Virus record (IMG/VR): IMGVR_UViG_3300003155_000137 | Span: 1 to 46,628 of that record | Origin: a virus | Lineage: Duplodnaviria; Heunggongvirae; Uroviricota; Caudoviricetes | DNA: 46,628 bases | Strand: one strand, 5' to 3' | Shown: positions 1 through 46,628 of the stretch, one piece after another | How positions within the stretch are numbered: the stretch's first letter is position 1 | Layout of the letters: every line of letters begins with the position of its first letter | Notes under the pieces: generated by a model | Seen by the model: the letters and a program-made list of their open reading frames with translations, nothing else | Database searches by the model: none | Told to the model about the DNA's origin: nothing | Position numbers and translations under genes: made by a program

Positions 1-20
1 GGGGGGGGGGGGGGGGGGGG
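1..20. other. poly-G run at contig start, probable sequencing artefact
   Basis: 20 consecutive G at the very start of the window; typical of two-colour chemistry dark cycles. Confidence 0.8.
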
Positions 21-42
21 GTGAACCGAAAGGGAAAACGAC

Positions 43-822
43 ATGGCAGCAACAGGAAACGAACTCGTCAAGCTGAGCCAGCTCAAGATGCTGGACGACG
101 CCAACATGGCGCTCGTCGACACCAAGCTGAACAAGCCGACCGGAGGAAACGGCACGGATGGTCAGGTCCTCGTCACCGACGGCAACGGCGGGACGCGCTG
201 GGAGGACCAGCACCAGATCGACACCGGCAACATCGCTGACGGTGCCATAACCGAGACGAAGATCGAGGATGGCGCGGTCACCACCAACAAGATCGCGGAC
301 GACGCCGTGACCGCCGACAAGCTCGCCGACGACATCAACGTGTCGGTCTTCACCAACGACGCCGGATACCAGACCAGCTCCGAGGTGCAGGGTGCCATCA
401 GCACCGCCATATCCTCGGTCTACCGCTACAAGGGCACCGTGGCAAATCAGGAGGCCCTCCCGAAGTCCGACCAGACCGTCGGCGATGTGTATAACGTGAC
501 CGACACCGGCATGAACTACGCATGGGACGGCACCAAGTGGGACGCCCTCGGCTCCGTCACCACGCTGGAGACCCTGGGTGTCACCGCCTCAGCCACTGAG
601 CTGAACTACGTCAAGGGCGTCACATCCGGCATCCAGGAACAGATCAACGCCGTCAATGGCAAGATCGATGGCCTGACCTTCGGCAACGGCCTTCAGAAGT
701 CCGGCACCAACGTCACCGTGAAGGCTGCCGACGCCACCATCACTGTCGGTGCCGACGGCATCAAGGCCAACACTGCCTCCGATGAGGACTTCAAGACATT
801 CATGGGAATCGCTGAAGTCTGA
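43..822 (+). CDS. tail fibre / virion accessory protein
   Basis: IADGAITETKIEDGAVTTNKIADDAVTADKLA repeats, YRYKGTV..LP...VGDVYNV...NYAWDGTKWDALG and LGVTASATELNYVKGV motifs common in phage fibre proteins; first gene of a fibre cluster. Confidence 0.65.
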   Translation: MAATGNELVKLSQLKMLDDANMALVDTKLNKPTGGNGTDGQVLVTDGNGGTRWEDQHQIDTGNIADGAITETKIEDGAVTTNKIADDAVTADKLADDINVSVFTNDAGYQTSSEVQGAISTAISSVYRYKGTVANQEALPKSDQTVGDVYNVTDTGMNYAWDGTKWDALGSVTTLETLGVTASATELNYVKGVTSGIQEQINAVNGKIDGLTFGNGLQKSGTNVTVKAADATITVGADGIKANTASDEDFKTFMGIAEV

Positions 823-902
823 TACACGATGGCCACGAACGGGGCCGATTGCGGTCGGCCCCGTCACCCAACATCCAAACGACAACCATGAGGGACTGAA
901 CA

Positions 903-1394
903 ATGGCAGCAACAGGAAACGAACTTGTGCCGCTGAGCCAGCTCAAGAGGCTCAAGGACGCGCAGGATGCATCAATCGCAGGAGCGGTGGCGGCCGAGGC
1001 ATCCGAGAGGGAGAAGCAGGACGGGCTGCTTGAACAGTCCATCTCCACCAGGCTCGGCACCGAGAGCATAATACAGGGCGAGAACGTCACGGTGAAGGCG
1101 GACATCGAGGCCCACACGGTGACGATATCCGCAGACAGGCAACTCCCCGACGGCGGGACGGCCGGACAGGTGCTCAGGTACGACGACGGTGGTGGGGCGT
1201 CGTGGGCCGAGATAGAGTACAACCAGTTCTCCAGCCAGTGCAAGCAGGACATCCTCGACAGCATCGGCTCGCTCTTCCCGACACAGCAGGAGATAGACGA
1301 AGCGTATACTGAAGTCATCGAGCCGAACCTGGGAGTGGAGCCTCTGACCCAGGACGACATCGACTGGGCAATGTCAATCATCAATCTCAGATAA
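903..1394 (+). CDS. virion accessory protein, paralogue of 43-822
   Basis: Same N-terminus MAATGNELV.LSQLK and shared GGT.GQVL..D..GG..W motif. Confidence 0.6.
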   Translation: MAATGNELVPLSQLKRLKDAQDASIAGAVAAEASEREKQDGLLEQSISTRLGTESIIQGENVTVKADIEAHTVTISADRQLPDGGTAGQVLRYDDGGGASWAEIEYNQFSSQCKQDILDSIGSLFPTQQEIDEAYTEVIEPNLGVEPLTQDDIDWAMSIINLR

Positions 1395-1408
1395 GGAGCG
1401 ACTGGCAC

Positions 1409-2995
1409 ATGGCCAACACACAGAAGATTATGACGCTGTCGGATACGGCGAACCTCATCGCCAAGGTCCACAGGAACGCCAACGGCGGTGCGCGACCCGA
1501 ATACGACACCGCATCAGGTGAATACACCAACCTACGCGCGTACTGGGACCAGCACCGCGACGGCAAGGTCTACGGGGTGCAGTTCCCCAAGTATACGTTC
1601 AGTACGTCGCCCGAGGGCGTCAAGACGCGCGACAACGCGGGCCTTGTGGCCGAGATCAGCACCAACATCACGGCGGGACGCGACGACTACGCGACGCTCA
1701 ACGCATTCAGGGTGTTCGACGTCAACGCGACCGTTGACGACGACGGCAAGCCCCACGTCACGGCAATCAGCGGCCTCGACGACAGGTTTGCCAACGACGG
1801 CACCAACGGCGACGTCTGGGTGATGGGGTGCCCCTGCTACTATCGCGTCGAGGAGACCGACACCCACTACGAGTTCCTCTGGTCCGACACCCACTATGAC
1901 GGCTACATCCCCGCCCCCGGCGTCCTCCTGCCCTCCGGCGACGAACGCGACACCATGCTCTACGCAAAGTACATGGCGGACGTCGACGAGAGCTACAAGC
2001 CCATGAGCGTCTCCGGTCGGTTCCCGAGCATTGAGTTCGGTTCGCAGAACAACATCATCGACCGCGCCAAGCTCAAGGGCAACGGATATGCCGGTCGCTG
2101 CTCCGGAGACACGTTCTATGTCCAGATGATGCTGATGCTGAAGTACGCCACCAAGAACTCCAACGTCCTCGGAGGCTGTTTCGAGTACAATCCGCAGACC
2201 AAGCTCACGATGGCCGAGAGCAGTGTCACCCGCGTGGTCATCCCCGCAGCCAATGCGGGTTCGTGGGAAATCGGGTCTACGGTCAACGTGGGAACCGACG
2301 CCGAGCGTAACAACGCCGGCAACTACAGCGCGGCGAGATTCCGCATCATCCTGAGCAAGGATTCCGTGGACGGCGAGAACACCGCCCTCAACCTCGACGG
2401 CGACCCGTTCGACACCACAACGGACTGCTACGTGTCGTCGATGCCTTGGAAGACCGGGTTCACCGACAAGATTCTCGGTCACGACGGCAGGGCGAACGAG
2501 GCCAATCCGATGCGCCAGCCCGTCAGACTTCAGGGCATCGAGCTGTTCAACGGCATCCTCGAGACCGCCGCCGACCTCATCTGCAACGCGACGAAGGTCA
2601 CCGGGGATTCCGGAGACGTCGGCCACAACGAGCTCTACCGCGTCTTCGACATCGCCAACGCATCCAAGGACAGCGTCAGCAGCTACACCAAGCTCGGTGA
2701 GTGTACGCCGCGCGACTCCGACACCAACGACACATGGCAGTACTCGCAGGACTTCATCCTGTCCAACGGCGTCTTCATCCCGCAGGGCTTCGGAGCCACG
2801 AGCACCACCGGCCTGTGCGACGCCGTCTACGCCAACCCCCTCACCTCACAGGGTCTCCGCGAGGTCCGTTTCTTCGGCCATCTCTGGAGCTGGGCGCCCT
2901 GCGGTGTGTGGTACGTGTACCTGTACAGCGGCCTTGGGGACCGCTGGTGGAACACCGGGGGTCGCCTATCGGCGCTCGGCCGCACGAAGGCGTAG
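1409..2995 (+). CDS. DGR target protein; receptor-binding tail fibre with predicted C-terminal CLec-type fold
   Basis: Good RBS (AAGGAG); last ~36 codons form the VR matching TR at all non-adenine positions; C-terminal RFFG..........W..GGRLS pattern typical of DGR targets. Confidence 0.9.
   Translation: MANTQKIMTLSDTANLIAKVHRNANGGARPEYDTASGEYTNLRAYWDQHRDGKVYGVQFPKYTFSTSPEGVKTRDNAGLVAEISTNITAGRDDYATLNAFRVFDVNATVDDDGKPHVTAISGLDDRFANDGTNGDVWVMGCPCYYRVEETDTHYEFLWSDTHYDGYIPAPGVLLPSGDERDTMLYAKYMADVDESYKPMSVSGRFPSIEFGSQNNIIDRAKLKGNGYAGRCSGDTFYVQMMLMLKYATKNSNVLGGCFEYNPQTKLTMAESSVTRVVIPAANAGSWEIGSTVNVGTDAERNNAGNYSAARFRIILSKDSVDGENTALNLDGDPFDTTTDCYVSSMPWKTGFTDKILGHDGRANEANPMRQPVRLQGIELFNGILETAADLICNATKVTGDSGDVGHNELYRVFDIANASKDSVSSYTKLGECTPRDSDTNDTWQYSQDFILSNGVFIPQGFGATSTTGLCDAVYANPLTSQGLREVRFFGHLWSWAPCGVWYVYLYSGLGDRWWNTGGRLSALGRTKA
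2863..2970 (+). repeat. DGR variable repeat (VR)
   Basis: 108-nt ungapped match to 3136-3243 with 14 mismatches, every one opposite an A in TR. Confidence 0.97.
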
Positions 2996-3022
2996 CCGAA
3001 GTGCGGTGAGGGTGAGCGTAGC

Positions 3023-3041
3023 GAGGGGGCAAAGCCCCCTC
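3023..3041 (+). promoter_or_regulatory. GC-rich hairpin downstream of VR (DGR target-recognition hairpin)
   Basis: GAGGGGGC-AAA-GCCCCCTC perfect 8-bp stem ~50 nt after VR, as in characterised DGRs. Confidence 0.8.
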
Positions 3042-3100
3042 CGAGCGCCGATGCGTTCACTTTCACCGCATTCACCGGCGTTTCGCACCCACCAATGGTA

Positions 3101-3108
3101 TATAATTG
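3101..3108 (+). promoter_or_regulatory. -10 box for TR/RT transcript
   Basis: TATAATTG 28 nt upstream of TR in a non-coding gap. Confidence 0.65.
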
Positions 3109-3135
3109 AAAATCGGGATTTGCGGAGGTGTCCCC

Positions 3136-3243
3136 GGTCCGTTTCTTCGGCAATCTCAGGAACAGGGCGAACTACGGTGTGTGGTACGTGAACCTGAACA
3201 ACGACCTTGGGAACCGCAGGTGGAACACCGGGGGTCGCCAATC
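3136..3243 (+). ncRNA. DGR template repeat (TR)
   Basis: Adenine-rich copy of VR (25 A, mostly in AAC codons), lying between target gene and RT. Confidence 0.97.
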
Positions 3244-3407
3244 TTAACAACCCCATCATAATTTATCAACTCCGCAACTACCCTCCGCCATGCCAGCGAG
3301 AGGGCACGCCACGACCATGTCGAAAATGAAACCGAGCATGCGGCTGGTAGACGACCCCGTCCAGCACCGTCGAACGTCGCTATAGTCCAAGATAGGGGAC
3401 AAGCCCT

Positions 3408-4544
3408 ATGAAGACCTACTGCCGCGATGTCCACATCGCCACCCCGAGCTTCGTGAGGAAGGCGATCGACAAGTACCTCAAGGGCAAGCGTTCAAGGCGC
3501 GATGTCCAGAGGTTCCTGGAGAAGAACCCGGACCTCGACGCGCTGGCCGAGAGGATCGCCTCGGAGATACGCGACGGCAGATTTCGTCATACGAAGATCA
3601 GGTACTTCAATCGCATCGAACCCATCAGCGGCAAGCACAGGATCATAGGCAGAGAGACAACACGCCACCAGATATACAATTATGTCGCCGTCACAGCGTT
3701 GCAGTCGGTGTTCGACGCCAAGATCGGAAGGTGGCAGACCGCGAGCATACCGGGAAGAGGAACCATCGACGCCCGCAAGGCCATCAAGAGATGGACGAGG
3801 GGACGCGATTGCAAATACTTCGTCAAGCTCGATGTCCGCAAGTACTATCCGTCGATAGACAGGGACACCCTGAAGGCCATTCTCGCCAAGGATGTGAGGA
3901 ACCCACAGCTTCTTAGGCTGGTGTATCATCTCATAGATCAGTATCAGGGGGATAACGGGCTCAACATAGGCAGCTATCTCAGCCAATGGCTCGCCAACTA
4001 CTATCTGTCGCCCGCCTACCACTTCTGCGAGAGCGGACTGACGACGGAACGTCACTGCCGCAACGGCGAGACGAAGACCAGAAGGCTCATCACCCATTTC
4101 CTGTTTTACATGGACGATATTCTTCTGGTCGGAAAATCCAAGAAGGACCTCAAGATGGCGGCGAGACGCCTGTCCAGGTTCCTCAAGGAGACGCTCAAGG
4201 TCGAGGTGCATCCTGAGTGGAGCGTCAAGTGGCTTGAACTCGAACCCATCAACATGGTGGGCTACGCATTCCGCAAGCATGGTCGCGTGAACATCCGCTC
4301 AGGCGTATTCCTGCGTGCGAGAAGGAACTTCAGGAGGATGGCGAAGCGTCCTTCCAGCATACTTCTGGCGAGACGTTGCGTGAGTTACTTCGGGTACTTC
4401 AAACACAGCGACAGCGTGATGTACAGGCGTCGCAACGACATCGACGGCATCATGCGCAAGGCCAGAAGACTGGTCAGTGTCTACAGTAGAAAGGAAAACA
4501 CATGTTGCAGGATGTCTCCAGCACCAGCCCTCTCTCCAAGGTAG
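3408..4544 (+). CDS. DGR reverse transcriptase
   Basis: KLDVRKYYPSI, GLNIGSYLSQWLANYYL and FYMDDILL motifs; 378 aa; adjacent to TR. Confidence 0.95.
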   Translation: MKTYCRDVHIATPSFVRKAIDKYLKGKRSRRDVQRFLEKNPDLDALAERIASEIRDGRFRHTKIRYFNRIEPISGKHRIIGRETTRHQIYNYVAVTALQSVFDAKIGRWQTASIPGRGTIDARKAIKRWTRGRDCKYFVKLDVRKYYPSIDRDTLKAILAKDVRNPQLLRLVYHLIDQYQGDNGLNIGSYLSQWLANYYLSPAYHFCESGLTTERHCRNGETKTRRLITHFLFYMDDILLVGKSKKDLKMAARRLSRFLKETLKVEVHPEWSVKWLELEPINMVGYAFRKHGRVNIRSGVFLRARRNFRRMAKRPSSILLARRCVSYFGYFKHSDSVMYRRRNDIDGIMRKARRLVSVYSRKENTCCRMSPAPALSPR

Positions 4545-4852
4545 CCTATCACCGTCGTGGTGATGGACTCGCGGATGTCTACATCCGCACCAGCATCTCG
4601 TCGCGCACCATCCCGGCCCACGACGGAATGCCCGAATCGGTGGAATACACCGCCAAGGAGGCATACATCGTATCGGCGTTGACCGAGGATGAGGTCAGTG
4701 CGCAGGCGGACGACCTTCTCAAGGCATACATCGTTGAGCATACGCCGGATTCCGAGCGCATCGCGGCGCTTGAGCAGTCGAACCTCGACCTGTCCGAGAT
4801 GGTCGCTTCGCTTTACGTCGCCATGACGTCCATGAACACGAAGGAGGCATGA
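4502..4852 (+). CDS. hypothetical protein, tail-fibre-cluster type
   Basis: 116-aa ORF with phage-like codon usage and C-terminal coiled segment (RIAALEQSNLDLSEMVASLY) typical of proteins preceding CD1375/XkdX-like genes. Confidence 0.55.
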   Translation: MLQDVSSTSPLSKVAYHRRGDGLADVYIRTSISSRTIPAHDGMPESVEYTAKEAYIVSALTEDEVSAQADDLLKAYIVEHTPDSERIAALEQSNLDLSEMVASLYVAMTSMNTKEA

Positions 4853-4853
4853 T

Positions 4854-4979
4854 ATGGATGAGGTGATGGCAAGAATCTACGCCCGTCTGGTGATTGCTGG
4901 AAGGCAGTCAATCGACGAGGTTCCCGAGAAGCTCCGCGAGCTCACCAAGAAGGCCGTGGAGCAGATGTCGATCTTCTAA
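4854..4979 (+). CDS. CD1375-family small protein (not in ORF track)
   Basis: MDEVMARIYARLVIAGRQSIDEVPEKLRELTKKAVEQMSIF, RBS AAGGAGG; matches the IY.RL...G..SIDEVP.KLRE pattern. Confidence 0.7.
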   Translation: MDEVMARIYARLVIAGRQSIDEVPEKLRELTKKAVEQMSIF

Positions 4980-4991
4980 AAGGAGGAAGTC

Positions 4992-5321
4992 ATGACAGTG
5001 ATTGAAGCCGTAGCGGCCATCGTCGCCGTGGTAATCATCCCGTTCCTTGTGAACGCCATAAAGACCAACGCGATGACCGGCAACGTCGCCAGATGGGTGG
5101 CGATGATCGTGTCGGTCATCGGAGGAATCATCGTCGGCCTGATAGGCGGTGTGCCGACGACCCCGGAGGCATGGCTCACCACGGTGTTCGCCATCGTCGG
5201 CGGTGTGCAGTTCGCCTATTCGGCGTTCAAGTCCGTCGGCATCACGAATGCGTGGCTTGAAGCGTTGCTGAATGTGAACACCGGCGACGTCGATGCTGGT
5301 CAAACCGAAGACGCCGACTGA
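4992..5321 (+). CDS. putative holin
   Basis: RBS AAGGAGG; 109 aa with three hydrophobic stretches and acidic C-tail at end of tail cluster. Confidence 0.55.
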   Translation: MTVIEAVAAIVAVVIIPFLVNAIKTNAMTGNVARWVAMIVSVIGGIIVGLIGGVPTTPEAWLTTVFAIVGGVQFAYSAFKSVGITNAWLEALLNVNTGDVDAGQTEDAD

Positions 5322-5334
5322 CAGACAATAAAAG

Positions 5335-5379
5335 GGAGCGCCGCTTCAGGGACCACCATCGGATTCCGGGCGGCGCTCC
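5335..5379. terminator. stem-loop after holin
   Basis: GGAGCGCCGC (5335-5344) / GCGGCGCTCC (5370-5379) 10-bp inverted repeat, A-run on the left. Confidence 0.5.
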
Positions 5380-5391
5380 TTCCGTTTGGAC

Positions 5392-5399
5392 TATAATTG
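5392..5399 (+). promoter_or_regulatory. -10 box upstream of terminase-fragment operon
   Basis: TATAATTG followed by GTTGTGTGGCG, similar to 25377 and 36734. Confidence 0.6.
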
Positions 5400-5669
5400 G
5401 TTGTGTGGCGGATGCCATACGGTACGTCGGAACATCCGGGGAGCCAGAGCTGGGTGTGTATTGATGATGAAAGTCCCGCAGGAAATCCGACGACGATGGG
5501 CATCCGCCGCATTCATCGTAGGATGCATGGGTGGTGATGGGATGTCCGACGTCATGGTACGGCAGGAGGGCTACGACCTGCCCATTGCCGACAGCGGAAT
5601 GTTCGTCCACATAAATTCCGGCATGACCCCGGACGAGGCCATCGCCCCCATTCCGTCGACGGAGTCGGA

Positions 5670-6665
5670 ATGAGCTGGTGGCGCGTCGTATCCCGGAGCC
5701 CCCTGGAATCATCTCCGGCAAGGCGTCTGGAGGCCCATAGGCACGTCGGCTTCTCAAGGCCGGTGCAATACGCACCCGACCCCAATGGATGCCTGGAGGA
5801 GCGGATACAGGCGGCGGAGGAGCGGAGCGACCCGACCATGTTCAGGGTGGAGAACAGGGCGCAGTTCGTGGAGGGCATCAACCCGTACTTCGACGCCGAT
5901 GCCGTGGCCCGTGTGTTCGAGCCGTGGGGCGGAGCGCCCCTTGAGGCCCGGACGTCCGGAAGGCTCGGTGCCGAATACCAGATGCATATCGACCCGGCCT
6001 TGGTCAACGACATGTTCTCGGTCATGGTGGCGCATTCCGAGCAGGGAGACCCGGATGAGTTCGGGATATCCTACAGGCACCTTGTCGTCGACTGGTACAA
6101 GGTGTACAGGCCCGAGGATTTCCCTGACGGAAGGATAGTGTACTCCAGCGTCCTGGGTGACATCAGGCAGATGATTACGGCGTTCAGGCCGACCGTCGTC
6201 TCCTGCGACCAGTTCAACTCGGCCTACGTCACCGAGAACCTTGGCGATTACGTCAGATCCAGGAACATGCCGACGCAGGTGTATGAGGAGACGGCAACAG
6301 GACAGAAGAACTCATCGATGTATGAGACGCTCAAGTTCTCCATCAACACCGGTCTCGTGCACTCGTACAAGGACGACCTGAACCGTGGAGGCGATTGGAG
6401 ATGCCTCCTCCACGCGATGCTCGATTCGGTGCAACTCGTCAACGGAAAGATCGACAAACCGAGATCCAAGGAGCTCGGGCACCTCGACCTCGTCGACTGC
6501 CTCGCCGTGCTGTGCTCAAGGATGCTCGGAGACCAGTCCGGCGCAAGACGCGACCTTCTGACGCCCGTGTCGTTCATCGACAACGAGAGCGTCATGCGCG
6601 AACGCGAAGCGTCCGCACGATTCGACACAACATCGGCCTTCGCAAACATCTATGGGAGGCGCTGA
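5670..6665 (+). CDS. terminase large subunit, C-terminal nuclease half only
   Basis: EERSDPTMFRVENRAQF, YQMHIDPA..DMFSVMVAH, VVDWYKVYRPEDFP, VSCDQFNS and HLDLVDCLAV motifs resemble the RNase H-like half of Bxz1-type TerL; no Walker A/B present. Confidence 0.75.
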   Translation: MSWWRVVSRSPLESSPARRLEAHRHVGFSRPVQYAPDPNGCLEERIQAAEERSDPTMFRVENRAQFVEGINPYFDADAVARVFEPWGGAPLEARTSGRLGAEYQMHIDPALVNDMFSVMVAHSEQGDPDEFGISYRHLVVDWYKVYRPEDFPDGRIVYSSVLGDIRQMITAFRPTVVSCDQFNSAYVTENLGDYVRSRNMPTQVYEETATGQKNSSMYETLKFSINTGLVHSYKDDLNRGGDWRCLLHAMLDSVQLVNGKIDKPRSKELGHLDLVDCLAVLCSRMLGDQSGARRDLLTPVSFIDNESVMREREASARFDTTSAFANIYGRR

Positions 6666-6772
6666 CCGTCATCCGAGGATCAGTCTTCCCGACCGGACGC
6701 TCTGATTGTCTATGAACCCCTTGCCATCCGATGCACACAACGCCGGAAACACGTCGTCGCCGTTCGACGTGG

Positions 6773-7351
6773 TCACTCCCTGTACACGAACGGTTGCGAC
6801 TTCATGTTGTGCGACGTCAGGGTCGGTGCCAGTTCCGTCATGCGGCCGGCGTTCGTCTGCGTGTCCGCCTGACACATCACACGACCGTCCTGCCCCCCCC
6901 CATTGGCCGGATCGACCCAGACCAGCGGGCCGGGAGCTATCGGCTCAACGTCGTCCACGGTCGGTGGACGCCAAGGATGCACGCGCCGGTTATGTGTTCC
7001 GAACTCGACATCCACTATGCCATCGGCTATCCATGCCATCACGGGAACCGCCATCGAGTTACCGGTGGCCTTGTACCGCAGACCGTCCGGCGGATGATCC
7101 TTGCCCTTATACGGTATGTCGGTGTGTCCGTCGGGGAACCCCTGCAATCGCTCGGTCTCCAACGGGGTGAGTCGTCTCACCGTCAGCCTCGGGTCCATCC
7201 AATCACCTCCACAGTGTCGTCCATGCCCCCCCCCATCGGTGAAGAGGGTCTGCACGTTGCTCGTGCTGAGCGTTGCGCTCAATTCATGCTGTACGAGCGC
7301 TCCCTTGCCGCCTCCGGCCTTGCCGCACCTCACGAGCAACGTGTCGGCCAT
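6773..7351 (-). CDS. C5 cytosine methyltransferase, C-terminal part (motifs IX-X)
   Basis: VRRLTPLETERLQGFPD and RYKATGNSMAVPVM; own RBS GGAAGGA. Confidence 0.85.
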   Translation of the reverse strand: MADTLLVRCGKAGGGKGALVQHELSATLSTSNVQTLFTDGGGHGRHCGGDWMDPRLTVRRLTPLETERLQGFPDGHTDIPYKGKDHPPDGLRYKATGNSMAVPVMAWIADGIVDVEFGTHNRRVHPWRPPTVDDVEPIAPGPLVWVDPANGGGQDGRVMCQADTQTNAGRMTELAPTLTSHNMKSQPFVYRE

Positions 7352-7364
7352 TTCAGCATCCTTC

Positions 7365-7469
7365 CTACGCCGGCCACACGGCCGGCACCTTCTCCGTCTG
7401 CAACGTCGGTGACGTGTCGCCGATCGAGAGTCCGCAACCGGAACTGTTCTGCCTCCCGAACGCCATCAC
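7365..7469 (-). CDS. 34-aa mini-ORF resembling the methyltransferase variable-region repeats
   Basis: GAAAGG RBS 7 nt before GTG; MAFGRQNSSGCGLSIGDTSPTLQTEKVPAV resembles the PTL...AV repeats in both flanking ORFs. Confidence 0.45.
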   Translation of the reverse strand: MMAFGRQNSSGCGLSIGDTSPTLQTEKVPAVWPA

Positions 7470-7473
7470 ACGG

Positions 7474-8787
7474 TCACCTTTCACGACATCTTTCGGGTGG
7501 GGTTGGCATGAGCGCGACCGCGTGCCTGTCCCTCGTGTTGAGGGTGTACGCCCCGTTGTCGTCGGGGTCGGCGTAGCCGCGCCCTCCGGGTCCGTTGCCG
7601 GGGTCGCGGTCGATGGCGTTCCCCTGGATCTCCACGAGCCGTCCGCCGATGTCGGACAGTCCGTCATCCAGTCCACGGGGGGGGGTCTGGACGGAATCGG
7701 ACATGACCATCGGGACGTTGTTTCCGCCTGTTCCGGCGTGCGCCGTGATGGTCATCGACACGTCGGGCGTGTCCGACACCTTGGCCCTGCCGTCCTGCTG
7801 ATGGAAGTCCAATGCGACGTAGCTCTGCTGTTTCATGCCGGGATTCTCGGCCAACGCTCCGGGGACATCCATGACGGGAACCTCGTTGCGCTGATTCTGT
7901 GCGAACGCCACTGCGGTCGATACGGAAGTGTCCAGAGTGTTCATCACGTCGTCACGTTTGATTCCGAAACCGTTGGAGCCAGTGTTCGCCGTCTCGCACA
8001 GATAGATGCTCTGCTGGTTCTGCCCTGAGTTCGATCTCGCGGACAGCGCCGGGAAGACGCCATCGGAGGAATGCACGCGACGACTCTGGTTCTCGCCCGT
8101 GGTCAGGCATCCTCCGTCGTCGGTGTCTCCGTCTCTTCCTCCAGGACCGCTATCTGATTCTCCAGAGCGGCGCGAAGATTCTCCGGCAAGGGCTTTCCTC
8201 TTGTCTCGGCTCGACGAATAATCCCACGGCATGCCTTCGCGCTCAAATAATACTTCCGAGGAACGCATGGTTCCAAGGCTTCCGACAAGGAACAGACGCT
8301 CGCGTCGCTGGGCCACACCGAAGAACTGCGCATCCAGTACTCTCCATGCCAGACCATACCCGAGCGCGTCCATTTCGGACAGGAGTTGTCGGAAAGCGCC
8401 CCCGTGCTCGCTTGAGAGCGCGCCCGGGACGTTCTCCCAGACGAACCATCGAGGACGCACCTCACGAACGCATCGAATGTACTCGAACATGAGACCTGAT
8501 TCACCTTTGAGACCCTCCCTTTTTCCGGCCGTAGAGAATGACTGACATGGGCTACCTCCGAAAACGACGTCCACCTTGTCCACATACGGAGTCCAATCGA
8601 CCTTGGTGATGTCGCCAAGATTCGGGACATCAGGCCAATGGTACGCAAGAACCTCGGATGGGAACCTGTCGATCTCGCAGAAGGCCACCGGTTCCCAAGG
8701 CCCTCCATCAAGCGCCACCGAGACCGCCTCGATTCCGCTGAACAAGCTGATGTATCTCAATTTCCTGTTTTCCATGATGTCCATCAT
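7474..8787 (-). CDS. C5 cytosine methyltransferase, N-terminal part (motifs I-VIII plus repeats)
   Basis: SLFSGI, GGSPCQSFS, WENVPG, QRRERLFLVG. Confidence 0.92.
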   Translation of the reverse strand: MMDIMENRKLRYISLFSGIEAVSVALDGGPWEPVAFCEIDRFPSEVLAYHWPDVPNLGDITKVDWTPYVDKVDVVFGGSPCQSFSTAGKREGLKGESGLMFEYIRCVREVRPRWFVWENVPGALSSEHGGAFRQLLSEMDALGYGLAWRVLDAQFFGVAQRRERLFLVGSLGTMRSSEVLFEREGMPWDYSSSRDKRKALAGESSRRSGESDSGPGGRDGDTDDGGCLTTGENQSRRVHSSDGVFPALSARSNSGQNQQSIYLCETANTGSNGFGIKRDDVMNTLDTSVSTAVAFAQNQRNEVPVMDVPGALAENPGMKQQSYVALDFHQQDGRAKVSDTPDVSMTITAHAGTGGNNVPMVMSDSVQTPPRGLDDGLSDIGGRLVEIQGNAIDRDPGNGPGGRGYADPDDNGAYTLNTRDRHAVALMPTPPERCRER

Positions 8788-8812
8788 TCTACATTACGGG
8801 GTTGACACCGGA

Positions 8813-9067
8813 TCACATCACGTCGTTCCCTGAAGCGTGCATCCAGTCGCAGTCGATGCCGCCTCCGGTCTTCGGAAGAAGCACCAGGCATGTCACCTTC
8901 CTCGTGTCGAGCATGGTGACTGTACACTGCCACACCCCACCGTCAATCGCCTGGCAATCGGCGTTCCGCATGCCATCATACTTGTCGGATTCAACGCTTG
9001 AGCATCCTGGCAGCGGAATCAGCAGCATCAATGACGCCAGAGCCGCCACCGTCTTCCTTATGTCCAT
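8813..9067 (-). CDS. small putative lipoprotein
   Basis: Basic N-terminus, hydrophobic core and LPGC lipobox; paired cysteines. Confidence 0.5.
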   Translation of the reverse strand: MDIRKTVAALASLMLLIPLPGCSSVESDKYDGMRNADCQAIDGGVWQCTVTMLDTRKVTCLVLLPKTGGGIDCDWMHASGNDVM

Positions 9068-9341
9068 CCTCCATCCTTTCCATTCCGTCCTTGATCCTGA
9101 GCCACAGTTCGGTCGACAAACGATCGGCCACTATGACGGCGACATGCCTGTGATACCCATTGATGTCCGAAAATCTGCGGCCGCAACAGCAGTTGTAGGT
9201 GCGTCTGAAGAACCCGACGCTGACGATGACCGAATGCTCGCCAAGAACACTTGCGACATCTTCATACATGTCATCGTCGGGCACCAGGAGCTCATGCCTG
9301 GACGCTATCTGCCTATCGGTCAGTCTGATTCTTCGTGTCAT
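8991..9341 (-). CDS. hypothetical protein with H..CxC...H motif
   Basis: ORF in operon; motif shared with C-terminus of 11942-12751. Confidence 0.5.
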   Translation of the reverse strand: MTRRIRLTDRQIASRHELLVPDDDMYEDVASVLGEHSVIVSVGFFRRTYNCCCGRRFSDINGYHRHVAVIVADRLSTELWLRIKDGMERMEDGHKEDGGGSGVIDAADSAARMLKR

Positions 9342-9618
9342 CTATGTCCTCCGTCCAATCTATGCGATTCAGCATATCACAGATCCTTGACCATTGCGAA
9401 TACCACACCTCGACGGTTGTGGCGATGCACGGAACGACAAGCGCAACGGTGATCGTGAGCCACACCGCCGACATGGTGAAACCGAAAAGCCAACCCACCG
9501 CGCCATTCAGTATCATGAACCACACACACGGAAGGCACACGATAAGCGCGATGGTCGCCATCGCTTTGTCGAACCCATCATAGTCGAAGCGGAAACCGCA
9601 ATCCGCACCAGGCATCAT
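9313..9618 (-). CDS. hypothetical membrane protein
   Basis: Two long hydrophobic segments; overlapping-operon position. Confidence 0.55.
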   Translation of the reverse strand: MMPGADCGFRFDYDGFDKAMATIALIVCLPCVWFMILNGAVGWLFGFTMSAVWLTITVALVVPCIATTVEVWYSQWSRICDMLNRIDWTEDIDDTKNQTDR

Positions 9619-9794
9619 TCATCGCCTCCCACGCCACCAGATGCCTTCCTGTAGGCGTCAACTGCGGCCTTTGCGTATGACCTTGCGTTGAGACACGCCA
9701 TCGTTCGCGACTTCCTGGCGTTCTCATATGACATGTCCGATGAAGCGCCCATCCTCCCGTACACCGCCTCCGTGGCGGCGTCATAAAGATTCAC
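9615..9794 (-). CDS. hypothetical protein (59 aa, GTG start; not in ORF track)
   Basis: MNLYDAATEAVYGRMGASS...GGVGGDE fills the gap and its stop overlaps the next start. Confidence 0.4.
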   Translation of the reverse strand: MNLYDAATEAVYGRMGASSDMSYENARKSRTMACLNARSYAKAAVDAYRKASGGVGGDE

Positions 9795-9987
9795 TCAAAC
9801 CCCTTTCCTGAATGTGGTTCCACGTCTCCACGCAACGCTCCGGATCATCGCCGGTCATCGAAAGCGACGTGCACTGACATGATATGGTCCACTCAATCAA
9901 GCCGCCCCTCACATCATACGAGACGGTCGGGCAATGACGGCATCTCATGCACGACTGGACGAACAGGGACGGCTCCGGCTGCCCCAT
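9781..9987 (-). CDS. small zinc-binding protein, Lar-like
   Basis: CRHC...CQC...ERCVETWN pattern. Confidence 0.4.
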   Translation of the reverse strand: MGQPEPSLFVQSCMRCRHCPTVSYDVRGGLIEWTISCQCTSLSMTGDDPERCVETWNHIQERGLSESL

Positions 9988-10185
9988 TCAGTCACCGGCC
10001 AATCCGGCTGCGGCGAACAGGGACAATATGCCCTCGAACACAGCCCAGCCATACGGGGCACCGGACTTCCACGTCACGACCATGATGCCGATGTCGATGA
10101 CTCCGCACACGACAAGCGTCAAGGCTTTCGCATACACCTTGTCACGGATAACGCCGTTCCGACCATCGGACGCACCCTTCATCAT
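9988..10185 (-). CDS. small membrane protein
   Basis: Two hydrophobic helices. Confidence 0.5.
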   Translation of the reverse strand: MMKGASDGRNGVIRDKVYAKALTLVVCGVIDIGIMVVTWKSGAPYGWAVFEGILSLFAAAGLAGD

Positions 10186-11395
10186 TCATCCTGCCCTTCC
10201 ATTCTTGTTCAGACCTGCTCTTTCTCGTTGGTCTGATGGTGGATTCCTGCTTCATCGAACGCCCTTGCGCCGCCACGGATGACGGCGTTCGGGAGGTTCC
10301 GCCCTCCACAGGCATGAGTTCGGGATAGTTCGCCATCCCTACATTCAGTATGTTCAACGCCGCGTTCATGTCCCTGTCCATGACAAGGCCGCATGAATCG
10401 CAGCGGTAGACGCGCTCCGACAGCGGCATCGGCCTCCTCTGTCCACAGTTGGAGCAGAGCTGGCTCGACGGATACCATCTGTCGATGCAACGGACGTCCG
10501 TCTTGTACGAGAGGATGGAACGGAACATGCGGAACCCGCAGTCCAACAGCCTCCTGGCGAGACGGTGGTTCTTCAGCATCCCGGAGACGTTGAGGCCCTC
10601 GACGAAGCAGACCCTGTTCCGGTCGGCGATCGTCCTTGTGGCCTTGTGAATCCAGTCAAGACGCTTGCATGCGGTATGATACTCGTACCGCGCCAGCCTT
10701 CTCTTGGCCTTCTCACGGTTCCTCGACCCGCGCTGCTTTCTGGACAGCGCCCTCTGAAGATGCCTCTTCCTCCGCTCCCTGTCGATGAGGGTGCGCGGGT
10801 TTGGGATGACCAGACCGTCGGAGCAGGTGGCCAGCGACTTGATGCCCATGTCTATCCCGACGACCCCATCGGCTTGGCTTTCGCCGGTGGAATCGGGGAC
10901 CTCACATGAAATCGAGACGAGCCACATATCCGCCCTTCTAGTGACGGTCGCCTCACAGATTTTTGTGGCGGAGTCGCGGTAGCGGAACGACTCGCACATC
11001 CTCAATCTCAGCCCCTTCGGAAGGGTGAGCCACTTGCCGTCGATCTTCACGACGCCTCCGTTCACGGTGAACGAGTCGTTGACGCCACGCTTGTGGAACC
11101 TCGGATGCCCGGCACGTCCAGCGAAGAAGTTCCTGAACGCCCTTTCGAGGTCTCTCGTGGCGTAGTCGTACACCCACTTCGATACCTCCGTGACGAATGG
11201 GTACTTCTCCCCCTTGATGGAGTTGAACCTCTTCCTGATACCGTATCGGTTCGGCTTGCCGCCATTCCTGTATTCAGTGTCCCACATGTCGAGGCACACG
11301 TTGTATGCGAGACGTGACACACCGGCCCACTGTCTGAGCAACGGTTCGGTCTTGTTGTTGACCCTAAGCCTCGTCTTGAACGTTCGCTGCATCAT
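10142..11395 (-). CDS. tnpB: TnpB RNA-guided endonuclease (IS607-type), no TnpA
   Basis: N-terminal helix region, GIDMG (RuvC-I D), VEGLNVSGM (E), SSQLCSNC..CDSC zinc ribbon, DRDMNAA (D); RBS GGAGGT. Confidence 0.92.
   Translation of the reverse strand: MMQRTFKTRLRVNNKTEPLLRQWAGVSRLAYNVCLDMWDTEYRNGGKPNRYGIRKRFNSIKGEKYPFVTEVSKWVYDYATRDLERAFRNFFAGRAGHPRFHKRGVNDSFTVNGGVVKIDGKWLTLPKGLRLRMCESFRYRDSATKICEATVTRRADMWLVSISCEVPDSTGESQADGVVGIDMGIKSLATCSDGLVIPNPRTLIDRERRKRHLQRALSRKQRGSRNREKAKRRLARYEYHTACKRLDWIHKATRTIADRNRVCFVEGLNVSGMLKNHRLARRLLDCGFRMFRSILSYKTDVRCIDRWYPSSQLCSNCGQRRPMPLSERVYRCDSCGLVMDRDMNAALNILNVGMANYPELMPVEGGTSRTPSSVAAQGRSMKQESTIRPTRKSRSEQEWKGRMNDEGCVRWSERRYP
10199..10350 (-). ncRNA. putative omegaRNA scaffold / element right end
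   Basis: GAAGCAGGAA motif, TCAGACC/GGTCTGA hairpin and terminal AGAATGG resembling the IS607 AGAACGG end; boundaries approximate. Confidence 0.45.
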
Positions 11396-11639
11396 CACCT
11401 CCGAAGTCGATGCCGGTGACCACATCCATGATGTGTTCGTCGTTCCTTTCCTGCTGCGAAATCGGGACGGTTATGGGAATCCGGTGCCGGTACATCCTCA
11501 CCAGCCACACATCGCTCTTGGTCCTGTCCACGAAGTTCATCGAACACAGGTCATCCATTGTGACGCCGACCTGATACGAGATCGATGCGAGCGAATCCCA
11601 GCCTTCGACCAGCGCCTTTCCGCCACCAAGGTATTTCAT
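11364..11639 (-). CDS. hypothetical protein overlapping tnpB start
   Basis: MKYLGGGKALVEGW...; no serine-recombinase or Y1 HUH motifs seen. Confidence 0.5.
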   Translation of the reverse strand: MKYLGGGKALVEGWDSLASISYQVGVTMDDLCSMNFVDRTKSDVWLVRMYRHRIPITVPISQQERNDEHIMDVVTGIDFGGDDAANVQDEA

Positions 11640-11643
11640 GCCG

Positions 11644-11976
11644 TCACCTGTACCTTTCATCCAACTGATGATGGCAGTCATCGCAGACCGCCTCGTCGTC
11701 GTTCGGGGACGACCATCCATCGTCGATGAGAGAATCGTAGTCGCCAAAGCTCCTTGCACCACACTGCGAGCACCTGGCATGGATGTGCATGGGGCAGAAA
11801 TGGAGCAGTTGGCCATAGCAGTCGCAATAGCCATGAACCTGCCACCCGGCGCTCTCGGCCCCCTGAAGCAGATGCTCTTCGTCATCGTACACAATGTCAT
11901 TCCCCTGCGGATACATGGAACCACATGTCGGGTCGTCGCACCTAAGCACGTACACTCTTCTTGTCGCGAGGGACAT
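11644..11976 (-). CDS. small zinc-binding protein
   Basis: C....C...GW...FCPMH plus CSQC/CDDC. Confidence 0.55.
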   Translation of the reverse strand: MSLATRRVYVLRCDDPTCGSMYPQGNDIVYDDEEHLLQGAESAGWQVHGYCDCYGQLLHFCPMHIHARCSQCGARSFGDYDSLIDDGWSSPNDDEAVCDDCHHQLDERYR

Positions 11977-12751
11977 CGCCATCACCTCCATTCTCGGTAG
12001 AGCCATCCAACACGCCCCACTCATATCCCTCTCTGGTGATCGGCTCGAACACGGCGTCGACGATCTTCGATGAGATATGAAGGTCAAGCCTGCCCTGTGT
12101 GGCGAACAGGTCGCCGCACGAACAGCGGAACGCATCATGGTCGTCCACCTGATGATGCGATGACCTGACCTCCGTCACGATGTCGCAGATTGGTATGAGG
12201 TCATAATCCGCAACGACCTCATATTCGGCGTATGCCGAAGGCAGAGGGATTCTGACTCCTCCACCGGCCTCACGAATCGCGCGAATACAGTCTCTGATGT
12301 CCTTGTCCACCAGCGAGCCGTCGTAAAAGCGGTCAGACACCCTGACCCTGCACAACGACGAGAACTCCGTGACGCACTCATCCATCGTCATCGGCCCTGT
12401 ATAGTCGGAGAGGGAGTAGTAGTTCTCGAACGGGTCGGGGCACGAACATCCGTCATCGGTTCCGATGTAGAAACCGTCCGGACCGTGGATGACGGACACG
12501 ATGTCGAACTCCCAATCACCTCCGAAGTCCGGGGCGCATACGGCCTTGCACCCCCACAGCTCAGGGTGCCAGTACGGGTTCAGCTTGTGGTCGTGCACCA
12601 CATAGCCCCTGTCAAAGCGCATGTTCTTGGAGAACGCTTCGACGTCCTCGTCGTATGGCTCGCCCCAGAAGATCGGCTTCAGGCGCTTGTATGCCTCCTC
12701 CATCTTCGGATCGTCATAGGTCTCAGTCGAATCATCACTCCGTCCCATCAT
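11942..12751 (-). CDS. hypothetical protein
   Basis: WEFD...DDGCSCPDPFE motif typical of actinophage hypotheticals; strong codon bias. Confidence 0.6.
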   Translation of the reverse strand: MMGRSDDSTETYDDPKMEEAYKRLKPIFWGEPYDEDVEAFSKNMRFDRGYVVHDHKLNPYWHPELWGCKAVCAPDFGGDWEFDIVSVIHGPDGFYIGTDDGCSCPDPFENYYSLSDYTGPMTMDECVTEFSSLCRVRVSDRFYDGSLVDKDIRDCIRAIREAGGGVRIPLPSAYAEYEVVADYDLIPICDIVTEVRSSHHQVDDHDAFRCSCGDLFATQGRLDLHISSKIVDAVFEPITREGYEWGVLDGSTENGGDGDVPRDKKSVRA

Positions 12752-12815
12752 CGCCTCCTATCCTGCGAATCCTCTTGATCGAATCGTCCAAGTTGACATC
12801 CATCCAGTCGTCCCA

Positions 12816-13877
12816 CTACTCCGCGTCGATGTCCAGGAGGTTGCGCCTGGTCGACCTGATTATGGACACCTTCAACAGCCTGATCGACACCTCATCGCAA
12901 TCGTCGGGATTGCTGTACACGCCATCGGTGAAGTCGCCGCCGATGAGGTTGACGGGAATGTCCGAACCGTCCTTCGGGACGCCTTTGGGGAACACCAGCT
13001 CCACATCGTCATAGCGACCGGGCACGTCCACATACACCGACGTGGAACAGCCGGAATACAGCGTGTCCTCGGATTCTCCGGACACGATGGATCCGTCAAC
13101 CTCCATGACGTAACGGATGATGGCGTTGGTACTTCCCACGGGCAGGATGTTCATGTCGTTGATGATGTCGGAGACGCGGTTGCCGTTGACCGTCACCTCC
13201 TCGACGAGGGCGTCCAACATATCGTAGTTGAGACGCACCTGATGGTGGATGCGTTCGATCATCATGCGGTCGTCCGTGGCGACATCATGGTCGGAGAGAT
13301 AACGGTCGATCTCCTCGTCGGACGGGTGGTCGAACCGGATATGCCAACGGAACCTTCCGGGGCGATTCACCATGAACCTGAGTCCGTCGGTTGAATTGAC
13401 CGTGATGACGTTGAGGTGACGACTCTGGCACGTACCGTCGAAGTATCCCAGCAGGTTTTCGGAGCTCGGGAACACCTTCTCGAACTCGTCGAACAGCATC
13501 ATGCATTCGCACGCGATCGACGACAGGAACGCCGGGAGGCCATCGAAGTCGTGATCCACGATGATGGTGGGGATGCCGCGCTCCACACGAAGACGCTGGC
13601 TCATCTCCCTCGCCGCGAGCGTCTTGCCGAGACCCTGGGGGCCGGACAGGATGACGCCGACCGAACGACCGGCGTTCTCGAAGCTCCTCATGATACGGTC
13701 GACCTTCATGCCAACGTCCCCGTAGATGACCTCCGGGGCCTTCAGGTCGTCGACACGCTCAAGCAGGATGCCCTGCATGGTGTCCACGATTCGGTACGTG
13801 CCGACGGGAATCGTGTCGTATACGCTGATGTCGTCGCCGTGAATGGAAAGCCGCCCATTGCTTTTGACGATCTTCAT
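12816..13877 (-). CDS. AAA+ ATPase
   Basis: Walker A GPQGLGKT, Walker B LFDEFEK, RPGRF arginine-finger motif; RBS GAAAGGA. Confidence 0.85.
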   Translation of the reverse strand: MKIVKSNGRLSIHGDDISVYDTIPVGTYRIVDTMQGILLERVDDLKAPEVIYGDVGMKVDRIMRSFENAGRSVGVILSGPQGLGKTLAAREMSQRLRVERGIPTIIVDHDFDGLPAFLSSIACECMMLFDEFEKVFPSSENLLGYFDGTCQSRHLNVITVNSTDGLRFMVNRPGRFRWHIRFDHPSDEEIDRYLSDHDVATDDRMMIERIHHQVRLNYDMLDALVEEVTVNGNRVSDIINDMNILPVGSTNAIIRYVMEVDGSIVSGESEDTLYSGCSTSVYVDVPGRYDDVELVFPKGVPKDGSDIPVNLIGGDFTDGVYSNPDDCDEVSIRLLKVSIIRSTRRNLLDIDAE

Positions 13878-13921
13878 GCTGCACTTGTCCTTTCTTACAT
13901 GATGTCCCGATGACACCACCA

Positions 13922-13967
13922 ATGTTAGCGCCATCGGGACGGATTGGCAAAACGAGTCGGCGAGTCG
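13922..13967 (-). promoter_or_regulatory. sigma70-type promoter with upstream conserved 15-mer
   Basis: TTGCCA-17-TAACAT on minus strand, preceded by CGACTCGCCGACTCG. Confidence 0.6.
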
Positions 13968-13971
13968 TGGT

Positions 13972-14166
13972 TCAGCCGCGTGTACGCCTGTATACGTGCT
14001 TCGGGCAATAGTGCGAAACCCGCCCGTCGAAGATGTTCATGAACGTGAGCCATCCGGCGTTACCCGATGCGATGTCCAGGTCGCCAATCGAACCGCCGTG
14101 ACATGTGAACAGCTCGTCGCACTCATCGCACCTGATGGCGGTTCCGTCGTCGGTATCGATATACAT
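13972..14166 (-). CDS. small zinc-binding protein
   Basis: CDEC...GW...HYCPKH. Confidence 0.55.
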   Translation of the reverse strand: MYIDTDDGTAIRCDECDELFTCHGGSIGDLDIASGNAGWLTFMNIFDGRVSHYCPKHVYRRTRG

Positions 14167-14173
14167 GATCGCC

Positions 14174-14587
14174 TCACTCAGCCGACCGAAGCCATGCCTC
14201 AAGCATGTCGGCCTCCTGTTCTGGGGTGCTGCCATCCCACTCGGGAGCCGTGTCGTACTCGTCCGCACTGAACAGGTCCCAGTACTCCGTCCGATAGTGG
14301 TTGGAGATGACGGAACCGTCGGGCAATGTCACCCACACGACGAACCAGCCGCCGCCGAACGGCTCGGTCCCGTCATGATGCCTCTTGGACTTGCCGGTCT
14401 GCAACGCGAACGCATCACCGCTGCCGGACAACGATGCCACGCGCCACAGCCTGATGACCTTGAAGAGGGCGGCGTTGTACAGCATCCTGTACCGATACAG
14501 CTCGTTGAACGTGTGATAGCCGTCCGACATGTCGCCGGGGGTAATCCACATCGGCGGTATCCAGGTCGATGCCCTCGATCTCCGCAC
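14174..14587 (-). CDS. conserved phage protein (SDGYHTFNELY...WDG family); true start probably ~14551
   Basis: SDGYHTFNELYRYRMLY...ISNHY...W..F...APEWDG pattern. Confidence 0.65.
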   Translation of the reverse strand: MRRSRASTWIPPMWITPGDMSDGYHTFNELYRYRMLYNAALFKVIRLWRVASLSGSGDAFALQTGKSKRHHDGTEPFGGGWFVVWVTLPDGSVISNHYRTEYWDLFSADEYDTAPEWDGSTPEQEADMLEAWLRSAE

Positions 14588-14786
14588 GATACTGAAGCGT
14601 CTCCCAGTATCCGTTCATCATCTTGAACTGATGGTCCAGCAGGGGTCTCGGACATGTCGGCGTGAAATCCAGCTCGCCAGCGTCCCACCTCCTCAGCATG
14701 TCACCGAGTTTGCGAGTACGCTCCTCAAGCTCACGGTATTCGATGACGAATCTTCTCTGATAGGGTTTGAGTTCACCCATTGTCAT
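14415..14786 (-). CDS. crAss001_48-like protein
   Basis: YQRRF..EY.EL.ER..KL..ML..WDAG.LDFTPTCP..LL..Q...M..Y...L..RAEIEGIDL. Confidence 0.65.
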   Translation of the reverse strand: MTMGELKPYQRRFVIEYRELEERTRKLGDMLRRWDAGELDFTPTCPRPLLDHQFKMMNGYWETLQYRAEIEGIDLDTADVDYPRRHVGRLSHVQRAVSVQDAVQRRPLQGHQAVARGIVVRQR

Positions 14787-15051
14787 TTTCCTTTCCTGTA
14801 TTGGCGTGATGTCTGCGGCGCAAGTCACACTCACGTATGCTGCGCCCCATCCTGTTCCAGCACTTGGGACAGTAGACTCTGGCATCCAGTGGGCTGATGG
14901 TGGACGATGGGATGTGCCACCCACTGTCTTTCAGCGCCTCTCCGAGCTTGACGGCGTTCGGGAAATGGTCGCCGCAATCGGTGTGCGGGTCGGCGAATCC
15001 CATGCCACAGCCGTCGCATTCGGCCTTGAGATATTCGGCTTTTCCAATCAT
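14773..15051 (-). CDS. small zinc-binding protein
   Basis: CDGC...GW...YCPKC. Confidence 0.55.
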   Translation of the reverse strand: MIGKAEYLKAECDGCGMGFADPHTDCGDHFPNAVKLGEALKDSGWHIPSSTISPLDARVYCPKCWNRMGRSIRECDLRRRHHANTGKENDNG

Positions 15052-15062
15052 GGCTTCTCCGT

Positions 15063-15263
15063 TTAGACAAGCGTGAGGGTCAGGAACGCAATGACGACAT
15101 AGGCGATGAGCACGAATATGACCCATGTCGTAAACGCGGCGACCCCAGCCGCAATGCCGTACCTGCGGGCGAACGAAACGCATGGGTCAATCATCAGGTC
15201 AATGACTTTAGGTACGCCGAAGAACAGTGACATCATCACGGCGACGAACCACAGGATTATCAC
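15063..15263 (-). CDS. small membrane protein
   Basis: Two hydrophobic helices; ATGA-type coupling to neighbour. Confidence 0.55.
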   Translation of the reverse strand: MIILWFVAVMMSLFFGVPKVIDLMIDPCVSFARRYGIAAGVAAFTTWVIFVLIAYVVIAFLTLTLV

Positions 15264-15454
15264 TTCTCGTCATCCTTCCCGCCAAACCTCCTGCGCAGCC
15301 CGTCGATCCAATACCTGATGTGGTTGTCCCACAGCAACCTGAGCGCAATGAACAGGAAGAAGAGCAGGATGACGACCGCGCCGATGACAAGGTTCACCAC
15401 GTTCTCCGTGAGTCTCGCCGTCACCCAGCTCCACACGAAATTCCAATCAATCAT
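15260..15454 (-). CDS. small membrane protein
   Basis: Single hydrophobic helix; RBS GGAGGT. Confidence 0.55.
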   Translation of the reverse strand: MIDWNFVWSWVTARLTENVVNLVIGAVVILLFFLFIALRLLWDNHIRYWIDGLRRRFGGKDDEK

Positions 15455-15972
15455 CAGTCCACCTCCACGCTTGAGGAGCCACCCATCTCGGATGCGCCTA
15501 TCATCGGCCTGACCGATTTCAGGATGCACAGAAGAATCTCGCCGGCCGACCTCGTCCTGCGATTGTTCATGAACCCCGGTTCGGCGAACCTGCGAAGCCG
15601 TGAGCCGTCGGATGACGGAACAAGTACGCCGAAGTTTCCTCCGAGACGCCAATCGGTTCTCATCCTCTCGGCGACCTCCGGGGTCGTCACAAGCCAGTTC
15701 TCGTCACCGTAGAACGTAAGGCCGTGGCCGCTGTTCACGTCGTCCATGCACGACTTGACCTCGTAGAACTCCGTCCTGCCGAACTCAAGGCTCGTGGCCC
15801 TGATGCCGTGGTCGACGATCTCGGGATCGAACCCGACGTAATCGACGCGACGCTCGTCGGGTGTGCAACGGTCGAAGGACACCTCGCGTCCCCACACCAT
15901 GCACCTGTTGGCCAGCCTTCTCTCGACCAGCATGGACAGCATCCTGGTCGTCCGTAACCTGTCGTCGCTCAT
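15454..15972 (-). CDS. MmcB-like PD-(D/E)XK-fold protein
   Basis: REV......RVDY...FYEVKSC..D..SG.GL.F.GD.NWLV. Confidence 0.65.
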   Translation of the reverse strand: MSDDRLRTTRMLSMLVERRLANRCMVWGREVSFDRCTPDERRVDYVGFDPEIVDHGIRATSLEFGRTEFYEVKSCMDDVNSGHGLTFYGDENWLVTTPEVAERMRTDWRLGGNFGVLVPSSDGSRLRRFAEPGFMNNRRTRSAGEILLCILKSVRPMIGASEMGGSSSVEVD

Positions 15973-16265
15973 TCCGACACCGCCTGTCTCGCCGCATCGA
16001 GCATGGCCTTGGCTATGGCCATCCAGCGTTCGCGCTTCTCCGGCTTGACCTTGCTCCACGGCTTCGGCGTACCGTATGACGTATGGGCTTTGGCCTCGAT
16101 CCCCTGACCGACGATCGCCGCCGCCGTCACCTCCGCGTCGGTCGGCTCATGCTCACGACCGAGCTTGTACGCCTCCCGCAGGGCCGACGCATCATGGTCG
16201 CGGCCATCGGCATCCGATGTGGGCCACATCCGCCGGGCCTCCAGTTCGCTTATGGACTCGTTCAT
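15969..16265 (-). CDS. hypothetical protein
   Basis: ORF in tightly packed operon (EPTDAEVTAAA motif common in actinophage hypotheticals). Confidence 0.55.
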   Translation of the reverse strand: MNESISELEARRMWPTSDADGRDHDASALREAYKLGREHEPTDAEVTAAAIVGQGIEAKAHTSYGTPKPWSKVKPEKRERWMAIAKAMLDAARQAVSE

Positions 16266-16269
16266 GGCG

Positions 16270-16587
16270 TCACCTCGCAATCGTCCTGATGCGGACGTCA
16301 CCATCGGATGGGGCGCTCGAAGCGGTGAACGGGTTCGGCACACCATTCCCACAGCAGCCGGACTTCGCCCACTTCAGCAGATGAATCACATCGTCGAAGC
16401 TGTCGCCAAGGCAGTGGACGAGGTCGCGCAACGACGCGATGTCGGTCCACAGTATCATGGACGCGCACACCTTCGCCCTTGCCGATGCCGGGATCGTGAT
16501 TGATCGGTCTCCGACCCTCAGCACGCCATCGACGTATTCCACATCCTCATCGTCCATCATCTCATCCTTGTCCATTTCACACCTCAT
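16270..16587 (-). CDS. hypothetical protein
   Basis: Operon-filling ORF. Confidence 0.5.
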   Translation of the reverse strand: MRCEMDKDEMMDDEDVEYVDGVLRVGDRSITIPASARAKVCASMILWTDIASLRDLVHCLGDSFDDVIHLLKWAKSGCCGNGVPNPFTASSAPSDGDVRIRTIAR

Positions 16588-17227
16588 CCGTCAGGTCGAC
16601 CGGAAGAACGGATACGACCGGAAAGTCGGAATCCCGAAGAATGCTCAGGAGTCCTTGGTCGTTCATCGGCCCATAGGATGATTCGAGAATCTCCCACGGG
16701 AATTCGTCGCTCCCGTCGTTCCAGATGTAGGTGTTGCCCTGCGTCCTATACAGACCACGACCGCACCTCATGATGCCATGATACCACCCCGCCACCGTCG
16801 GTTCCTCCGGCAATTCGGCTGTCTCATCAACGCCGTCCCAGCGCCAGATGTGCAGATCCTTCATGCCGCCGGCGGCCATGCCCCTATAGCTGCGAATGTA
16901 CCATGCGGGTGCGGGTATCGTGTTTGCCGTCAGCCACTTGTCGGCACACAAAGTCTTGCCGTTACCGCTCTTTTTGAGCGTGCAGACGAATTTTCCTTTT
17001 GCCGGTAAGGGCTTAATTTCAAACGTGGCGATGTCGCCGGGTCGCGCCTCGGCGAGCGTCACCTCGCGCAACGGCCCCGCCACCGGCGTCGCCTCCGGTT
17101 CGACCGGATACTTCTCCAGAAGCTGGTTGAGCAGGTCTTTGGCGGCAAGTTCGCCTAAATCGGCGGAGAATGAGACACCGCTCCTGTGAATGGTGATGGT
17201 GTCCTTGATGAATGTGACTACTGTCAT
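16577..17227 (-). CDS. hypothetical protein, partial paralogue of 17880-18647
   Basis: REV.L.EARPGDIATFE and LPEEP...G.Y motifs shared. Confidence 0.55.
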   Translation of the reverse strand: MTVVTFIKDTITIHRSGVSFSADLGELAAKDLLNQLLEKYPVEPEATPVAGPLREVTLAEARPGDIATFEIKPLPAKGKFVCTLKKSGNGKTLCADKWLTANTIPAPAWYIRSYRGMAAGGMKDLHIWRWDGVDETAELPEEPTVAGWYHGIMRCGRGLYRTQGNTYIWNDGSDEFPWEILESSYGPMNDQGLLSILRDSDFPVVSVLPVDLTDEV

Positions 17228-17257
17228 TGTTCTGGTCCTTTCATTGGTTGGTGTCGG

Positions 17258-17455
17258 TCAGTGTTTCTTCCTGGTTCTTCGCTGGCATTCAGGGCACGTG
17301 TGGGAGAGTGTGCCGTTCGTCTTCCAGCCCTGCCTGATGCAGGCTTCCGTGGCTTCGAGATTGCTGGTGAAATGCGTCTCACAATCACTGGACGGGTCAT
17401 CCAAAACTCTTCCGCAACGGTCGCAGCAGACCTCGAAAGCAACATAGAGTTTCAT
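17258..17455 (-). CDS. small zinc-binding protein
   Basis: CDRC...GW...HTCPEC. Confidence 0.6.
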   Translation of the reverse strand: MKLYVAFEVCCDRCGRVLDDPSSDCETHFTSNLEATEACIRQGWKTNGTLSHTCPECQRRTRKKH

Positions 17456-17583
17456 GTCGTCTCCTCTACCTGCGTGACTCCGAAGAACTCACCTGCGTCG
17501 TTGAACTTGACTCTGTACAAGTGCAGGCCGTCCGGGTCAACGGTGGCGTCCTGTATGGCTTGGTCTATGAGTTAGTCGAACAT
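17452..17583 (-). pseudogene. small ORF interrupted by TAA at codon 4
   Basis: ATG TTC GAC TAA CTC ATA... continues open for 39 codons to a stop coupled to the next gene. Confidence 0.35.
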
Positions 17584-17796
17584 TGGTCTGCTCCTTCGCT
17601 CTGGTTTGGTACTTCCAGCGGCATGACGCCTGAATATCCTAGGCTGTCACGGCAATGGGCGATTACATCGGCCAGCGCTTCCCGGTAGCCTCGGGCGTGC
17701 GGCCCTTCTTTCCGGCACCAGACGCTCATAACGTCTTCGCAAAAAATCGATGATTTCATTCAGCGTCTCGTCTTTCTGAGTCACGTTCACTGCCAT
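17565..17796 (-). pseudogene. frameshifted hypothetical gene of bifidobacterial-prophage type
   Basis: MAVNVTQKDETLNEIID in one frame and HCRDSLGYSGVMPLEVPNQSE in another; together they recall one protein family. Confidence 0.45.
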
Positions 17797-17879
17797 TTGT
17801 TCACACTCCGCGAGTAATTTACAAGGTGTTGACGTCAACATCGAGCTCCATCGTGAAATCGGCGATGCCGGACTCCACG

Positions 17880-18647
17880 TTAATCCTTGTCCTCATGACC
17901 AACCCCCTTCAGATACATGCTGCCATCGACCTTGACGAGCGGGAGCTCGCCGTTGTTCAATACGGCGCGGACTCCATGCCAGTCGGTCCTTGCTCCCCAG
18001 TGGTCGCCATACAGGAAACGCCACGCGTATGACCCGCCAGCGTTGAAAACAAAGCGACCTGACTGCGTGACGTAAATTCCGCATTCCTTCGGCTCATCGA
18101 AGACAGCCTTGCGAATGGTGGACTCGCACACGTCGCCGTGACGCGCCTCCGATAGGGGAGCCTCGCTATACGCCCTGTCGTCCCGCATCCACCATCTGCG
18201 CTCATCGGTCTTGTTGACGTGACGGTACACCTTGAGGTTGGACACGCCATTCGCGGAGCCGCCTCCCACCGTGACGACGGTTGCAATGTCGGAGTCGTTC
18301 AACACCCCATTGACATAATCTCCGGGACGGATGACGAGCGACCTTGGGGACACCGGTGCGACAGTGAGCGAGCCGACGACCCATATAGATGATCTGGTGA
18401 GGTCGGGGATGTACTCAAACGACGCGACGTCACCGGAATCGGCCAGCTTCGGGTCGATCTCACGGTACTCCACATCGTCCGGCATCCACGTCTCCTCACG
18501 CGCCACGGGGAAGTGGCGGTTGAGGTCGTCCCTCAGCGTGGTGAGCTGGTCTTCCGGGATTCCAGTGATGCAGAAGAGCGACGGACTGTGTTGGTCTCCA
18601 CTGGCGATGTTCAGCCCTTTGCTGTCATGGTAGTACTTTATTTCCAT
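17880..18647 (-). CDS. hypothetical protein
   Basis: 255-aa ORF with RBS and phage codon bias. Confidence 0.6.
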   Translation of the reverse strand: MEIKYYHDSKGLNIASGDQHSPSLFCITGIPEDQLTTLRDDLNRHFPVAREETWMPDDVEYREIDPKLADSGDVASFEYIPDLTRSSIWVVGSLTVAPVSPRSLVIRPGDYVNGVLNDSDIATVVTVGGGSANGVSNLKVYRHVNKTDERRWWMRDDRAYSEAPLSEARHGDVCESTIRKAVFDEPKECGIYVTQSGRFVFNAGGSYAWRFLYGDHWGARTDWHGVRAVLNNGELPLVKVDGSMYLKGVGHEDKD

Positions 18648-18657
18648 GATGTCCCCC

Positions 18658-19389
18658 CTATTCGTTTTCCGTATATCCGTCGGTCAGAAATTCACTGAGC
18701 GTATGGCGATAATCAGCATGGTCATCGACGACCACATGGTCATCCCTTCCGCGAACGCGCATCCACACGATGTCAGCCACCAGCGGCGACGCGATGAGCC
18801 GCTCCATGCAGTCCCGGCACGGAGGGGCCGACACGCACACATCGAACAGCGTCGGCCCTTCATCGGACGGCATCATCGGAAGCCCTTCGAGACGGGCCTC
18901 GCCAATGATCTGTGAAAGCTCCGTGAGCAGATTCACCTCGGCATGGATCGACGGACAGTCCGAATAATCGGCCTTCCTCGATTCGCCACGGGCCCTCGGA
19001 CACACGAGACGGCAGTCCATGCACCCCACGGGGATGGTGTTGGTCGCCGTCACGACCGGAACGCCGGTTCCATGAACGACCGCAAAGGCACCGACGTTCT
19101 TGCGGTGGCACACGCCACGGCTGTCGGCGATGCGCTGTAGCTTGGTGAGCACCTGAACCATGCCGTCGGTCGTCACAGACTCCCCCCTCTTCCTGTCGCA
19201 CTCAGGGCAGTAGTCGGCTCCAAGCCCAGAATCCCCGGCCCAACGACGCCACCCGAAGTCATAGAGTGTGAACATCGTGTCGACTCCGAACGCATCAGGC
19301 GTACACATGTACGTCATCACCACGGGGGAGCGCAACCCGCACTCATCGCAGACGACGAACAGGCACGCATCGCTCAATTTCACCTTCAT
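18658..19389 (-). CDS. dCMP deaminase-like protein with N-terminal small zinc-finger domain (internal start possible at 19176/19161)
   Basis: C.RK.VGA, IHAEVNL and PPCRDC zinc-deaminase motifs. Confidence 0.8.
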   Translation of the reverse strand: MKVKLSDACLFVVCDECGLRSPVVMTYMCTPDAFGVDTMFTLYDFGWRRWAGDSGLGADYCPECDRKRGESVTTDGMVQVLTKLQRIADSRGVCHRKNVGAFAVVHGTGVPVVTATNTIPVGCMDCRLVCPRARGESRKADYSDCPSIHAEVNLLTELSQIIGEARLEGLPMMPSDEGPTLFDVCVSAPPCRDCMERLIASPLVADIVWMRVRGRDDHVVVDDHADYRHTLSEFLTDGYTENE

Positions 19390-19961
19390 TCCGAAACCTC
19401 GCTTCCCTTGCTGTGCAGGAAACCGTAGCGGTCATCAAGACACCGAACGGCATCCAGGCTGAGATCGATCAACGCTTTGGCCGATGTCGCGTCGCCTCCA
19501 TGATCGAACGTGATTCGCTCCATGAACTCCGCGTATCTCATGACGCTCCGCAGGATGATCTCGAACTCGGGTTCAAGCTCCGGAACCACATAGTCCTCGA
19601 CGACATATCCAAGACTGGTATCGCTGCATGGGGCGTACAGTGTGCCGATGTAGCACGGGTTGTCGGCCTTATCGTCGAACGACCATCTGCTGACCAGCGG
19701 AGGAAGCGCCCTGCCATCGATCTTCCTGATCTCACCGTCCCACAGAACCCGCCTGACATCAGGTGCCCCGAACAGGTTGAACTGGTCTTCAAGGCATGTC
19801 AGCGCCGCCCACCAGAACGGGTCTCCCTCATTGGCCATACGAGTTGCGTTGCGGTAGAGGTCGGTAACGTCCATAGCTATGCCGAGCAGCCACATATCCA
19901 GGAACGTCTCGATATCCTGTTTTCTGTCCATTCTGTCCAAGTGTCCTTTCATGCGGTTCAT
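19386..19961 (-). CDS. hypothetical protein
   Basis: 191-aa ORF directly after promoter. Confidence 0.55.
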   Translation of the reverse strand: MNRMKGHLDRMDRKQDIETFLDMWLLGIAMDVTDLYRNATRMANEGDPFWWAALTCLEDQFNLFGAPDVRRVLWDGEIRKIDGRALPPLVSRWSFDDKADNPCYIGTLYAPCSDTSLGYVVEDYVVPELEPEFEIILRSVMRYAEFMERITFDHGGDATSAKALIDLSLDAVRCLDDRYGFLHSKGSEVSE

Positions 19962-20022
19962 CCGACCGACGCTACCATCATAACGCCAATCGGATGAACC
20001 GCAAAATCGAGACGGCGAGTCG
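19953..20022 (-). promoter_or_regulatory. promoter with -10 box enclosed by a 13-bp inverted repeat
   Basis: TATGAT (19982-19977) between GCGGTTCATCCGA (19953-19965) and TCGGATGAACCGC (19990-20002); upstream CGACTCGCCGTCTCG. Confidence 0.65.
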
Positions 20023-20044
20023 CGTCATTGGACGATTTCACCGA

Positions 20045-20740
20045 TCATTCGGCGTCATCATTCAGATACTTCCAATGGCGCTCATAGATGTGGAGCGATG
20101 CGGCCTGCCAGATGATGTCTCCACGCTCGCACTCAACGCCGGCGTCATGAAGCCTGTCGATGACGCAGTCAAGACACCAGGACTGCCATGCCCAATCGTT
20201 CTTATAGCCGAAGACTACATCGAGGGAGCGCTGATTCACGATGGCATTCACCCTGCCGTCACGCAGATGGTATGTCACGGTGTTGGTGCACATGAAGTCG
20301 TGCATCCCGTCCTCCACGGCATCCGTGTGCATGGATGGACGGGTGTAGATGGCGATTGCCTGACGGGTCCCGTGGTCGTTCATGATGGCGTCGACGACAT
20401 GGTCGAGCTGGTTGAAGTTCTCCCCCGAGAGGACGCACCACCCATAGTTCGAGTTGATGCGCCCATGACGGGACGACACCTGCTGCCATATCTTCGGAAC
20501 CTTGCCCGGAATGTCATCGACGTATCTGGACATGGACAGATACCATTCGAGCTCACGTTCGATGTATTCGTTCGGCTTGCCGAAGATGGCCGGTTCGTCC
20601 GCGACGAACGAGACGCCGGTAAGCTCGATGGTTCCGTTGACCCTGTGGGTCCCGTCACGATACGCCTCGCGGAGCGCATCGCGGATGTCACTCACCCTTG
20701 GCAGCGTCAGCATCGCCATCCCCCTTGGCCTCGCATTCAC
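20045..20740 (-). CDS. thymidylate-synthase-family enzyme, dCMP hydroxymethylase-like (T4 gp42 type)
   Basis: DFMCTNTV.Y..RD...NA.V..RS.DVVFG..NDWAWQ and IIW...SLHIY; Asp at the position equivalent to E. coli TS Asn177. Confidence 0.8.
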   Translation of the reverse strand: MNARPRGMAMLTLPRVSDIRDALREAYRDGTHRVNGTIELTGVSFVADEPAIFGKPNEYIERELEWYLSMSRYVDDIPGKVPKIWQQVSSRHGRINSNYGWCVLSGENFNQLDHVVDAIMNDHGTRQAIAIYTRPSMHTDAVEDGMHDFMCTNTVTYHLRDGRVNAIVNQRSLDVVFGYKNDWAWQSWCLDCVIDRLHDAGVECERGDIIWQAASLHIYERHWKYLNDDAE

Positions 20741-21146
20741 CGATCAGCATATTCACGTAGTAGCGCATCCCCCCAACATCAAGGAATCTGAGGGAGTCGA
20801 AGAAGCCGGACATGGTGTCGTCGTCACGGCCGTCCCACGAATCCTCGACCGACGACACCGTCGTCGACCACTGCCTGAACGACGATCCGATGAGGGCGCA
20901 ATGCGTCGCGATGAGCGCGTTGAGCCCCGACGCCGTGACGCCCGACCTCATTGCATGGTCCAGATACCACAGGGCCTTCCTGAGGTCCTGAAGCTCATTC
21001 CACTTGCGTCCGTGCCGCCAAACGTACTTGACGGCGCATCCGAGATCGTTGGGCAGGACCGATACCACGTCGATGCACTCGACGCCGCTCGGGTCGGCCG
21101 TATACCAATCGGGATGATTCACTTCGTCGTTGAGTTCTTCCTTCAC
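20688..21146 (-). CDS. DUF3310-type protein
   Basis: VNHP.WY......ECID.......G.AVKY.WR.G.K....DL.KA.WYL. Confidence 0.8.
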   Translation of the reverse strand: MKEELNDEVNHPDWYTADPSGVECIDVVSVLPNDLGCAVKYVWRHGRKWNELQDLRKALWYLDHAMRSGVTASGLNALIATHCALIGSSFRQWSTTVSSVEDSWDGRDDDTMSGFFDSLRFLDVGGMRYYVNMLIGECEAKGDGDADAAKGE

Positions 21147-21511
21147 AGCTTCACCACCTGATTCCCATATCTCCTGTTGATTCTCGACACCATCTCCTGC
21201 CTCGTCTTGGTCAGGTACAGGACCCCGTCGCTGTTCCTCCTCGTCATGGATGAGATGATGCCCGGCAACGAGTCGGCGACCGTGACCGTATACAGGTCGG
21301 ACTCGCCGTCGATGTCGCTCTTGCCGACATCGACCAGGGCATATCCATCCTCAACCTCGAAGAGCCAGAGTTCGTTCCACCTGCCCTGCGACGAGTGGGC
21401 GTACCGGCCGGCGTCCCTCGAATCGACCCTGATGACGGGTTCGGAGTCGCCGAAGTCGTAGACGGTTCCGGTCGTGCTGTCCGTTATGCGCGTCATCATG
21501 CCTCCTTCCAA
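21143..21511 (-). CDS. hypothetical protein
   Basis: Operon-filling ORF. Confidence 0.55.
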   Translation of the reverse strand: MEGGMMTRITDSTTGTVYDFGDSEPVIRVDSRDAGRYAHSSQGRWNELWLFEVEDGYALVDVGKSDIDGESDLYTVTVADSLPGIISSMTRRNSDGVLYLTKTRQEMVSRINRRYGNQVVKL

Positions 21512-22428
21512 CTGTTCGGAACGACGAGGGGCTCGATCGGCCTCACCGTTCCCGAATCATCGAACTTCCTCCTGAACCCCCTGCCGGACTGTATGCGGTT
21601 CAGCTTATCGAACTCACACAGGCAGTTCTGCGTGTCCATGAGCGTCATGTCGTGGGTCACGCCATCGGCCTCCAGCTTCGGATGACCTCCGGCCATGAGC
21701 CACTCATGGATGACCGGGATATAGCCGTCATCGTTCAGGTCGGTCACGTCGTCGTTCGGGAAGATCCACTTCACGCCGCGCTTGGAGCCGGGTCCGGCCA
21801 CCACGCCGCGATTCTCGTACCTGTCGCATCCCGCCCTTCCGTAGCCGTAGTCGGTGACGATCTGCTGGGCCATGAACTTCCCGATGCGCGGTATCTCCAT
21901 GAGCACGGCCAACTGGTCGCGGAACCTGTCCTGCGACACGAAGCGCTCGAAGAACCCATTGGACACCAGCGACTCCATCTGTCCGGCGAGGAACGCCACG
22001 ATGCTCATGCCCTTGCCCTCGCGGCCGGTGGCCACGTTGTATGCCTGCGACGTGTGGATCATGATGCCGGAACCGTCGACCTCATGAAGCCAGTCGATGA
22101 TTGTGTCGTGCGTGGGGATGCCGAACCTCCCCACGGCCTCGGCCCATCCGTCGGCCCGGTTGGTCCTCCTGTACGCGAACGCCAACGCCGCGTCGTCCAC
22201 CTCCGACGTCCCCTCGGGCATCGAGTTCATCATCCTCACCATGAACTGCGATCCACGGTCGCACACCCTGAACACGTTGCAGAACCTGTGGCTGCGAAGC
22301 TCCTCGGATTCGGTCCAAGGCGGCTTCATCCCCGACACGCGCCTGTTGAGCATATCGGCACGCTCGCGCACATACCACCGGAACTTGTCAAGCTGTCCGG
22401 CGTCGGCGTCCCTTATGTCCATCGCCAT
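21496..22428 (-). CDS. 5-hmdU DNA kinase helical-domain-like (aGPT-Pplase1 family) DNA-modification protein
   Basis: F.WY..ER......R..G..PPWT....L..HRFCNVFR..DR.SQ, GPGS.RG and QN.LCEFDK motifs. Confidence 0.7.
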   Translation of the reverse strand: MAMDIRDADAGQLDKFRWYVRERADMLNRRVSGMKPPWTESEELRSHRFCNVFRVCDRGSQFMVRMMNSMPEGTSEVDDAALAFAYRRTNRADGWAEAVGRFGIPTHDTIIDWLHEVDGSGIMIHTSQAYNVATGREGKGMSIVAFLAGQMESLVSNGFFERFVSQDRFRDQLAVLMEIPRIGKFMAQQIVTDYGYGRAGCDRYENRGVVAGPGSKRGVKWIFPNDDVTDLNDDGYIPVIHEWLMAGGHPKLEADGVTHDMTLMDTQNCLCEFDKLNRIQSGRGFRRKFDDSGTVRPIEPLVVPNSWKEA

Positions 22429-22658
22429 TCCATCATCGCCTTTCCATGTCTCCGCCGAATGACCGGGACGCCGATCCGGAATCCGAACCGTTCATGACGA
22501 CGTGTCCGAGTGTCCGAATCATGTGGCGTCCCACAATGCCCACTACGAAGATGGTAGCACCGGACCGGTACATCGGACAACAACGACGTGTTGCGGGACC
22601 GAAAATCACTTGGCAAGCGTCAGCGGCCCGAAGTCATACACGAAACGAGCGGTTGGGC

Positions 22659-22666
22659 TAAAATTG
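22659..22666 (+). promoter_or_regulatory. -10 box for 22709 operon
   Basis: TAAAATTG in divergent intergenic gap, flanked by GCGGTTGG / CCAACAGC imperfect inverted repeat. Confidence 0.5.
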
Positions 22667-22708
22667 AATGGAGAGAATATCCAACAGCAGTGAAGGCCGG
22701 TAGTCAGC

Positions 22709-23638
22709 ATGTCGAATACAGAGTCGGTATACCCTTCCAACATAGACGACCATCTGAGAATTCCGTTGACGCCTACTGTCGCAAGGCTCTCTGAGGCAGA
22801 AGCGCCGCAGGACTTCGGCTCTCCTCTTGCAACTAATACCAACAGCCATAGTGACTTGCACGCCGCGGAGAACAACTCGATCAAGCAACTCCAGATGCAC
22901 GCCCTCGTCGATGACAGCGTTTCCAGCCACGATCACTCTGACCCGATAGGGGTGGATTACGGAACTACAGAATTCCTCCTTCACCCAAACCTCAAGAAGG
23001 GCAGAAGACTCCGCGTGCAGAACACCCATGTCTTCACCGACAACTCGAATGCATCGAACGCTCAGGCAAGCAGACCCGACTCCGACCTCGCCGGCATCCA
23101 CCACTCACTGTCGGGTTCGGATTCAGGCGGAGACTTCCAGGGCGTATCGATGCAGCTGTGGAAGAAGAAGAACCTTCCAGATGTTCCAGACTCGTTCTTC
23201 GACCAGACCAACAACATCAAGAACGAGTGGGATGTGGACTTCCTCCCGTATCCGGGAGACAATCTTGGAGACATTCTCAATGCGATCGTCAACAAGATGC
23301 ATTCCATCTACGACGAATTCGATGGAAGACTCGACGACCACGAGGATCGAATCACGGAGCTTGAGAAGAGGGTCGATTCCATTGGCGACAGGGTCACCGC
23401 GCTTGAGAGCGGAAACAAGAAGCTGGAGAAGGCCGTCACCGGAATCCTCGACAAGGTCTGGGGCAACCCGCATATGAACGCCGACGGCTCCATCAACTGG
23501 GGCAAGGGCAACAACTCCTGGCAGAAGATTCCGATGGGCGACCTCAACATCTTCTCCAACTCGAACCCGAACAACGATACGGTGGCGGACGCCATCAGGT
23601 CCCGCGATCTCATGGCAGACGATATGCGTATCCAGTGA
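22709..23638 (+). CDS. virion structural / fibre-like protein with coiled coil
   Basis: N-terminal YPSNIDD...SHSDLHA.EN..IK.LQ pattern like actinophage minor tail proteins; heptads LDDHEDRITELEKRVDSIGDRVTALE. Confidence 0.55.
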   Translation: MSNTESVYPSNIDDHLRIPLTPTVARLSEAEAPQDFGSPLATNTNSHSDLHAAENNSIKQLQMHALVDDSVSSHDHSDPIGVDYGTTEFLLHPNLKKGRRLRVQNTHVFTDNSNASNAQASRPDSDLAGIHHSLSGSDSGGDFQGVSMQLWKKKNLPDVPDSFFDQTNNIKNEWDVDFLPYPGDNLGDILNAIVNKMHSIYDEFDGRLDDHEDRITELEKRVDSIGDRVTALESGNKKLEKAVTGILDKVWGNPHMNADGSINWGKGNNSWQKIPMGDLNIFSNSNPNNDTVADAIRSRDLMADDMRIQ

Positions 23639-23656
23639 TGATGAGGCGGTGATTGC

Positions 23657-24367
23657 ATGGCAGCTACGAACAAGAGCGGGTACACTGTATATGAGTATCT
23701 GTCATATGCAGCGCAGCATCCTGGATGGGACACCGTCTATGGACACATGACGACGCAGTGCCGTGGAAGGATCGGCGTCCATTGGAGAACCAACGGAAAC
23801 CAGTTCACGGTGGAGTCTCTGGACACATCGGTGAATGCGATCTGGGGGAACGGATGGTATCGTGGTGGCGTTCACGTGTCGCTTGCGATCGGAGGCCAGT
23901 TCCTGACAGTCGTCGATCCCGGCGGAGGAACGGTCTGCTCAAGCATCGCATGCCAGAACCAGTATGGAATCGCCGAGGCCGGACCGGTCTTCACGGACGC
24001 CGCGAACAGAAGTCTTCCAAGAACATGGACGATCACGAACAACAGCACGACATTCGAGATGTGGTTCGGTGGAACACTCGCCCCGTACCCTCCATCGAAC
24101 TATGGAGGATTCACGATCCAGGACTATGGAAAGCTGAATCGGATCGGCGGTGACAACATCGACATCATCCCGGTCATCCTCGAATACTTCCCCTTCGCGG
24201 TGAACAAGGACGGATGGAGAACATGCGATCGATCCGGCGGCGGCGTGTGGGACCGCAACGATGGTGGTGGATGGGATGAGAAGAAGAACAAGCAGGACGA
24301 CTACGGCTTCTCCAAGGCGTACATCAACCGTGGAACGTGGACGATAGCCGACAGGATAGGGGCGTGA
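23657..24367 (+). CDS. hypothetical protein, probably virion-associated
   Basis: Trp/Gly/Asn-rich beta-type sequence downstream of fibre-like gene. Confidence 0.5.
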   Translation: MAATNKSGYTVYEYLSYAAQHPGWDTVYGHMTTQCRGRIGVHWRTNGNQFTVESLDTSVNAIWGNGWYRGGVHVSLAIGGQFLTVVDPGGGTVCSSIACQNQYGIAEAGPVFTDAANRSLPRTWTITNNSTTFEMWFGGTLAPYPPSNYGGFTIQDYGKLNRIGGDNIDIIPVILEYFPFAVNKDGWRTCDRSGGGVWDRNDGGGWDEKKNKQDDYGFSKAYINRGTWTIADRIGA

Positions 24368-24371
24368 TGCG

Positions 24372-24956
24372 ATGGTTCGGGCAGCGATTCGGATGTTCAG
24401 AGGGGTCAGACCATCCTCTCGCACGGCCCTCTGGAAGGATGTGCAGCAGAAGGCGTACCGTCTCATGCAGAACAACGATGTGGAGATACAGTCGATATCG
24501 ACGTTCTCGATATTGTGCGAGGTGGCCGGTGACACGGAGATCTACGACACCTATGTGAACCAGCGAGTCCGAGTGAATAAGAACAACTCGATATCGGCCG
24601 CGAACTGGTTCTGCACATGCGACTGGGGACAATGGTGCAACACCGGAAGACGCCCCCATGACGGCCCGGACTCCACCGGATCGGTGAAGAGCAACAACAG
24701 GATGTGCTCGCACGCCTACGCATGCTATCTGATGCTCCAGCAGTACAGGAAGCTCCACGCCGACGAGATGCGCGGCAAGGAACCCGAGGACGACACACCG
24801 CAGAACCCCGGCAACGAGATGTGGGAGGACACCGACACGTTCGGCGACACCTCGCAGGTCGAGGAGTCCGACGAGCCGACGACGATGGACTGGAACGCCA
24901 CCGATGACTTCGGAGGTTCGTATGAGGACGACGAGCTCGACCGTTGGTACGACTGA
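24372..24956 (+). CDS. SWIM-type zinc-finger protein with acidic tail
   Basis: CTCDW...MCSH (CxC...CxH). Confidence 0.65.
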   Translation: MVRAAIRMFRGVRPSSRTALWKDVQQKAYRLMQNNDVEIQSISTFSILCEVAGDTEIYDTYVNQRVRVNKNNSISAANWFCTCDWGQWCNTGRRPHDGPDSTGSVKSNNRMCSHAYACYLMLQQYRKLHADEMRGKEPEDDTPQNPGNEMWEDTDTFGDTSQVEESDEPTTMDWNATDDFGGSYEDDELDRWYD

Positions 24957-25031
24957 CCGGCGTTTCGGAGGTCGGTGGCGGTATATCATTGATGGTGTCA
25001 AACGGACACCTGGACATACGGAGGTAACGAG

Positions 25032-25376
25032 ATGGCTGTGAGGACGGCGAGAAGAGCGCCGATGAAGGGCGACTGGATGATCGTGGACTATCCGGAGCTC
25101 AACGCGATAGTCATCATAGAGGACGAGTCGGAGGACCCGTCGATGACCGGCGGTGCCGGTCATCCCGGAACACCGGCCTACCTCATGAGGTACGTCATCG
25201 GCATCGGCGTGAACGCGAGCGGCGCGTTCGACATGCAGGGCGAGATATGGCTCAACGACGACCCGTCGTCCATGAGCATCGTCGGCGTGAACGGATGCCG
25301 TCTGCCGAGCACCTTCTACGGGTTCGACCTCGCCGGGTATCTCCAGCAGCACGGCGTGAACATCGAATACGTGTGA
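25032..25376 (+). CDS. hypothetical protein
   Basis: RBS GGAGGT; upstream TATCATTG at 24984. Confidence 0.6.
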   Translation: MAVRTARRAPMKGDWMIVDYPELNAIVIIEDESEDPSMTGGAGHPGTPAYLMRYVIGIGVNASGAFDMQGEIWLNDDPSSMSIVGVNGCRLPSTFYGFDLAGYLQQHGVNIEYV

Positions 25377-25430
25377 TATGATTGTTGTGTGGCGAACATC
25401 TAGTGAACCACATGATTTCTCCTAACAGGA

Positions 25431-25463
25431 AAAGACCCCGGACTTGTCGGAACCGGGGTCTTT
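25431..25463. terminator. bidirectional intrinsic terminator (ends nrdD)
   Basis: AAAGACCCCGG / CCGGGGTCTTT 11-bp stem with T-runs on both strands between convergent genes. Confidence 0.85.
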
Positions 25464-25485
25464 CCCTTATCCGCCGACCATCAGG

Positions 25486-27849
25486 TCAGCGGGTCTCCTC
25501 CCACCAGTCGCGGGTGGTGCCATCCGCCAACGTGACATGGCCGGTCTCGCCGCTCATGTGCTTGACGCGGTGCGAGATCTCCTCGTGACGGCCGTGCACC
25601 ATCGGACGCTGCACCGGGTTGCCCAGGTAGCCGCAGGTGCGCTTGGTCACGTTGCACTTGTCCGGGTCGGAGTTGCCGCACTCGGGGCACTTGAAGCCCT
25701 CGTCGGTGGGTTCGAAGTCGCCCTGGAACCCGCAGACGAAGCAGTGGTCGATCGGGGTGTTGGTGCCCAGGTAGCCGATGCCGATGTTGTAGGCGTAATC
25801 CCACACGGCTTCGAGCGCCTTCGGATTGTCCTGCATACAGGGGAACTCGCAGTAGTTGATGAAGCCGCCGGAGGCGTAATACGGGAAGTTCTTCTCGAAG
25901 TCCAGTTTCTCGAACGGGGTCGGCTGCAACCACACCGGATAGTGGAACGAGTTGGTGTAGAAGTCGTGGTCGGTCACGCCATCGACGACGCCGAAGCGTT
26001 CGCGGTCCATGCGGTTGAAGCGGTCGGTCAGTGACTCCGCAGGGGTTGAATACACCGAGTAGTGGTAGCCCTCATCACTCTCCCACCGCTTGCACAGCTC
26101 GTTCATGCGACGAACGATGGATAGGGCGAAACCCTTGCCATCCTCATCCCAATGGTGGTCGGTGATCCAGTCCTTGCCGTAGAAGACTGCGGTCGTCTCG
26201 TACAGCCCTATGTAGCCGAGCGATATGGTGGCCCTGCCGTCCCTGAAGAGGCTGTCCACGCCGTCTCCGGGGTCGAGACGCCCTATGGCACCGTAGCGGT
26301 ACATGCTCGGGGCGTTGACCGGAGTGGCCTGTTTGCAACGCATGATGCGGAACTGTAACGCTTGGTGCGCCACGTCCATGCGTTCGTCGAACAGTCTCCA
26401 GAACCGCTCCTTGTCGCCGTGCGACTCCAAGGCGATTCTGGGGAGGTTCACGCTCACCACACCGAGATTCAGACGCCCGTCCTCGACGTCCTCGCCGGTC
26501 TCGGGGTCGGCCCAAGCCTGAAGGAAGGAACGGCAGCCCATCGGGGCCTTGAAGGAGCCGGTGATTCTGACGATGTTCTCATAGAAGACGATGTCCGGAT
26601 ACATGCGCTTGGTGGAGCACTCAAGCGCCAACTGCTTCATGTCGTAGTTCGGGTCGCCGGGATCGGCGTTGATGCCGTGCCTGATTGTGAACACGAGCTT
26701 CGGGAAGATGGCGGTCTGATGATCGGAGCCGAGACCCATGATTCTGTTGAGGAATATCGCCCTCTGAATCTCCCTTGCGAACCACGAGGTTCCCAGGCCG
26801 AAGCCGACGGTAACGAACGGGGTCTGACCGTTGGAGACGCGGTTGGAGTTGATCTGGTACTCCATGGTCTGCATGGCGTCGTAGATGGCCTTGCGGGTCC
26901 TGAGCTTCGCATACACCTCCCTGATGTCGTCAAGCTCGTCATCGTTATGGTGGAACGGCGCGTCCTCTGATTCCGGTATGTCGGGGCGGCCATCAGTGAA
27001 ATGGAGCGCCTTGCGCTCGTTGCGCTTCAGCGATTCAACGATCTCACGGGCGACCCGAACGTCCATGTCATCGGGGATGACGGCATGTGCGTCCTCAAGG
27101 GCCTTCTCGTAGTCGAGGCGCGCGTAACGCTCCAGCATCTCGTCGGCGCGGTTCACGGTCTGGCCTCCGTACTGGCAACCGGCGATGTCCTTGATGATCT
27201 GCGTGATCTGCGTGGCGGCGGTGCCGATGGACTTCGGGGAGTCCATCATCGCGTTGCCCAGCGCGAAGCCGTGGGCGAGCATGTCGCCGAAGTTCGGCAG
27301 CGAGCAGTTCGTCTCGGCGGTGAACGGGGAGTAGTCGAGGTCGTGGAAGTGGATGTCGCCCTTCCTGTGGGCGTTGGCGACCGCCGTCGGGAGCATGTTG
27401 AGCGCCATCGCCTTGGACACCGTGCCGGCCAGCAGGTCGCGCTGGGTGGCGTAGACGTTGGAGTCCTTGTTGGCGTTCTCGTGGGCTATGGACTCATCGC
27501 GGTTCATGAATCGGCTGACGGCCTCGTTCACGTCGGTCGACCTCGCGCGGTCGATGTCCCTGTTCAGGCGGTACTGCGTGTAGGCCCTGGCCACATCATA
27601 CAGATGGTTGTCGATCAGCGCGTGCTCGACGAGGTTCTGGATGTCCTCTATCCTGATGGGTTCGGTGAACCTGCCCGACGCCTCCGACTCGACCTCGCCG
27701 GACATGTCGTCGATCATCCTTGATTCCTGCGGTCCGATCTCCCTGCCGAGATCGCGGAACGCCGACGATATCGCTCTCCTTATGTTGTCCCTGTCGAAGT
27801 CGACGATACGACCGTCGCGCTTCTCGACGCGCATGGCCTCTTCCGTCAT
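25486..27849 (-). CDS. nrdD: anaerobic (class III) ribonucleoside-triphosphate reductase
   Basis: N-terminal ATP cone (VEKRDG..VDFD...I..AI), IHFHDLDY, MGCRSFL, KRTCGYLG glycyl-radical motif, CFVC..CPEC zinc site; RBS GAAAGGA. Confidence 0.97.
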   Translation of the reverse strand: MTEEAMRVEKRDGRIVDFDRDNIRRAISSAFRDLGREIGPQESRMIDDMSGEVESEASGRFTEPIRIEDIQNLVEHALIDNHLYDVARAYTQYRLNRDIDRARSTDVNEAVSRFMNRDESIAHENANKDSNVYATQRDLLAGTVSKAMALNMLPTAVANAHRKGDIHFHDLDYSPFTAETNCSLPNFGDMLAHGFALGNAMMDSPKSIGTAATQITQIIKDIAGCQYGGQTVNRADEMLERYARLDYEKALEDAHAVIPDDMDVRVAREIVESLKRNERKALHFTDGRPDIPESEDAPFHHNDDELDDIREVYAKLRTRKAIYDAMQTMEYQINSNRVSNGQTPFVTVGFGLGTSWFAREIQRAIFLNRIMGLGSDHQTAIFPKLVFTIRHGINADPGDPNYDMKQLALECSTKRMYPDIVFYENIVRITGSFKAPMGCRSFLQAWADPETGEDVEDGRLNLGVVSVNLPRIALESHGDKERFWRLFDERMDVAHQALQFRIMRCKQATPVNAPSMYRYGAIGRLDPGDGVDSLFRDGRATISLGYIGLYETTAVFYGKDWITDHHWDEDGKGFALSIVRRMNELCKRWESDEGYHYSVYSTPAESLTDRFNRMDRERFGVVDGVTDHDFYTNSFHYPVWLQPTPFEKLDFEKNFPYYASGGFINYCEFPCMQDNPKALEAVWDYAYNIGIGYLGTNTPIDHCFVCGFQGDFEPTDEGFKCPECGNSDPDKCNVTKRTCGYLGNPVQRPMVHGRHEEISHRVKHMSGETGHVTLADGTTRDWWEETR

Positions 27850-27892
27850 ATGTCGTCCTTTCATTCGGTTCTGTTGTTGTCGGTAGAACCCA

Positions 27893-27965
27893 ATCTTATA
27901 TCCACCGAGGCACATCCGAAGTCGACCGGACGCATTCCGATGATGCCGACGACGGACTAGAATTG
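27893..27965. promoter_or_regulatory. divergent -10 boxes for nrdD and the large virion gene
   Basis: TAAGATTG on minus (27898-27891) and TAGAATTG on plus (27958-27965). Confidence 0.5.
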
Positions 27966-28007
27966 GTGTATGAGTGCCCAGTCAATGGGGCGCGTGAACC
28001 GGTCGTC

Positions 28008-31000
28008 ATGAGCGAAGGGGTGTTTGTTTTGGCCGACATCTTCATCGGGGATACCTACGACTCACAATATTACGATGCGGTCGTGACACAGACCGACAAG
28101 GAGCGGCTGAAGACCAGGACGCAGGAGTGGATGTCGCGCCCGAGGGAGTCCGCGAGCTCGGTCGTCGAGATCCTCACATACGAGTTCGCGGACAGAGCGC
28201 CCATATCATCCATCGCGTTCGACGTCCTGTCCGTCGGTGCCGAGTATGAGATGTGGTACTACGATTCGGCCGGGACAAGGCTTCCGCTGCTGAGGGATGA
28301 CTACAACCAGATTCACTTCGTCGTGGAATCCGAAGAGGATTGGACGAGATGGCAGCACTGGGAGTTCCAGTGCATGGCGTGCGTGGCGACGAAGCTCGAG
28401 CTGAGGATGCGTCGCATCGACGACGATCTCGCCCCCGACAACGAGTACTCGCTCGGCGTGAGGAAGATGGCCATCAAGCGCCAGATCAATACGAGGGTGG
28501 ACGCGGCGCTGCCGTTGCAGGACACCACCGACATCCTCGGCAACATCGTGTCCAAGACCGTGTACGACTGGGATGCCAGATTCATGGCCGATGGCGAGGA
28601 CAACACGTTCTGGAAGTGCGAGCCGCAGATATCCCAGGATGCGGTCGTCTGCCTGTATCTCGACATCAGGGACAAATACGGCGAGCCGCAGTACTTCGAC
28701 TCGATCAACATCGACCCAGTCTACGCCGGTTCGCAGATGAACGTGTACTATTCCAACGACACCACGATGGGTGACCGCGTGCCGTCGCACTCATCGTATC
28801 CGGCGGCATACTCCGGATGCGAGTACACCACGGACAGCGCCACGGGCTGGAGGGACGGGGAGAATCCGCTCATCTCAACCGACCTGACGGCGGCCGAGAT
28901 GGACCTCGACGGAAGCTGGATGATAGGCGTGAGCTGGCTTCCGATGTCGCAGCCCTCCGGAACCACGACCATAGCGTCGATAGGCAGGAACTTCAGGCTC
29001 GACCTGAACGCCGACGATGGAAGACTCGAGTTCTGGTATCAGCATGACGGCGGGCTCGACCACATCGACATCGACATGCCGTGCGACGTCAAATACAGGC
29101 GCGGACTGCCGCAGGTGGACAACGTCGATTCCGAGATTCGCGTCGAGTTCGGCGTGGACAAAGGCGACGACGAACTCCTGCACATCAGGGTGAGGATGCT
29201 CAACTGGTACACGACGACCGGAGAGCTGATAGACCCGACCACCGACGACAAGCCGACCCACGAGGCCGGCGAGATCATCGACGACGAGACCGTGGTCAAG
29301 ACGGTCAGGACGGCCATGCAGATTTCCGCCATAGTTGACGGGGTGAAGAGCGGCGACGTGTCGGGCGCGTCGGTGAGGACGTTGTCGGATGGGATCGACA
29401 GCTCCACCGAGCTGGTGGTGGCCGGGCATTCATCCGTTGAGATACCGTTGTCGATACCGGAAGACATCGACCCGGTGTCGGGCGGCTATGACATCGACGT
29501 CGAACTGAACTACCGTACCGACGACGCCTATCTCGGAGGCGGCGAGCTCGTCATAGCCAATGGCGACGAGATCAAGAACGGATACACCTCATGGTGGTAC
29601 GGCACGCAGGGTGAGTCGCCATCAAGGATGAACATCGGCACCGACGGTCAGGTCACCAACTGGTTCCAGAACCCGGAGTTCTCGGCATCCGGCTCGTGGC
29701 AGCCGGACGAGACCACCGGAAACGGCACGGCCACGCTCACGGGCGGCTCGCTCAGGCTGAATGGGATGATCCGCGTCAGAAGCGTCGAGGCGTTGCCGTA
29801 TCAGGTCCCCGGAGGGCGGTACTACGTGTTTTCTGCGGTTCCCGAGTTCTCCGGCGTCGATTCGCTGTACAAGAGCTACTCGCTCTTCGTCTATGACGGG
29901 AGGAGCGAGACCTATGTGGCGTTCGCCGACGGTATGCCGGTTTCCGGCGGGAGGGTCGAACTGAGATTCTTCATGCCGGACGACCCATCGCTCATATCAT
30001 TGGGATTCGTCGGAGGCTCGGAATCCGGTGACGTTGTCACATGGCGCGACCCCATGCTGTGCGAGGCGGACGATTGGGCCACGCTTGAGAGTCACGGTGT
30101 CGACTACTTCTCCGGCGACACATACAGGCGGACCGGTGACGTCATAGAGCGCTACAGTCAGGAGCTCAACCCGAATCCGAGGAACAGAGAGGACCTTCCG
30201 CTCATCGGTGAGGTCGTGCATCCGTCGTTCTGCCAGAAACGCTCGTTCAACTCGGACATCGTCAAGATAAATCCGTATCTCAATACCTACGACATACCGC
30301 AGATCGACTGGTGGATACCGGCCAAGGGCGGCAGCTCGTTCACGTTCTCGTTCTGGTGCATATCGAGGAAGGCGTGGTCGCAGCTTCAGCCGGTCATGCT
30401 CGACACCAAGGGCAACATGTACTGGCCCGACCGTTACCAGTACTCGGAGGGCGAGGGTGGATGGCGGCTCGTGTACGCCCGCGTCTCCATACCATCCGAC
30501 CACGAGCCGGACATGATGACCTTCGGAATCTACGAAAGGGCGACCGATGCGTTCTCCTATCTTGGGGAGATGCATGTCTACGATAACTCGGCCGCGTTCG
30601 AGGAGCCGGAGCCATACACCGTGGCGTCGGCGTCAAGGAGATTCTCCGCATCGCTGTCGACCGGTTCGCTGTCGGGACTCAAGGTGCTGGTGAGGAACTC
30701 CGACGCCAATCCCATCTACGTCGAATCATGCTCGGTCAGGGCCGTTGCGAGACGTGTGTCGGACCTGCCGGACGCGACCGCATCGTTCTCGTGGACCCAC
30801 GGAACGCTGAGGAACGTCGTGGTCAAGCAGGAGGGCATCCCGGACGAGGACAGGGACAGGTTCCTTCAGAATCCCGACATCTACACGTCACCGGACTCAT
30901 ACGACGTCTCATCGACATTGTTCAACGCCCTGCTGTACGGAAGGTTCTCGTATGAGCAGACGCTGAGGGGAGGGGTGGCCGACTCCGCATTCGACGCCAA

Positions 31001-33296
31001 GGTGTGGACCCCGATACTGACCGGTGCCACCCTCGAACGCACCAGATACACGATGCCGACACCGACCCAGGCTAGGTTCGTCAAGCTGGAGTTCTCCCAG
31101 CTCACGCCACAGCAGTACCCGATAGAGTCGCCGTACATATCGTCCACCTACCGCGTGTTCCCCGTGGAGCAGACACGGGAGATGCTCCAGCGGGCCAACG
31201 CCGACGAGACTGTGAGGAACGGACGACAGACCGTCGACTCGTATTACGGCAACACGCTCACCGCAAGGCAGAGCGCCTATTATGCATCGACCGACCTCGG
31301 CAACCCGACGCGCTCGGGCGACAGGAGGTCGCTGTACGACAATCCGGACGCCGAGGTGCTGACGTCCAGCGACACCGGCGACTACGACGCCAGGCTGTCG
31401 GGGACGTCCATCGCCGACGCCACGAGGACGGAGACCACGTCATCGACATTGCTCAACACGGTGGGCACATCGACCGCAGTGGCGTCGTCGGGGGCGGGGC
31501 TGTCCAGATTGTCCACGGCGGCGCAGGAGAACGCCAGATACATGATATACACCGCCCAGGCGTCCGAGACGCTGATCGCCATTGCCAGACGGTACGATCT
31601 GGCCGACTGGAGACTCATACGTCAGGTCGACGGATACGTGGACGACAAGTCGGACAGGACGGCGATATCGGGAAGGGTCCCCGGATACTGGGTGCTCCCC
31701 GGACAGCAGCTCCTCATACCGGTCGGTCAGGTCAGGCAGGTGACGGGAACCTCGAAGATCGACACCATCGACAGGGTGGCGACCAAGCAACCGCTCACGT
31801 CCATCGTGGACATCAGGACGCCGATACCGACGCTCACCACGAACGGCCCGAAGTACTTCAGCCAGACATCCGTCCACAGCTACGAGTACCGCACGGAGAG
31901 AAGAACGCAGTCCATAGCGTACTTCGTCGCAATCCGCGAGCTTTCCGTCGACATCGTCGACTACTTGCAGGAGCGCGACAACGTGTCGTGGAACTTCTAC
32001 TCGATGGCGATGCCGGTATGGCATCTCGACGGCGGATACCTGACGACCCAGGAGGTGTTCGTCCCCGACCTCTCCACCGGAAGGGGCGTGGCGGTCGCCG
32101 AGACCGACGTGATGCATTCGCAGTCCTACTACAGGACGTGCAAGTACATTTCCGTCAACCGCGACAGCCTGATGAACAGGACGTACTTCTCGTTCGAGGG
32201 CGAGGCGTGGCACGGCCCCGAATACTGGGATCAGCACCCCGAGCTGAACTGCGTGTGGGATGACTCGACGCCGGACAACCCCGACGTCTATGAGGACAAT
32301 GGCGGAGCATGGAACTCCAGAAGATTCGCATGGGGAGACACATGGAGCGGCACGATAGTCCCCGGACACACCGACGACGTATGGTATGACGGCGAACTCG
32401 TCAAGCACATCGTCGTGAACCCCGAGGACAGGGTCTTCGACGCCGACGGCAACCAGCAGCCGTATGTGTATCACCTCGGTGAAATCTATGTTCCCAGCAA
32501 CTCGCTTGCTGTGCTCGGCGCGTCACTGTTCTCGCTGAAGACGGCGAACCCGAACAGGCCGGACCATCATCTTGAGACGCGGCTCCAGCTCGTTTCCGGA
32601 AGGTGGTCGAACGACCCGATGATAGACGAGGTGGTCGGGTTCGACGACACCAAGATCGGCATATGGCAGAACGTGACCACGTCGAGACACCACCTCCTCG
32701 ACATGCAGTACAAGTGCGACGTGTACCTGTACTTCAACGACTTCGAGCGGCTCGACCTGTATGCAAAGAGCATGTATCTTGAGCTTGGAACCATGCGCAT
32801 CCTCCAGAAGAACAACGTCAACCTCGACTGGGAGGACGTCACGTCGGCCGTCGGCAGGGCGGATTCCGAATACACCTTCAGGACGACCGGTCACGACCTC
32901 CAGCTCCGCGTCGAGATGTACGACCCTCAGGACTGGTTCAGCCAGATCATCGTCGTCCCGATTTACATTCCGCAGGAGGATGCTGTTGATACGACGTCAT
33001 CAATTGTCCACGACGTATCGCTTGTGCAGAATGATGGTGCCGGGTCGGCGATACCGGTATCAGGATATGTGGGCAACAGCTTCTCAGTAGGTGTCAGAGT
33101 CCACTATGCTACGGGGGCCGAATCAGGAATCATCGTTGACGGCGCGCACTTCTACTCATCCGACGAATCCGTCGTCACATTCTCAGTGTCAGGAAACGTT
33201 ACGACGATGAGATTTATTGGAGTCGGCGACGCAGAGGTGTGGGGGGAGTATGGGGGCATAACAAGCGAACGGGTGTCCATGCATGTAACCCATTAG
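28008..33296 (+). CDS. large multidomain virion (tail/baseplate-type) protein; start 28008 (ATG) or 28029 (TTG)
   Basis: ~1750 aa, beta-sandwich/CBM-like segments, LysM-like segment (YTAQASETLIAIARRY...LPGQQLLIP) and C-terminal Ig-like domain. Confidence 0.6.
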   Translation: MSEGVFVLADIFIGDTYDSQYYDAVVTQTDKERLKTRTQEWMSRPRESASSVVEILTYEFADRAPISSIAFDVLSVGAEYEMWYYDSAGTRLPLLRDDYNQIHFVVESEEDWTRWQHWEFQCMACVATKLELRMRRIDDDLAPDNEYSLGVRKMAIKRQINTRVDAALPLQDTTDILGNIVSKTVYDWDARFMADGEDNTFWKCEPQISQDAVVCLYLDIRDKYGEPQYFDSINIDPVYAGSQMNVYYSNDTTMGDRVPSHSSYPAAYSGCEYTTDSATGWRDGENPLISTDLTAAEMDLDGSWMIGVSWLPMSQPSGTTTIASIGRNFRLDLNADDGRLEFWYQHDGGLDHIDIDMPCDVKYRRGLPQVDNVDSEIRVEFGVDKGDDELLHIRVRMLNWYTTTGELIDPTTDDKPTHEAGEIIDDETVVKTVRTAMQISAIVDGVKSGDVSGASVRTLSDGIDSSTELVVAGHSSVEIPLSIPEDIDPVSGGYDIDVELNYRTDDAYLGGGELVIANGDEIKNGYTSWWYGTQGESPSRMNIGTDGQVTNWFQNPEFSASGSWQPDETTGNGTATLTGGSLRLNGMIRVRSVEALPYQVPGGRYYVFSAVPEFSGVDSLYKSYSLFVYDGRSETYVAFADGMPVSGGRVELRFFMPDDPSLISLGFVGGSESGDVVTWRDPMLCEADDWATLESHGVDYFSGDTYRRTGDVIERYSQELNPNPRNREDLPLIGEVVHPSFCQKRSFNSDIVKINPYLNTYDIPQIDWWIPAKGGSSFTFSFWCISRKAWSQLQPVMLDTKGNMYWPDRYQYSEGEGGWRLVYARVSIPSDHEPDMMTFGIYERATDAFSYLGEMHVYDNSAAFEEPEPYTVASASRRFSASLSTGSLSGLKVLVRNSDANPIYVESCSVRAVARRVSDLPDATASFSWTHGTLRNVVVKQEGIPDEDRDRFLQNPDIYTSPDSYDVSSTLFNALLYGRFSYEQTLRGGVADSAFDAKVWTPILTGATLERTRYTMPTPTQARFVKLEFSQLTPQQYPIESPYISSTYRVFPVEQTREMLQRANADETVRNGRQTVDSYYGNTLTARQSAYYASTDLGNPTRSGDRRSLYDNPDAEVLTSSDTGDYDARLSGTSIADATRTETTSSTLLNTVGTSTAVASSGAGLSRLSTAAQENARYMIYTAQASETLIAIARRYDLADWRLIRQVDGYVDDKSDRTAISGRVPGYWVLPGQQLLIPVGQVRQVTGTSKIDTIDRVATKQPLTSIVDIRTPIPTLTTNGPKYFSQTSVHSYEYRTERRTQSIAYFVAIRELSVDIVDYLQERDNVSWNFYSMAMPVWHLDGGYLTTQEVFVPDLSTGRGVAVAETDVMHSQSYYRTCKYISVNRDSLMNRTYFSFEGEAWHGPEYWDQHPELNCVWDDSTPDNPDVYEDNGGAWNSRRFAWGDTWSGTIVPGHTDDVWYDGELVKHIVVNPEDRVFDADGNQQPYVYHLGEIYVPSNSLAVLGASLFSLKTANPNRPDHHLETRLQLVSGRWSNDPMIDEVVGFDDTKIGIWQNVTTSRHHLLDMQYKCDVYLYFNDFERLDLYAKSMYLELGTMRILQKNNVNLDWEDVTSAVGRADSEYTFRTTGHDLQLRVEMYDPQDWFSQIIVVPIYIPQEDAVDTTSSIVHDVSLVQNDGAGSAIPVSGYVGNSFSVGVRVHYATGAESGIIVDGAHFYSSDESVVTFSVSGNVTTMRFIGVGDAEVWGEYGGITSERVSMHVTH

Positions 33297-34441
33297 TCAT
33301 CTACGCAGGACAGCGTCGACCTGAGATTGTGATTCCTGGAATATCTTTTCAGGTCGACGCCAGTCATGATTGCATACCCGATGCCCTCACTTGACAGAAA
33401 TTCAGATGCCGCTTTCGCCTTTGCCACAACAACCGGATCATCTACCAGTCTGTCATCTTTCGTCTCAATCACAATACGGCTTCCGTCGACCATATCAACG
33501 CTGAAATCGGGAAAATACACCTTGTCAACTCCTTCCATTGAATAGATGATCTTTATCCCACATCTATGAAAATCTGCAATCGAAACGTCCTCCTTTGCGC
33601 TTCTACAGAATGAGGATTCGTAAGATGATGCACAGAACACACTGTCCCCACTCTTATTTGTCTCCCATGACCTGCGACCTCTAATATTGTGTTCGTTCTC
33701 CCATTTCACCCACCCATCAGCATCGAGTGACGAGAAGAATGCATGCATCCGATCAGATATCAACTTCTTATACTCTGGGTGCTCACGATATCTTTTCAGT
33801 TGCGCATCTCTTTGTGATTTTCGGTACTTGTCCGTTTTCGCAATTTTAGAGAACGTCTTTAGCCTTTTCTCTCTCGACTCTTTCGTACAAATCGTTTCAT
33901 TGGCGTGTCTTCTCATTTTCTCAACGAAATCATGGTCGCGCATTCTTGCTTCTCTTCTATCGGCAAGCCTTCTTACAACATCTTGGTTGTGCATCACGGT
34001 CATGTGTTGTCGTAATGCCGGTTCAGTAATGCAATTCTTGCCACAGACAGAACACTGAAACAATCCGTATTTGGTGAGATGTGACATTCTTATGTGTATC
34101 ATCAGCGAGCGTTTGCTTTTAAAGATAGCGCCGCAATGATTGCACACGCTCTCTACACACCCTTCACTGTGCGTGAGCATATGTCTTTTCAGTCCCGGCC
34201 TGCTTGCAAAGGATTTTCCACATTCTTCACATACAACCTTGTTGTCATCGTCGCGCTTGTCCTTATTGTGAGTCATGGTCATGTGATATCTGAGTGACCT
34301 TACACACTTAAAGGTTCTTCCGCACAGGTCACAGGTGCTGCAATTGTCAGAGTGCATCATCCTGTGCAAAGTGAGCGACTGCTTTTTAGGAAAGGTGCGA
34401 CCACACACATCGCACACAAACTTATCGTCATTTTCACCCAT
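33293..34441 (-). CDS. five-C2H2-finger protein fused to TnsA-like PD-(D/E)XK endonuclease (homing-endonuclease-like)
   Basis: Five Cx2Cx12Hx3-4H fingers; C-terminal S.YE...YFPDF...IETK; markedly AT-richer than flanks; leaderless start 7 nt after TATGAT. Confidence 0.8.
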   Translation of the reverse strand: MGENDDKFVCDVCGRTFPKKQSLTLHRMMHSDNCSTCDLCGRTFKCVRSLRYHMTMTHNKDKRDDDNKVVCEECGKSFASRPGLKRHMLTHSEGCVESVCNHCGAIFKSKRSLMIHIRMSHLTKYGLFQCSVCGKNCITEPALRQHMTVMHNQDVVRRLADRREARMRDHDFVEKMRRHANETICTKESREKRLKTFSKIAKTDKYRKSQRDAQLKRYREHPEYKKLISDRMHAFFSSLDADGWVKWENEHNIRGRRSWETNKSGDSVFCASSYESSFCRSAKEDVSIADFHRCGIKIIYSMEGVDKVYFPDFSVDMVDGSRIVIETKDDRLVDDPVVVAKAKAASEFLSSEGIGYAIMTGVDLKRYSRNHNLRSTLSCVDD

Positions 34442-34477
34442 AAAATCAATCATACCAAAACTGCCACCACAGTGGCA

Positions 34478-34807
34478 GTGCCACATGAGGACAGCGTAAA
34501 CTGGTCATCCGACTTCATCCACGAGCTCGAACTCGTCCAGGCCGACACCGCCGGTTCGGCCATACCGGTGAACGGAAGGCAGGGTGCCCAGTACGCCTTG
34601 GCGGTCAGGGCGACCTATGGGGACGGTACGTCATCCGGAGTGATAACGGAGGGCGTCTCCTATTGGACGTCCGACCCCGACGTGCTTCTCGTGAGGGATT
34701 CGTCCGGGAAGAAGGCGCTGCTGTTCGCCGGCCCCGGAGACGCGACCATCACCGCGACATACAAAGGTGCCACGTCATCGCCGATATCAATCCATGTGAC
34801 CCAGTAG
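34478..34807 (+). pseudogene. displaced original 3' end (Ig-like domain) of the large virion gene
   Basis: VPHEDSV...IHELELVQADTAGSAIPVNG...ISIHVTQ aligns with IPQEDAV...VHDVSLVQNDGAGSAIPVSG...VSMHVTH at 32967-33296; no evident own start. Confidence 0.65.
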
Positions 34808-34825
34808 GAGGAAGGCGGCATCGGT

Positions 34826-35266
34826 TCACGACACCAGGTCGATGCCGTCGTACCTGCGCTCCAGCTCCTCGGCTATGTCGTCCATCCTCTTCGACTTGCC
34901 GGGGTCGCCTATGGTGCGCGCGCCCTTCGCAAAAGAGCGGTACATCCTCGCCAGCCTGTCCACGTCGTGCTGGACGTCGACGATGGCGAGTCTCGCCGAC
35001 GTCATCTCCGGCGTGGCGTCCATCTCATCCAATTCACGGAGGGCGACGGCCCACTCGAACCTCCATCGGTTCAGCTCGTCCTCGCAGATCATCTCCCTGC
35101 GCCTCCAAGGGGTGCCCCACCTGATGATGTTCTCCTCGTCCTTGGGGCTGAACAGCACGATGGAGTCCCTGTCGTCGTCCCTCGTCCTTGCGTCATACGA
35201 CAGCGGTCTTCCGTGACCGGTTCCCCTCCCCTTGCGTCCTCCGCGTCCACGAGACATCAGAACCAT
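34826..35266 (-). CDS. hypothetical protein
   Basis: RBS GAAAGG, helical basic/acidic sequence. Confidence 0.55.
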   Translation of the reverse strand: MVLMSRGRGGRKGRGTGHGRPLSYDARTRDDDRDSIVLFSPKDEENIIRWGTPWRRREMICEDELNRWRFEWAVALRELDEMDATPEMTSARLAIVDVQHDVDRLARMYRSFAKGARTIGDPGKSKRMDDIAEELERRYDGIDLVS

Positions 35267-35339
35267 CGCCTTTCCGAACCGAACATCGCCATAAACAACC
35301 TTCTACGGTCACAATACCACCGGACCCCGACAGCCACGA

Positions 35340-36060
35340 CACGCCGATGTCCATCTTGGCATGTATATCTTTACACTGGGGTAATGGGTACCCGCGCCGC
35401 ATGGGATGCATTCGCCCAATCATTCCCCTTCGGGGGAGTAGGAGGGAGCGGGTGGGGTAGGCGGTGTGATGCAGGGTTCCATGAGATGAACATGATGCAT
35501 GTGGTATGCAATCCATGTGGCGGTATTCATGAAATGAATGATGAAGCGCGTTCCATACCCATATCGCATGGGTGTGGTATCCACGATGGAGTGAACCATG
35601 GGTGGAGCCATGAGGCATGTCATGAAGCGAATCGTGAAGTCGATGAAGCGTAACATCGATGTCCGATATCGCAATCAATCACGCAATCAATGGGTATCGC
35701 AACCGATGACCGATTACGTAGTCCATCATTCGGTGGTGTGATTCCATGATGTGGATGACATCGGATGATGTACATGTGAATCATGAACCAGCATGTGTGA
35801 ATCCATGACCGTGATCGATGAACCGTCATAACTGACTTCAGTGAACGACCATCATGGAATCCATGAGTGAATCCGTGTGATGAACCATCATCATGAACCA
35901 TCATGAGTGGATGATGTGCAACCATCATGTTCGATTGATGTCCATCAACCTGCATCAGGGCATGTTCGGCCATGTCTCTACATGTACCCGGTCCATGAAT
36001 CCACCGGTTCCACCAAGGGAGGGGTCCGTCGCCGCCACGGTTTCCATGATGCGTATACGT
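35340..36060. repeat. CATG-saturated low-complexity non-coding region
   Basis: 27 CATG counted by eye in ~700 nt; recurrent TGAA(C/T)C(A/G)T units. Confidence 0.7.
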
Positions 36061-36744
36061 GGCCGGTTCCTCCGTAGAGACGTCCCGAGAGGCATCCGAA
36101 CGGATGCACGGCCGGATCGCCGTTCAGGTCGGCGCACCCGAACCCAGGCGTCATGGTGACGCCGGACCGGCACGGTCGATGTGACCGCCGAAGTGGCCCG
36201 TGATGGTGCGGAGAATGCTTCCGGTCCCTCCTCGGACAGGGCGCATAGCGGGGTCCCTGTCCCTTTTCGCCGCCGCGTCGTCTCACGACGATGCATGTGG
36301 CGGCTACTGTCCATCACGTCCACGCCGGCCCTGACACCTACCGTCCGAGCAGTCACGCCTTGATGATCCGGGCAGAGTCGTTCGGCCTATGGACGGGTGG
36401 GTCTCGACCACCCTGCGGTTCGGCCGGTGACGGACGCCCTATACGCCGCGATTCCGTATGCATGCCGCTTCATGTACGGTTCGCGTCGCCGGATCGGGTC
36501 CGGCGGTCGGGTTCCGCCAAGAGGCCCGGATTGGGCCGGTGGTGCCGGGTTCCCCGCGCTGGTGCGCGCTGTGAACCTCCGTGGGCCTTCGTCCACGGTC
36601 GGATGCGCGAACATCCGATGGAACCGGAGTGTAGCACAAGGACCCGCCATAGGGAAATGCGTTTCGGTTATGGCTGGGACGCTGATATGCCTCACGGGTA
36701 TCGCACCTCGTTTTCGATGTCTGCGGAGTGTCCTATAATTGGAT

Positions 36745-37071
36745 GTGTGCGCGGAGGACGATGCCGCGCGGGAAGGCTGGCCCGGTATGAGATACGACGA
36801 CACGCTCCAGGCATGGGTCATGGATGGCTCTGAGGCCCCGGAGTGCCCCATGTGCGGTGCGCTGCTGGAGATGGGGTGGAACGACTGCCGGTGCGGCCTT
36901 GAACTGAACGTCGAGACCATCAGGTCCGACGAGGGAGTCGTGACGCTGGTGACGCAGGAGCACGACGAGATGAGGGAGCTGAGGGAGCGTGTCGAGGGCG
37001 GAACGCCGTCATGGGGCGCTGGCGTCGCTGATGCGTCGTCTGCTGCCGGCCAGCAGGTCGCGCTCCTCTAG
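36745..37071 (+). CDS. small zinc-ribbon protein (start 36745 GTG or the ATG of MRYDD)
   Basis: CPMC...CRC; TATAATTG at 36734. Confidence 0.55.
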   Translation: MCAEDDAAREGWPGMRYDDTLQAWVMDGSEAPECPMCGALLEMGWNDCRCGLELNVETIRSDEGVVTLVTQEHDEMRELRERVEGGTPSWGAGVADASSAAGQQVALL

Positions 37072-37093
37072 GCGAACGAACGGAAGGAAACGG

Positions 37094-37543
37094 ATGTCTT
37101 TCAGGACCATCAGGCCAGAGGATGAGATCGACCCCAAGGCGAGGCTGTTCGTGGTCAACAACAGCGCGTCGAACAAGAAGCTGTCGTGGAACGGGGGAAG
37201 CTGCATGCTCAGCGCCCCCGGCTCCGAGGGCAGCATTCAGCCGCTCAATCACGAGCTGCTGTCCAACCCGCACTTCGTGGCCATGTGGGCGGATGGCCGC
37301 GTCCTCGTGACCGATTCCCCGTCGGCGCAGCGTTCGGCGATCTCCGACATCGCCATCCGCAACAGGGAGAAGGCCAGGCGCGACTCCGAACTCAAGCGCA
37401 TGGTGGTGGAGGACGTGTCCGGCTCCGACGACCCGAACGCCAAGGCCGAGGACGTGAGCTACAAGGCGAAGCGGATCGCCTCCGACGTCTCCAACGACCC
37501 CGTGGTCGTATCGGCACCCGGACTCCCCGAGGCGGATGACTGA
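37094..37543 (+). CDS. hypothetical protein preceding portal
   Basis: RBS GAAGGA; tightly coupled to portal gene. Confidence 0.65.
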   Translation: MSFRTIRPEDEIDPKARLFVVNNSASNKKLSWNGGSCMLSAPGSEGSIQPLNHELLSNPHFVAMWADGRVLVTDSPSAQRSAISDIAIRNREKARRDSELKRMVVEDVSGSDDPNAKAEDVSYKAKRIASDVSNDPVVVSAPGLPEADD

Positions 37544-37545
37544 CG

Positions 37546-39096
37546 ATGGCGCTGTTCGGCAGGGGACGTGACCGTGAGGAGAGGCGGAGGCTGGGTTCGT
37601 CCTCGATAGGCAGGAACAACAGCGTGAGGACCGCCTCCACCAATATCGTCGTGAGGCCCCGCGACGAGGAGCAGACGTTCCTCAAGGAGTCCGGAAACTG
37701 GCTCGACGTCGACAACGCCGAGGACAGGCGCGAGCTCCGCGACAAGATACGTCGCTACTCCATGTACAACGACGCCATGAACGTGGTCATCACACTGACC
37801 TCGATGTTCGCGTCATCCGGCCCCAAGATCGTATGCGAGGACGCCCAGAACGAGGCGGTGCTCAACGAGTACTTCGAGTCGCACGGCATGGCCGAGTTCC
37901 TGTACGAGTTCATCAGGGAGTATCTGATATCCGGGGAGGCCACCAGCTTCGCGTCGTGGGACGAGGACGGCATGTGCCTCACCGACGAGCAGATACTCGA
38001 CCCCGACCAGATAGAGGTCACGCCCTCCCTGTGGAAGGACGACGACCACATCGTCATCGCGCCGCCGGACGCGGTGGCCGAGGTGTTCATGGACGAGAGC
38101 AACCCGGACCACTACGAGGCCGTGTCCGAGATGCCCGAGCTCTACGAGGCCATATCGGCCGGAAAGCCGCTTCGCGTCGACGACGAGAAGATCATCCGCA
38201 TCGTCAACCGCGCGAAGCCGTGGGACAGATACGGGACCCCGATGTTCACCCCGGCGCTTTCGGCCCTCGTACAGGAGGAGGCCCTCGACGCCGCCCTGTA
38301 CGAGCAGCTCTACACGCTGATAACGCCGACCATCATCGGCACCGTCGGATTGAAGGCCGGGGAGCTTGGCCCGAACAGCTCGCCGTGGGTTCCGACGCAG
38401 GACCAGCTCGACCAGATAGCCGAGACGTACCGCAACATGATGATGGCGAGGTTCAGGCTCGGCCTGTTCACCATCGGCGTGGATTTCAAGAACGCATTCG
38501 CCAATGCGCAGATTCCCGACCTATCGAAGGACTACGCGAGGTGCGAGCAGAAGATCCTCCGCTGCGTCGCGGCCGGCAAGGGCCTTCTCGACGGCTCCTC
38601 CGGTGGCCCGTGGGCGTCCGGCGCGCTGAACCGCGACGTGTACGCCTCGGTCATCCAGTTCATCCGCGACAAGGTGTCCCACGCCTTCCAGAAGCGCATC
38701 GACACCGTGATACACAGGCTGGGCATCGTGGCGTACCGCCCCAACGACGACGGTGAGCGGGTGCGCGTCCTGACCGAGGATGGGAAGCCCGTGTACGAGA
38801 CGGCCTTCCTGGACTTCGACCACGGCGTCATGAGGAACGCCAACGACCAGATGGACGTCCTCATCAAGCTCGCCGACAAGGGCGTGCCCATCTCGTGGCA
38901 GACGCTCGCCGACTCCGCCGAGTCCGGCATCCAGGTTGCCGAGGAGATACGGTCCCTGAAGGACGAGCAGGACCTCCAGAAGAAGGTCGGCATGGAGACC
39001 GACCCGATCATCGAGGCGAGGGAGCGGCTGTCCGGAGGGGATGCCGACGAGGACGACGCCGAACCCAGAAGCCCGTTGAACATCGACGCGATGTGA
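37546..39096 (+). CDS. portal protein
   Basis: 516 aa; E.LYEFIREYLISGEAT, EQILDPDQIEV, PWDRYGTP pattern and size fit portal proteins of large actinophages. Confidence 0.7.
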   Translation: MALFGRGRDREERRRLGSSSIGRNNSVRTASTNIVVRPRDEEQTFLKESGNWLDVDNAEDRRELRDKIRRYSMYNDAMNVVITLTSMFASSGPKIVCEDAQNEAVLNEYFESHGMAEFLYEFIREYLISGEATSFASWDEDGMCLTDEQILDPDQIEVTPSLWKDDDHIVIAPPDAVAEVFMDESNPDHYEAVSEMPELYEAISAGKPLRVDDEKIIRIVNRAKPWDRYGTPMFTPALSALVQEEALDAALYEQLYTLITPTIIGTVGLKAGELGPNSSPWVPTQDQLDQIAETYRNMMMARFRLGLFTIGVDFKNAFANAQIPDLSKDYARCEQKILRCVAAGKGLLDGSSGGPWASGALNRDVYASVIQFIRDKVSHAFQKRIDTVIHRLGIVAYRPNDDGERVRVLTEDGKPVYETAFLDFDHGVMRNANDQMDVLIKLADKGVPISWQTLADSAESGIQVAEEIRSLKDEQDLQKKVGMETDPIIEARERLSGGDADEDDAEPRSPLNIDAM

Positions 39097-39104
39097 GGTG
39101 ATGC

Positions 39105-39314
39105 ATGGACAATACACACAAGGCATGCCCGTTCTGCGACAGCCCGGCGACGTTCGCCTCGGAACGTCCGGTGAACCATCCGTGCGGGGCCGATGGGGTG
39201 CATGCATTCGACGTGAGGTGCGCCGGATGCACGGCGATGGTGTCCGGGCCGGTCATGAGGGACGCCGTTGCGGCATACGACGCCGCATACGCGATGTGGG
39301 ACAGGAGAGCATGA
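39105..39314 (+). CDS. Lar-family-like zinc-binding protein
   Basis: ACPFC...F.VRC.GC.A...DAV.AY...WDRR. Confidence 0.55.
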   Translation: MDNTHKACPFCDSPATFASERPVNHPCGADGVHAFDVRCAGCTAMVSGPVMRDAVAAYDAAYAMWDRRA

Positions 39315-40342
39315 ATATGGCGGATGAATCAACACCGCTGGTCGACACCACGCAGACCGAGGTCTATCCGGACAAGAGCTACAAGCACATAGCCCGTGCG
39401 AGACGGTACGACTTCATCTCCCTGAGCACGGACAACTGGAGCGGCATCAGCTTCAGGCAGTTCCAGCGCCGTGAGGTGAGGCCGGACAAGGACTCGGTGT
39501 ACGTCCACGTATGGAGAACCATCACCGACGACTCGATGGAGAACCATAGGGAGAGCCTCGCCACCCATGATGACGACATCGTATGGGATTCGGACTCCGA
39601 CGCCCGCTATCTCATCCGCGCGGAGTGGCTGGACGACCCGTGCACCATCGAGGTCGAGTGGCATTGGAACAACGGGACGACCGGCAGGTCCGGAAGGAAG
39701 GCGACCCTCTGGTACAGGGCCGAGGACTTCATGCCCACGTACTGTTCGCTCTCCGACTCCGAGCGTCTGCTGTGCGATTCCATTCTCGGCAGGTTCTCCC
39801 TGCTCAGGGACAACCATTACGGTCAGGGGATGCCGAACCTCGCCGAGGACGTGCAGACCTCGTATTCGCTTGAGGACATCGCCGAGTGCATGTACATCGC
39901 CCTCCAGCGCATCAACATGACCGCCATCCAGCCCACGAACTACCAGCTCGGTCAGGACGCCGAGGGGCGGTCGTTCCCCGAGATATGGTACAACCTCCTG
40001 ATGGTCGAGACCCTCATCGAGGTCATCCGCAAGCTGGTTTGGGGATACCTAGAAACGCCGGACATCAACGGGAACACCGGGGTGGCCTACGCGGATAGGC
40101 GGGGCTACTACGACCGTTGGAGGGGGGTGTTAGGGGACCTCCAGTCCGACGCGAAGGCTCTTGAGGAAAGCTACAGAAGACAGACCTTGAACCTCACTGC
40201 ATCCTCCACACTCGTCGGAGGGGGCATCTACGGAAGGGGGTCTGGATTCATCTCCAACAGGATGATCCAGGCGGTTCAGAGAGGGTGGATCCAGAACATG
40301 CACATCGCCCCCGACATCGTTGTGGCAGACCCGAACAACTGA
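39311..40342 (+). CDS. head-tail connector / neck protein (putative)
   Basis: Follows portal; Ig-like N-half and helical C-half (YL.TPD......YADRR.YYDRW) as in neck proteins of large phages. Confidence 0.5.
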   Translation: MNMADESTPLVDTTQTEVYPDKSYKHIARARRYDFISLSTDNWSGISFRQFQRREVRPDKDSVYVHVWRTITDDSMENHRESLATHDDDIVWDSDSDARYLIRAEWLDDPCTIEVEWHWNNGTTGRSGRKATLWYRAEDFMPTYCSLSDSERLLCDSILGRFSLLRDNHYGQGMPNLAEDVQTSYSLEDIAECMYIALQRINMTAIQPTNYQLGQDAEGRSFPEIWYNLLMVETLIEVIRKLVWGYLETPDINGNTGVAYADRRGYYDRWRGVLGDLQSDAKALEESYRRQTLNLTASSTLVGGGIYGRGSGFISNRMIQAVQRGWIQNMHIAPDIVVADPNN

Positions 40343-40385
40343 CAATGGTGGTTTACTTGTACCCTCATAGGTGTATAATGAGGGT

Positions 40386-42698
40386 ATGAGTAGATGCAGG
40401 ACATGTGGTGAGACTTTCGACAACGGATTCGCGCTGGCCGTCCATGTTGATTCGGTTCATGGCGGAGAGCACAAGTGTGAGAAGTGTGGGCGTGTCTTCT
40501 CGACGAAGAGCGCCTACACCTACCACATGAACCATTCGTTGTCGTGTACGGATCGTCGGCAGATTGAATCGACCTGTGACATCTGTGGCAGGACGTTCTC
40601 ATCGGTCCACGGTATGAAGATGCATCGTAGGTTCCACGACAAGGGCTTTGGCGAGAGGGTCGGTCGCAAGAAGGGTGTCCATCAGACGAACGCTCAGTGC
40701 AACACCGAAAAGGCGCGGGCCAAGAAGAGGGATACATGGAATCGCAAGATGGCCGACTCCATGCGTGGCGACGGACTGAACGAGGAGCAGATAGCGCTGT
40801 TGCTTGATGCCGAAAAGGTGAGGTCGGCCCTTTCTGGGGCCAAAAGCGTGTCCGGGGCCGCCGAGGGAATTGGTGTAGACCCGAAGTATCTGAGGCGTGC
40901 TATGGATCGCTACGGAATAAAGACCGATGGCCTGACGGTTCATGGTTCGATGCTGGGCGATGCCATGAGGAATCCGAAGCCGAAGCGGATCTACCAATGC
41001 GACGAGTGCGATGAGTCGTTCCAGTCTCGGCGTGATATGCTCAACCACAGGAAGAGCGAGCACAGAACATGCAGGAAGTGCGGCTTCGTTGCAGACAATG
41101 CAGAGGCGCTCAGACGTCATGAAATAGCGGAGAACGGCACGACATGTCCACGATGCGGCCGATTCACGCACAGGCTCATCGGTCTTGAGCGATGCACATC
41201 GTGCTACAAGAAAGAGCGGTTGGTCGCAAGGACATGTCCGCAATGCGGATGTGAGATGCATGTCGACATGTCGGCTGGCGAGTCGACCGTCTGCGTCAGA
41301 TGCAAGAGACGCAACAATTCGATGGATTGCGTCTGCCCCGATTGTGGACGGCAGTTCGTCGGTTCGCATGTCGGTCAGCGATGCCAGTCATGTCAGACCA
41401 AAATGAATCGGGACGCGAGACCTCAGGGTGTGTGCGAACGTTGTGGACGCGGTGGTCCTGTTGACCTAATCAAGGATGGGCTGTGCCACTATTGCCGTAA
41501 CGTCGACGCGGCGAAGAGGGTCTTTCTGGAGCGGTATGGGGTCGATTCTCCTTTCAAGCTCGATTCGTTTCAGGAGAGGTGCCACGACCTATCCGCAAAA
41601 TCCAGAGCTGTCTCCGCAAAGACTCGAATGGACGATGTGGTTCTTTCGTATGGTGCCAACCCCAAGGTCGTCAACTCAAAGGATGGTCTGTCGAATCCGA
41701 TTGATACGGTTGACCATCCAACGATAGCCGGTCTTGCTGATGCCGCTGGCGTTCCATACTATATGATGCGTGCAAGAATCGGGCGGTTCGGTTTATACGA
41801 CCGTGTCGAACACGAGGTGTCGTATCCGCAGTACAGGTGGACCGAGGACATTCGACCGATGACCGAATCGATCACCACCGAGACCCACATCTACGGCGAT
41901 AACAGGCGGAAATGCGACATCGTAGCCAACGGGAACATAGGTATCGAGATAAACCCGTCAAGCACACACTACTCGCTGTCTGCCAGCGGAGACGGCGGGT
42001 GTGACCGCGACTATCACTATCGTCGCTCGCGCGACGCCGAAGCCAACGGCTACGAGGTCATCCATGTGTGGGATTGGATACCGCGTGGCAAGATGCTGTC
42101 ATTTATCGGGTCGAAGCTGCATAGCGACGAGCATCGGATCAGCGCCAGAAAGTGTGATCTCGTCGTAGTCGATGCCAAGACGGCCAACAGGTTCTACGAG
42201 GCCAACCACATTCAGGGTGGTCTTCATTCCGGGCTGAAGGTGAATTACGCGCTGGTTGTGAACGGCGATGAGATAGTCGCAATGTCGAGCTATGGGAAGA
42301 GCAGGTTCGACAGGTCGCATCAGTGGGAGTGGCTTCGTTATTGCTCGGCCGATGGATGGCATGTCTATGGCGGCGCTGGCAGAATGCAGAAGGCTTTCGT
42401 CGACGAACACTCGCCGAAGTCGGTCGTCACCTATACGGACTATTCGAGGTCGAACGGCGGTATGGACGAGGCCCTCGGCTGGTCGTTCCTCAGATATACC
42501 GGCCCGTCGCTCATCTGGTGGAACGGAACCAGGGCCGTGCGAGACAGCTCCCTCCTTCGCGTCGGAGCCGACAGGATACTTGGAACGCATTATGGCCCCC
42601 GCGAGGAATGTGGCCTTGACAACCACGGCATCATGATGAACGAGGGGTATCTTGGGATATATGATTGCGGCAGCAAGGTCTATGAACTCCCGATATGA
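40386..42698 (+). CDS. C2H2-finger/zinc-ribbon protein with Vsr-like nuclease and Hef-like C-terminus (homing-endonuclease-like)
   Basis: 3-5 C2H2 fingers, four CxxC..CxxC pairs, FLERYGV motif, CDI...IEIN..H....H...GYEVIHVWDW, then ARKC...F...NHIQG...EW.RYC...GG.....SVVTY.D...YDCG. Confidence 0.7.
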   Translation: MSRCRTCGETFDNGFALAVHVDSVHGGEHKCEKCGRVFSTKSAYTYHMNHSLSCTDRRQIESTCDICGRTFSSVHGMKMHRRFHDKGFGERVGRKKGVHQTNAQCNTEKARAKKRDTWNRKMADSMRGDGLNEEQIALLLDAEKVRSALSGAKSVSGAAEGIGVDPKYLRRAMDRYGIKTDGLTVHGSMLGDAMRNPKPKRIYQCDECDESFQSRRDMLNHRKSEHRTCRKCGFVADNAEALRRHEIAENGTTCPRCGRFTHRLIGLERCTSCYKKERLVARTCPQCGCEMHVDMSAGESTVCVRCKRRNNSMDCVCPDCGRQFVGSHVGQRCQSCQTKMNRDARPQGVCERCGRGGPVDLIKDGLCHYCRNVDAAKRVFLERYGVDSPFKLDSFQERCHDLSAKSRAVSAKTRMDDVVLSYGANPKVVNSKDGLSNPIDTVDHPTIAGLADAAGVPYYMMRARIGRFGLYDRVEHEVSYPQYRWTEDIRPMTESITTETHIYGDNRRKCDIVANGNIGIEINPSSTHYSLSASGDGGCDRDYHYRRSRDAEANGYEVIHVWDWIPRGKMLSFIGSKLHSDEHRISARKCDLVVVDAKTANRFYEANHIQGGLHSGLKVNYALVVNGDEIVAMSSYGKSRFDRSHQWEWLRYCSADGWHVYGGAGRMQKAFVDEHSPKSVVTYTDYSRSNGGMDEALGWSFLRYTGPSLIWWNGTRAVRDSSLLRVGADRILGTHYGPREECGLDNHGIMMNEGYLGIYDCGSKVYELPI

Positions 42699-42839
42699 TA
42701 AAATATCGTTCGTCTGCGTGGAAGGGCATGGCTTGGATGGTCGCATATAGATTCAAGGGACGTGCGGGCTGACCGGAATCACCACCGAACCGTATCGTCC
42801 GATGTGTCCGCGGTTCGAGGTCAAGAAAGTGGAGTGGCG

Positions 42840-43070
42840 GTGAATTTCAGGAACTACTACCAACGATGTTGGCTCGCCGACGACAGCAGGTCGGGGGCGA
42901 TCTACGACGTCTTCCCGGAGACGCTTGATTCGGAGACCATCGTCGTCACCGTCATCGAGAACGGCATCACCAACGTCATCGGCAGGACCGAATCATATGG
43001 TGATGCGTTCTCGCTGTGCGAACGGCACGACGCCTCGACATCATCCGCCAAGTCTGACCTGACCCGGTAG
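42840..43070 (+). CDS. hypothetical protein (GTG start)
   Basis: ORF with GGAG RBS and phage codon bias. Confidence 0.5.
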   Translation: MNFRNYYQRCWLADDSRSGAIYDVFPETLDSETIVVTVIENGITNVIGRTESYGDAFSLCERHDASTSSAKSDLTR

Positions 43071-43083
43071 TATGATTGGCCAT

Positions 43084-44916
43084 ATGGATCAGGATTGCAG
43101 GGAACGCCTGTCGAAGGCGATACGCGCGTACTACGCCGGCGACCAGGAATCGCCGGACTGGATGGATGACGAATCGTATGAGGAGCTTGTGGCCGAATCC
43201 GGGATATCCGGCTTCGACCTTGAGGAACTGAAGCGTTCGTCGGTGACGCTGGTGGACAAGATCAGGCACAAGTGGCCGATGGGCACGCTCGACAAGATTC
43301 ACGACATGTCCGAGCTCCCCGATGCCACGGGGTACAGGGTGTTCGAGCTCAAGTACGACGGATGCTCCATCGAGGTCCACTTCGATGCGAACGGCGTCAT
43401 GGACTACGCATGCACCCGTGGCGACTACACCTACGGCGAGAACAGGACCGAGCTCGCACGGTGCCTGATGTCCTACGGGATCATAGACCCGGACCTCTCC
43501 GTCTACCATGAATGCTCGGTGCGCGGAGAGCTGCTCGTGTCCAACGACGACTGGCCGGCGCTCTCCGACACCTACTCCAACCAGAGGAACGCGGCGGCCG
43601 GGATAGCCAACCGGGACGACCTGTCGCTTGCGAGGTTCCTCACGTTCGTCCCATACGACGTCGTCAGCGACGCCGACGGGACCGTGTCCATGGTCGGAGC
43701 GGCCTTCGATGCCGGCACCCCTCCGGTCTTCGGCGACATGGAGTCGGCAACCGATGCGTTCGAGCACGCCGATGTGCCGGTGGATGGCGTCGTCGTCAAG
43801 GACTATGAGGACGGTTCCTGCACGAGACAGACGTCGGCGGTCGCATACAAGTTCTCGGACAGGACGTATGAGACCAAGCTGGTGGACGTCGTGTGGCAGC
43901 GCGGAAGGACCGGCAAGCTCACTCCGATAGCCGTCTTCTCCCCGGTGTTCATCGACGCCGAGGTGTCCCGTGCGTCCCTCGGTTCGTATCGCAGGTTCGA
44001 GGAGCTTAATCTCCACGTCGGCGACGTCATATCGGTTCGCAGGGCCAATCAGGTCATCCCATACGTCGAGTCGAACGCCGGTGGGGGCGGCGCTGCCATT
44101 CATGCACCGTCTTGGTGGAACGGCGAGCGGACATACGTCGATGGCGCGAACCTGTTCGTCAAGGTGGACACCCGCTGGATGGATCGGCTGCTGTCGCAGG
44201 TGAACACGCTGGCCGGCAAGGGCGTGTCGGACGCCTTCGTCAACGATGTGGTGAACGCCTACGGGGTCACGACGCTCTGCGAGCTGTACGCCACGGTGAT
44301 GGACGACTCGTTCTCCATCCCCGGATACGCCGAGAAGCGCAAGGCCAAGGTGAGGGGCGCGCTGTCCGAGATATCCAGGTGTTCGTTGCAGGACTTCATC
44401 ACGGCGATGGCGATAGACCATCTGGGTCCGAAGACCGTGGACAAGATCGTCGACAAGGCGTCGTTCCTCGCGGACGAGAGCAACTGCTCGGCGGCCGAGT
44501 ACATCACGAGGCTCGGCTCCCCATACGAGTTCGCCTACGCCATATCGGGCATGGGCGAGGTGGCCTCAAAATCGTTCGCCGACGCGCATTCCGACATCGT
44601 GGAGCAGCTCAACGAGTTCCGCAGGACGTTCGGAGAGTATCCGGGCGCGACCAGAACGACCGAATCAGGGGCGAAGGTCGTCGTGACCGGCAGGTTCGAC
44701 GGGCTGACGAGACGCGACGTCGAGGATGAGCTGACGGCCAACGGGTTCTCCATATCCGACAGGGTTTCCCCATCCACGAGGTTCCTGTTCGCCGGGAAGG
44801 GCGGGGGATCGAAGCGCGACGCCGCCAAGTCGCTCGGGGTGACCATCATCGAGACCGACGGCGACCTCAACTCCGGACTCAATCTCATAAAGGAATCCGA
44901 AAGAAAGGGTGCGTGA
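43084..44916 (+). CDS. ligA: NAD-dependent DNA ligase
   Basis: H..PMGTLDK, ELKYDG adenylation motif, VRGEL, RNAAAG, DGVVVK, AVAYKF, W..GRTG.LTP, C-terminal BRCT (VVVTGRF). Confidence 0.92.
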   Translation: MDQDCRERLSKAIRAYYAGDQESPDWMDDESYEELVAESGISGFDLEELKRSSVTLVDKIRHKWPMGTLDKIHDMSELPDATGYRVFELKYDGCSIEVHFDANGVMDYACTRGDYTYGENRTELARCLMSYGIIDPDLSVYHECSVRGELLVSNDDWPALSDTYSNQRNAAAGIANRDDLSLARFLTFVPYDVVSDADGTVSMVGAAFDAGTPPVFGDMESATDAFEHADVPVDGVVVKDYEDGSCTRQTSAVAYKFSDRTYETKLVDVVWQRGRTGKLTPIAVFSPVFIDAEVSRASLGSYRRFEELNLHVGDVISVRRANQVIPYVESNAGGGGAAIHAPSWWNGERTYVDGANLFVKVDTRWMDRLLSQVNTLAGKGVSDAFVNDVVNAYGVTTLCELYATVMDDSFSIPGYAEKRKAKVRGALSEISRCSLQDFITAMAIDHLGPKTVDKIVDKASFLADESNCSAAEYITRLGSPYEFAYAISGMGEVASKSFADAHSDIVEQLNEFRRTFGEYPGATRTTESGAKVVVTGRFDGLTRRDVEDELTANGFSISDRVSPSTRFLFAGKGGGSKRDAAKSLGVTIIETDGDLNSGLNLIKESERKGA

Positions 44917-45407
44917 TGACGCAGACGACAACGGAAAGCGGACTCATTCTGCCGTTCGGCGACCAGAACCAGCCGAGACCGACGCATGACGGCGTGGACG
45001 TCCTCCCGTCCGAGGAGGAGGCCATCTACAGGTGCATCCTCGACGAGAGGGGCAGCTTGCAGTGCCATGAGGAGTTCTCGGCGGTCGACGACGTGGACTC
45101 CCTCATGAAGGCCGTCAGGGGGTTCGCGTCAAGGCTCGTCCAGCGCATATCGGAGGCCGGGTTCGTGGCCGTCGTGTCCACCGACCTGACCGACCCCGAC
45201 AACTTCGACATGTACGACGGCATGGGCGACACCAGAATCGAGTGGCATCCCAAGGTGGATATCGTTGCCCGCACGTCGAAGGTCGCCGAGATCGACGAGG
45301 AGAAGCGCGGATACGAGGTTCGTCACGGCCTTGCGGACGGCAGGGTGGGCCGTCTCCGCAACGGGAACGAATGGGACGACGAACCCGACGCGAAGAAGCT
45401 TCTCTGA
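44913..45407 (+). CDS. hypothetical protein
   Basis: 164-aa ORF coupled to ligase. Confidence 0.6.
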   Translation: MMTQTTTESGLILPFGDQNQPRPTHDGVDVLPSEEEAIYRCILDERGSLQCHEEFSAVDDVDSLMKAVRGFASRLVQRISEAGFVAVVSTDLTDPDNFDMYDGMGDTRIEWHPKVDIVARTSKVAEIDEEKRGYEVRHGLADGRVGRLRNGNEWDDEPDAKKLL

Positions 45408-45517
45408 CGGCGACACGCCGACGATGTGCGTCGTTGGTTCTGTTATGCGTATAGTGGTTCCGACCGGTCGGCCAATGCCTCTGGTCGGACATTCGTATTC
45501 GGAAATGGTGGTCGGAC

Positions 45518-46628
45518 ATGGGATTCGTCGCGAAGAAATCCAAGTATTCGGGGATGTCGGGCAGCTCGCGGTCCACGCATCGCGGGCCGAAGACGATAAA
45601 GCCCACCGGGATGTATGATTCGGTTGACGTCGCCAGCCTGTCGTCGAAGTACCGTTCGATGTTCGAGGCGACGTCAGGTGCGCTCTCGCTTGTCCGCGAG
45701 ACCGAGAGGGCGGTTCTTCTCAGCGACGGCTCGTCCACGTCATGGGTCCCCAAGTCGTCGATAGACCCATCCCGTTCGATAGACCGTGACGCCGTGGTGG
45801 AGGACGTCCGCGAACTCATCGGCAGGCTGAAGATTCCGATGCTGCACGCCGACGACGGCGAATACGACGACGTTCTGCGGCTTCCCCTCATGGCCCACCA
45901 GAAGGACGTCATCAAGACGCTTGAGGGCAAGCCACGGGTCGCCATGTTCGCCGACATGGGAACCGGCAAGACACCGATGTCGCTCGCCCGCATGGTCCTG
46001 TTCGATGACGGTCTCCCCAACCTCATCATCTGCGGAAAGTCGCTCATGGCCCAGTGGAGGAGCGAGATAGACAAGTTCTGCCCTTGGATGCAGGACAGGA
46101 TTCACATCATCAACTACGACATGATCTTCCGCAAGAGCGCCGAGAAGTTCCTGTCGCAGTTCAAGCCGGGGCGGTTCAACCTGACCCTTGAGGAGGTCGG
46201 CTGCCTCGGAAACGAGGAGGCCAAGCGCACCAGGAAGTGCATGGAACTCGCCTCGCAGTGCAGGAACCTCCAGATGCTCACCGGATCATTCTTCGGCGGC
46301 AGGTTCGAGAAGTTCTATCCGTGCGCGGTCATGCAGGGCTACGAGGGGTCGCGCATGGATTACGAGGACAGGTTCTGCATCAAGGTCAAGCAACAGAAGC
46401 GCGTCGGGTACGGACGGCACATGCGGATTGTCGACGACTGGAGAATCGTCGACTACAAGAACATCCCGGAACTCATCATGGAGACCGCCGAACGCGGTGC
46501 CGTGTTCCTGCGCACCGAGGATTGCGTCGACCTTCCCGAGGAGAACAGGTTCGTCGTCACGCTTGGATCGACCGACGAGGCGAGGTCGGCGTCCGACCGC
46601 ATCATGGCGGATTCTAGGTCCGGTGTCG
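45518..46628 (+). CDS. SNF2-like superfamily 2 helicase, runs off window end (not in ORF track)
   Basis: Open frame from ATG 45518; LMAHQK (Q motif), DMGTGKT (Walker A), LIICGKSL..QW..EI.KF, IINYD, LTG. Confidence 0.8.
   Translation, partial: MGFVAKKSKYSGMSGSSRSTHRGPKTIKPTGMYDSVDVASLSSKYRSMFEATSGALSLVRETERAVLLSDGSSTSWVPKSSIDPSRSIDRDAVVEDVRELIGRLKIPMLHADDGEYDDVLRLPLMAHQKDVIKTLEGKPRVAMFADMGTGKTPMSLARMVLFDDGLPNLIICGKSLMAQWRSEIDKFCPWMQDRIHIINYDMIFRKSAEKFLSQFKPGRFNLTLEEVGCLGNEEAKRTRKCMELASQCRNLQMLTGSFFGGRFEKFYPCAVMQGYEGSRMDYEDRFCIKVKQQKRVGYGRHMRIVDDWRIVDYKNIPELIMETAERGAVFLRTEDCVDLPEENRFVVTLGSTDEARSASDRIMADSRSGV

What the first reader, a model, noticed from the sequence alone, without database searches (positions are those of the whole stretch)
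5392..6665. Orphan nuclease half of terminase large subunit with its own promoter, far from any ATPase half
The 331-aa ORF matches only the C-terminal RNase H-like part of a Bxz1-type TerL, beginning about where the ATPase domain ends. Upstream are a holin, a stem-loop, a TATAAT box and two short coupled ORFs (TGATG and ATGA overlaps), not an ATPase. The frame is intact with both conserved Asp motifs, so it looks selected. Options: a genuinely two-gene terminase with unlinked halves, a trans-assembled gene, or a displaced 3' half left by an element like the one at 33-34.8 kb. Adjacent split TerL genes are known in some actinophages; an unlinked pair would be unusual.
Basis: partly seen in the sequence, partly recalled or inferred. 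Interest (0 to 1): 0.75.

Follow-up and report, generated by a model that had tools for sequence, protein, structure and literature searches.

The report
Unlinked two-gene phage large terminase
In this 137-kb gut phage and its relatives, the DNA-cutting half of the genome-packaging enzyme (large terminase) is a separate, conserved gene about 62 kb from the motor (ATPase) half, with no intein or intron found to rejoin them, so an enzyme that is normally one chain appears to work here as two subunits.

Summary
Window 5670-6665(+) is an intact 331-aa ORF. It has no Pfam or PHROG match, but it is homologous to the C-terminal part of Bixzunavirus (Bxz1-type) terminase, and its model matches solved TerL nuclease domains. 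It is under strong purifying selection (dN/dS 0.044).

The window has no ATPase half, but the genome does. The genome is one 137,417-bp contig, and the ATPase half lies at C1:68,221-70,790 on the same strand, about 62 kb away. I found no second TerL.

The unlinked layout is conserved. Two complete IMG/VR relatives keep the halves 45-70 kb apart. Public data hold about 24 clusters of nuclease-only proteins (~330 aa) and about 30 of ATPase-only proteins (~400-440 aa). More distant relatives are fused.

At the break there are no intein motifs and no intron RNA. The split forms instead carry a conserved 47-aa ATPase tail and a 15-aa nuclease head. I infer that these dock the two subunits non-covalently; this is not shown.

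The ATPase gene itself is broken by a split intein with a free-standing endonuclease, and by a conserved 8-nt insert that contains a stop codon. The scan had already reported both on this genome (e1-1676768). It has also reported other two-gene TerLs on other DNA.

The claim of an own promoter is unproven.

The parts
4992..5321 (+). Holin-like membrane protein (109 aa) at the end of the upstream late block
   Evidence: Weak PHROG holin match, phrog_1299, E 9.6e-4. In Bixzunavirus the fused terminase gene also follows the lysis genes.
5333..5381 (+). Strong RNA hairpin followed by UUCCGUUU; possible terminator between the holin gene and the nuclease unit
   Evidence: MFE -34.1 kcal/mol, z -4.35, 0 of 200 shuffles fold as well. 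The simple terminator scan does not call it, because the loop is too large.
5391..5396 (+). TATAAT box; promoter status unproven
   Evidence: Seen in the sequence. No matching -35 element: the scan finds no + strand sigma-70 site. Conserved only in the 98% relative.
5464..5673 (+). Small ORF (69 aa) with a lipobox-like IVGC; its TGA stop overlaps the nuclease ATG (ATGA)
   Evidence: No family hit. Shortened in L018 and decayed in L019/L020, so it is probably not part of the terminase system.
5661..5664 (+). GGAG Shine-Dalgarno, 5 nt before the nuclease ATG
   Evidence: Sequence. The 87% relative has AGGAG before its GTG start. This supports independent initiation of translation.
5670..5714 (+). 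Nuclease 'head' (aa 1-15, MSWWRVV...), found only in nuclease-only proteins; proposed docking strand
   Evidence: Consensus MxxWKVVxxxP in 22 nuclease-only proteins, also present in the 43% relative P0079. Absent from fused relatives. Fused Tonenili TerL aligns only from aa 16. Low pLDDT when folded alone.
5670..6665 (+). TerL nuclease subunit (331 aa): interdomain-linker helices plus an RNase H-like nuclease core

Best explanation
The ORF encodes the nuclease subunit of a large terminase that this phage lineage encodes as two unlinked genes.

Shown: it is the only TerL-type nuclease in the genome. The only TerL-type ATPase is encoded about 62 kb away on the same strand (C1:68,221-70,790). Both genes have their own conserved start and stop. 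The split sits in the interdomain linker. The same unlinked layout occurs in complete related genomes.

Inferred: the two proteins are translated separately and assemble non-covalently on the portal and DNA. Docking would use two elements that only the split forms have. One is a 47-aa C-terminal tail on the ATPase (PTYxSGWSPK, a beta-hairpin, then an acidic end). The other is a 15-aa N-terminal head on the nuclease (MxxW[KR]V[VI]). The ATPase ring would then translocate DNA and the separate nuclease would make the initiating and terminating cuts.

In this particular genome the ATPase must itself first be rebuilt. This needs protein trans-splicing by a split intein at Walker B, and reading across an 8-nt insert that contains a stop codon.
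For: Nuclease identity: tblastn to Bixzunavirus terminase, the fused relative P0036, and fold matches to solved TerL nucleases.

ATPase half elsewhere: tblastn with P0036 places aa 8-227 at C1:68266-68958, aa 226-301 at 70311-70622 and aa 306-544 at 5760-6512. PF03354 hits only 68515-68934, and PF03237, PF04466 and PF20441 hit nothing.

Conservation: G001 (116 kb) has the nuclease at 14.8-15.6 kb and a 437-aa ATPase-only gene at 84.4-85.3 kb. G003 (103 kb) has them at 73.2-73.9 kb and 25.9-28.4 kb. There are about 24 nuclease-only clusters and about 30 ATPase-only clusters of 384-442 aa. Contig lengths link P0003 with P0070 (132,373 bp) and P0014 with P0045 (113,630 bp).

Selection: dN/dS 0.044.

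No misassembly: the independent contig L018 has the same gene order.

Split-specific ends: the tail is conserved in all ATPase-only proteins and the head in the nuclease-only proteins. Fused relatives join ...SW.xYE... to ...P.V.PDPNG with 6-12 residues. In fused Tonenili, the match to the ATPase query ends at aa 356 and the match to the nuclease query starts at aa 16, two codons apart and in the same frame.

Separate translation: an SD and start codon are conserved.

No rejoining element: Rfam finds nothing at either locus. Pfam finds no Hint or intein domain in the ATPase-only or nuclease-only proteins, although it does detect the real intein in ORF1.
Against: Physical association of the two proteins is not shown, and the docking role of the tail and head is inference only. 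The ATPase model was unusable (pLDDT 37), so only sequence supports its fold: weak PF03354 matches in 15 of 28 members and tblastn to annotated terminases. There are no expression or proteomic data. From my own knowledge, and not checked here: separately expressed halves of T4 gp17 are reported not to support packaging. If so, a two-chain TerL needs some compensating feature, and that feature has not been demonstrated. Two fused proteins (P0036, P0080) fall inside the split clade in the tree, which complicates a simple history of a single split.
Confidence: 0.75

Rival explanations
1. The two halves are joined covalently after translation by a split intein at the ATPase/nuclease boundary, as in the AceL-TerL / GOS-TerL type, where unlinked TerL halves are trans-spliced.
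For: The same genome uses a split intein inside the ATPase gene. The scan reported unlinked TerL halves joined by atypically split inteins in two other genomes. The ATPase tail has a beta-hairpin with a GDxV motif that loosely resembles the first strands of a Hint fold.
Against: The extra sequence is only 47 + 15 aa, far below the size of a mini-intein. No Cys/Ser/Thr nucleophile is conserved at the start of the tail: the Ser of GWSPK is T, K or R in relatives. No HN, or Asn/Gln followed by Cys/Ser/Thr, is conserved at the end of the head. Pfam finds no Hint or Intein_splicing match in these proteins, although it does detect the genuine intein nearby.
Confidence: 0.05
2. The 331-aa protein has left the terminase and works as a stand-alone RNase H-like or resolvase-type nuclease. 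The ATPase-only protein would then package DNA with another nuclease, for example the HNH-type protein at 40371-42698.
For: There is no direct evidence of association. The gene lies in a different module from the ATPase. A large zinc-finger/HNH protein follows the portal region.
Against: It is the orthologue of the nuclease domain of fused TerLs, with the catalytic acidic residues invariant. Identities of the two halves fall in parallel across relatives (87/85, 61/about 48, 51/48%). The ATPase-only proteins have no other nuclease domain.
Confidence: 0.08
3. The mRNAs are joined by trans-splicing, or the genes are joined by a DNA rearrangement during infection.
For: None beyond the unlinked layout. 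Introns are common in the TerL genes of other large gut phages (PMC12880540).
Against: No Rfam family, including group I and II introns, matches within about 1 kb of either break at E<=1. The ATPase ORF ends in a conserved tail and stop, and the nuclease ORF starts with a conserved SD, Met and head. About 62 kb of phage genes lie between the two.
Confidence: 0.03
4. Assembly artefact, or a decaying gene fragment.
For: This is a metagenome-assembled contig with poly-G ends.
Against: An independent assembly from another sample has the same order. dN/dS is 0.044. The layout is conserved in the relatives classed as having terminal repeats.
Confidence: 0.01

Closest known systems
Bixzunavirus (Bxz1-like, cluster C) mycobacteriophage terminase, e.g. 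phage Iota gene 250, phage Tonenili
   Same: Nearest annotated relatives of both halves (35% and about 30% identity). The gene follows the lysis genes, as the nuclease gene does here. The genomes are rich in inteins (bioRxiv 10.1101/2025.01.02.630785).
   Different: There it is one gene (1007 aa in Iota), with the ATPase and nuclease parts contiguous and in one frame. It has no 47-aa tail or 15-aa head.
Canonical single-chain TerL (T4 gp17, Sf6 gp2, HK97, D6E, P74-26/G20c)
   Same: The model of the 331-aa protein has the same RNase H-like nuclease fold. The partner gene has Walker A/B ATPase motifs.
   Different: The two domains are separate polypeptides encoded about 62 kb apart.
AceL-TerL / GOS-TerL atypically split inteins (unlinked TerL halves joined by protein trans-splicing)
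   Same: TerL halves encoded far apart in uncultured phages.
   Different: Here there are no intein motifs at the ATPase/nuclease boundary. The only intein lies inside the ATPase domain, at Walker B.
'Fractured genes': split intein plus free-standing homing endonuclease (Dassa et al. 2009, PMC2677866)
   Same: The ATPase gene of this genome has exactly this layout: N-extein with the intein N half, then an endonuclease gene, then the intein C half with the C-extein.
   Different: This concerns the partner gene, not the ORF in question. The endonuclease is a C2H2 zinc-finger/TnsA-like type rather than the Vsr-like type.
Other two-gene TerLs noted by this scan (e1-3286506, e1-4443250, e1-3297453, e1-1434960, e1-955657)
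   Same: The split is at the interdomain linker, giving conserved ATPase-only and nuclease-only genes.
   Different: In several of those notes the halves are separated only by a cassette of about 3 kb. Here they lie 45-70 kb apart, in different modules. I did not check those notes.

Membership tests
TerL nuclease domain (RNase H-like) | RNase H-like fold superposable on solved TerL nuclease domains | tested here: met
   AF2 model pLDDT 81. Foldseek top hits are 6z6d, 5oee, 5m1o, 4idh, 3cpe and 5tge at probability 1.00; TM-score normalised by target length about 0.7 for isolated nuclease domains.
TerL nuclease domain (RNase H-like) | Conserved acidic metal-binding residues | tested here: met
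   D108, D180, D273 and D276 invariant, and E206 nearly invariant, in 27 sequences including a fused TerL. I did not map these residue by residue onto a solved active site.
TerL nuclease domain (RNase H-like) | Match to curated TerL nuclease profiles (Pfam PF20441 / Terminase_6C; PHROGs) | tested here: not met
   No Pfam or PHROG hit. A PDB profile search finds nothing. The lineage is too divergent for these profiles.
TerL nuclease domain (RNase H-like) | Sequence homology to annotated terminases | tested here: met
   224 phage records, all annotated terminase where listed, E down to 5e-38. Most of the 266 clusters at E<1e-10 are 600-1100-aa proteins matched in their C-terminal part.
Canonical one-chain TerL | ATPase and nuclease domains in one polypeptide | tested here: not met
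   Separate ORFs about 62 kb apart, and likewise in G001 and G003.
Split-intein-joined TerL (AceL/GOS-TerL type) | N-intein (Cys/Ser1, blocks A and B) at the end of the ATPase half | tested here: not met
   The tail is 47 aa, has no conserved nucleophile and gives no Hint or intein Pfam hit.
Split-intein-joined TerL (AceL/GOS-TerL type) | C-intein ending in HN plus Cys/Ser/Thr at the start of the nuclease half | tested here: not met
   The head is 15 aa, has no HN and no conserved +1 nucleophile, and gives no Pfam hit.
Fractured gene (Dassa 2009), applied to the partner ATPase gene | Split-intein halves on separate ORFs with a free-standing endonuclease gene between them | tested here: met
   L001 ORF 4222-5238 reads ...VVDF|CLGEDS...TDEHRF. 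ORF 5235-6218 is C2H2 plus TnsA-like. The next ORF ends ...THN|CFD. G003 has the same layout.
Intron-split or trans-spliced gene | Group I/II intron RNA at the break points | tested here: not met
   Rfam E<=1: no match in window 4400-7000 or in L001 3900-8200.
T4 gene 60-type translational bypass (for the 8-nt insert in the ATPase gene) | Take-off codon followed by a stop, then a matching landing codon that restores the frame | tested here: inconclusive
   GAT TAG CG GAC GAG here and in L017; GAC TAG CA GAA GAG in L014/L015; GAC TAA CA GAA GAG in L016. Skipping 8 nt gives CFDE[AV]FF, as in the in-frame P0056 and the intein-free P0061 and P0070. No conserved stem-loop. Translation was not tested.

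The most novel reading that the evidence does not exclude
This phage clade builds its packaging enzyme from separately translated pieces, using different joining methods in one enzyme. The motor and the nuclease would be true separate subunits, held together by a lineage-specific beta-hairpin tail and beta-strand head. In some members the motor itself is also rebuilt by protein trans-splicing and a ribosomal stop-hop. If so, covalent coupling of translocation and cutting is dispensable for a tailed-phage terminase, and the nuclease:ATPase ratio and timing could be set independently from different operons.
Probability: 0.5. Interest if true: 0.75.

Novelty: new variant of a known kind. Interest (0 to 1): 0.62.

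Why it matters
TerL is the hallmark single-chain enzyme of tailed phages and herpesviruses, and models of packaging assume that the ATPase and the nuclease are tethered. This lineage has kept them as separate genes in different parts of the genome for a long time, with no splicing element found. That makes it a natural system for asking three things: which domain binds the portal, how cutting is coupled to head filling, and whether the tether matters at all.

There is also a practical point. Annotation and marker-gene pipelines that expect one TerL will call these genomes incomplete or pick up only half a marker. Neither half matches Pfam above its curated cut-off, and the nuclease half has no PHROG match.

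Tried and rejected
- Pfam and PHROG scans of the ORF gave nothing. A profile search against PDB sequences gave nothing for the nuclease or for the ATPase.
- tblastn with the fused relative found no ATPase in the window. It was found only in the whole genome.
- The AF2 model of the ATPase-only protein was unusable (pLDDT 37), so I made no fold search or tail-structure claim beyond a weakly confident hairpin.
No binding test was done.
I checked for misassembly with an independent assembly instead.
- The ATPase tail was searched against GenBank phages with no match, so no deposited phage shows this split form.
- The promoter scan did not support the TATAAT box.
- RNA folds around the 8-nt insert showed no significant or conserved structure.
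- TAG read as a sense codon is rejected: the read-through frame has no homology.
- A simple sequencing error at the 8-nt insert is rejected: it is present in four further contigs (L014-L017) from other samples, with three sequence variants in all.
- The literature searches found split terL only through group I introns or inteins. None described an unlinked split without an intein, but the library is incomplete.

Full report
**1. What is there**

Window 5670-6665(+) is an intact 331-aa ORF. A GGAG lies 5 nt before its ATG. Pfam and PHROGs give no match, and a profile built from its homologues finds nothing among PDB sequences. It is nevertheless not an orphan:
- The 5.8-billion-protein collection holds 36 homologues. 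Most are 327-350 aa long, with identities from 98% down to about 48%.
- An independent assembly from another sample (L018, a 58.7-kb contig) carries a 98%-identical copy. Against it, dN = 0.012 and dS = 0.273, so dN/dS = 0.044.

**2. It is a TerL nuclease domain**

- One homologue, P0036 (573 aa), is a fused protein with a Walker A motif (GRRAGKT) and a Walker B motif. The ORF aligns to its residues 306-544.
- tblastn against GenBank phages finds 224 records, almost all Bixzunavirus (Bxz1-like) mycobacteriophages and Gordonia or Rhodococcus phages. All matches lie under genes annotated 'terminase' (35% identity, E 5e-38).
- In phage Iota that gene is a single 3,024-bp ORF that follows lysin A, a membrane protein and lysin B. 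The match lies in its C-terminal third.
- An exhaustive HMMER search gives 266 clusters at E<1e-10. Most are proteins of 600-1,100 aa matched from about residue 350 onwards.
- An AlphaFold model built from the alignment (pLDDT 81) matches the solved TerLs of HK97, D6E, G20c, Sf6, P74-26 and T4 at Foldseek probability 1.00. TM-score normalised by target length is about 0.7 for isolated nuclease domains.
- D108, D180, D273 and D276 are invariant.

**3. Where the ATPase half is**

The window holds none. The window's genome is one contig of 137,417 bp. Its two ends share about 43 nt, and CheckV rates it 100% complete. tblastn with P0036 places its residues as follows, all on the + strand:
- aa 8-227 at C1:68,266-68,958
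- aa 226-301 at C1:70,311-70,622
- aa 306-544 at 5,760-6,512

So the motor half lies about 62 kb from the nuclease gene, or about 72 kb going the other way round the circle. PF03354 hits only that same ATPase locus, and PF03237, PF04466 and PF20441 hit nothing. I therefore found no second or fused TerL.

**4. The unlinked layout is conserved**

- IMG/VR holds three relatives with about 60% nuclease identity.
- In G001 (116 kb, terminal repeats, complete) the nuclease gene is at 14.8-15.6 kb. An uninterrupted 437-aa ATPase-only gene is at 84.4-85.3 kb.
- In G003 (103 kb, complete) the two are at 73.2-73.9 kb and 25.9-28.4 kb.
- A search with the G001 ATPase returns about 30 clusters of ATPase-only proteins of 384-442 aa.
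- Matching contig lengths pair P0003 with P0070 (132,373 bp) and P0014 with P0045 (113,630 bp).
- Identities of the two halves fall in parallel across relatives.
- The nuclease gene's neighbours differ between relatives: DGR and holin genes here and in L018, tail-fibre genes in G001 and in the 87% relatives. In every case it is a stand-alone gene at the end of a rightward late block.

**5. What is at the break**

Fused relatives join ...SW.xYE... to ...P.V.PDPNG... with 6-12 residues. In fused Tonenili the match to the ATPase-only query ends at residue 356. The match to the nuclease query starts at residue 16, two codons further on and in the same frame.

The split forms therefore have two additions:
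- A 47-aa tail on the ATPase. It has PTYxSGWSPK, then a predicted beta-hairpin (the only part of the failed ATPase model with pLDDT above 55), then an acidic end. It is conserved in all ATPase-only proteins.
- A 15-aa head on the nuclease (MxxW[KR]V[VI]xxxP). It is conserved down to 43% identity and disordered in the model of the nuclease alone.

Neither addition looks like an intein half:
- Together they are only 62 aa.
- No nucleophile is conserved at the start of the tail, and no HN plus Cys/Ser/Thr at the end of the head.
- Pfam finds no Hint or intein signal in these proteins, although it does detect the genuine intein in the neighbouring ORF.

Rfam finds no intron or any other RNA family at either locus. 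The tail occurs in no GenBank phage.

My reading is that the two proteins are separate subunits and that the tail and head dock them. That step is inference.

**6. The partner gene is itself in pieces**

This was first reported by the scan as e1-1676768; I found it independently here before reading that note. In locus L001 (C1:64,000-76,000):
- ORF 4222-5238 encodes the ATPase up to ...RGRPVVDF, followed by an intein N half (CLGEDS...TDEHRF).
- ORF 5235-6218 is a C2H2 zinc-finger/TnsA-like endonuclease, a paralogue of window 33293-34486.
- A short ORF ends ...FIANGLKTHN|CFD and then a TAG stop.
- The rest of the ATPase (DEAFFSLAGN...) continues in another frame.

Intein-free close relatives read ...VVDY[VT]FDEAFF... 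(P0061, P0070). P0056 has the same intein in frame, as HN|CFDEVFF. The genome here therefore carries an extra 8 nt after CFD.

The same 8-nt insert is present in four further contigs (L014-L017) from other samples:
- L017: identical to the genome here.
- L014 and L015: TAGCAGAA.
- L016: TAACAGAA, where the stop is kept as a stop while the alternative frame changes residue.

It is therefore conserved, not a sequencing error. A hop of +8 (GAY to GAM) restores CFDE exactly. A -1 shift would insert three residues into Walker B. No conserved RNA structure was found. The mechanism is untested.

**7. History**

In a quick maximum-likelihood tree of nuclease domains, a clade with SH-aLRT 99 holds 20 nuclease-only proteins. 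It also holds the two fused proteins P0036 and P0080, nested inside. The sister branch and all rows outside are mostly fused. The split is therefore derived and old. Either a re-fusion or more than one split happened; the tree does not decide, and its rooting is arbitrary.

**8. Upstream signals**

- The hairpin at 5333-5381 is strong (-34 kcal/mol, z -4.35) and could terminate the holin transcript.
- TATAAT at 5391-5396 has no -35 partner, and the scan does not call it.
- Only one small upstream ORF looks plausible (5464-5673, lipobox-like, ATGA overlap with the nuclease start). It decays in the 87% relatives.
- 'Own promoter' therefore remains a hypothesis.

**9. Comparison with what is known**

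- Split terL genes in the literature searched here are interrupted by group I introns or inteins and stay contiguous (PMC12880540, PMC7156551, bioRxiv 10.1101/2025.01.02.630785). Split inteins with a free-standing endonuclease are the 'fractured genes' of Dassa et al. (PMC2677866).
- From my own knowledge, unlinked TerL halves joined by atypically split inteins (AceL/GOS-TerL) are known.
- The scan's own notes list several two-gene TerLs in other lineages, several with only about 3 kb between the halves, and two unlinked cases with split inteins. I did not check those notes.
- What is distinctive here is the combination: the halves are unlinked by 45-70 kb, no intein or intron is detectable at the domain boundary, and both chains carry conserved lineage-specific ends.

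I rate this a new variant of a known kind, with interest 0.62.

Noticed in passing
L001:6304-6317 (= C1:70303-70316), outside the window: An 8-nt insert containing a stop codon (TAGCGGAC) sits just after the intein C-terminal junction of the ATPase gene. It is conserved as TAGCAGAA and TAACAGAA in contigs from other samples. Skipping it restores the Walker B sequence CFDE. The scan already reported this as e1-1676768.
   Followed up: partly
window 1409-4544: Likely diversity-generating retroelement. The reverse transcriptase (3408-4544, RVT_1, E 3e-15) carries the IGSYLSQ motif typical of DGR enzymes. It lies downstream of a 528-aa tail-type protein (1409-2995, phrog_17147 / tail protein). I did not look for template and variable repeats.
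   Followed up: no
window 6773-8787 (- strand): A C-5 cytosine DNA methylase appears in two ORFs: 7474-8787 holds the N-terminal motifs and 6773-7351 the C-terminal motifs. It is also fragmented in the independent contig L018 (511 + 49 + 106 aa). This could be another interrupted or recoded gene.
   Followed up: no
window 33293-34807: A low-GC insert encodes a five-finger C2H2 plus TnsA-like endonuclease on the - strand. It is followed by a short ORF whose end duplicates the C-terminal domain of the 1858-aa protein (27720-33296). It is a paralogue of the endonuclease that splits the ATPase intein. Covered by e1-5418019 and e1-1676769.
   Followed up: partly
window 5464-5673: A small ORF (69 aa) has a signal-peptide-like start and a lipobox-like IVGC between the holin and the nuclease gene. 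Its stop overlaps the nuclease ATG. It is not conserved in the 87% relatives.
   Followed up: partly
window 40371-42698: A 775-aa protein with C2H2 zinc fingers, a double zinc ribbon and a homing/HNH endonuclease PHROG match lies just downstream of the portal (37546-39096) and a phrog_2791 protein.
   Followed up: no
proteins P0036, P0080 (tree): Two fused TerLs that lack the tail and head fall inside the otherwise nuclease-only clade (SH-aLRT 98-99). This implies either a re-fusion or several independent splits.
   Followed up: partly
window 1-21 and C1:137360-137417: The contig ends overlap by about 43 nt. The G run next to the overlap has 21 Gs at one end and 13 at the other, so the homopolymer is either unstable or poorly sequenced.
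   Followed up: no
proteins P0025-P0034: A sister group of nuclease-only proteins (40-44% identity). Several have an unrelated N-terminal extension of about 95 aa instead of the 15-aa head, possibly a different docking or joining device.
   Followed up: no

Follow-up and report, generated by a model that had tools for sequence, protein, structure and literature searches.

A gp42-type dCMP hydroxymethylase beside a stand-alone aGPT-Pplase1 in a gut phage, and a possible hydroxyl-stripping role for Pplase1

What does a phage that appears equipped to make 5-hydroxymethylcytosine (hmC) do with a protein whose characterized relatives belong to thymidine hypermodification? We addressed this question in a window of 46,628 nucleotides from the 137-kb genome of a large, uncultured gut phage, for which an earlier note had proposed a pathway to phosphorylated or further derivatised hmC. 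The four genes that it named (a thymidylate synthase-family enzyme, a DUF3310 protein, a dCMP deaminase and a PF18723 neighbour) were all found where it had placed them, on the minus strand, in a cluster (18658-22428) whose frames are intact and translationally coupled through ATGA/GTGA overlaps. The features are as follows.

21496-22428, minus strand: stand-alone aGPT-Pplase1 (Pplase1; PF18723, HMUDK_hel), 310 residues, Pfam E 1.7e-34
21143-21499, minus strand: protein of ~118 residues, no known family; homologues adjoin Pplase1 clade-wide
20688-21146, minus strand: DUF3310 protein, candidate T7 gp1.7-like nucleotide kinase, PF11753 E 3.9e-9
20045-20713, minus strand: predicted T4 gp42-type dCMP hydroxymethylase, 222 residues; start set by homology, the ORF being open from 20740
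19386-19961, minus strand: 191-residue protein, no known family, in the interval between hydroxymethylase and deaminase; a similar protein lies at the same place in the related locus L003
18658-19389, minus strand: dCMP deaminase with a Cys-rich N-terminal extra stretch of ~70 residues; PF00383, zinc motifs
6773-8787, minus strand: split C5 cytosine methyltransferase, 10 kb off and given as context only; PF00145, best E 2e-44

The gene for the ~118-residue protein overlaps the Pplase1 stop by ATGA at its start; its homologues (in L001, L003, L005, L006, L008, L011, L046 and L129) are found beside Pplase1 or directly downstream of it across the clade, and it gave no usable match in the Atlas. 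The 191-residue protein had no match in Pfam, PHROG or NCBIfam. The DUF3310 protein matches the PHROGs family 'nucleotide kinase' (E 5e-22), with its Pfam and PHROGs matches confined to a 60-residue domain. DUF3310 has been tied to a T7 gp1.7-like nucleotide kinase function (PMC9339283), occurs in 97 of 205 loci and is also frequent in phages unrelated to the cluster; by homology, the protein is a possible dNMP kinase for hm-dCMP. The deaminase match to PF00383 (E 1e-4, 22.5 bits) is below the cut-off of 25 and that to phrog_174 has E 3e-5; both zinc motifs, HAE149 (HxE) and PPCRDC189 (PCxxC), are present, and homologues lie downstream of the hydroxymethylase in relatives. The C5 methyltransferase that the earlier note had mentioned was recovered in the genome scan as two ORFs matching PF00145. 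No promoter was found. We also considered whether a deletion had left DUF3310 fused to the end of a DUF4406 gene and rejected this: the shared C-terminal letters are a mere overlap with the hydroxymethylase start, and a mosaic describes the locus better.

The hydroxymethylase ORF (20045-20740) matches PF00303 (E 2e-14) and, by phmmer, the T4 dCMP hydroxymethylase 1b49 with E 1.3e-66 versus 3e-5 for a true ThyA; its identity to T-even gp42 is ~55% over residues 37-228. The motif RSLDVVFGYKND places an Asp at the position of T4 Asp179, and the equivalents of T4 E60, S94, D145, C148, D179, H216 and Y218 are kept. Numbered from 20713, the catalytic pair C142 and E54 aligns with Cys148 and Glu60 of 1b49, and D173 and the acidic D139 occupy the positions of ThyA Asn177 and Leu143; an Asp at N177 and an acidic residue at L143 are the diagnostics of dCMP hydroxymethylases (PMC13326640). 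In a FastTree phylogeny, the protein joins a clade with T4-like gp42 (support 0.90), with the dUMP hydroxymethylases apart. Judged by these sequence features, 20045-20713 is a T4 gp42-type dCMP hydroxymethylase producing hm-dCMP, as had been predicted, and the phage very likely makes hmC for its own DNA. The earlier suggestion that the deaminase could equally argue for a dUMP-directed route did not stand, as T4 itself encodes gp42 and Cd together (PMC2993671) and most of the gp42-type loci we fetched carry a deaminase.

How much cytosine would be replaced was approached through palindromes, which are under-represented here (6-mers at 0.58 of expectation; controls 1.02 and 1.01), compared with ratios of 0.87-0.92 in T4-like gp42 loci and 0.44 in M6. 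The dCTPase profiles PF08761 and PF01503 (dUTPase_2, MazG/PRA-PH) had no match in the genome, a novel fold lying outside the scope of these profiles. Together, the two results suggest partial substitution, which had been anticipated and is probably right, while the palindrome avoidance may be older than the cluster. The T4 hmC pathway shares with this phage a gp42 orthologue with its catalytic set and a dCMP deaminase, whereas T4 adds the gp1 kinase, the gp56 dCTPase and alpha/beta-glucosyltransferases, with no dCTPase or glucosyltransferase detected here, and this phage has DUF3310 in the cluster, a Pplase1 that T4 lacks and strong palindrome avoidance.

The window holds no glycosyltransferase, as first reported, and we found none in the rest of the genome using PF20691, PF00535, PF00534, local profiles for TAGT or the transferase of a relative as queries, so that glucosyl-hmC is indeed not expected. 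A match of the relative's transferase at 29847-30068 (E 0.009) was noise, lying antisense inside a virion gene and containing a stop. The earlier note had missed that sister phages (L001, L214, L005, L006, L008, L011 and L046) carry a PF20691-like (TAGT/JGT-type) transferase within this same cluster; the window's phage and L003 are without it, and a DUF4406 nucleoside-deoxyribosyltransferase-like gene of the relatives is also missing from the window's phage. Because the relatives hold the glycosyltransferase inside the cluster, its ancestral product was probably glycosyl-hmC. The sister phages' transferase resembles those of TAGT/JGT-like GT-A hmC glycosylation clusters (Pyle et al., 10.1101/2023.12.21.572611), which differ in making hmC by a methyltransferase plus TET and not by a ThyA homologue. 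The amino-acid:DNA transferase sought elsewhere at the note's suggestion was likewise absent from the 137-kb genome by profile search, and Pfam/PHROG scans of ~100 further ORFs gave no partner among the best 25 families listed; these searches cover known families, and several ORFs match none.

The PF18723 match of Pplase1 spans residues 13-280 of 310 (120 bits against a cut-off of 25), with no other domain, and the family motifs and invariant columns FCNVxRxxD, RxxN, GPGSxRG and QNxLCEFDK are kept. Neither a sequence search of the PDB nor Foldseek returned anything significant. The structure model (pLDDT 91.7) has a predicted helix-hairpin-helix (HhH) glycosylase-like fold, with VIA scores of Z 10.0 to a queuine salvage enzyme, Z 9.8 to PaMx11 gp46 (rmsd 4.2, 217 aligned) and Z 8-8.7 to OGG/Nth, and with TM 0.62-0.73 to models from SP10, PhiW-14, RSL1 and Lucky3. 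Membership in the 5-hmdU-kinase helical family was therefore correctly assigned, but the label 'kinase-type' was not: a Walker A/P-loop is present in M6 gp54 and SP10 gp186 and absent from this protein, and it is the separate P-loop domain, not the helical one, that has the kinase activity (PMC8989533). The missing P-loop and the HhH fold rule out the PF18723 protein, which is the helical domain only, as a kinase. C271 and E272 are conserved in 100% of 317 Pplase1 sequences, and a dN/dS of 0.23-0.38 within the glycosyltransferase-less lineage indicates that the gene stays under purifying selection. The segment Q-N-x-L-C271-E-F-D-K can be aligned with E243-T244-x-L-C247-K-W-K of the Pplase2 M6 gp51, with a non-significant score and with Q/N in place of the metal ligands E/T, next to the Z of 9.8 given above for PaMx11 gp46 at the level of the fold; PF18724 (Pplase2) matched neither this protein nor the genome, and hhalign to a Pplase2 gave a probability of 0.5%. 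M6 gp51 requires its conserved Cys, and trapping with borohydride yields thymidine (PMC8989533); Pplase2 requires a phosphate leaving group and the metal bound by E243/T244.

The Pplase1 family is large, with 5,956 representatives at 50% identity, and the literature searched contained no published demonstration of its activity. Pplase1 adjoins a hydroxymethylase across 97 sampled loci, 82 of dUMP type and 13 of dCMP type, often with no kinase, although this survey undercounts TAGT and kinase, as its local profile missed the TAGT that Pfam detects in Luna18 and Pajaza and is blind to PF18748. Neither kinase family was found in 12 of 19 near-complete records with Pplase1. In the clusters for thymidine hypermodification in M6, ViI, PhiW-14, SP10 and PaMx11, a Pplase1 homologue (M6 gp55, ViI gp160, SP10 gp186C) likewise neighbours a pyrimidine hydroxymethylase and a dCMP deaminase (PMC5889632, PMC8989533); the present cluster differs in its dCMP-type hydroxymethylase and in being without 5-HMUDK, Pplase2/ADDT and a PLP or rSAM tailoring enzyme. 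Cultured Microbacterium cluster EA phages (BouleyBill, Luna18, Pajaza, Koji) combine an Asp-type thymidylate synthase homologue with a Pplase1 of a separate branch; their further genes are MazG and one of two others, TAGT (as in Luna18 and Pajaza) or a kinase of PF18751 (as in BouleyBill). In Bandik, another cultured Microbacterium phage, no Pplase1 was detected. The literature found contains no report on the DNA chemistry of the EA phages.

We tentatively propose, by analogy, that Pplase1 acts on hydroxymethyl bases in DNA and removes their hydroxyl, so that hmU phages end up with thymine and this phage with 5-methylcytosine. Virions of SP10, PhiW-14, M6 and ViI are free of hmU, the remainder having been turned to T before packaging (PMC8989533); each encodes Pplase1, and in SPO1, whose DNA retains hmU, an aGPT-PPlase is missing (PMC5889632). 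In M6 lysates, kinase and Pplase2 suffice for hypermodification without gp55, and therefore Pplase1 has another role. That Pplase1 is the enzyme behind the hmU-to-thymine conversion, recoupled here to a dCMP hydroxymethylase so that hmC becomes 5-methylcytosine, is possible but doubtful. In this scheme, the well-supported first step would convert dCMP to 5-hydroxymethyl-dCMP, and the deaminase, like that of T4, would provide dUMP for thymidylate synthesis by the host. DUF3310 and/or host kinases would then make hm-dCTP, and its competition with dCTP would turn only part of the cytosine into hmC. In the last and uncertain step, Pplase1 might flip the hydroxymethyl base out of DNA, Cys271 might add to C6, and the hydroxyl might leave as water, giving an exocyclic methylene that a cellular hydride donor would reduce; in this phage, the outcome would be a SAM-independent, post-replicative route to 5-methylcytosine, with neither phospho-hmC nor glucosyl-hmC expected. 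In relatives, TAGT would first sugar part of the hmC, a branch lost in this lineage. The company that Pplase1 keeps with both hydroxymethylase types, the records with neither kinase family, the invariant C271/E272 and the alignment of its motif with M6 gp51 were counted in favour of hydroxyl stripping; counted against it were the non-significant score of that alignment, which leans on fold similarity, and the phosphate leaving group and metal that Pplase2 needs. No hydride donor or reductase partner was identified, and no hmU-to-T conversion is remarked on where ViI gp160 was part of a five-lysate reconstitution, in the available text (PMC5889632).

A somewhat unlikely alternative is that the phage carries plain, partial hmC and that Pplase1 makes no new base, acting in repair or quality control or binding hydroxymethyl-DNA; it might, for example, be an HhH glycosylase acting on the hmU:G that deamination of hmC leaves, or resemble the queuine salvage enzyme as a nucleotide hydrolase. 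The top fold matches are indeed base-excising hydrolases and glycosylases, the relatives' DUF4406 gene belongs to a family that includes hydroxymethyl-nucleotide hydrolases (MilB, DNPH1), and one Pplase1 homologue lies in a bacterial defence-like region adjoining GmrSD_C and a Cas operon. However, an hmU glycosylase would harm the phages of the 82 hmU-type loci, the loss of hmU from virions is left unexplained, and the invariant Cys-Glu is not known to be typical of HhH glycosylases. It is unlikely that Pplase1 is instead a kinase-independent transferase, which after Cys-C6 activation would add a host nucleophile (amine, thiol or amino acid) to hmC in an undescribed cytosine hypermodification. 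C5 methyltransferases are able to couple thiols to hmC without its prior activation, and the fold and Cys are common to Pplase1 and Pplase2, with the non-significant motif score noted above. SP10 has glutamyl-thymine with only a kinase-fused Pplase1 and no Pplase2 detected (PMC5889632), but the M6 adduct formed without Pplase1, and no donor-synthesis or tailoring gene was found in the genome among the best 25 families listed.

That the PF18723 protein, or some kinase that escaped recognition, phosphorylates hmC in DNA, perhaps with further change, is very unlikely. In BouleyBill, Pplase1 does occur together with both a dCMP-type enzyme and a P-loop kinase of PF18751, and the genome of the window's phage encodes one AAA_33 kinase (95794-96282), but that protein resembles polynucleotide kinase and an RNA ligase is encoded in the same genome, profile search of the 137-kb genome detects none of the kinase families PF18748, PF18747 and PF18751, and tblastn with M6 gp54 and SP10 gp186N gave no match in it. 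The phosphorylated hmC first envisaged thus loses its footing. It is also very unlikely that the hydroxymethylase uses dUMP, with hmU or dTMP as the result, or directly forms 5-hydroxy- or 5-methyl-dCMP: most Pplase1 loci are of hmU type and RB69-type hydroxylases carry the same two diagnostic residues (PMC13326640), but the Asp179 equivalent, the identity to T-even gp42 and the placement among T4-like gp42 speak against it. Decay of the cluster into a relic after glycosyltransferase loss, which the missing TAGT, DUF4406 and dCTPase and the palindrome avoidance might suggest, is scarcely credible given the intact coupled frames, dN/dS of 0.16-0.38 (deaminase left out) and 90% identity clusters of 92 and 82 members for two of the cluster proteins.

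Having lost the sugar transferase of its relatives, this phage offers a minimal natural setting in which to test Pplase1 function; the surroundings of Pplase1 are down to hydroxymethylase, DUF3310 and deaminase, so that a role depending on a kinase or a sugar is ruled out here, and the cultured Microbacterium EA phages with the same gene pairing are open to direct test. If our proposal is not true, the locus would be an anti-restriction cluster of the ordinary kind, giving a gut phage partial hmC. In either case, the Pfam name mislabels a large family as part of a kinase. If Pplase1 does reduce hydroxymethyl bases, this would explain why hypermodifying phages contain thymine instead of hmU, and would amount to an enzymatic reversal of hmC to 5-methylcytosine, by an enzyme whose action on hmC within DNA would be useful for epigenetic mapping.

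The phage contig is 137,417 bp long, estimated by CheckV to be complete although its class is linear, and the window is its opening 46.6 kb. Profile searches confirmed the gene run described in the earlier note, and the cluster genes are translationally coupled and all located on the minus strand.

Features of the window
21496-22428, minus strand, Pplase1 (PF18723 match)
After Pplase1, minus strand: 118-aa unknown protein, DUF3310 protein, ThyA-family enzyme, 191-aa unknown protein, deaminase (18658-19389)
25486-27915, NrdD, anaerobic ribonucleotide reductase
3408-4544, reverse transcriptase
10142-11425, TnpB-like gene
6773-8787, split C5 methyltransferase

Compared with T4 dCMP hydroxymethylase (gp42), the ThyA-family protein scores E 1.3e-66, against 3e-5 or worse for true thymidylate synthases, and keeps the equivalents of T4 E60, S94, D145, C148, D179, H216 and Y218. 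The marks of dCMP hydroxymethylases, Asp at ThyA N177 and an acid at L143, are also found in RB69-type hydroxylases (PMC13326640). In the tree, the window enzyme joins a clade with T4-like gp42, and the dUMP hydroxymethylases of M6, SP10, Montesquieu and LuckyBarnes fall apart from it. The dCMP-type assignment is therefore borne out, and the enzyme very probably makes hm-dCMP. The deaminase (zinc motifs intact) had been considered a possible argument for a dUMP-directed route, but T4 encodes a dCMP deaminase alongside gp42 (PMC2993671), and the majority of the fetched gp42-type loci contain one as well, so its presence does not indicate that route. Its N-terminal Cys-rich stretch of ~70 aa, not in relatives, may derive from fusion with a small gene upstream. 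The T7 gp1.7 nucleotide kinase has been linked to DUF3310 (PMC9339283), and the DUF3310 protein is a candidate for hm-dCMP phosphorylation.

The earlier note read Pplase1 as a kinase-type protein that could yield phosphorylated hmC. A kinase is ruled out because PF18723 is the sole domain match (residues 13-280 of 310), Walker A, present in M6 gp54 and SP10 gp186, is absent, and the confident predicted structure (pLDDT 91.7) has an HhH glycosylase-like fold, with alignments to the queuine salvage enzyme (Z 10.0), the Pplase2 PaMx11 gp46 (Z 9.8) and OGG/Nth glycosylases (Z 8-8.7). The kinases described in PMC8989533 belong to the P-loop type, and the one from SP10 is active when its C-terminal Pplase1 part is absent. 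Profile searches of the genome gave zero matches to PF18748, PF18747, PF18751 and PF18724, the last being the amino acid:DNA transferase family that the earlier note proposed to seek, and tblastn with the M6 and SP10 kinases found nothing. The genome encodes a single small P-loop kinase (95794-96282), which is similar to polynucleotide kinase, and also an RNA ligase; phospho-hmC is thus unsupported. This stand-alone kinase-like protein, the RNA ligase and a metallophosphoesterase-like protein (genome positions 95794-96282 and 126023-127673) are likely an RNA repair set.

A ThyA homologue was present in the fetched DNA of 97 of 137 non-redundant Pplase1 copies, a sample biased to the best matches of the window protein (82 dUMP-hydroxymethylase type, 13 dCMP type, 2 unassigned). 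Among 19 near-complete viral records, four have PF18748, three others PF18751 and twelve neither, so Pplase1 is tied to hydroxymethyl-pyrimidine synthesis and not to a kinase. In the Pplase1 tree, two groups show the dCMP-type pairing: the window's clade and the cultured Microbacterium EA phages. One of these, BouleyBill (PQ114747; 1357-5179 of the fetched locus), encodes Pplase1 together with an Asp-type TS homologue. Next to them lies the gene of a P-loop kinase of family PF18751, which is also represented in Montesquieu's thymine-hypermodification cluster, and no TAGT was detected within the 14.8 kb fetched; BouleyBill is a better phospho-hmC candidate than the window. A gp42-like enzyme is annotated only as thymidylate synthase in 191 Microbacterium phage records (L211, L212 and L213 among the fetched loci). 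All four Microbacterium phages checked have the dCMP-selecting Asp and MazG, and three a nearby glycosyltransferase; cluster EA phages probably carry modified cytosine.

Two further Pplase-like proteins were also observed. An apparent bacterial chromosome (L004:1052-8650) encodes a 37% identical Pplase1 homologue whose neighbours are GmrSD_C, an Apyc1-like gene and an operon of the Cas9/Cas1/Cas2 type. The fetched stretch contains no hydroxymethylase gene, and a role in defence is possible. Aeromonas phage 31 ORF233c (795 aa; L218:10184-12571) has a divergent Pplase-like fold in its C-terminal part (TM 0.68 to the model; PF18723 E 0.004) and adjoins a sodium:solute symporter gene. Its phage group is known to carry gp42 and no glucosyltransferase.

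hmC in DNA is glycosylated by TAGT-type enzymes (10.1101/2023.12.21.572611). The cluster genes are accompanied by a TAGT-like GT-A glycosyltransferase and a DUF4406 gene in two close, large phages (L001, L214) and six more distant ones (L005, L006, L008, L011, L046, L129), and both are missing from the window and its relative L003. The earlier observation that the window has no glycosyltransferase extends to the whole genome, where profile searches found none. In the Pplase1 tree, the window and L003 are sister tips nested among transferase-bearing tips (support 0.98), which points to loss in their lineage. The locus is a mosaic, judged by DNA identity (Pplase1-to-DUF3310 block, 71% to L003; hydroxymethylase, 83% to L001). 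The DUF4406 nucleoside-deoxyribosyltransferase-like gene (L001:12938-13360 and relatives), present or absent together with TAGT in the clade, may clear hydroxymethyl nucleotide. L008 (7782-12772) holds two Pplase1 paralogues and two tandem TAGT-like transferases in one cluster.

Partial substitution, previously guessed from the methyltransferase, gains some support: profile searches found no dCTPase in the genome (the small relative L009 has one), and C-containing 6-mer palindromes stand at 0.58 of expectation (1280 vs 2216; controls 1.02 and 1.01), including CTGCAG (0 vs 22 expected) and TGATCA (0 vs 19). The avoidance fits partial protection; against this, M6 is also low (0.44), and the avoidance may have arisen before the cluster did. 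T4-like gp42 loci give 0.87-0.92. Across the genome, avoidance is near-total for many 6-bp palindromes (CTGCAG, TGATCA, ACGCGT, AAGCTT, GGCGCC, TTCGAA) and for CTAG and GATC. The earlier interpretation is thus supported in part: for the dCMP-type enzyme and, as probable, for partial substitution, but not for the kinase and phospho-hmC.

SP10, PhiW-14, M6 and ViI virions hold no hmU, and residues not hypermodified turn to thymine before packaging (PMC8989533); no paper was found that assigns an enzyme to this conversion. All four encode Pplase1, and SPO1 encodes no aGPT-PPlase (PMC5889632). M6 gp55 is not needed for the glycine adduct. All 317 Pplase1 sequences compared share C271 and E272, and the C271 motif lines up with the M6 gp51 helix bearing C247, a match not significant by itself. 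Pplase2 has an essential conserved Cys, and borohydride converts its intermediate to thymidine. We infer that Pplase1 would reduce hydroxymethyl bases, attacking C6 of the base as in Pplase2 and ending in reduction, which would turn hmU into T and, in this phage, hmC into 5mC. Speaking against it, the metal ligands differ from those of Pplase2, Pplase2 requires a phosphate leaving group, and the reduction would call for a hydride donor. Pplase1 might instead be a repair or hydrolase enzyme acting in a phage with plain hmC in its DNA, or might transfer a host nucleophile directly.

Pplase1 remains under purifying selection (dN/dS 0.24/1.04 against L003 and 0.27/0.72 against another locus, L217) and so has a use even where the transferase is missing. 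The components of the cluster are known families; their pairing here, a dCMP hydroxymethylase with Pplase1 and with neither kinase nor sugar transferase, does not appear in the papers found.

What the first reader, a model, noticed from the sequence alone, without database searches (positions are those of the whole stretch)
33293..34441. Natural zinc-finger-nuclease architecture: five tandem C2H2 fingers plus a PD-(D/E)XK nuclease
Fingers read CDVC-12-HRMMH, CDLC-12-HMTMTH, CEEC-12-HMLTH, CNHC-12-HIRMSH and CSVC-12-HMTVMH, with the conserved F and L of Kruppel-type fingers in the first four. They are followed by a basic helical linker and a TnsA-like domain (S.YE, YFPDF, IETK). Tandem classical C2H2 arrays are a hallmark of eukaryotic transcription factors and rare in prokaryotes; a DNA-binding finger array fused to a restriction-like nuclease mirrors engineered ZFNs. 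Its low GC, antisense orientation and own leaderless promoter fit a free-standing homing endonuclease. Novelty needs a database check.
Basis: partly seen in the sequence, partly recalled or inferred. Interest (0 to 1): 0.85.

Follow-up and report, generated by a model that had tools for sequence, protein, structure and literature searches.

The report
Zinc-finger homing nuclease swapping tail tip
A chicken-gut phage carries a selfish DNA-cutting gene built from five classical zinc fingers and a transposase-type nuclease, and this gene moves between phages together with a replacement end for the tail gene it sits in, leaving the old end stranded beside it.

Summary
ORF 33293-34441(-), open to 34486, encodes five C2H2 fingers (Pfam E 1e-22), a roughly 100-aa basic helical linker and a TnsA-like PD-(D/E)XK nuclease. 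The nuclease scores above the Pfam cut-off, and a high-confidence model matches TnsA at Z 11.6. The E, PD and ExK residues are invariant across the family.

The homing-endonuclease reading is supported by population data.
- Eight related contigs have an uninterrupted tail gene ("empty" site).
- Three others carry an IS607-type insertion a little further downstream and also lack the cassette.
- Three lineages carry a 1.5-kb cassette at exactly the same point. It consists of a replacement 3' domain of the minor-tail gene plus the nuclease gene. The ancestral 3' domain lies displaced downstream at 34498-34807.
- The cassette has sharp boundaries. Two cassette lineages are 61-72% identical while their flanks are 90-95% identical.
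- Its GC is low (45% against 59%).
- The nuclease gene is under purifying selection.
- Cassette carriers are not monophyletic on their flanks.

This matches the "mobile ORF plus C-terminal replacement" elements of fungal mitochondria, here in a phage and with a new nuclease and DNA-binding combination. Cleavage, target site and finger specificity are untested.

This scan had already noted four paralogues elsewhere in the same genome. The family is tiny and I found no paper describing it. I class it as a new variant of a known kind.

The parts
27720..33296 (+). Giant minor-tail-protein gene. The ORF is up to 1858 aa and the true start is uncertain. It is now a hybrid: a resident body plus a cassette-borne last domain.
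   Evidence: ORF. phrog_2840 'minor tail protein' at E 2.5e-73. Orthologues of 1758-1795 aa in L001, L019-L021.
32987..33296 (+). Cassette-borne replacement 3' domain of the tail gene (about 103 codons plus stop). GC is 0.53.
   Evidence: Homology to the empty allele L021 ends at 32986. It is 41% aa identical to the displaced resident domain. It is 76% aa identical between the window and L002, while the upstream gene body is 98%. It is closer to the C-domain of the 44%-GC relatives than the resident domain is.
33293..34441 (-). Zinc-finger nuclease gene, 382 aa from the conserved ATG. The frame stays open to 34486, whose ATG lies on the insertion junction.
   Evidence: The conserved start is supported by L002's ORF start and by 1-nt indels just upstream. 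dN/dS is 0.12 against L001.
33986..34420 (-). Five tandem C2H2 fingers (aa 23-167 of the 397-aa frame).
   Evidence: Pfam zf-C2H2 E 1.2e-22 and zf-C2H2_4 with 5 stretches. The AF2 model shows a beta-beta-alpha pattern, pLDDT 64-80. dN/dS is 0.14.
33689..33985 (-). Basic, all-helical linker (aa 168-266).
   Evidence: Helices 168-266 in the model. No significant Pfam match and NUMOD3 not matched. dN/dS is 0.18.
33296..33688 (-). TnsA-like PD-(D/E)XK nuclease domain (aa 267-397). Putative catalytic residues are E290, D327, E341 and K343.
   Evidence: PF08722 at 30.7 bits against a 26.5 cut-off. The family profile hits TnsA structures at E 2e-6 and 5e-4. Model pLDDT 91.8. Best PDB match is 1t0f_A TnsA: Foldseek E 5e-6 and TM 0.71, VIA Z 11.6 over 120 aa. 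dN/dS is 0.012.
34442..34480 (-). Cassette's own 5' control region. It holds a -10-like hexamer (34454-34449) 7 nt before the ATG, and an 8-bp hairpin followed by a T-run (34479-34460).
   Evidence: Consensus scan and sequence. The hexamer and its spacing are conserved in the window, L001 and L002 despite about 61% identity around it. Function is not shown.
32970..32986 (+). Left copy of the junction repeat (about 17 bp, core CAGGAGGA). It is the crossover zone between resident gene and cassette.
   Evidence: In blastn the window segments 27001-32986 and 34481-38000 overlap by 17 bp on the empty allele L021, positions 7761-7777. Alignment A3.
34481..34497 (+). Right copy of the junction repeat.
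   Evidence: The same overlap is seen in all empty alleles.
34498..34807 (+). Displaced ancestral 3' domain of the tail gene. It has no start codon of its own and its frame is still intact. GC is 0.62.
   Evidence: It is contiguous with the gene body in the empty alleles L021 and L025-L031. It is 90-92% aa identical to the copies in L001 and L002. dN/dS is 0.14-0.22, against 0.06-0.11 among intact alleles.
34826..35266 (-). Conserved flanking gene orf146. It served as the anchor for finding alleles.
   Evidence: Its 90% cluster has 70 members. Contexts.

Best explanation
Window 32987-34497 is a 1.5-kb mobile cassette of the 'free-standing homing endonuclease plus replacement gene end' type.

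**Components.** The cassette encodes a site-specific nuclease on the minus strand. The nuclease has five C2H2 fingers for DNA recognition, a basic helical linker and a TnsA-like PD-(D/E)XK catalytic domain. On the plus strand the cassette carries a diverged substitute for the last ~100 residues of the phage's giant minor-tail protein.

**Proposed mechanism (inferred).** During co-infection the nuclease cuts the cassette-free allele at or near the boundary between the tail-gene body and its last domain. The break is repaired from the cassette-bearing genome. Homology in the gene body serves on one side, and the resident last domain plus orf146 on the other. This copies in the substitute domain and the nuclease gene. 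The tail gene stays intact because it now ends in the imported domain. The target is destroyed because the boundary sequence is split between two junctions. The old domain is left as an untranslated relic.

**Origin (inferred).** The cassette probably came from a lower-GC relative of this phage group.

**What is shown.** The architecture, fold and catalytic residues, the exact insertion site, the presence/absence polymorphism, the mosaic boundaries and the purifying selection are shown.

**What is inferred.** Cleavage, the target site, the role of the fingers, and expression from a leaderless promoter are inferred.
For: **Architecture.**
- C2H2 fingers plus PF08722.
- The nuclease model has pLDDT 91.8 and matches TnsA best: Z 11.6 and TM 0.71, against Z 8.2 for the next fold.
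- The family profile hits TnsA crystal structures with the E, PD and ExK motifs aligned.
- These residues are invariant in nine relatives.

**Mobility.**
- Empty alleles L021 and L025-L031 join window 32986 directly to 34481 with a 17-bp overlap.
- L022-L024 also lack the cassette.
- The cassette sits at the identical site in three lineages: the window, L001 and L002.

**Independent evolutionary unit.**
- Between the window and L002 the flanks are 90-95% nt identical and the cassette 61-72%, with boundaries at the insertion points.
- GC is 0.45 in the nuclease gene and 0.53 in the imported domain, against 0.62 in the displaced domain.

**Horizontal spread.**
- On both flanks the cassette-bearing L001 groups with the empty L030, away from the window (support 96/94 and 96/98).
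- Each displaced domain resembles local empty alleles.

**The gene is functional.** dN/dS is 0.12 overall and 0.012 in the nuclease domain.

**Other support.**
- The genome holds four further TnsA-like paralogues, one of them inside a DnaE intein. One paralogue is flanked by a 22-aa duplicate.
- The cassette is found in at least 14 runs from about 6 studies. Contigs bridge both junctions.
- There is precedent: mORF elements with C-terminal replacement in Allomyces and Glomus mitochondria (PMC3630166).
Against: - No biochemical evidence exists for cleavage or sequence-specific binding.
- TnsA itself does not act alone in Tn7, so autonomous double-strand cutting by this domain is an assumption.
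- The finger contact residues (K/Q/S/L, C/R/S/Y, S/P/G/R, S/R/S/I, T/P/A/Q) and the non-canonical linkers give no readable site. The fingers could therefore have another role.
- The displaced copy keeps the whole resident-domain sequence. In L002 homology to the empty site extends about 8 nt further left at the right junction. Immunity of carriers therefore needs a target that reaches well into the gene body, or else polymorphisms.
- General phage recombination could also produce mosaic boundaries and polyphyly.
- The contigs of the four runs laid showed no empty allele beside the filled one.
- Only three cassette lineages are known.
Confidence: 0.72

Rival explanations
1. The cassette is an ordinary mosaic module exchanged by general homologous recombination between co-infecting phages, that is, tail-tip allele swapping selected for adsorption or host range. 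Under this view the nuclease gene is a passenger (moron) with another job. That job might be excluding competing phages or degrading host or foreign DNA. The nuclease does not drive the cassette's own transfer.
For: - The imported domain changes the tip of a tail protein (41% identity to the resident one), which could be selected in its own right.
- Flanking polymorphisms are highly mosaic in all alleles, so recombination is frequent here.
- Another element (IS607-type resolvase plus TnpB) lies a few bases away in other phages, so the spot tolerates insertions.
Against: - The nuclease gene and the imported domain always co-occur and share boundaries and low GC.
- The family includes an intein-borne copy and other copies placed like homing endonucleases in the same genome.
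- A pure tail-tip swap would replace the old domain, not leave it duplicated beside a nuclease gene.
Confidence: 0.17
2. The protein is a DNA-binding regulator. The five fingers bind phage or host promoters, and the TnsA-like domain is catalytically dead or serves only for oligomerisation.
For: C2H2 arrays are classic transcription-factor modules. No activity data exist.
Against: - The E, PD and ExK residues are invariant in nine relatives.
- The nuclease domain is the most constrained part of the gene (dN/dS 0.012).
- Presence/absence polymorphism and duplication of the gene end are not expected for a regulator.
Confidence: 0.05
3. It is a remnant or component of a Tn7-like transposon (a TnsA homologue working with TnsB and TnsC).
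For: The best sequence and fold match is TnsA.
Against: - There is no rve/TnsB-type transposase anywhere in the 137-kb genome.
- The TnsA C-terminal domain is absent: the domain ends at aa 397, and the match covers only TnsA residues 39-176.
- There are no transposon ends. The insertion is bounded by homology to the host gene and not by terminal repeats.
Confidence: 0.01

Closest known systems
Mobile ORF (mORF) elements with C-terminal replacement in fungal mitochondria (Allomyces macrogynus atp6; Glomus atp6, atp9, cox2, nad3; PMC3630166)
   Same: A free-standing endonuclease gene is inserted near the 3' end of a host gene. It brings a diverged in-frame substitute C-terminus and leaves the native C-terminus downstream. 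The native copy resembles close relatives and the inserted copy is far more divergent, which points to horizontal origin.
   Different: - The host here is a dsDNA phage tail gene, not a mitochondrial respiratory gene.
- The nuclease is a C2H2-finger plus TnsA-like PD-(D/E)XK protein, not LAGLIDADG or GIY-YIG.
- The nuclease gene lies on the opposite strand and is not fused in frame.
- The substituted domain differs at 59% of its residues, so the protein product changes.
Free-standing phage homing endonucleases (T4 Seg and Mob proteins, F-CphI) and modular HEGs such as I-TevI
   Same: These are intergenic or gene-end nuclease genes of large phages. They are polymorphic among relatives, occur as multiple paralogues per genome and have low GC. 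They combine a catalytic domain with a separate DNA-binding module through a long linker. They spread by break repair with co-conversion of flanks.
   Different: - Their catalytic domains are GIY-YIG or HNH, and their DNA-binding modules are NUMOD, HTH or a single Cys4 zinc finger.
- No tandem C2H2 array or TnsA-like domain has been described for them.
- This statement rests on my own knowledge and on literature searches that found none.
Tn7 TnsA (PDB 1f1z, 1t0f)
   Same: It is the best sequence and fold match for the nuclease domain. The E, D and (Q/E)xK catalytic positions align.
   Different: There is no TnsA C-terminal domain, no TnsB or TnsC partner and no transposon ends. The protein is fused to a DNA-binding array and presumably acts on its own.
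PD-(D/E)XK-fold homing endonucleases I-Ssp6803I and I-Bth0305I (Vsr-like, EDxHD)
   Same: They are restriction-fold nucleases recruited for homing. The I-Bth0305I catalytic domain is a weak structural match (Z 6.4).
   Different: They belong to different subfamilies: PF11645 and Vsr-like, not PF08722. They are intron- or intein-associated and have no C2H2 fingers.
Engineered zinc-finger nucleases (C2H2 array plus FokI cleavage domain) and R2-type retrotransposon proteins (C2H2/Myb plus RT plus restriction-like endonuclease)
   Same: The design logic is shared: a C2H2 array that should give specificity is joined to a restriction-fold nuclease. R2 proteins appear as weak fold matches (E 0.035-0.25).
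   Different: - The nuclease is not FokI-like.
- The finger linkers are 6-12 residues long and non-canonical.
- There is no reverse transcriptase.
- The origin is prokaryotic-viral.

Membership tests
C2H2 zinc finger (PF00096 / PF13894) | C-x2-C-x12-H-x3-4-H spacing, repeated | tested here: met
   Five repeats are read in the translation. Pfam gives E 1.2e-22 and 1.3e-20, above the cut-offs.
C2H2 zinc finger (PF00096 / PF13894) | Beta-beta-alpha fold with conserved hydrophobic F and L | tested here: met
   DSSP on the AF2 model shows a strand-strand-helix unit for each finger at moderate confidence, pLDDT 64-80. F and L are present in fingers 1-4. Finger 5 has C in place of F.
C2H2 zinc finger (PF00096 / PF13894) | Zinc binding and sequence-specific DNA contact | not testable with these tools
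   This needs metal analysis and a binding assay. Recognition-helix residues of fingers 2 and 3 are identical between the 66%-identical P0001 and P0003, which is only suggestive.
TnsA-like PD-(D/E)XK nuclease (PF08722) | Score above Pfam's gathering threshold | tested here: met
   28.2 bits for the whole protein and 30.7 bits for the domain alone, against a 26.5 cut-off. All 9 family members match at E<=0.1, best E 6.9e-09; scanned as whole proteins, two of them score below the cut-off.
TnsA-like PD-(D/E)XK nuclease (PF08722) | Catalytic E ... PD ... (E/Q)xK residues in register with TnsA | tested here: met
   The HMM alignment to the PseTnsA and Tn7 TnsA chains aligns SSyE, YnPDF and vEvK with the TnsA motifs. 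These residues are invariant in A4.
TnsA-like PD-(D/E)XK nuclease (PF08722) | Restriction-endonuclease-like fold closest to TnsA | tested here: met
   1t0f_A gives Foldseek E 5.3e-6 and TM 0.71, and VIA Z 11.6 with rmsd 3.6 over 120 aa. The next fold scores Z 8.2.
Tn7-like transposon (TnsA as a transposase subunit) | Partner TnsB (rve) and TnsC, the TnsA C-terminal domain, and transposon ends | tested here: not met
   There is no rve match in the whole 137-kb genome. The protein ends with the catalytic domain. The insertion is bounded by homology to the host gene.
Homing endonuclease gene (functional class) | Presence/absence polymorphism at one precise site among close relatives | tested here: met
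   There are three filled lineages (window = L019/L020, L001, L002). Eight contigs are empty (L021, L025-L031) and L022-L024 also lack the cassette. All share the same junction.
Homing endonuclease gene (functional class) | Insertion splits the sequence present in the empty allele, which gives self-immunity | tested here: inconclusive
   The boundary sequence is divided between two junctions. The actual recognition site is unknown, and the displaced copy keeps the resident-domain sequence.
Homing endonuclease gene (functional class) | The encoded nuclease cleaves the empty allele and promotes its own transfer | not testable with these tools
   This needs cleavage and homing assays.
mORF-type cassette with C-terminal replacement | Inserted C-terminus diverged, and native C-terminus retained downstream and resembling relatives | tested here: met
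   The inserted and native domains are 41% aa identical. The native copy is 90-95% nt identical to the empty alleles. The inserted copy is nearer to the 44%-GC relatives.
NUMOD3 DNA-binding motif (PF07460) | Significant match in the linker | tested here: not met
   The linker of P0001 gives no match. Two paralogues give E 0.25 and 1.1, far below the cut-off.
Canonical poly-zinc-finger array (Zif268/Krueppel type, as used in engineered ZFNs) | TGEKP-type 7-residue inter-finger linkers that allow continuous major-groove wrapping | tested here: not met
   Linkers read are SDNCST (6), NKDKRDDDNKVV (12), SEGCVESV (8) and LTKYGLFQ (8).

The most novel reading that the evidence does not exclude
This would be a natural, modular zinc-finger nuclease acting as a gene drive in phage populations. 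Its five C2H2 fingers specify a roughly 15-bp site at a domain boundary of a tail gene. Each homing event would force a different tail-tip domain onto the recipient phage, imported from a lower-GC phage lineage. A selfish nuclease would then directly reshape adsorption or host-range determinants. If the fingers are individually swappable, as the 1- to 5-finger paralogues suggest, the family would be a natural counterpart of engineered ZFNs with a compact monomeric nuclease head.
Probability: 0.3. Interest if true: 0.85.

Novelty: new variant of a known kind. Interest (0 to 1): 0.7.

Why it matters
- **Wider repertoire.** It would extend homing endonucleases to a TnsA-type nuclease guided by a tandem classical C2H2 array. 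That DNA-binding module is regarded as typically eukaryotic and is the basis of engineered ZFNs.
- **New setting for a known strategy.** It shows, with population data, that the "bring your own gene end" strategy of fungal mitochondrial mobile ORFs also works in large phages. Here it exchanges the tip domain of a tail protein, so selfish spread and phenotypic change of the virion are coupled.
- **A test case for modularity.** One phage lineage has paralogues with one, two, three or five fingers, or a zinc ribbon instead, and one copy sits inside an intein. This offers a natural series for asking how finger number and identity set target specificity.
- **Practical interest.** A small, possibly monomeric, finger-guided nuclease could be useful as a tool.

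Tried and rejected
- **Exhaustive HMMER search with the whole protein.** It was swamped by eukaryotic poly-zinc-finger proteins (60,408 hits) and told nothing about the nuclease. In hindsight the job should have used the C-terminal half.
- **Searches of 50,697 sequenced phage genomes.** There was no match by DNA. With the whole protein and a limit of E 1e-3 there was no match either. With the nuclease domain and a limit of E 10, the best hit was a Bacillus phage Moonbeam 'endonuclease' at E 0.06.
- **Word-indexed searches with the C-terminal region and with a family profile.** They found only 2 and 6 proteins. All come from this phage group.
- **IMG/VR scans.** An exact-pattern scan for the conserved tail-gene segment found nothing. 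A scan with orf146 also found nothing.
- **NUMOD3 in the linker.** Not supported.
- **Tn7-like transposon reading.** Rejected.
- **Haloarchaeal virus idea.** I first suspected this from the acidic proteins and the DUF7xxx hits. I dropped it because the samples are chicken gut and the portal resembles those of large actinobacteriophages at about 26% identity.
- **Predicting the target from the finger contact residues.** Too few informative residues, so I did not attempt it formally.
- **Expression.** No RNA holder was listed.
- **Co-occurring empty alleles.** Contigs from four runs were laid on the locus. No contig joined across the cassette (contigs only).
- **Displaced domain as a pseudogene.** There are no stops or frameshifts in any lineage and only a slight rise in dN/dS. 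This fits recent insertion. It does not show decay.

Full report
**1. What is there**

The window is the first 46.6 kb of a 137,417-bp IMG/VR virus record rated complete. The samples that hold it are chicken-gut metagenomes. Its portal protein resembles those of large actinobacteriophage myoviruses at about 26% identity.

ORF 33293-34486(-) translates to a 397-aa frame. Pfam finds zf-C2H2 at E 1.2e-22, zf-C2H2_4 with five stretches, and Tn7_TnsA-like_N above its gathering score.

- The most divergent homologue (L002) begins its ORF there.
- Natural 1-nt indels occur just upstream of it.
- The first ATG of the open frame (34486) lies on the insertion junction itself.

**2. The nuclease domain**

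I aligned nine family members: three orthologues, four paralogue lineages and the copy inside the DnaE intein. E290, P326-D327-F328, E341 and K343 are invariant.
- All nine match PF08722.
- The family profile hits TnsA crystal and cryo-EM chains at E 2e-6 and 5e-4, with the three motifs in register.
- An AlphaFold model of aa 267-397 has pLDDT 91.8.
- Its best PDB match is TnsA: Foldseek E 5e-6 and TM 0.71, VIA Z 11.6 over 120 residues.
- That is clearly above VRR_NUC (8.2), Vsr (7.3) and the I-Bth0305I catalytic domain (6.4).
- The genome has no rve/TnsB homologue. The domain is therefore TnsA-like, but the gene is not part of a Tn7-type transposon.

The linker (aa 168-266) is predicted to be all-helical. 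It does not match NUMOD3.

**3. The cassette**

The last 98 residues of the giant upstream gene are 41% identical to the peptide encoded at 34502-34804(+), just beyond the nuclease gene (E 7e-26). The giant gene is phrog_2840, a minor tail protein.

I used the conserved neighbour orf146 as an anchor. Its 90% cluster has 70 members. I fetched related contigs through it.
- **Empty alleles.** In L021 and L025-L031 the tail gene runs uninterrupted and stops 18 nt from orf146, with no nuclease gene.
- **Junction.** blastn shows window 27001-32986 and 34481-38000 abutting on L021 with a 17-bp overlap. Every empty allele has the same junction.
- **Ancestral end.** The segment 34498-34807 is therefore the ancestral 3' end of the gene. 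The insert is about 1.5 kb and consists of a substitute last domain plus the nuclease gene on the opposite strand.
- **Another element nearby.** L022-L024 lack the cassette. They carry an IS607-type resolvase plus TnpB between the tail gene's stop and orf146.

**4. Evidence that the cassette is an independent, mobile unit**

(a) Identity between the window and L002 is 95% in the gene body. It drops to 72% in the substitute domain, 71% in the nuclease domain, 66% in the linker and 61% in the fingers. It returns to 90-94% in the displaced domain and orf146. The breaks fall at the insertion points (protein level).

(b) GC is 0.45 in the nuclease gene and 0.53 in the substitute domain. It is 0.62 in the displaced domain and 0.59 genome-wide.

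(c) The substitute domain is closer to the last domain of 44%-GC relatives than the resident domain is (37-42% against 27%). Those relatives (L010-L014) have a single last domain and no nuclease. This suggests the cassette was imported from a lower-GC lineage.

(d) On both flanks the cassette-bearing L001 is sister to the empty L030 (support 96/94 and 96/98) and not to the window. The cassette has either spread between backgrounds or been lost precisely.

(e) The displaced domains are intact. They look like local empty alleles, with only slightly raised dN/dS (0.14-0.22 against 0.06-0.11). This fits recent insertions.

(f) The nuclease gene is under purifying selection: dN/dS is 0.14 in the fingers, 0.18 in the linker and 0.012 in the nuclease domain.

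(g) The cassette occurs in at least 14 runs from about six studies spanning 2014-2025. Contigs bridge both junctions.

**5. Family context**

The same genome holds four other TnsA-like paralogues:
- one with three fingers;
- one with two fingers;
- one at 62099-63031, with a CxxC-type zinc-binding N-terminus that gave no Pfam zf-C2H2 match;
- one inside the DnaE intein, with a zinc ribbon.

The paralogue at 62099-63031 is also flanked by a short duplicated coding segment. A 775-aa protein in the window (40371-42695) combines C2H2 fingers with a different homing-endonuclease/HNH-type C-terminus.

Outside this phage group, word-indexed searches of 5.8 billion proteins found only six relatives. 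Sequenced phage genomes gave none. ESM Atlas feature search lists uncultured-virus clusters of TnsA-like proteins. In single clusters a fifth of the members carry a Di19-type zinc finger (PF05605) and a tenth carry NUMOD3. These are leads only.

This scan had already noted the four paralogues (e1-1676769), the primase-end duplication (e1-1676770) and this cassette reading (e1-5418020). I checked the parts that bear on this locus myself.

**6. Mechanism**

The most likely mechanism is homing by double-strand-break repair. The nuclease cuts the empty allele near the body/last-domain boundary. Repair from a carrier genome copies in the substitute domain and the nuclease gene. The tail gene stays functional with a new tip, and the boundary sequence is split between two junctions.

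All three carriers share the left-flank variants Ile and Gln just upstream of the divergence point, as does the empty L030. This is compatible with short co-conversion tracts, but the evidence is weak.

A -10-like hexamer lies 7-8 nt before the ATG. It is conserved in all three lineages and there is no Shine-Dalgarno sequence. This fits a leaderless transcript, which is common in Actinobacteria (my own knowledge). It is unproven.

The target site cannot be read from the fingers. Their contact residues are mostly small or hydrophobic, and the inter-finger linkers are non-canonical.

**7. Comparison and novelty**

The mode of insertion matches the mobile ORFs with C-terminal replacement of fungal mitochondria (PMC3630166; see also PMC6279837). 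The protein design matches modular free-standing phage homing endonucleases, but with a nuclease (PF08722) and a DNA-binding module (tandem C2H2) that are not described for them. Literature searches found no such report. The 2012 survey of the PD-(D/E)XK superfamily lists TnsA only as a transposase (PMC3424549).

I therefore rate it a new variant of a known kind. It rests on solid comparative evidence and no biochemistry.

Noticed in passing
window 40371-42695 (+): A 775-aa protein has N-terminal C2H2 fingers, several zinc ribbons and a C-terminus matching phrog_3339 'homing endonuclease' and phrog_559 'HNH endonuclease'. It is present in the window, L019 and L020. It is absent at the same place in L021 and L022 and is replaced by a TnpB gene in L001. 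C2H2 fingers are thus used with at least two nuclease types in this phage group.
   Followed up: partly
L022 7494-9625, L023 3917-5958, L024 495-2626: An IS607-type element (serine resolvase plus a 516-aa TnpB) sits between the tail gene's stop and orf146 in phages that lack the zinc-finger cassette. The same few bases are a repeated landing place for different mobile elements.
   Followed up: no
window 35500-36000: This is a second low-GC patch (0.45-0.49) with odd His-rich ORFs on both strands. The segment 35545-35880 is the only part of the neighbourhood that aligns poorly with the 94%-identical relative L001 (72% over 194 bp).
   Followed up: no
G000 61951-62016 and 63034-63099 (outside the window): The paralogous nuclease gene at 62099-63031 is flanked by a 22-aa coding duplicate that is 73% identical.
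   Followed up: partly
window 34460-34479 (-): An 8-bp GC-rich hairpin followed by TTTTGG lies just inside the cassette's right end, upstream of the -10-like box. It is conserved in L001 with a changed loop but not in L002. It could insulate the nuclease gene from read-through out of orf146.
   Followed up: partly
L030/L031 junction (equivalent to window 32955-32990): These empty alleles carry the same left-flank variants (Ile, Gln codons) as all cassette carriers, while the other empty alleles have Leu and His/Arg. They may be the ancestral background, or a product of cassette loss or partial co-conversion.
   Followed up: partly
run X2 on window 32300-35300: One 2019 metagenome run holds this phage locus at a contig word depth of about 9,000, against about 10-19 in the other runs. 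This suggests a bloom or an enriched virome.
   Followed up: no
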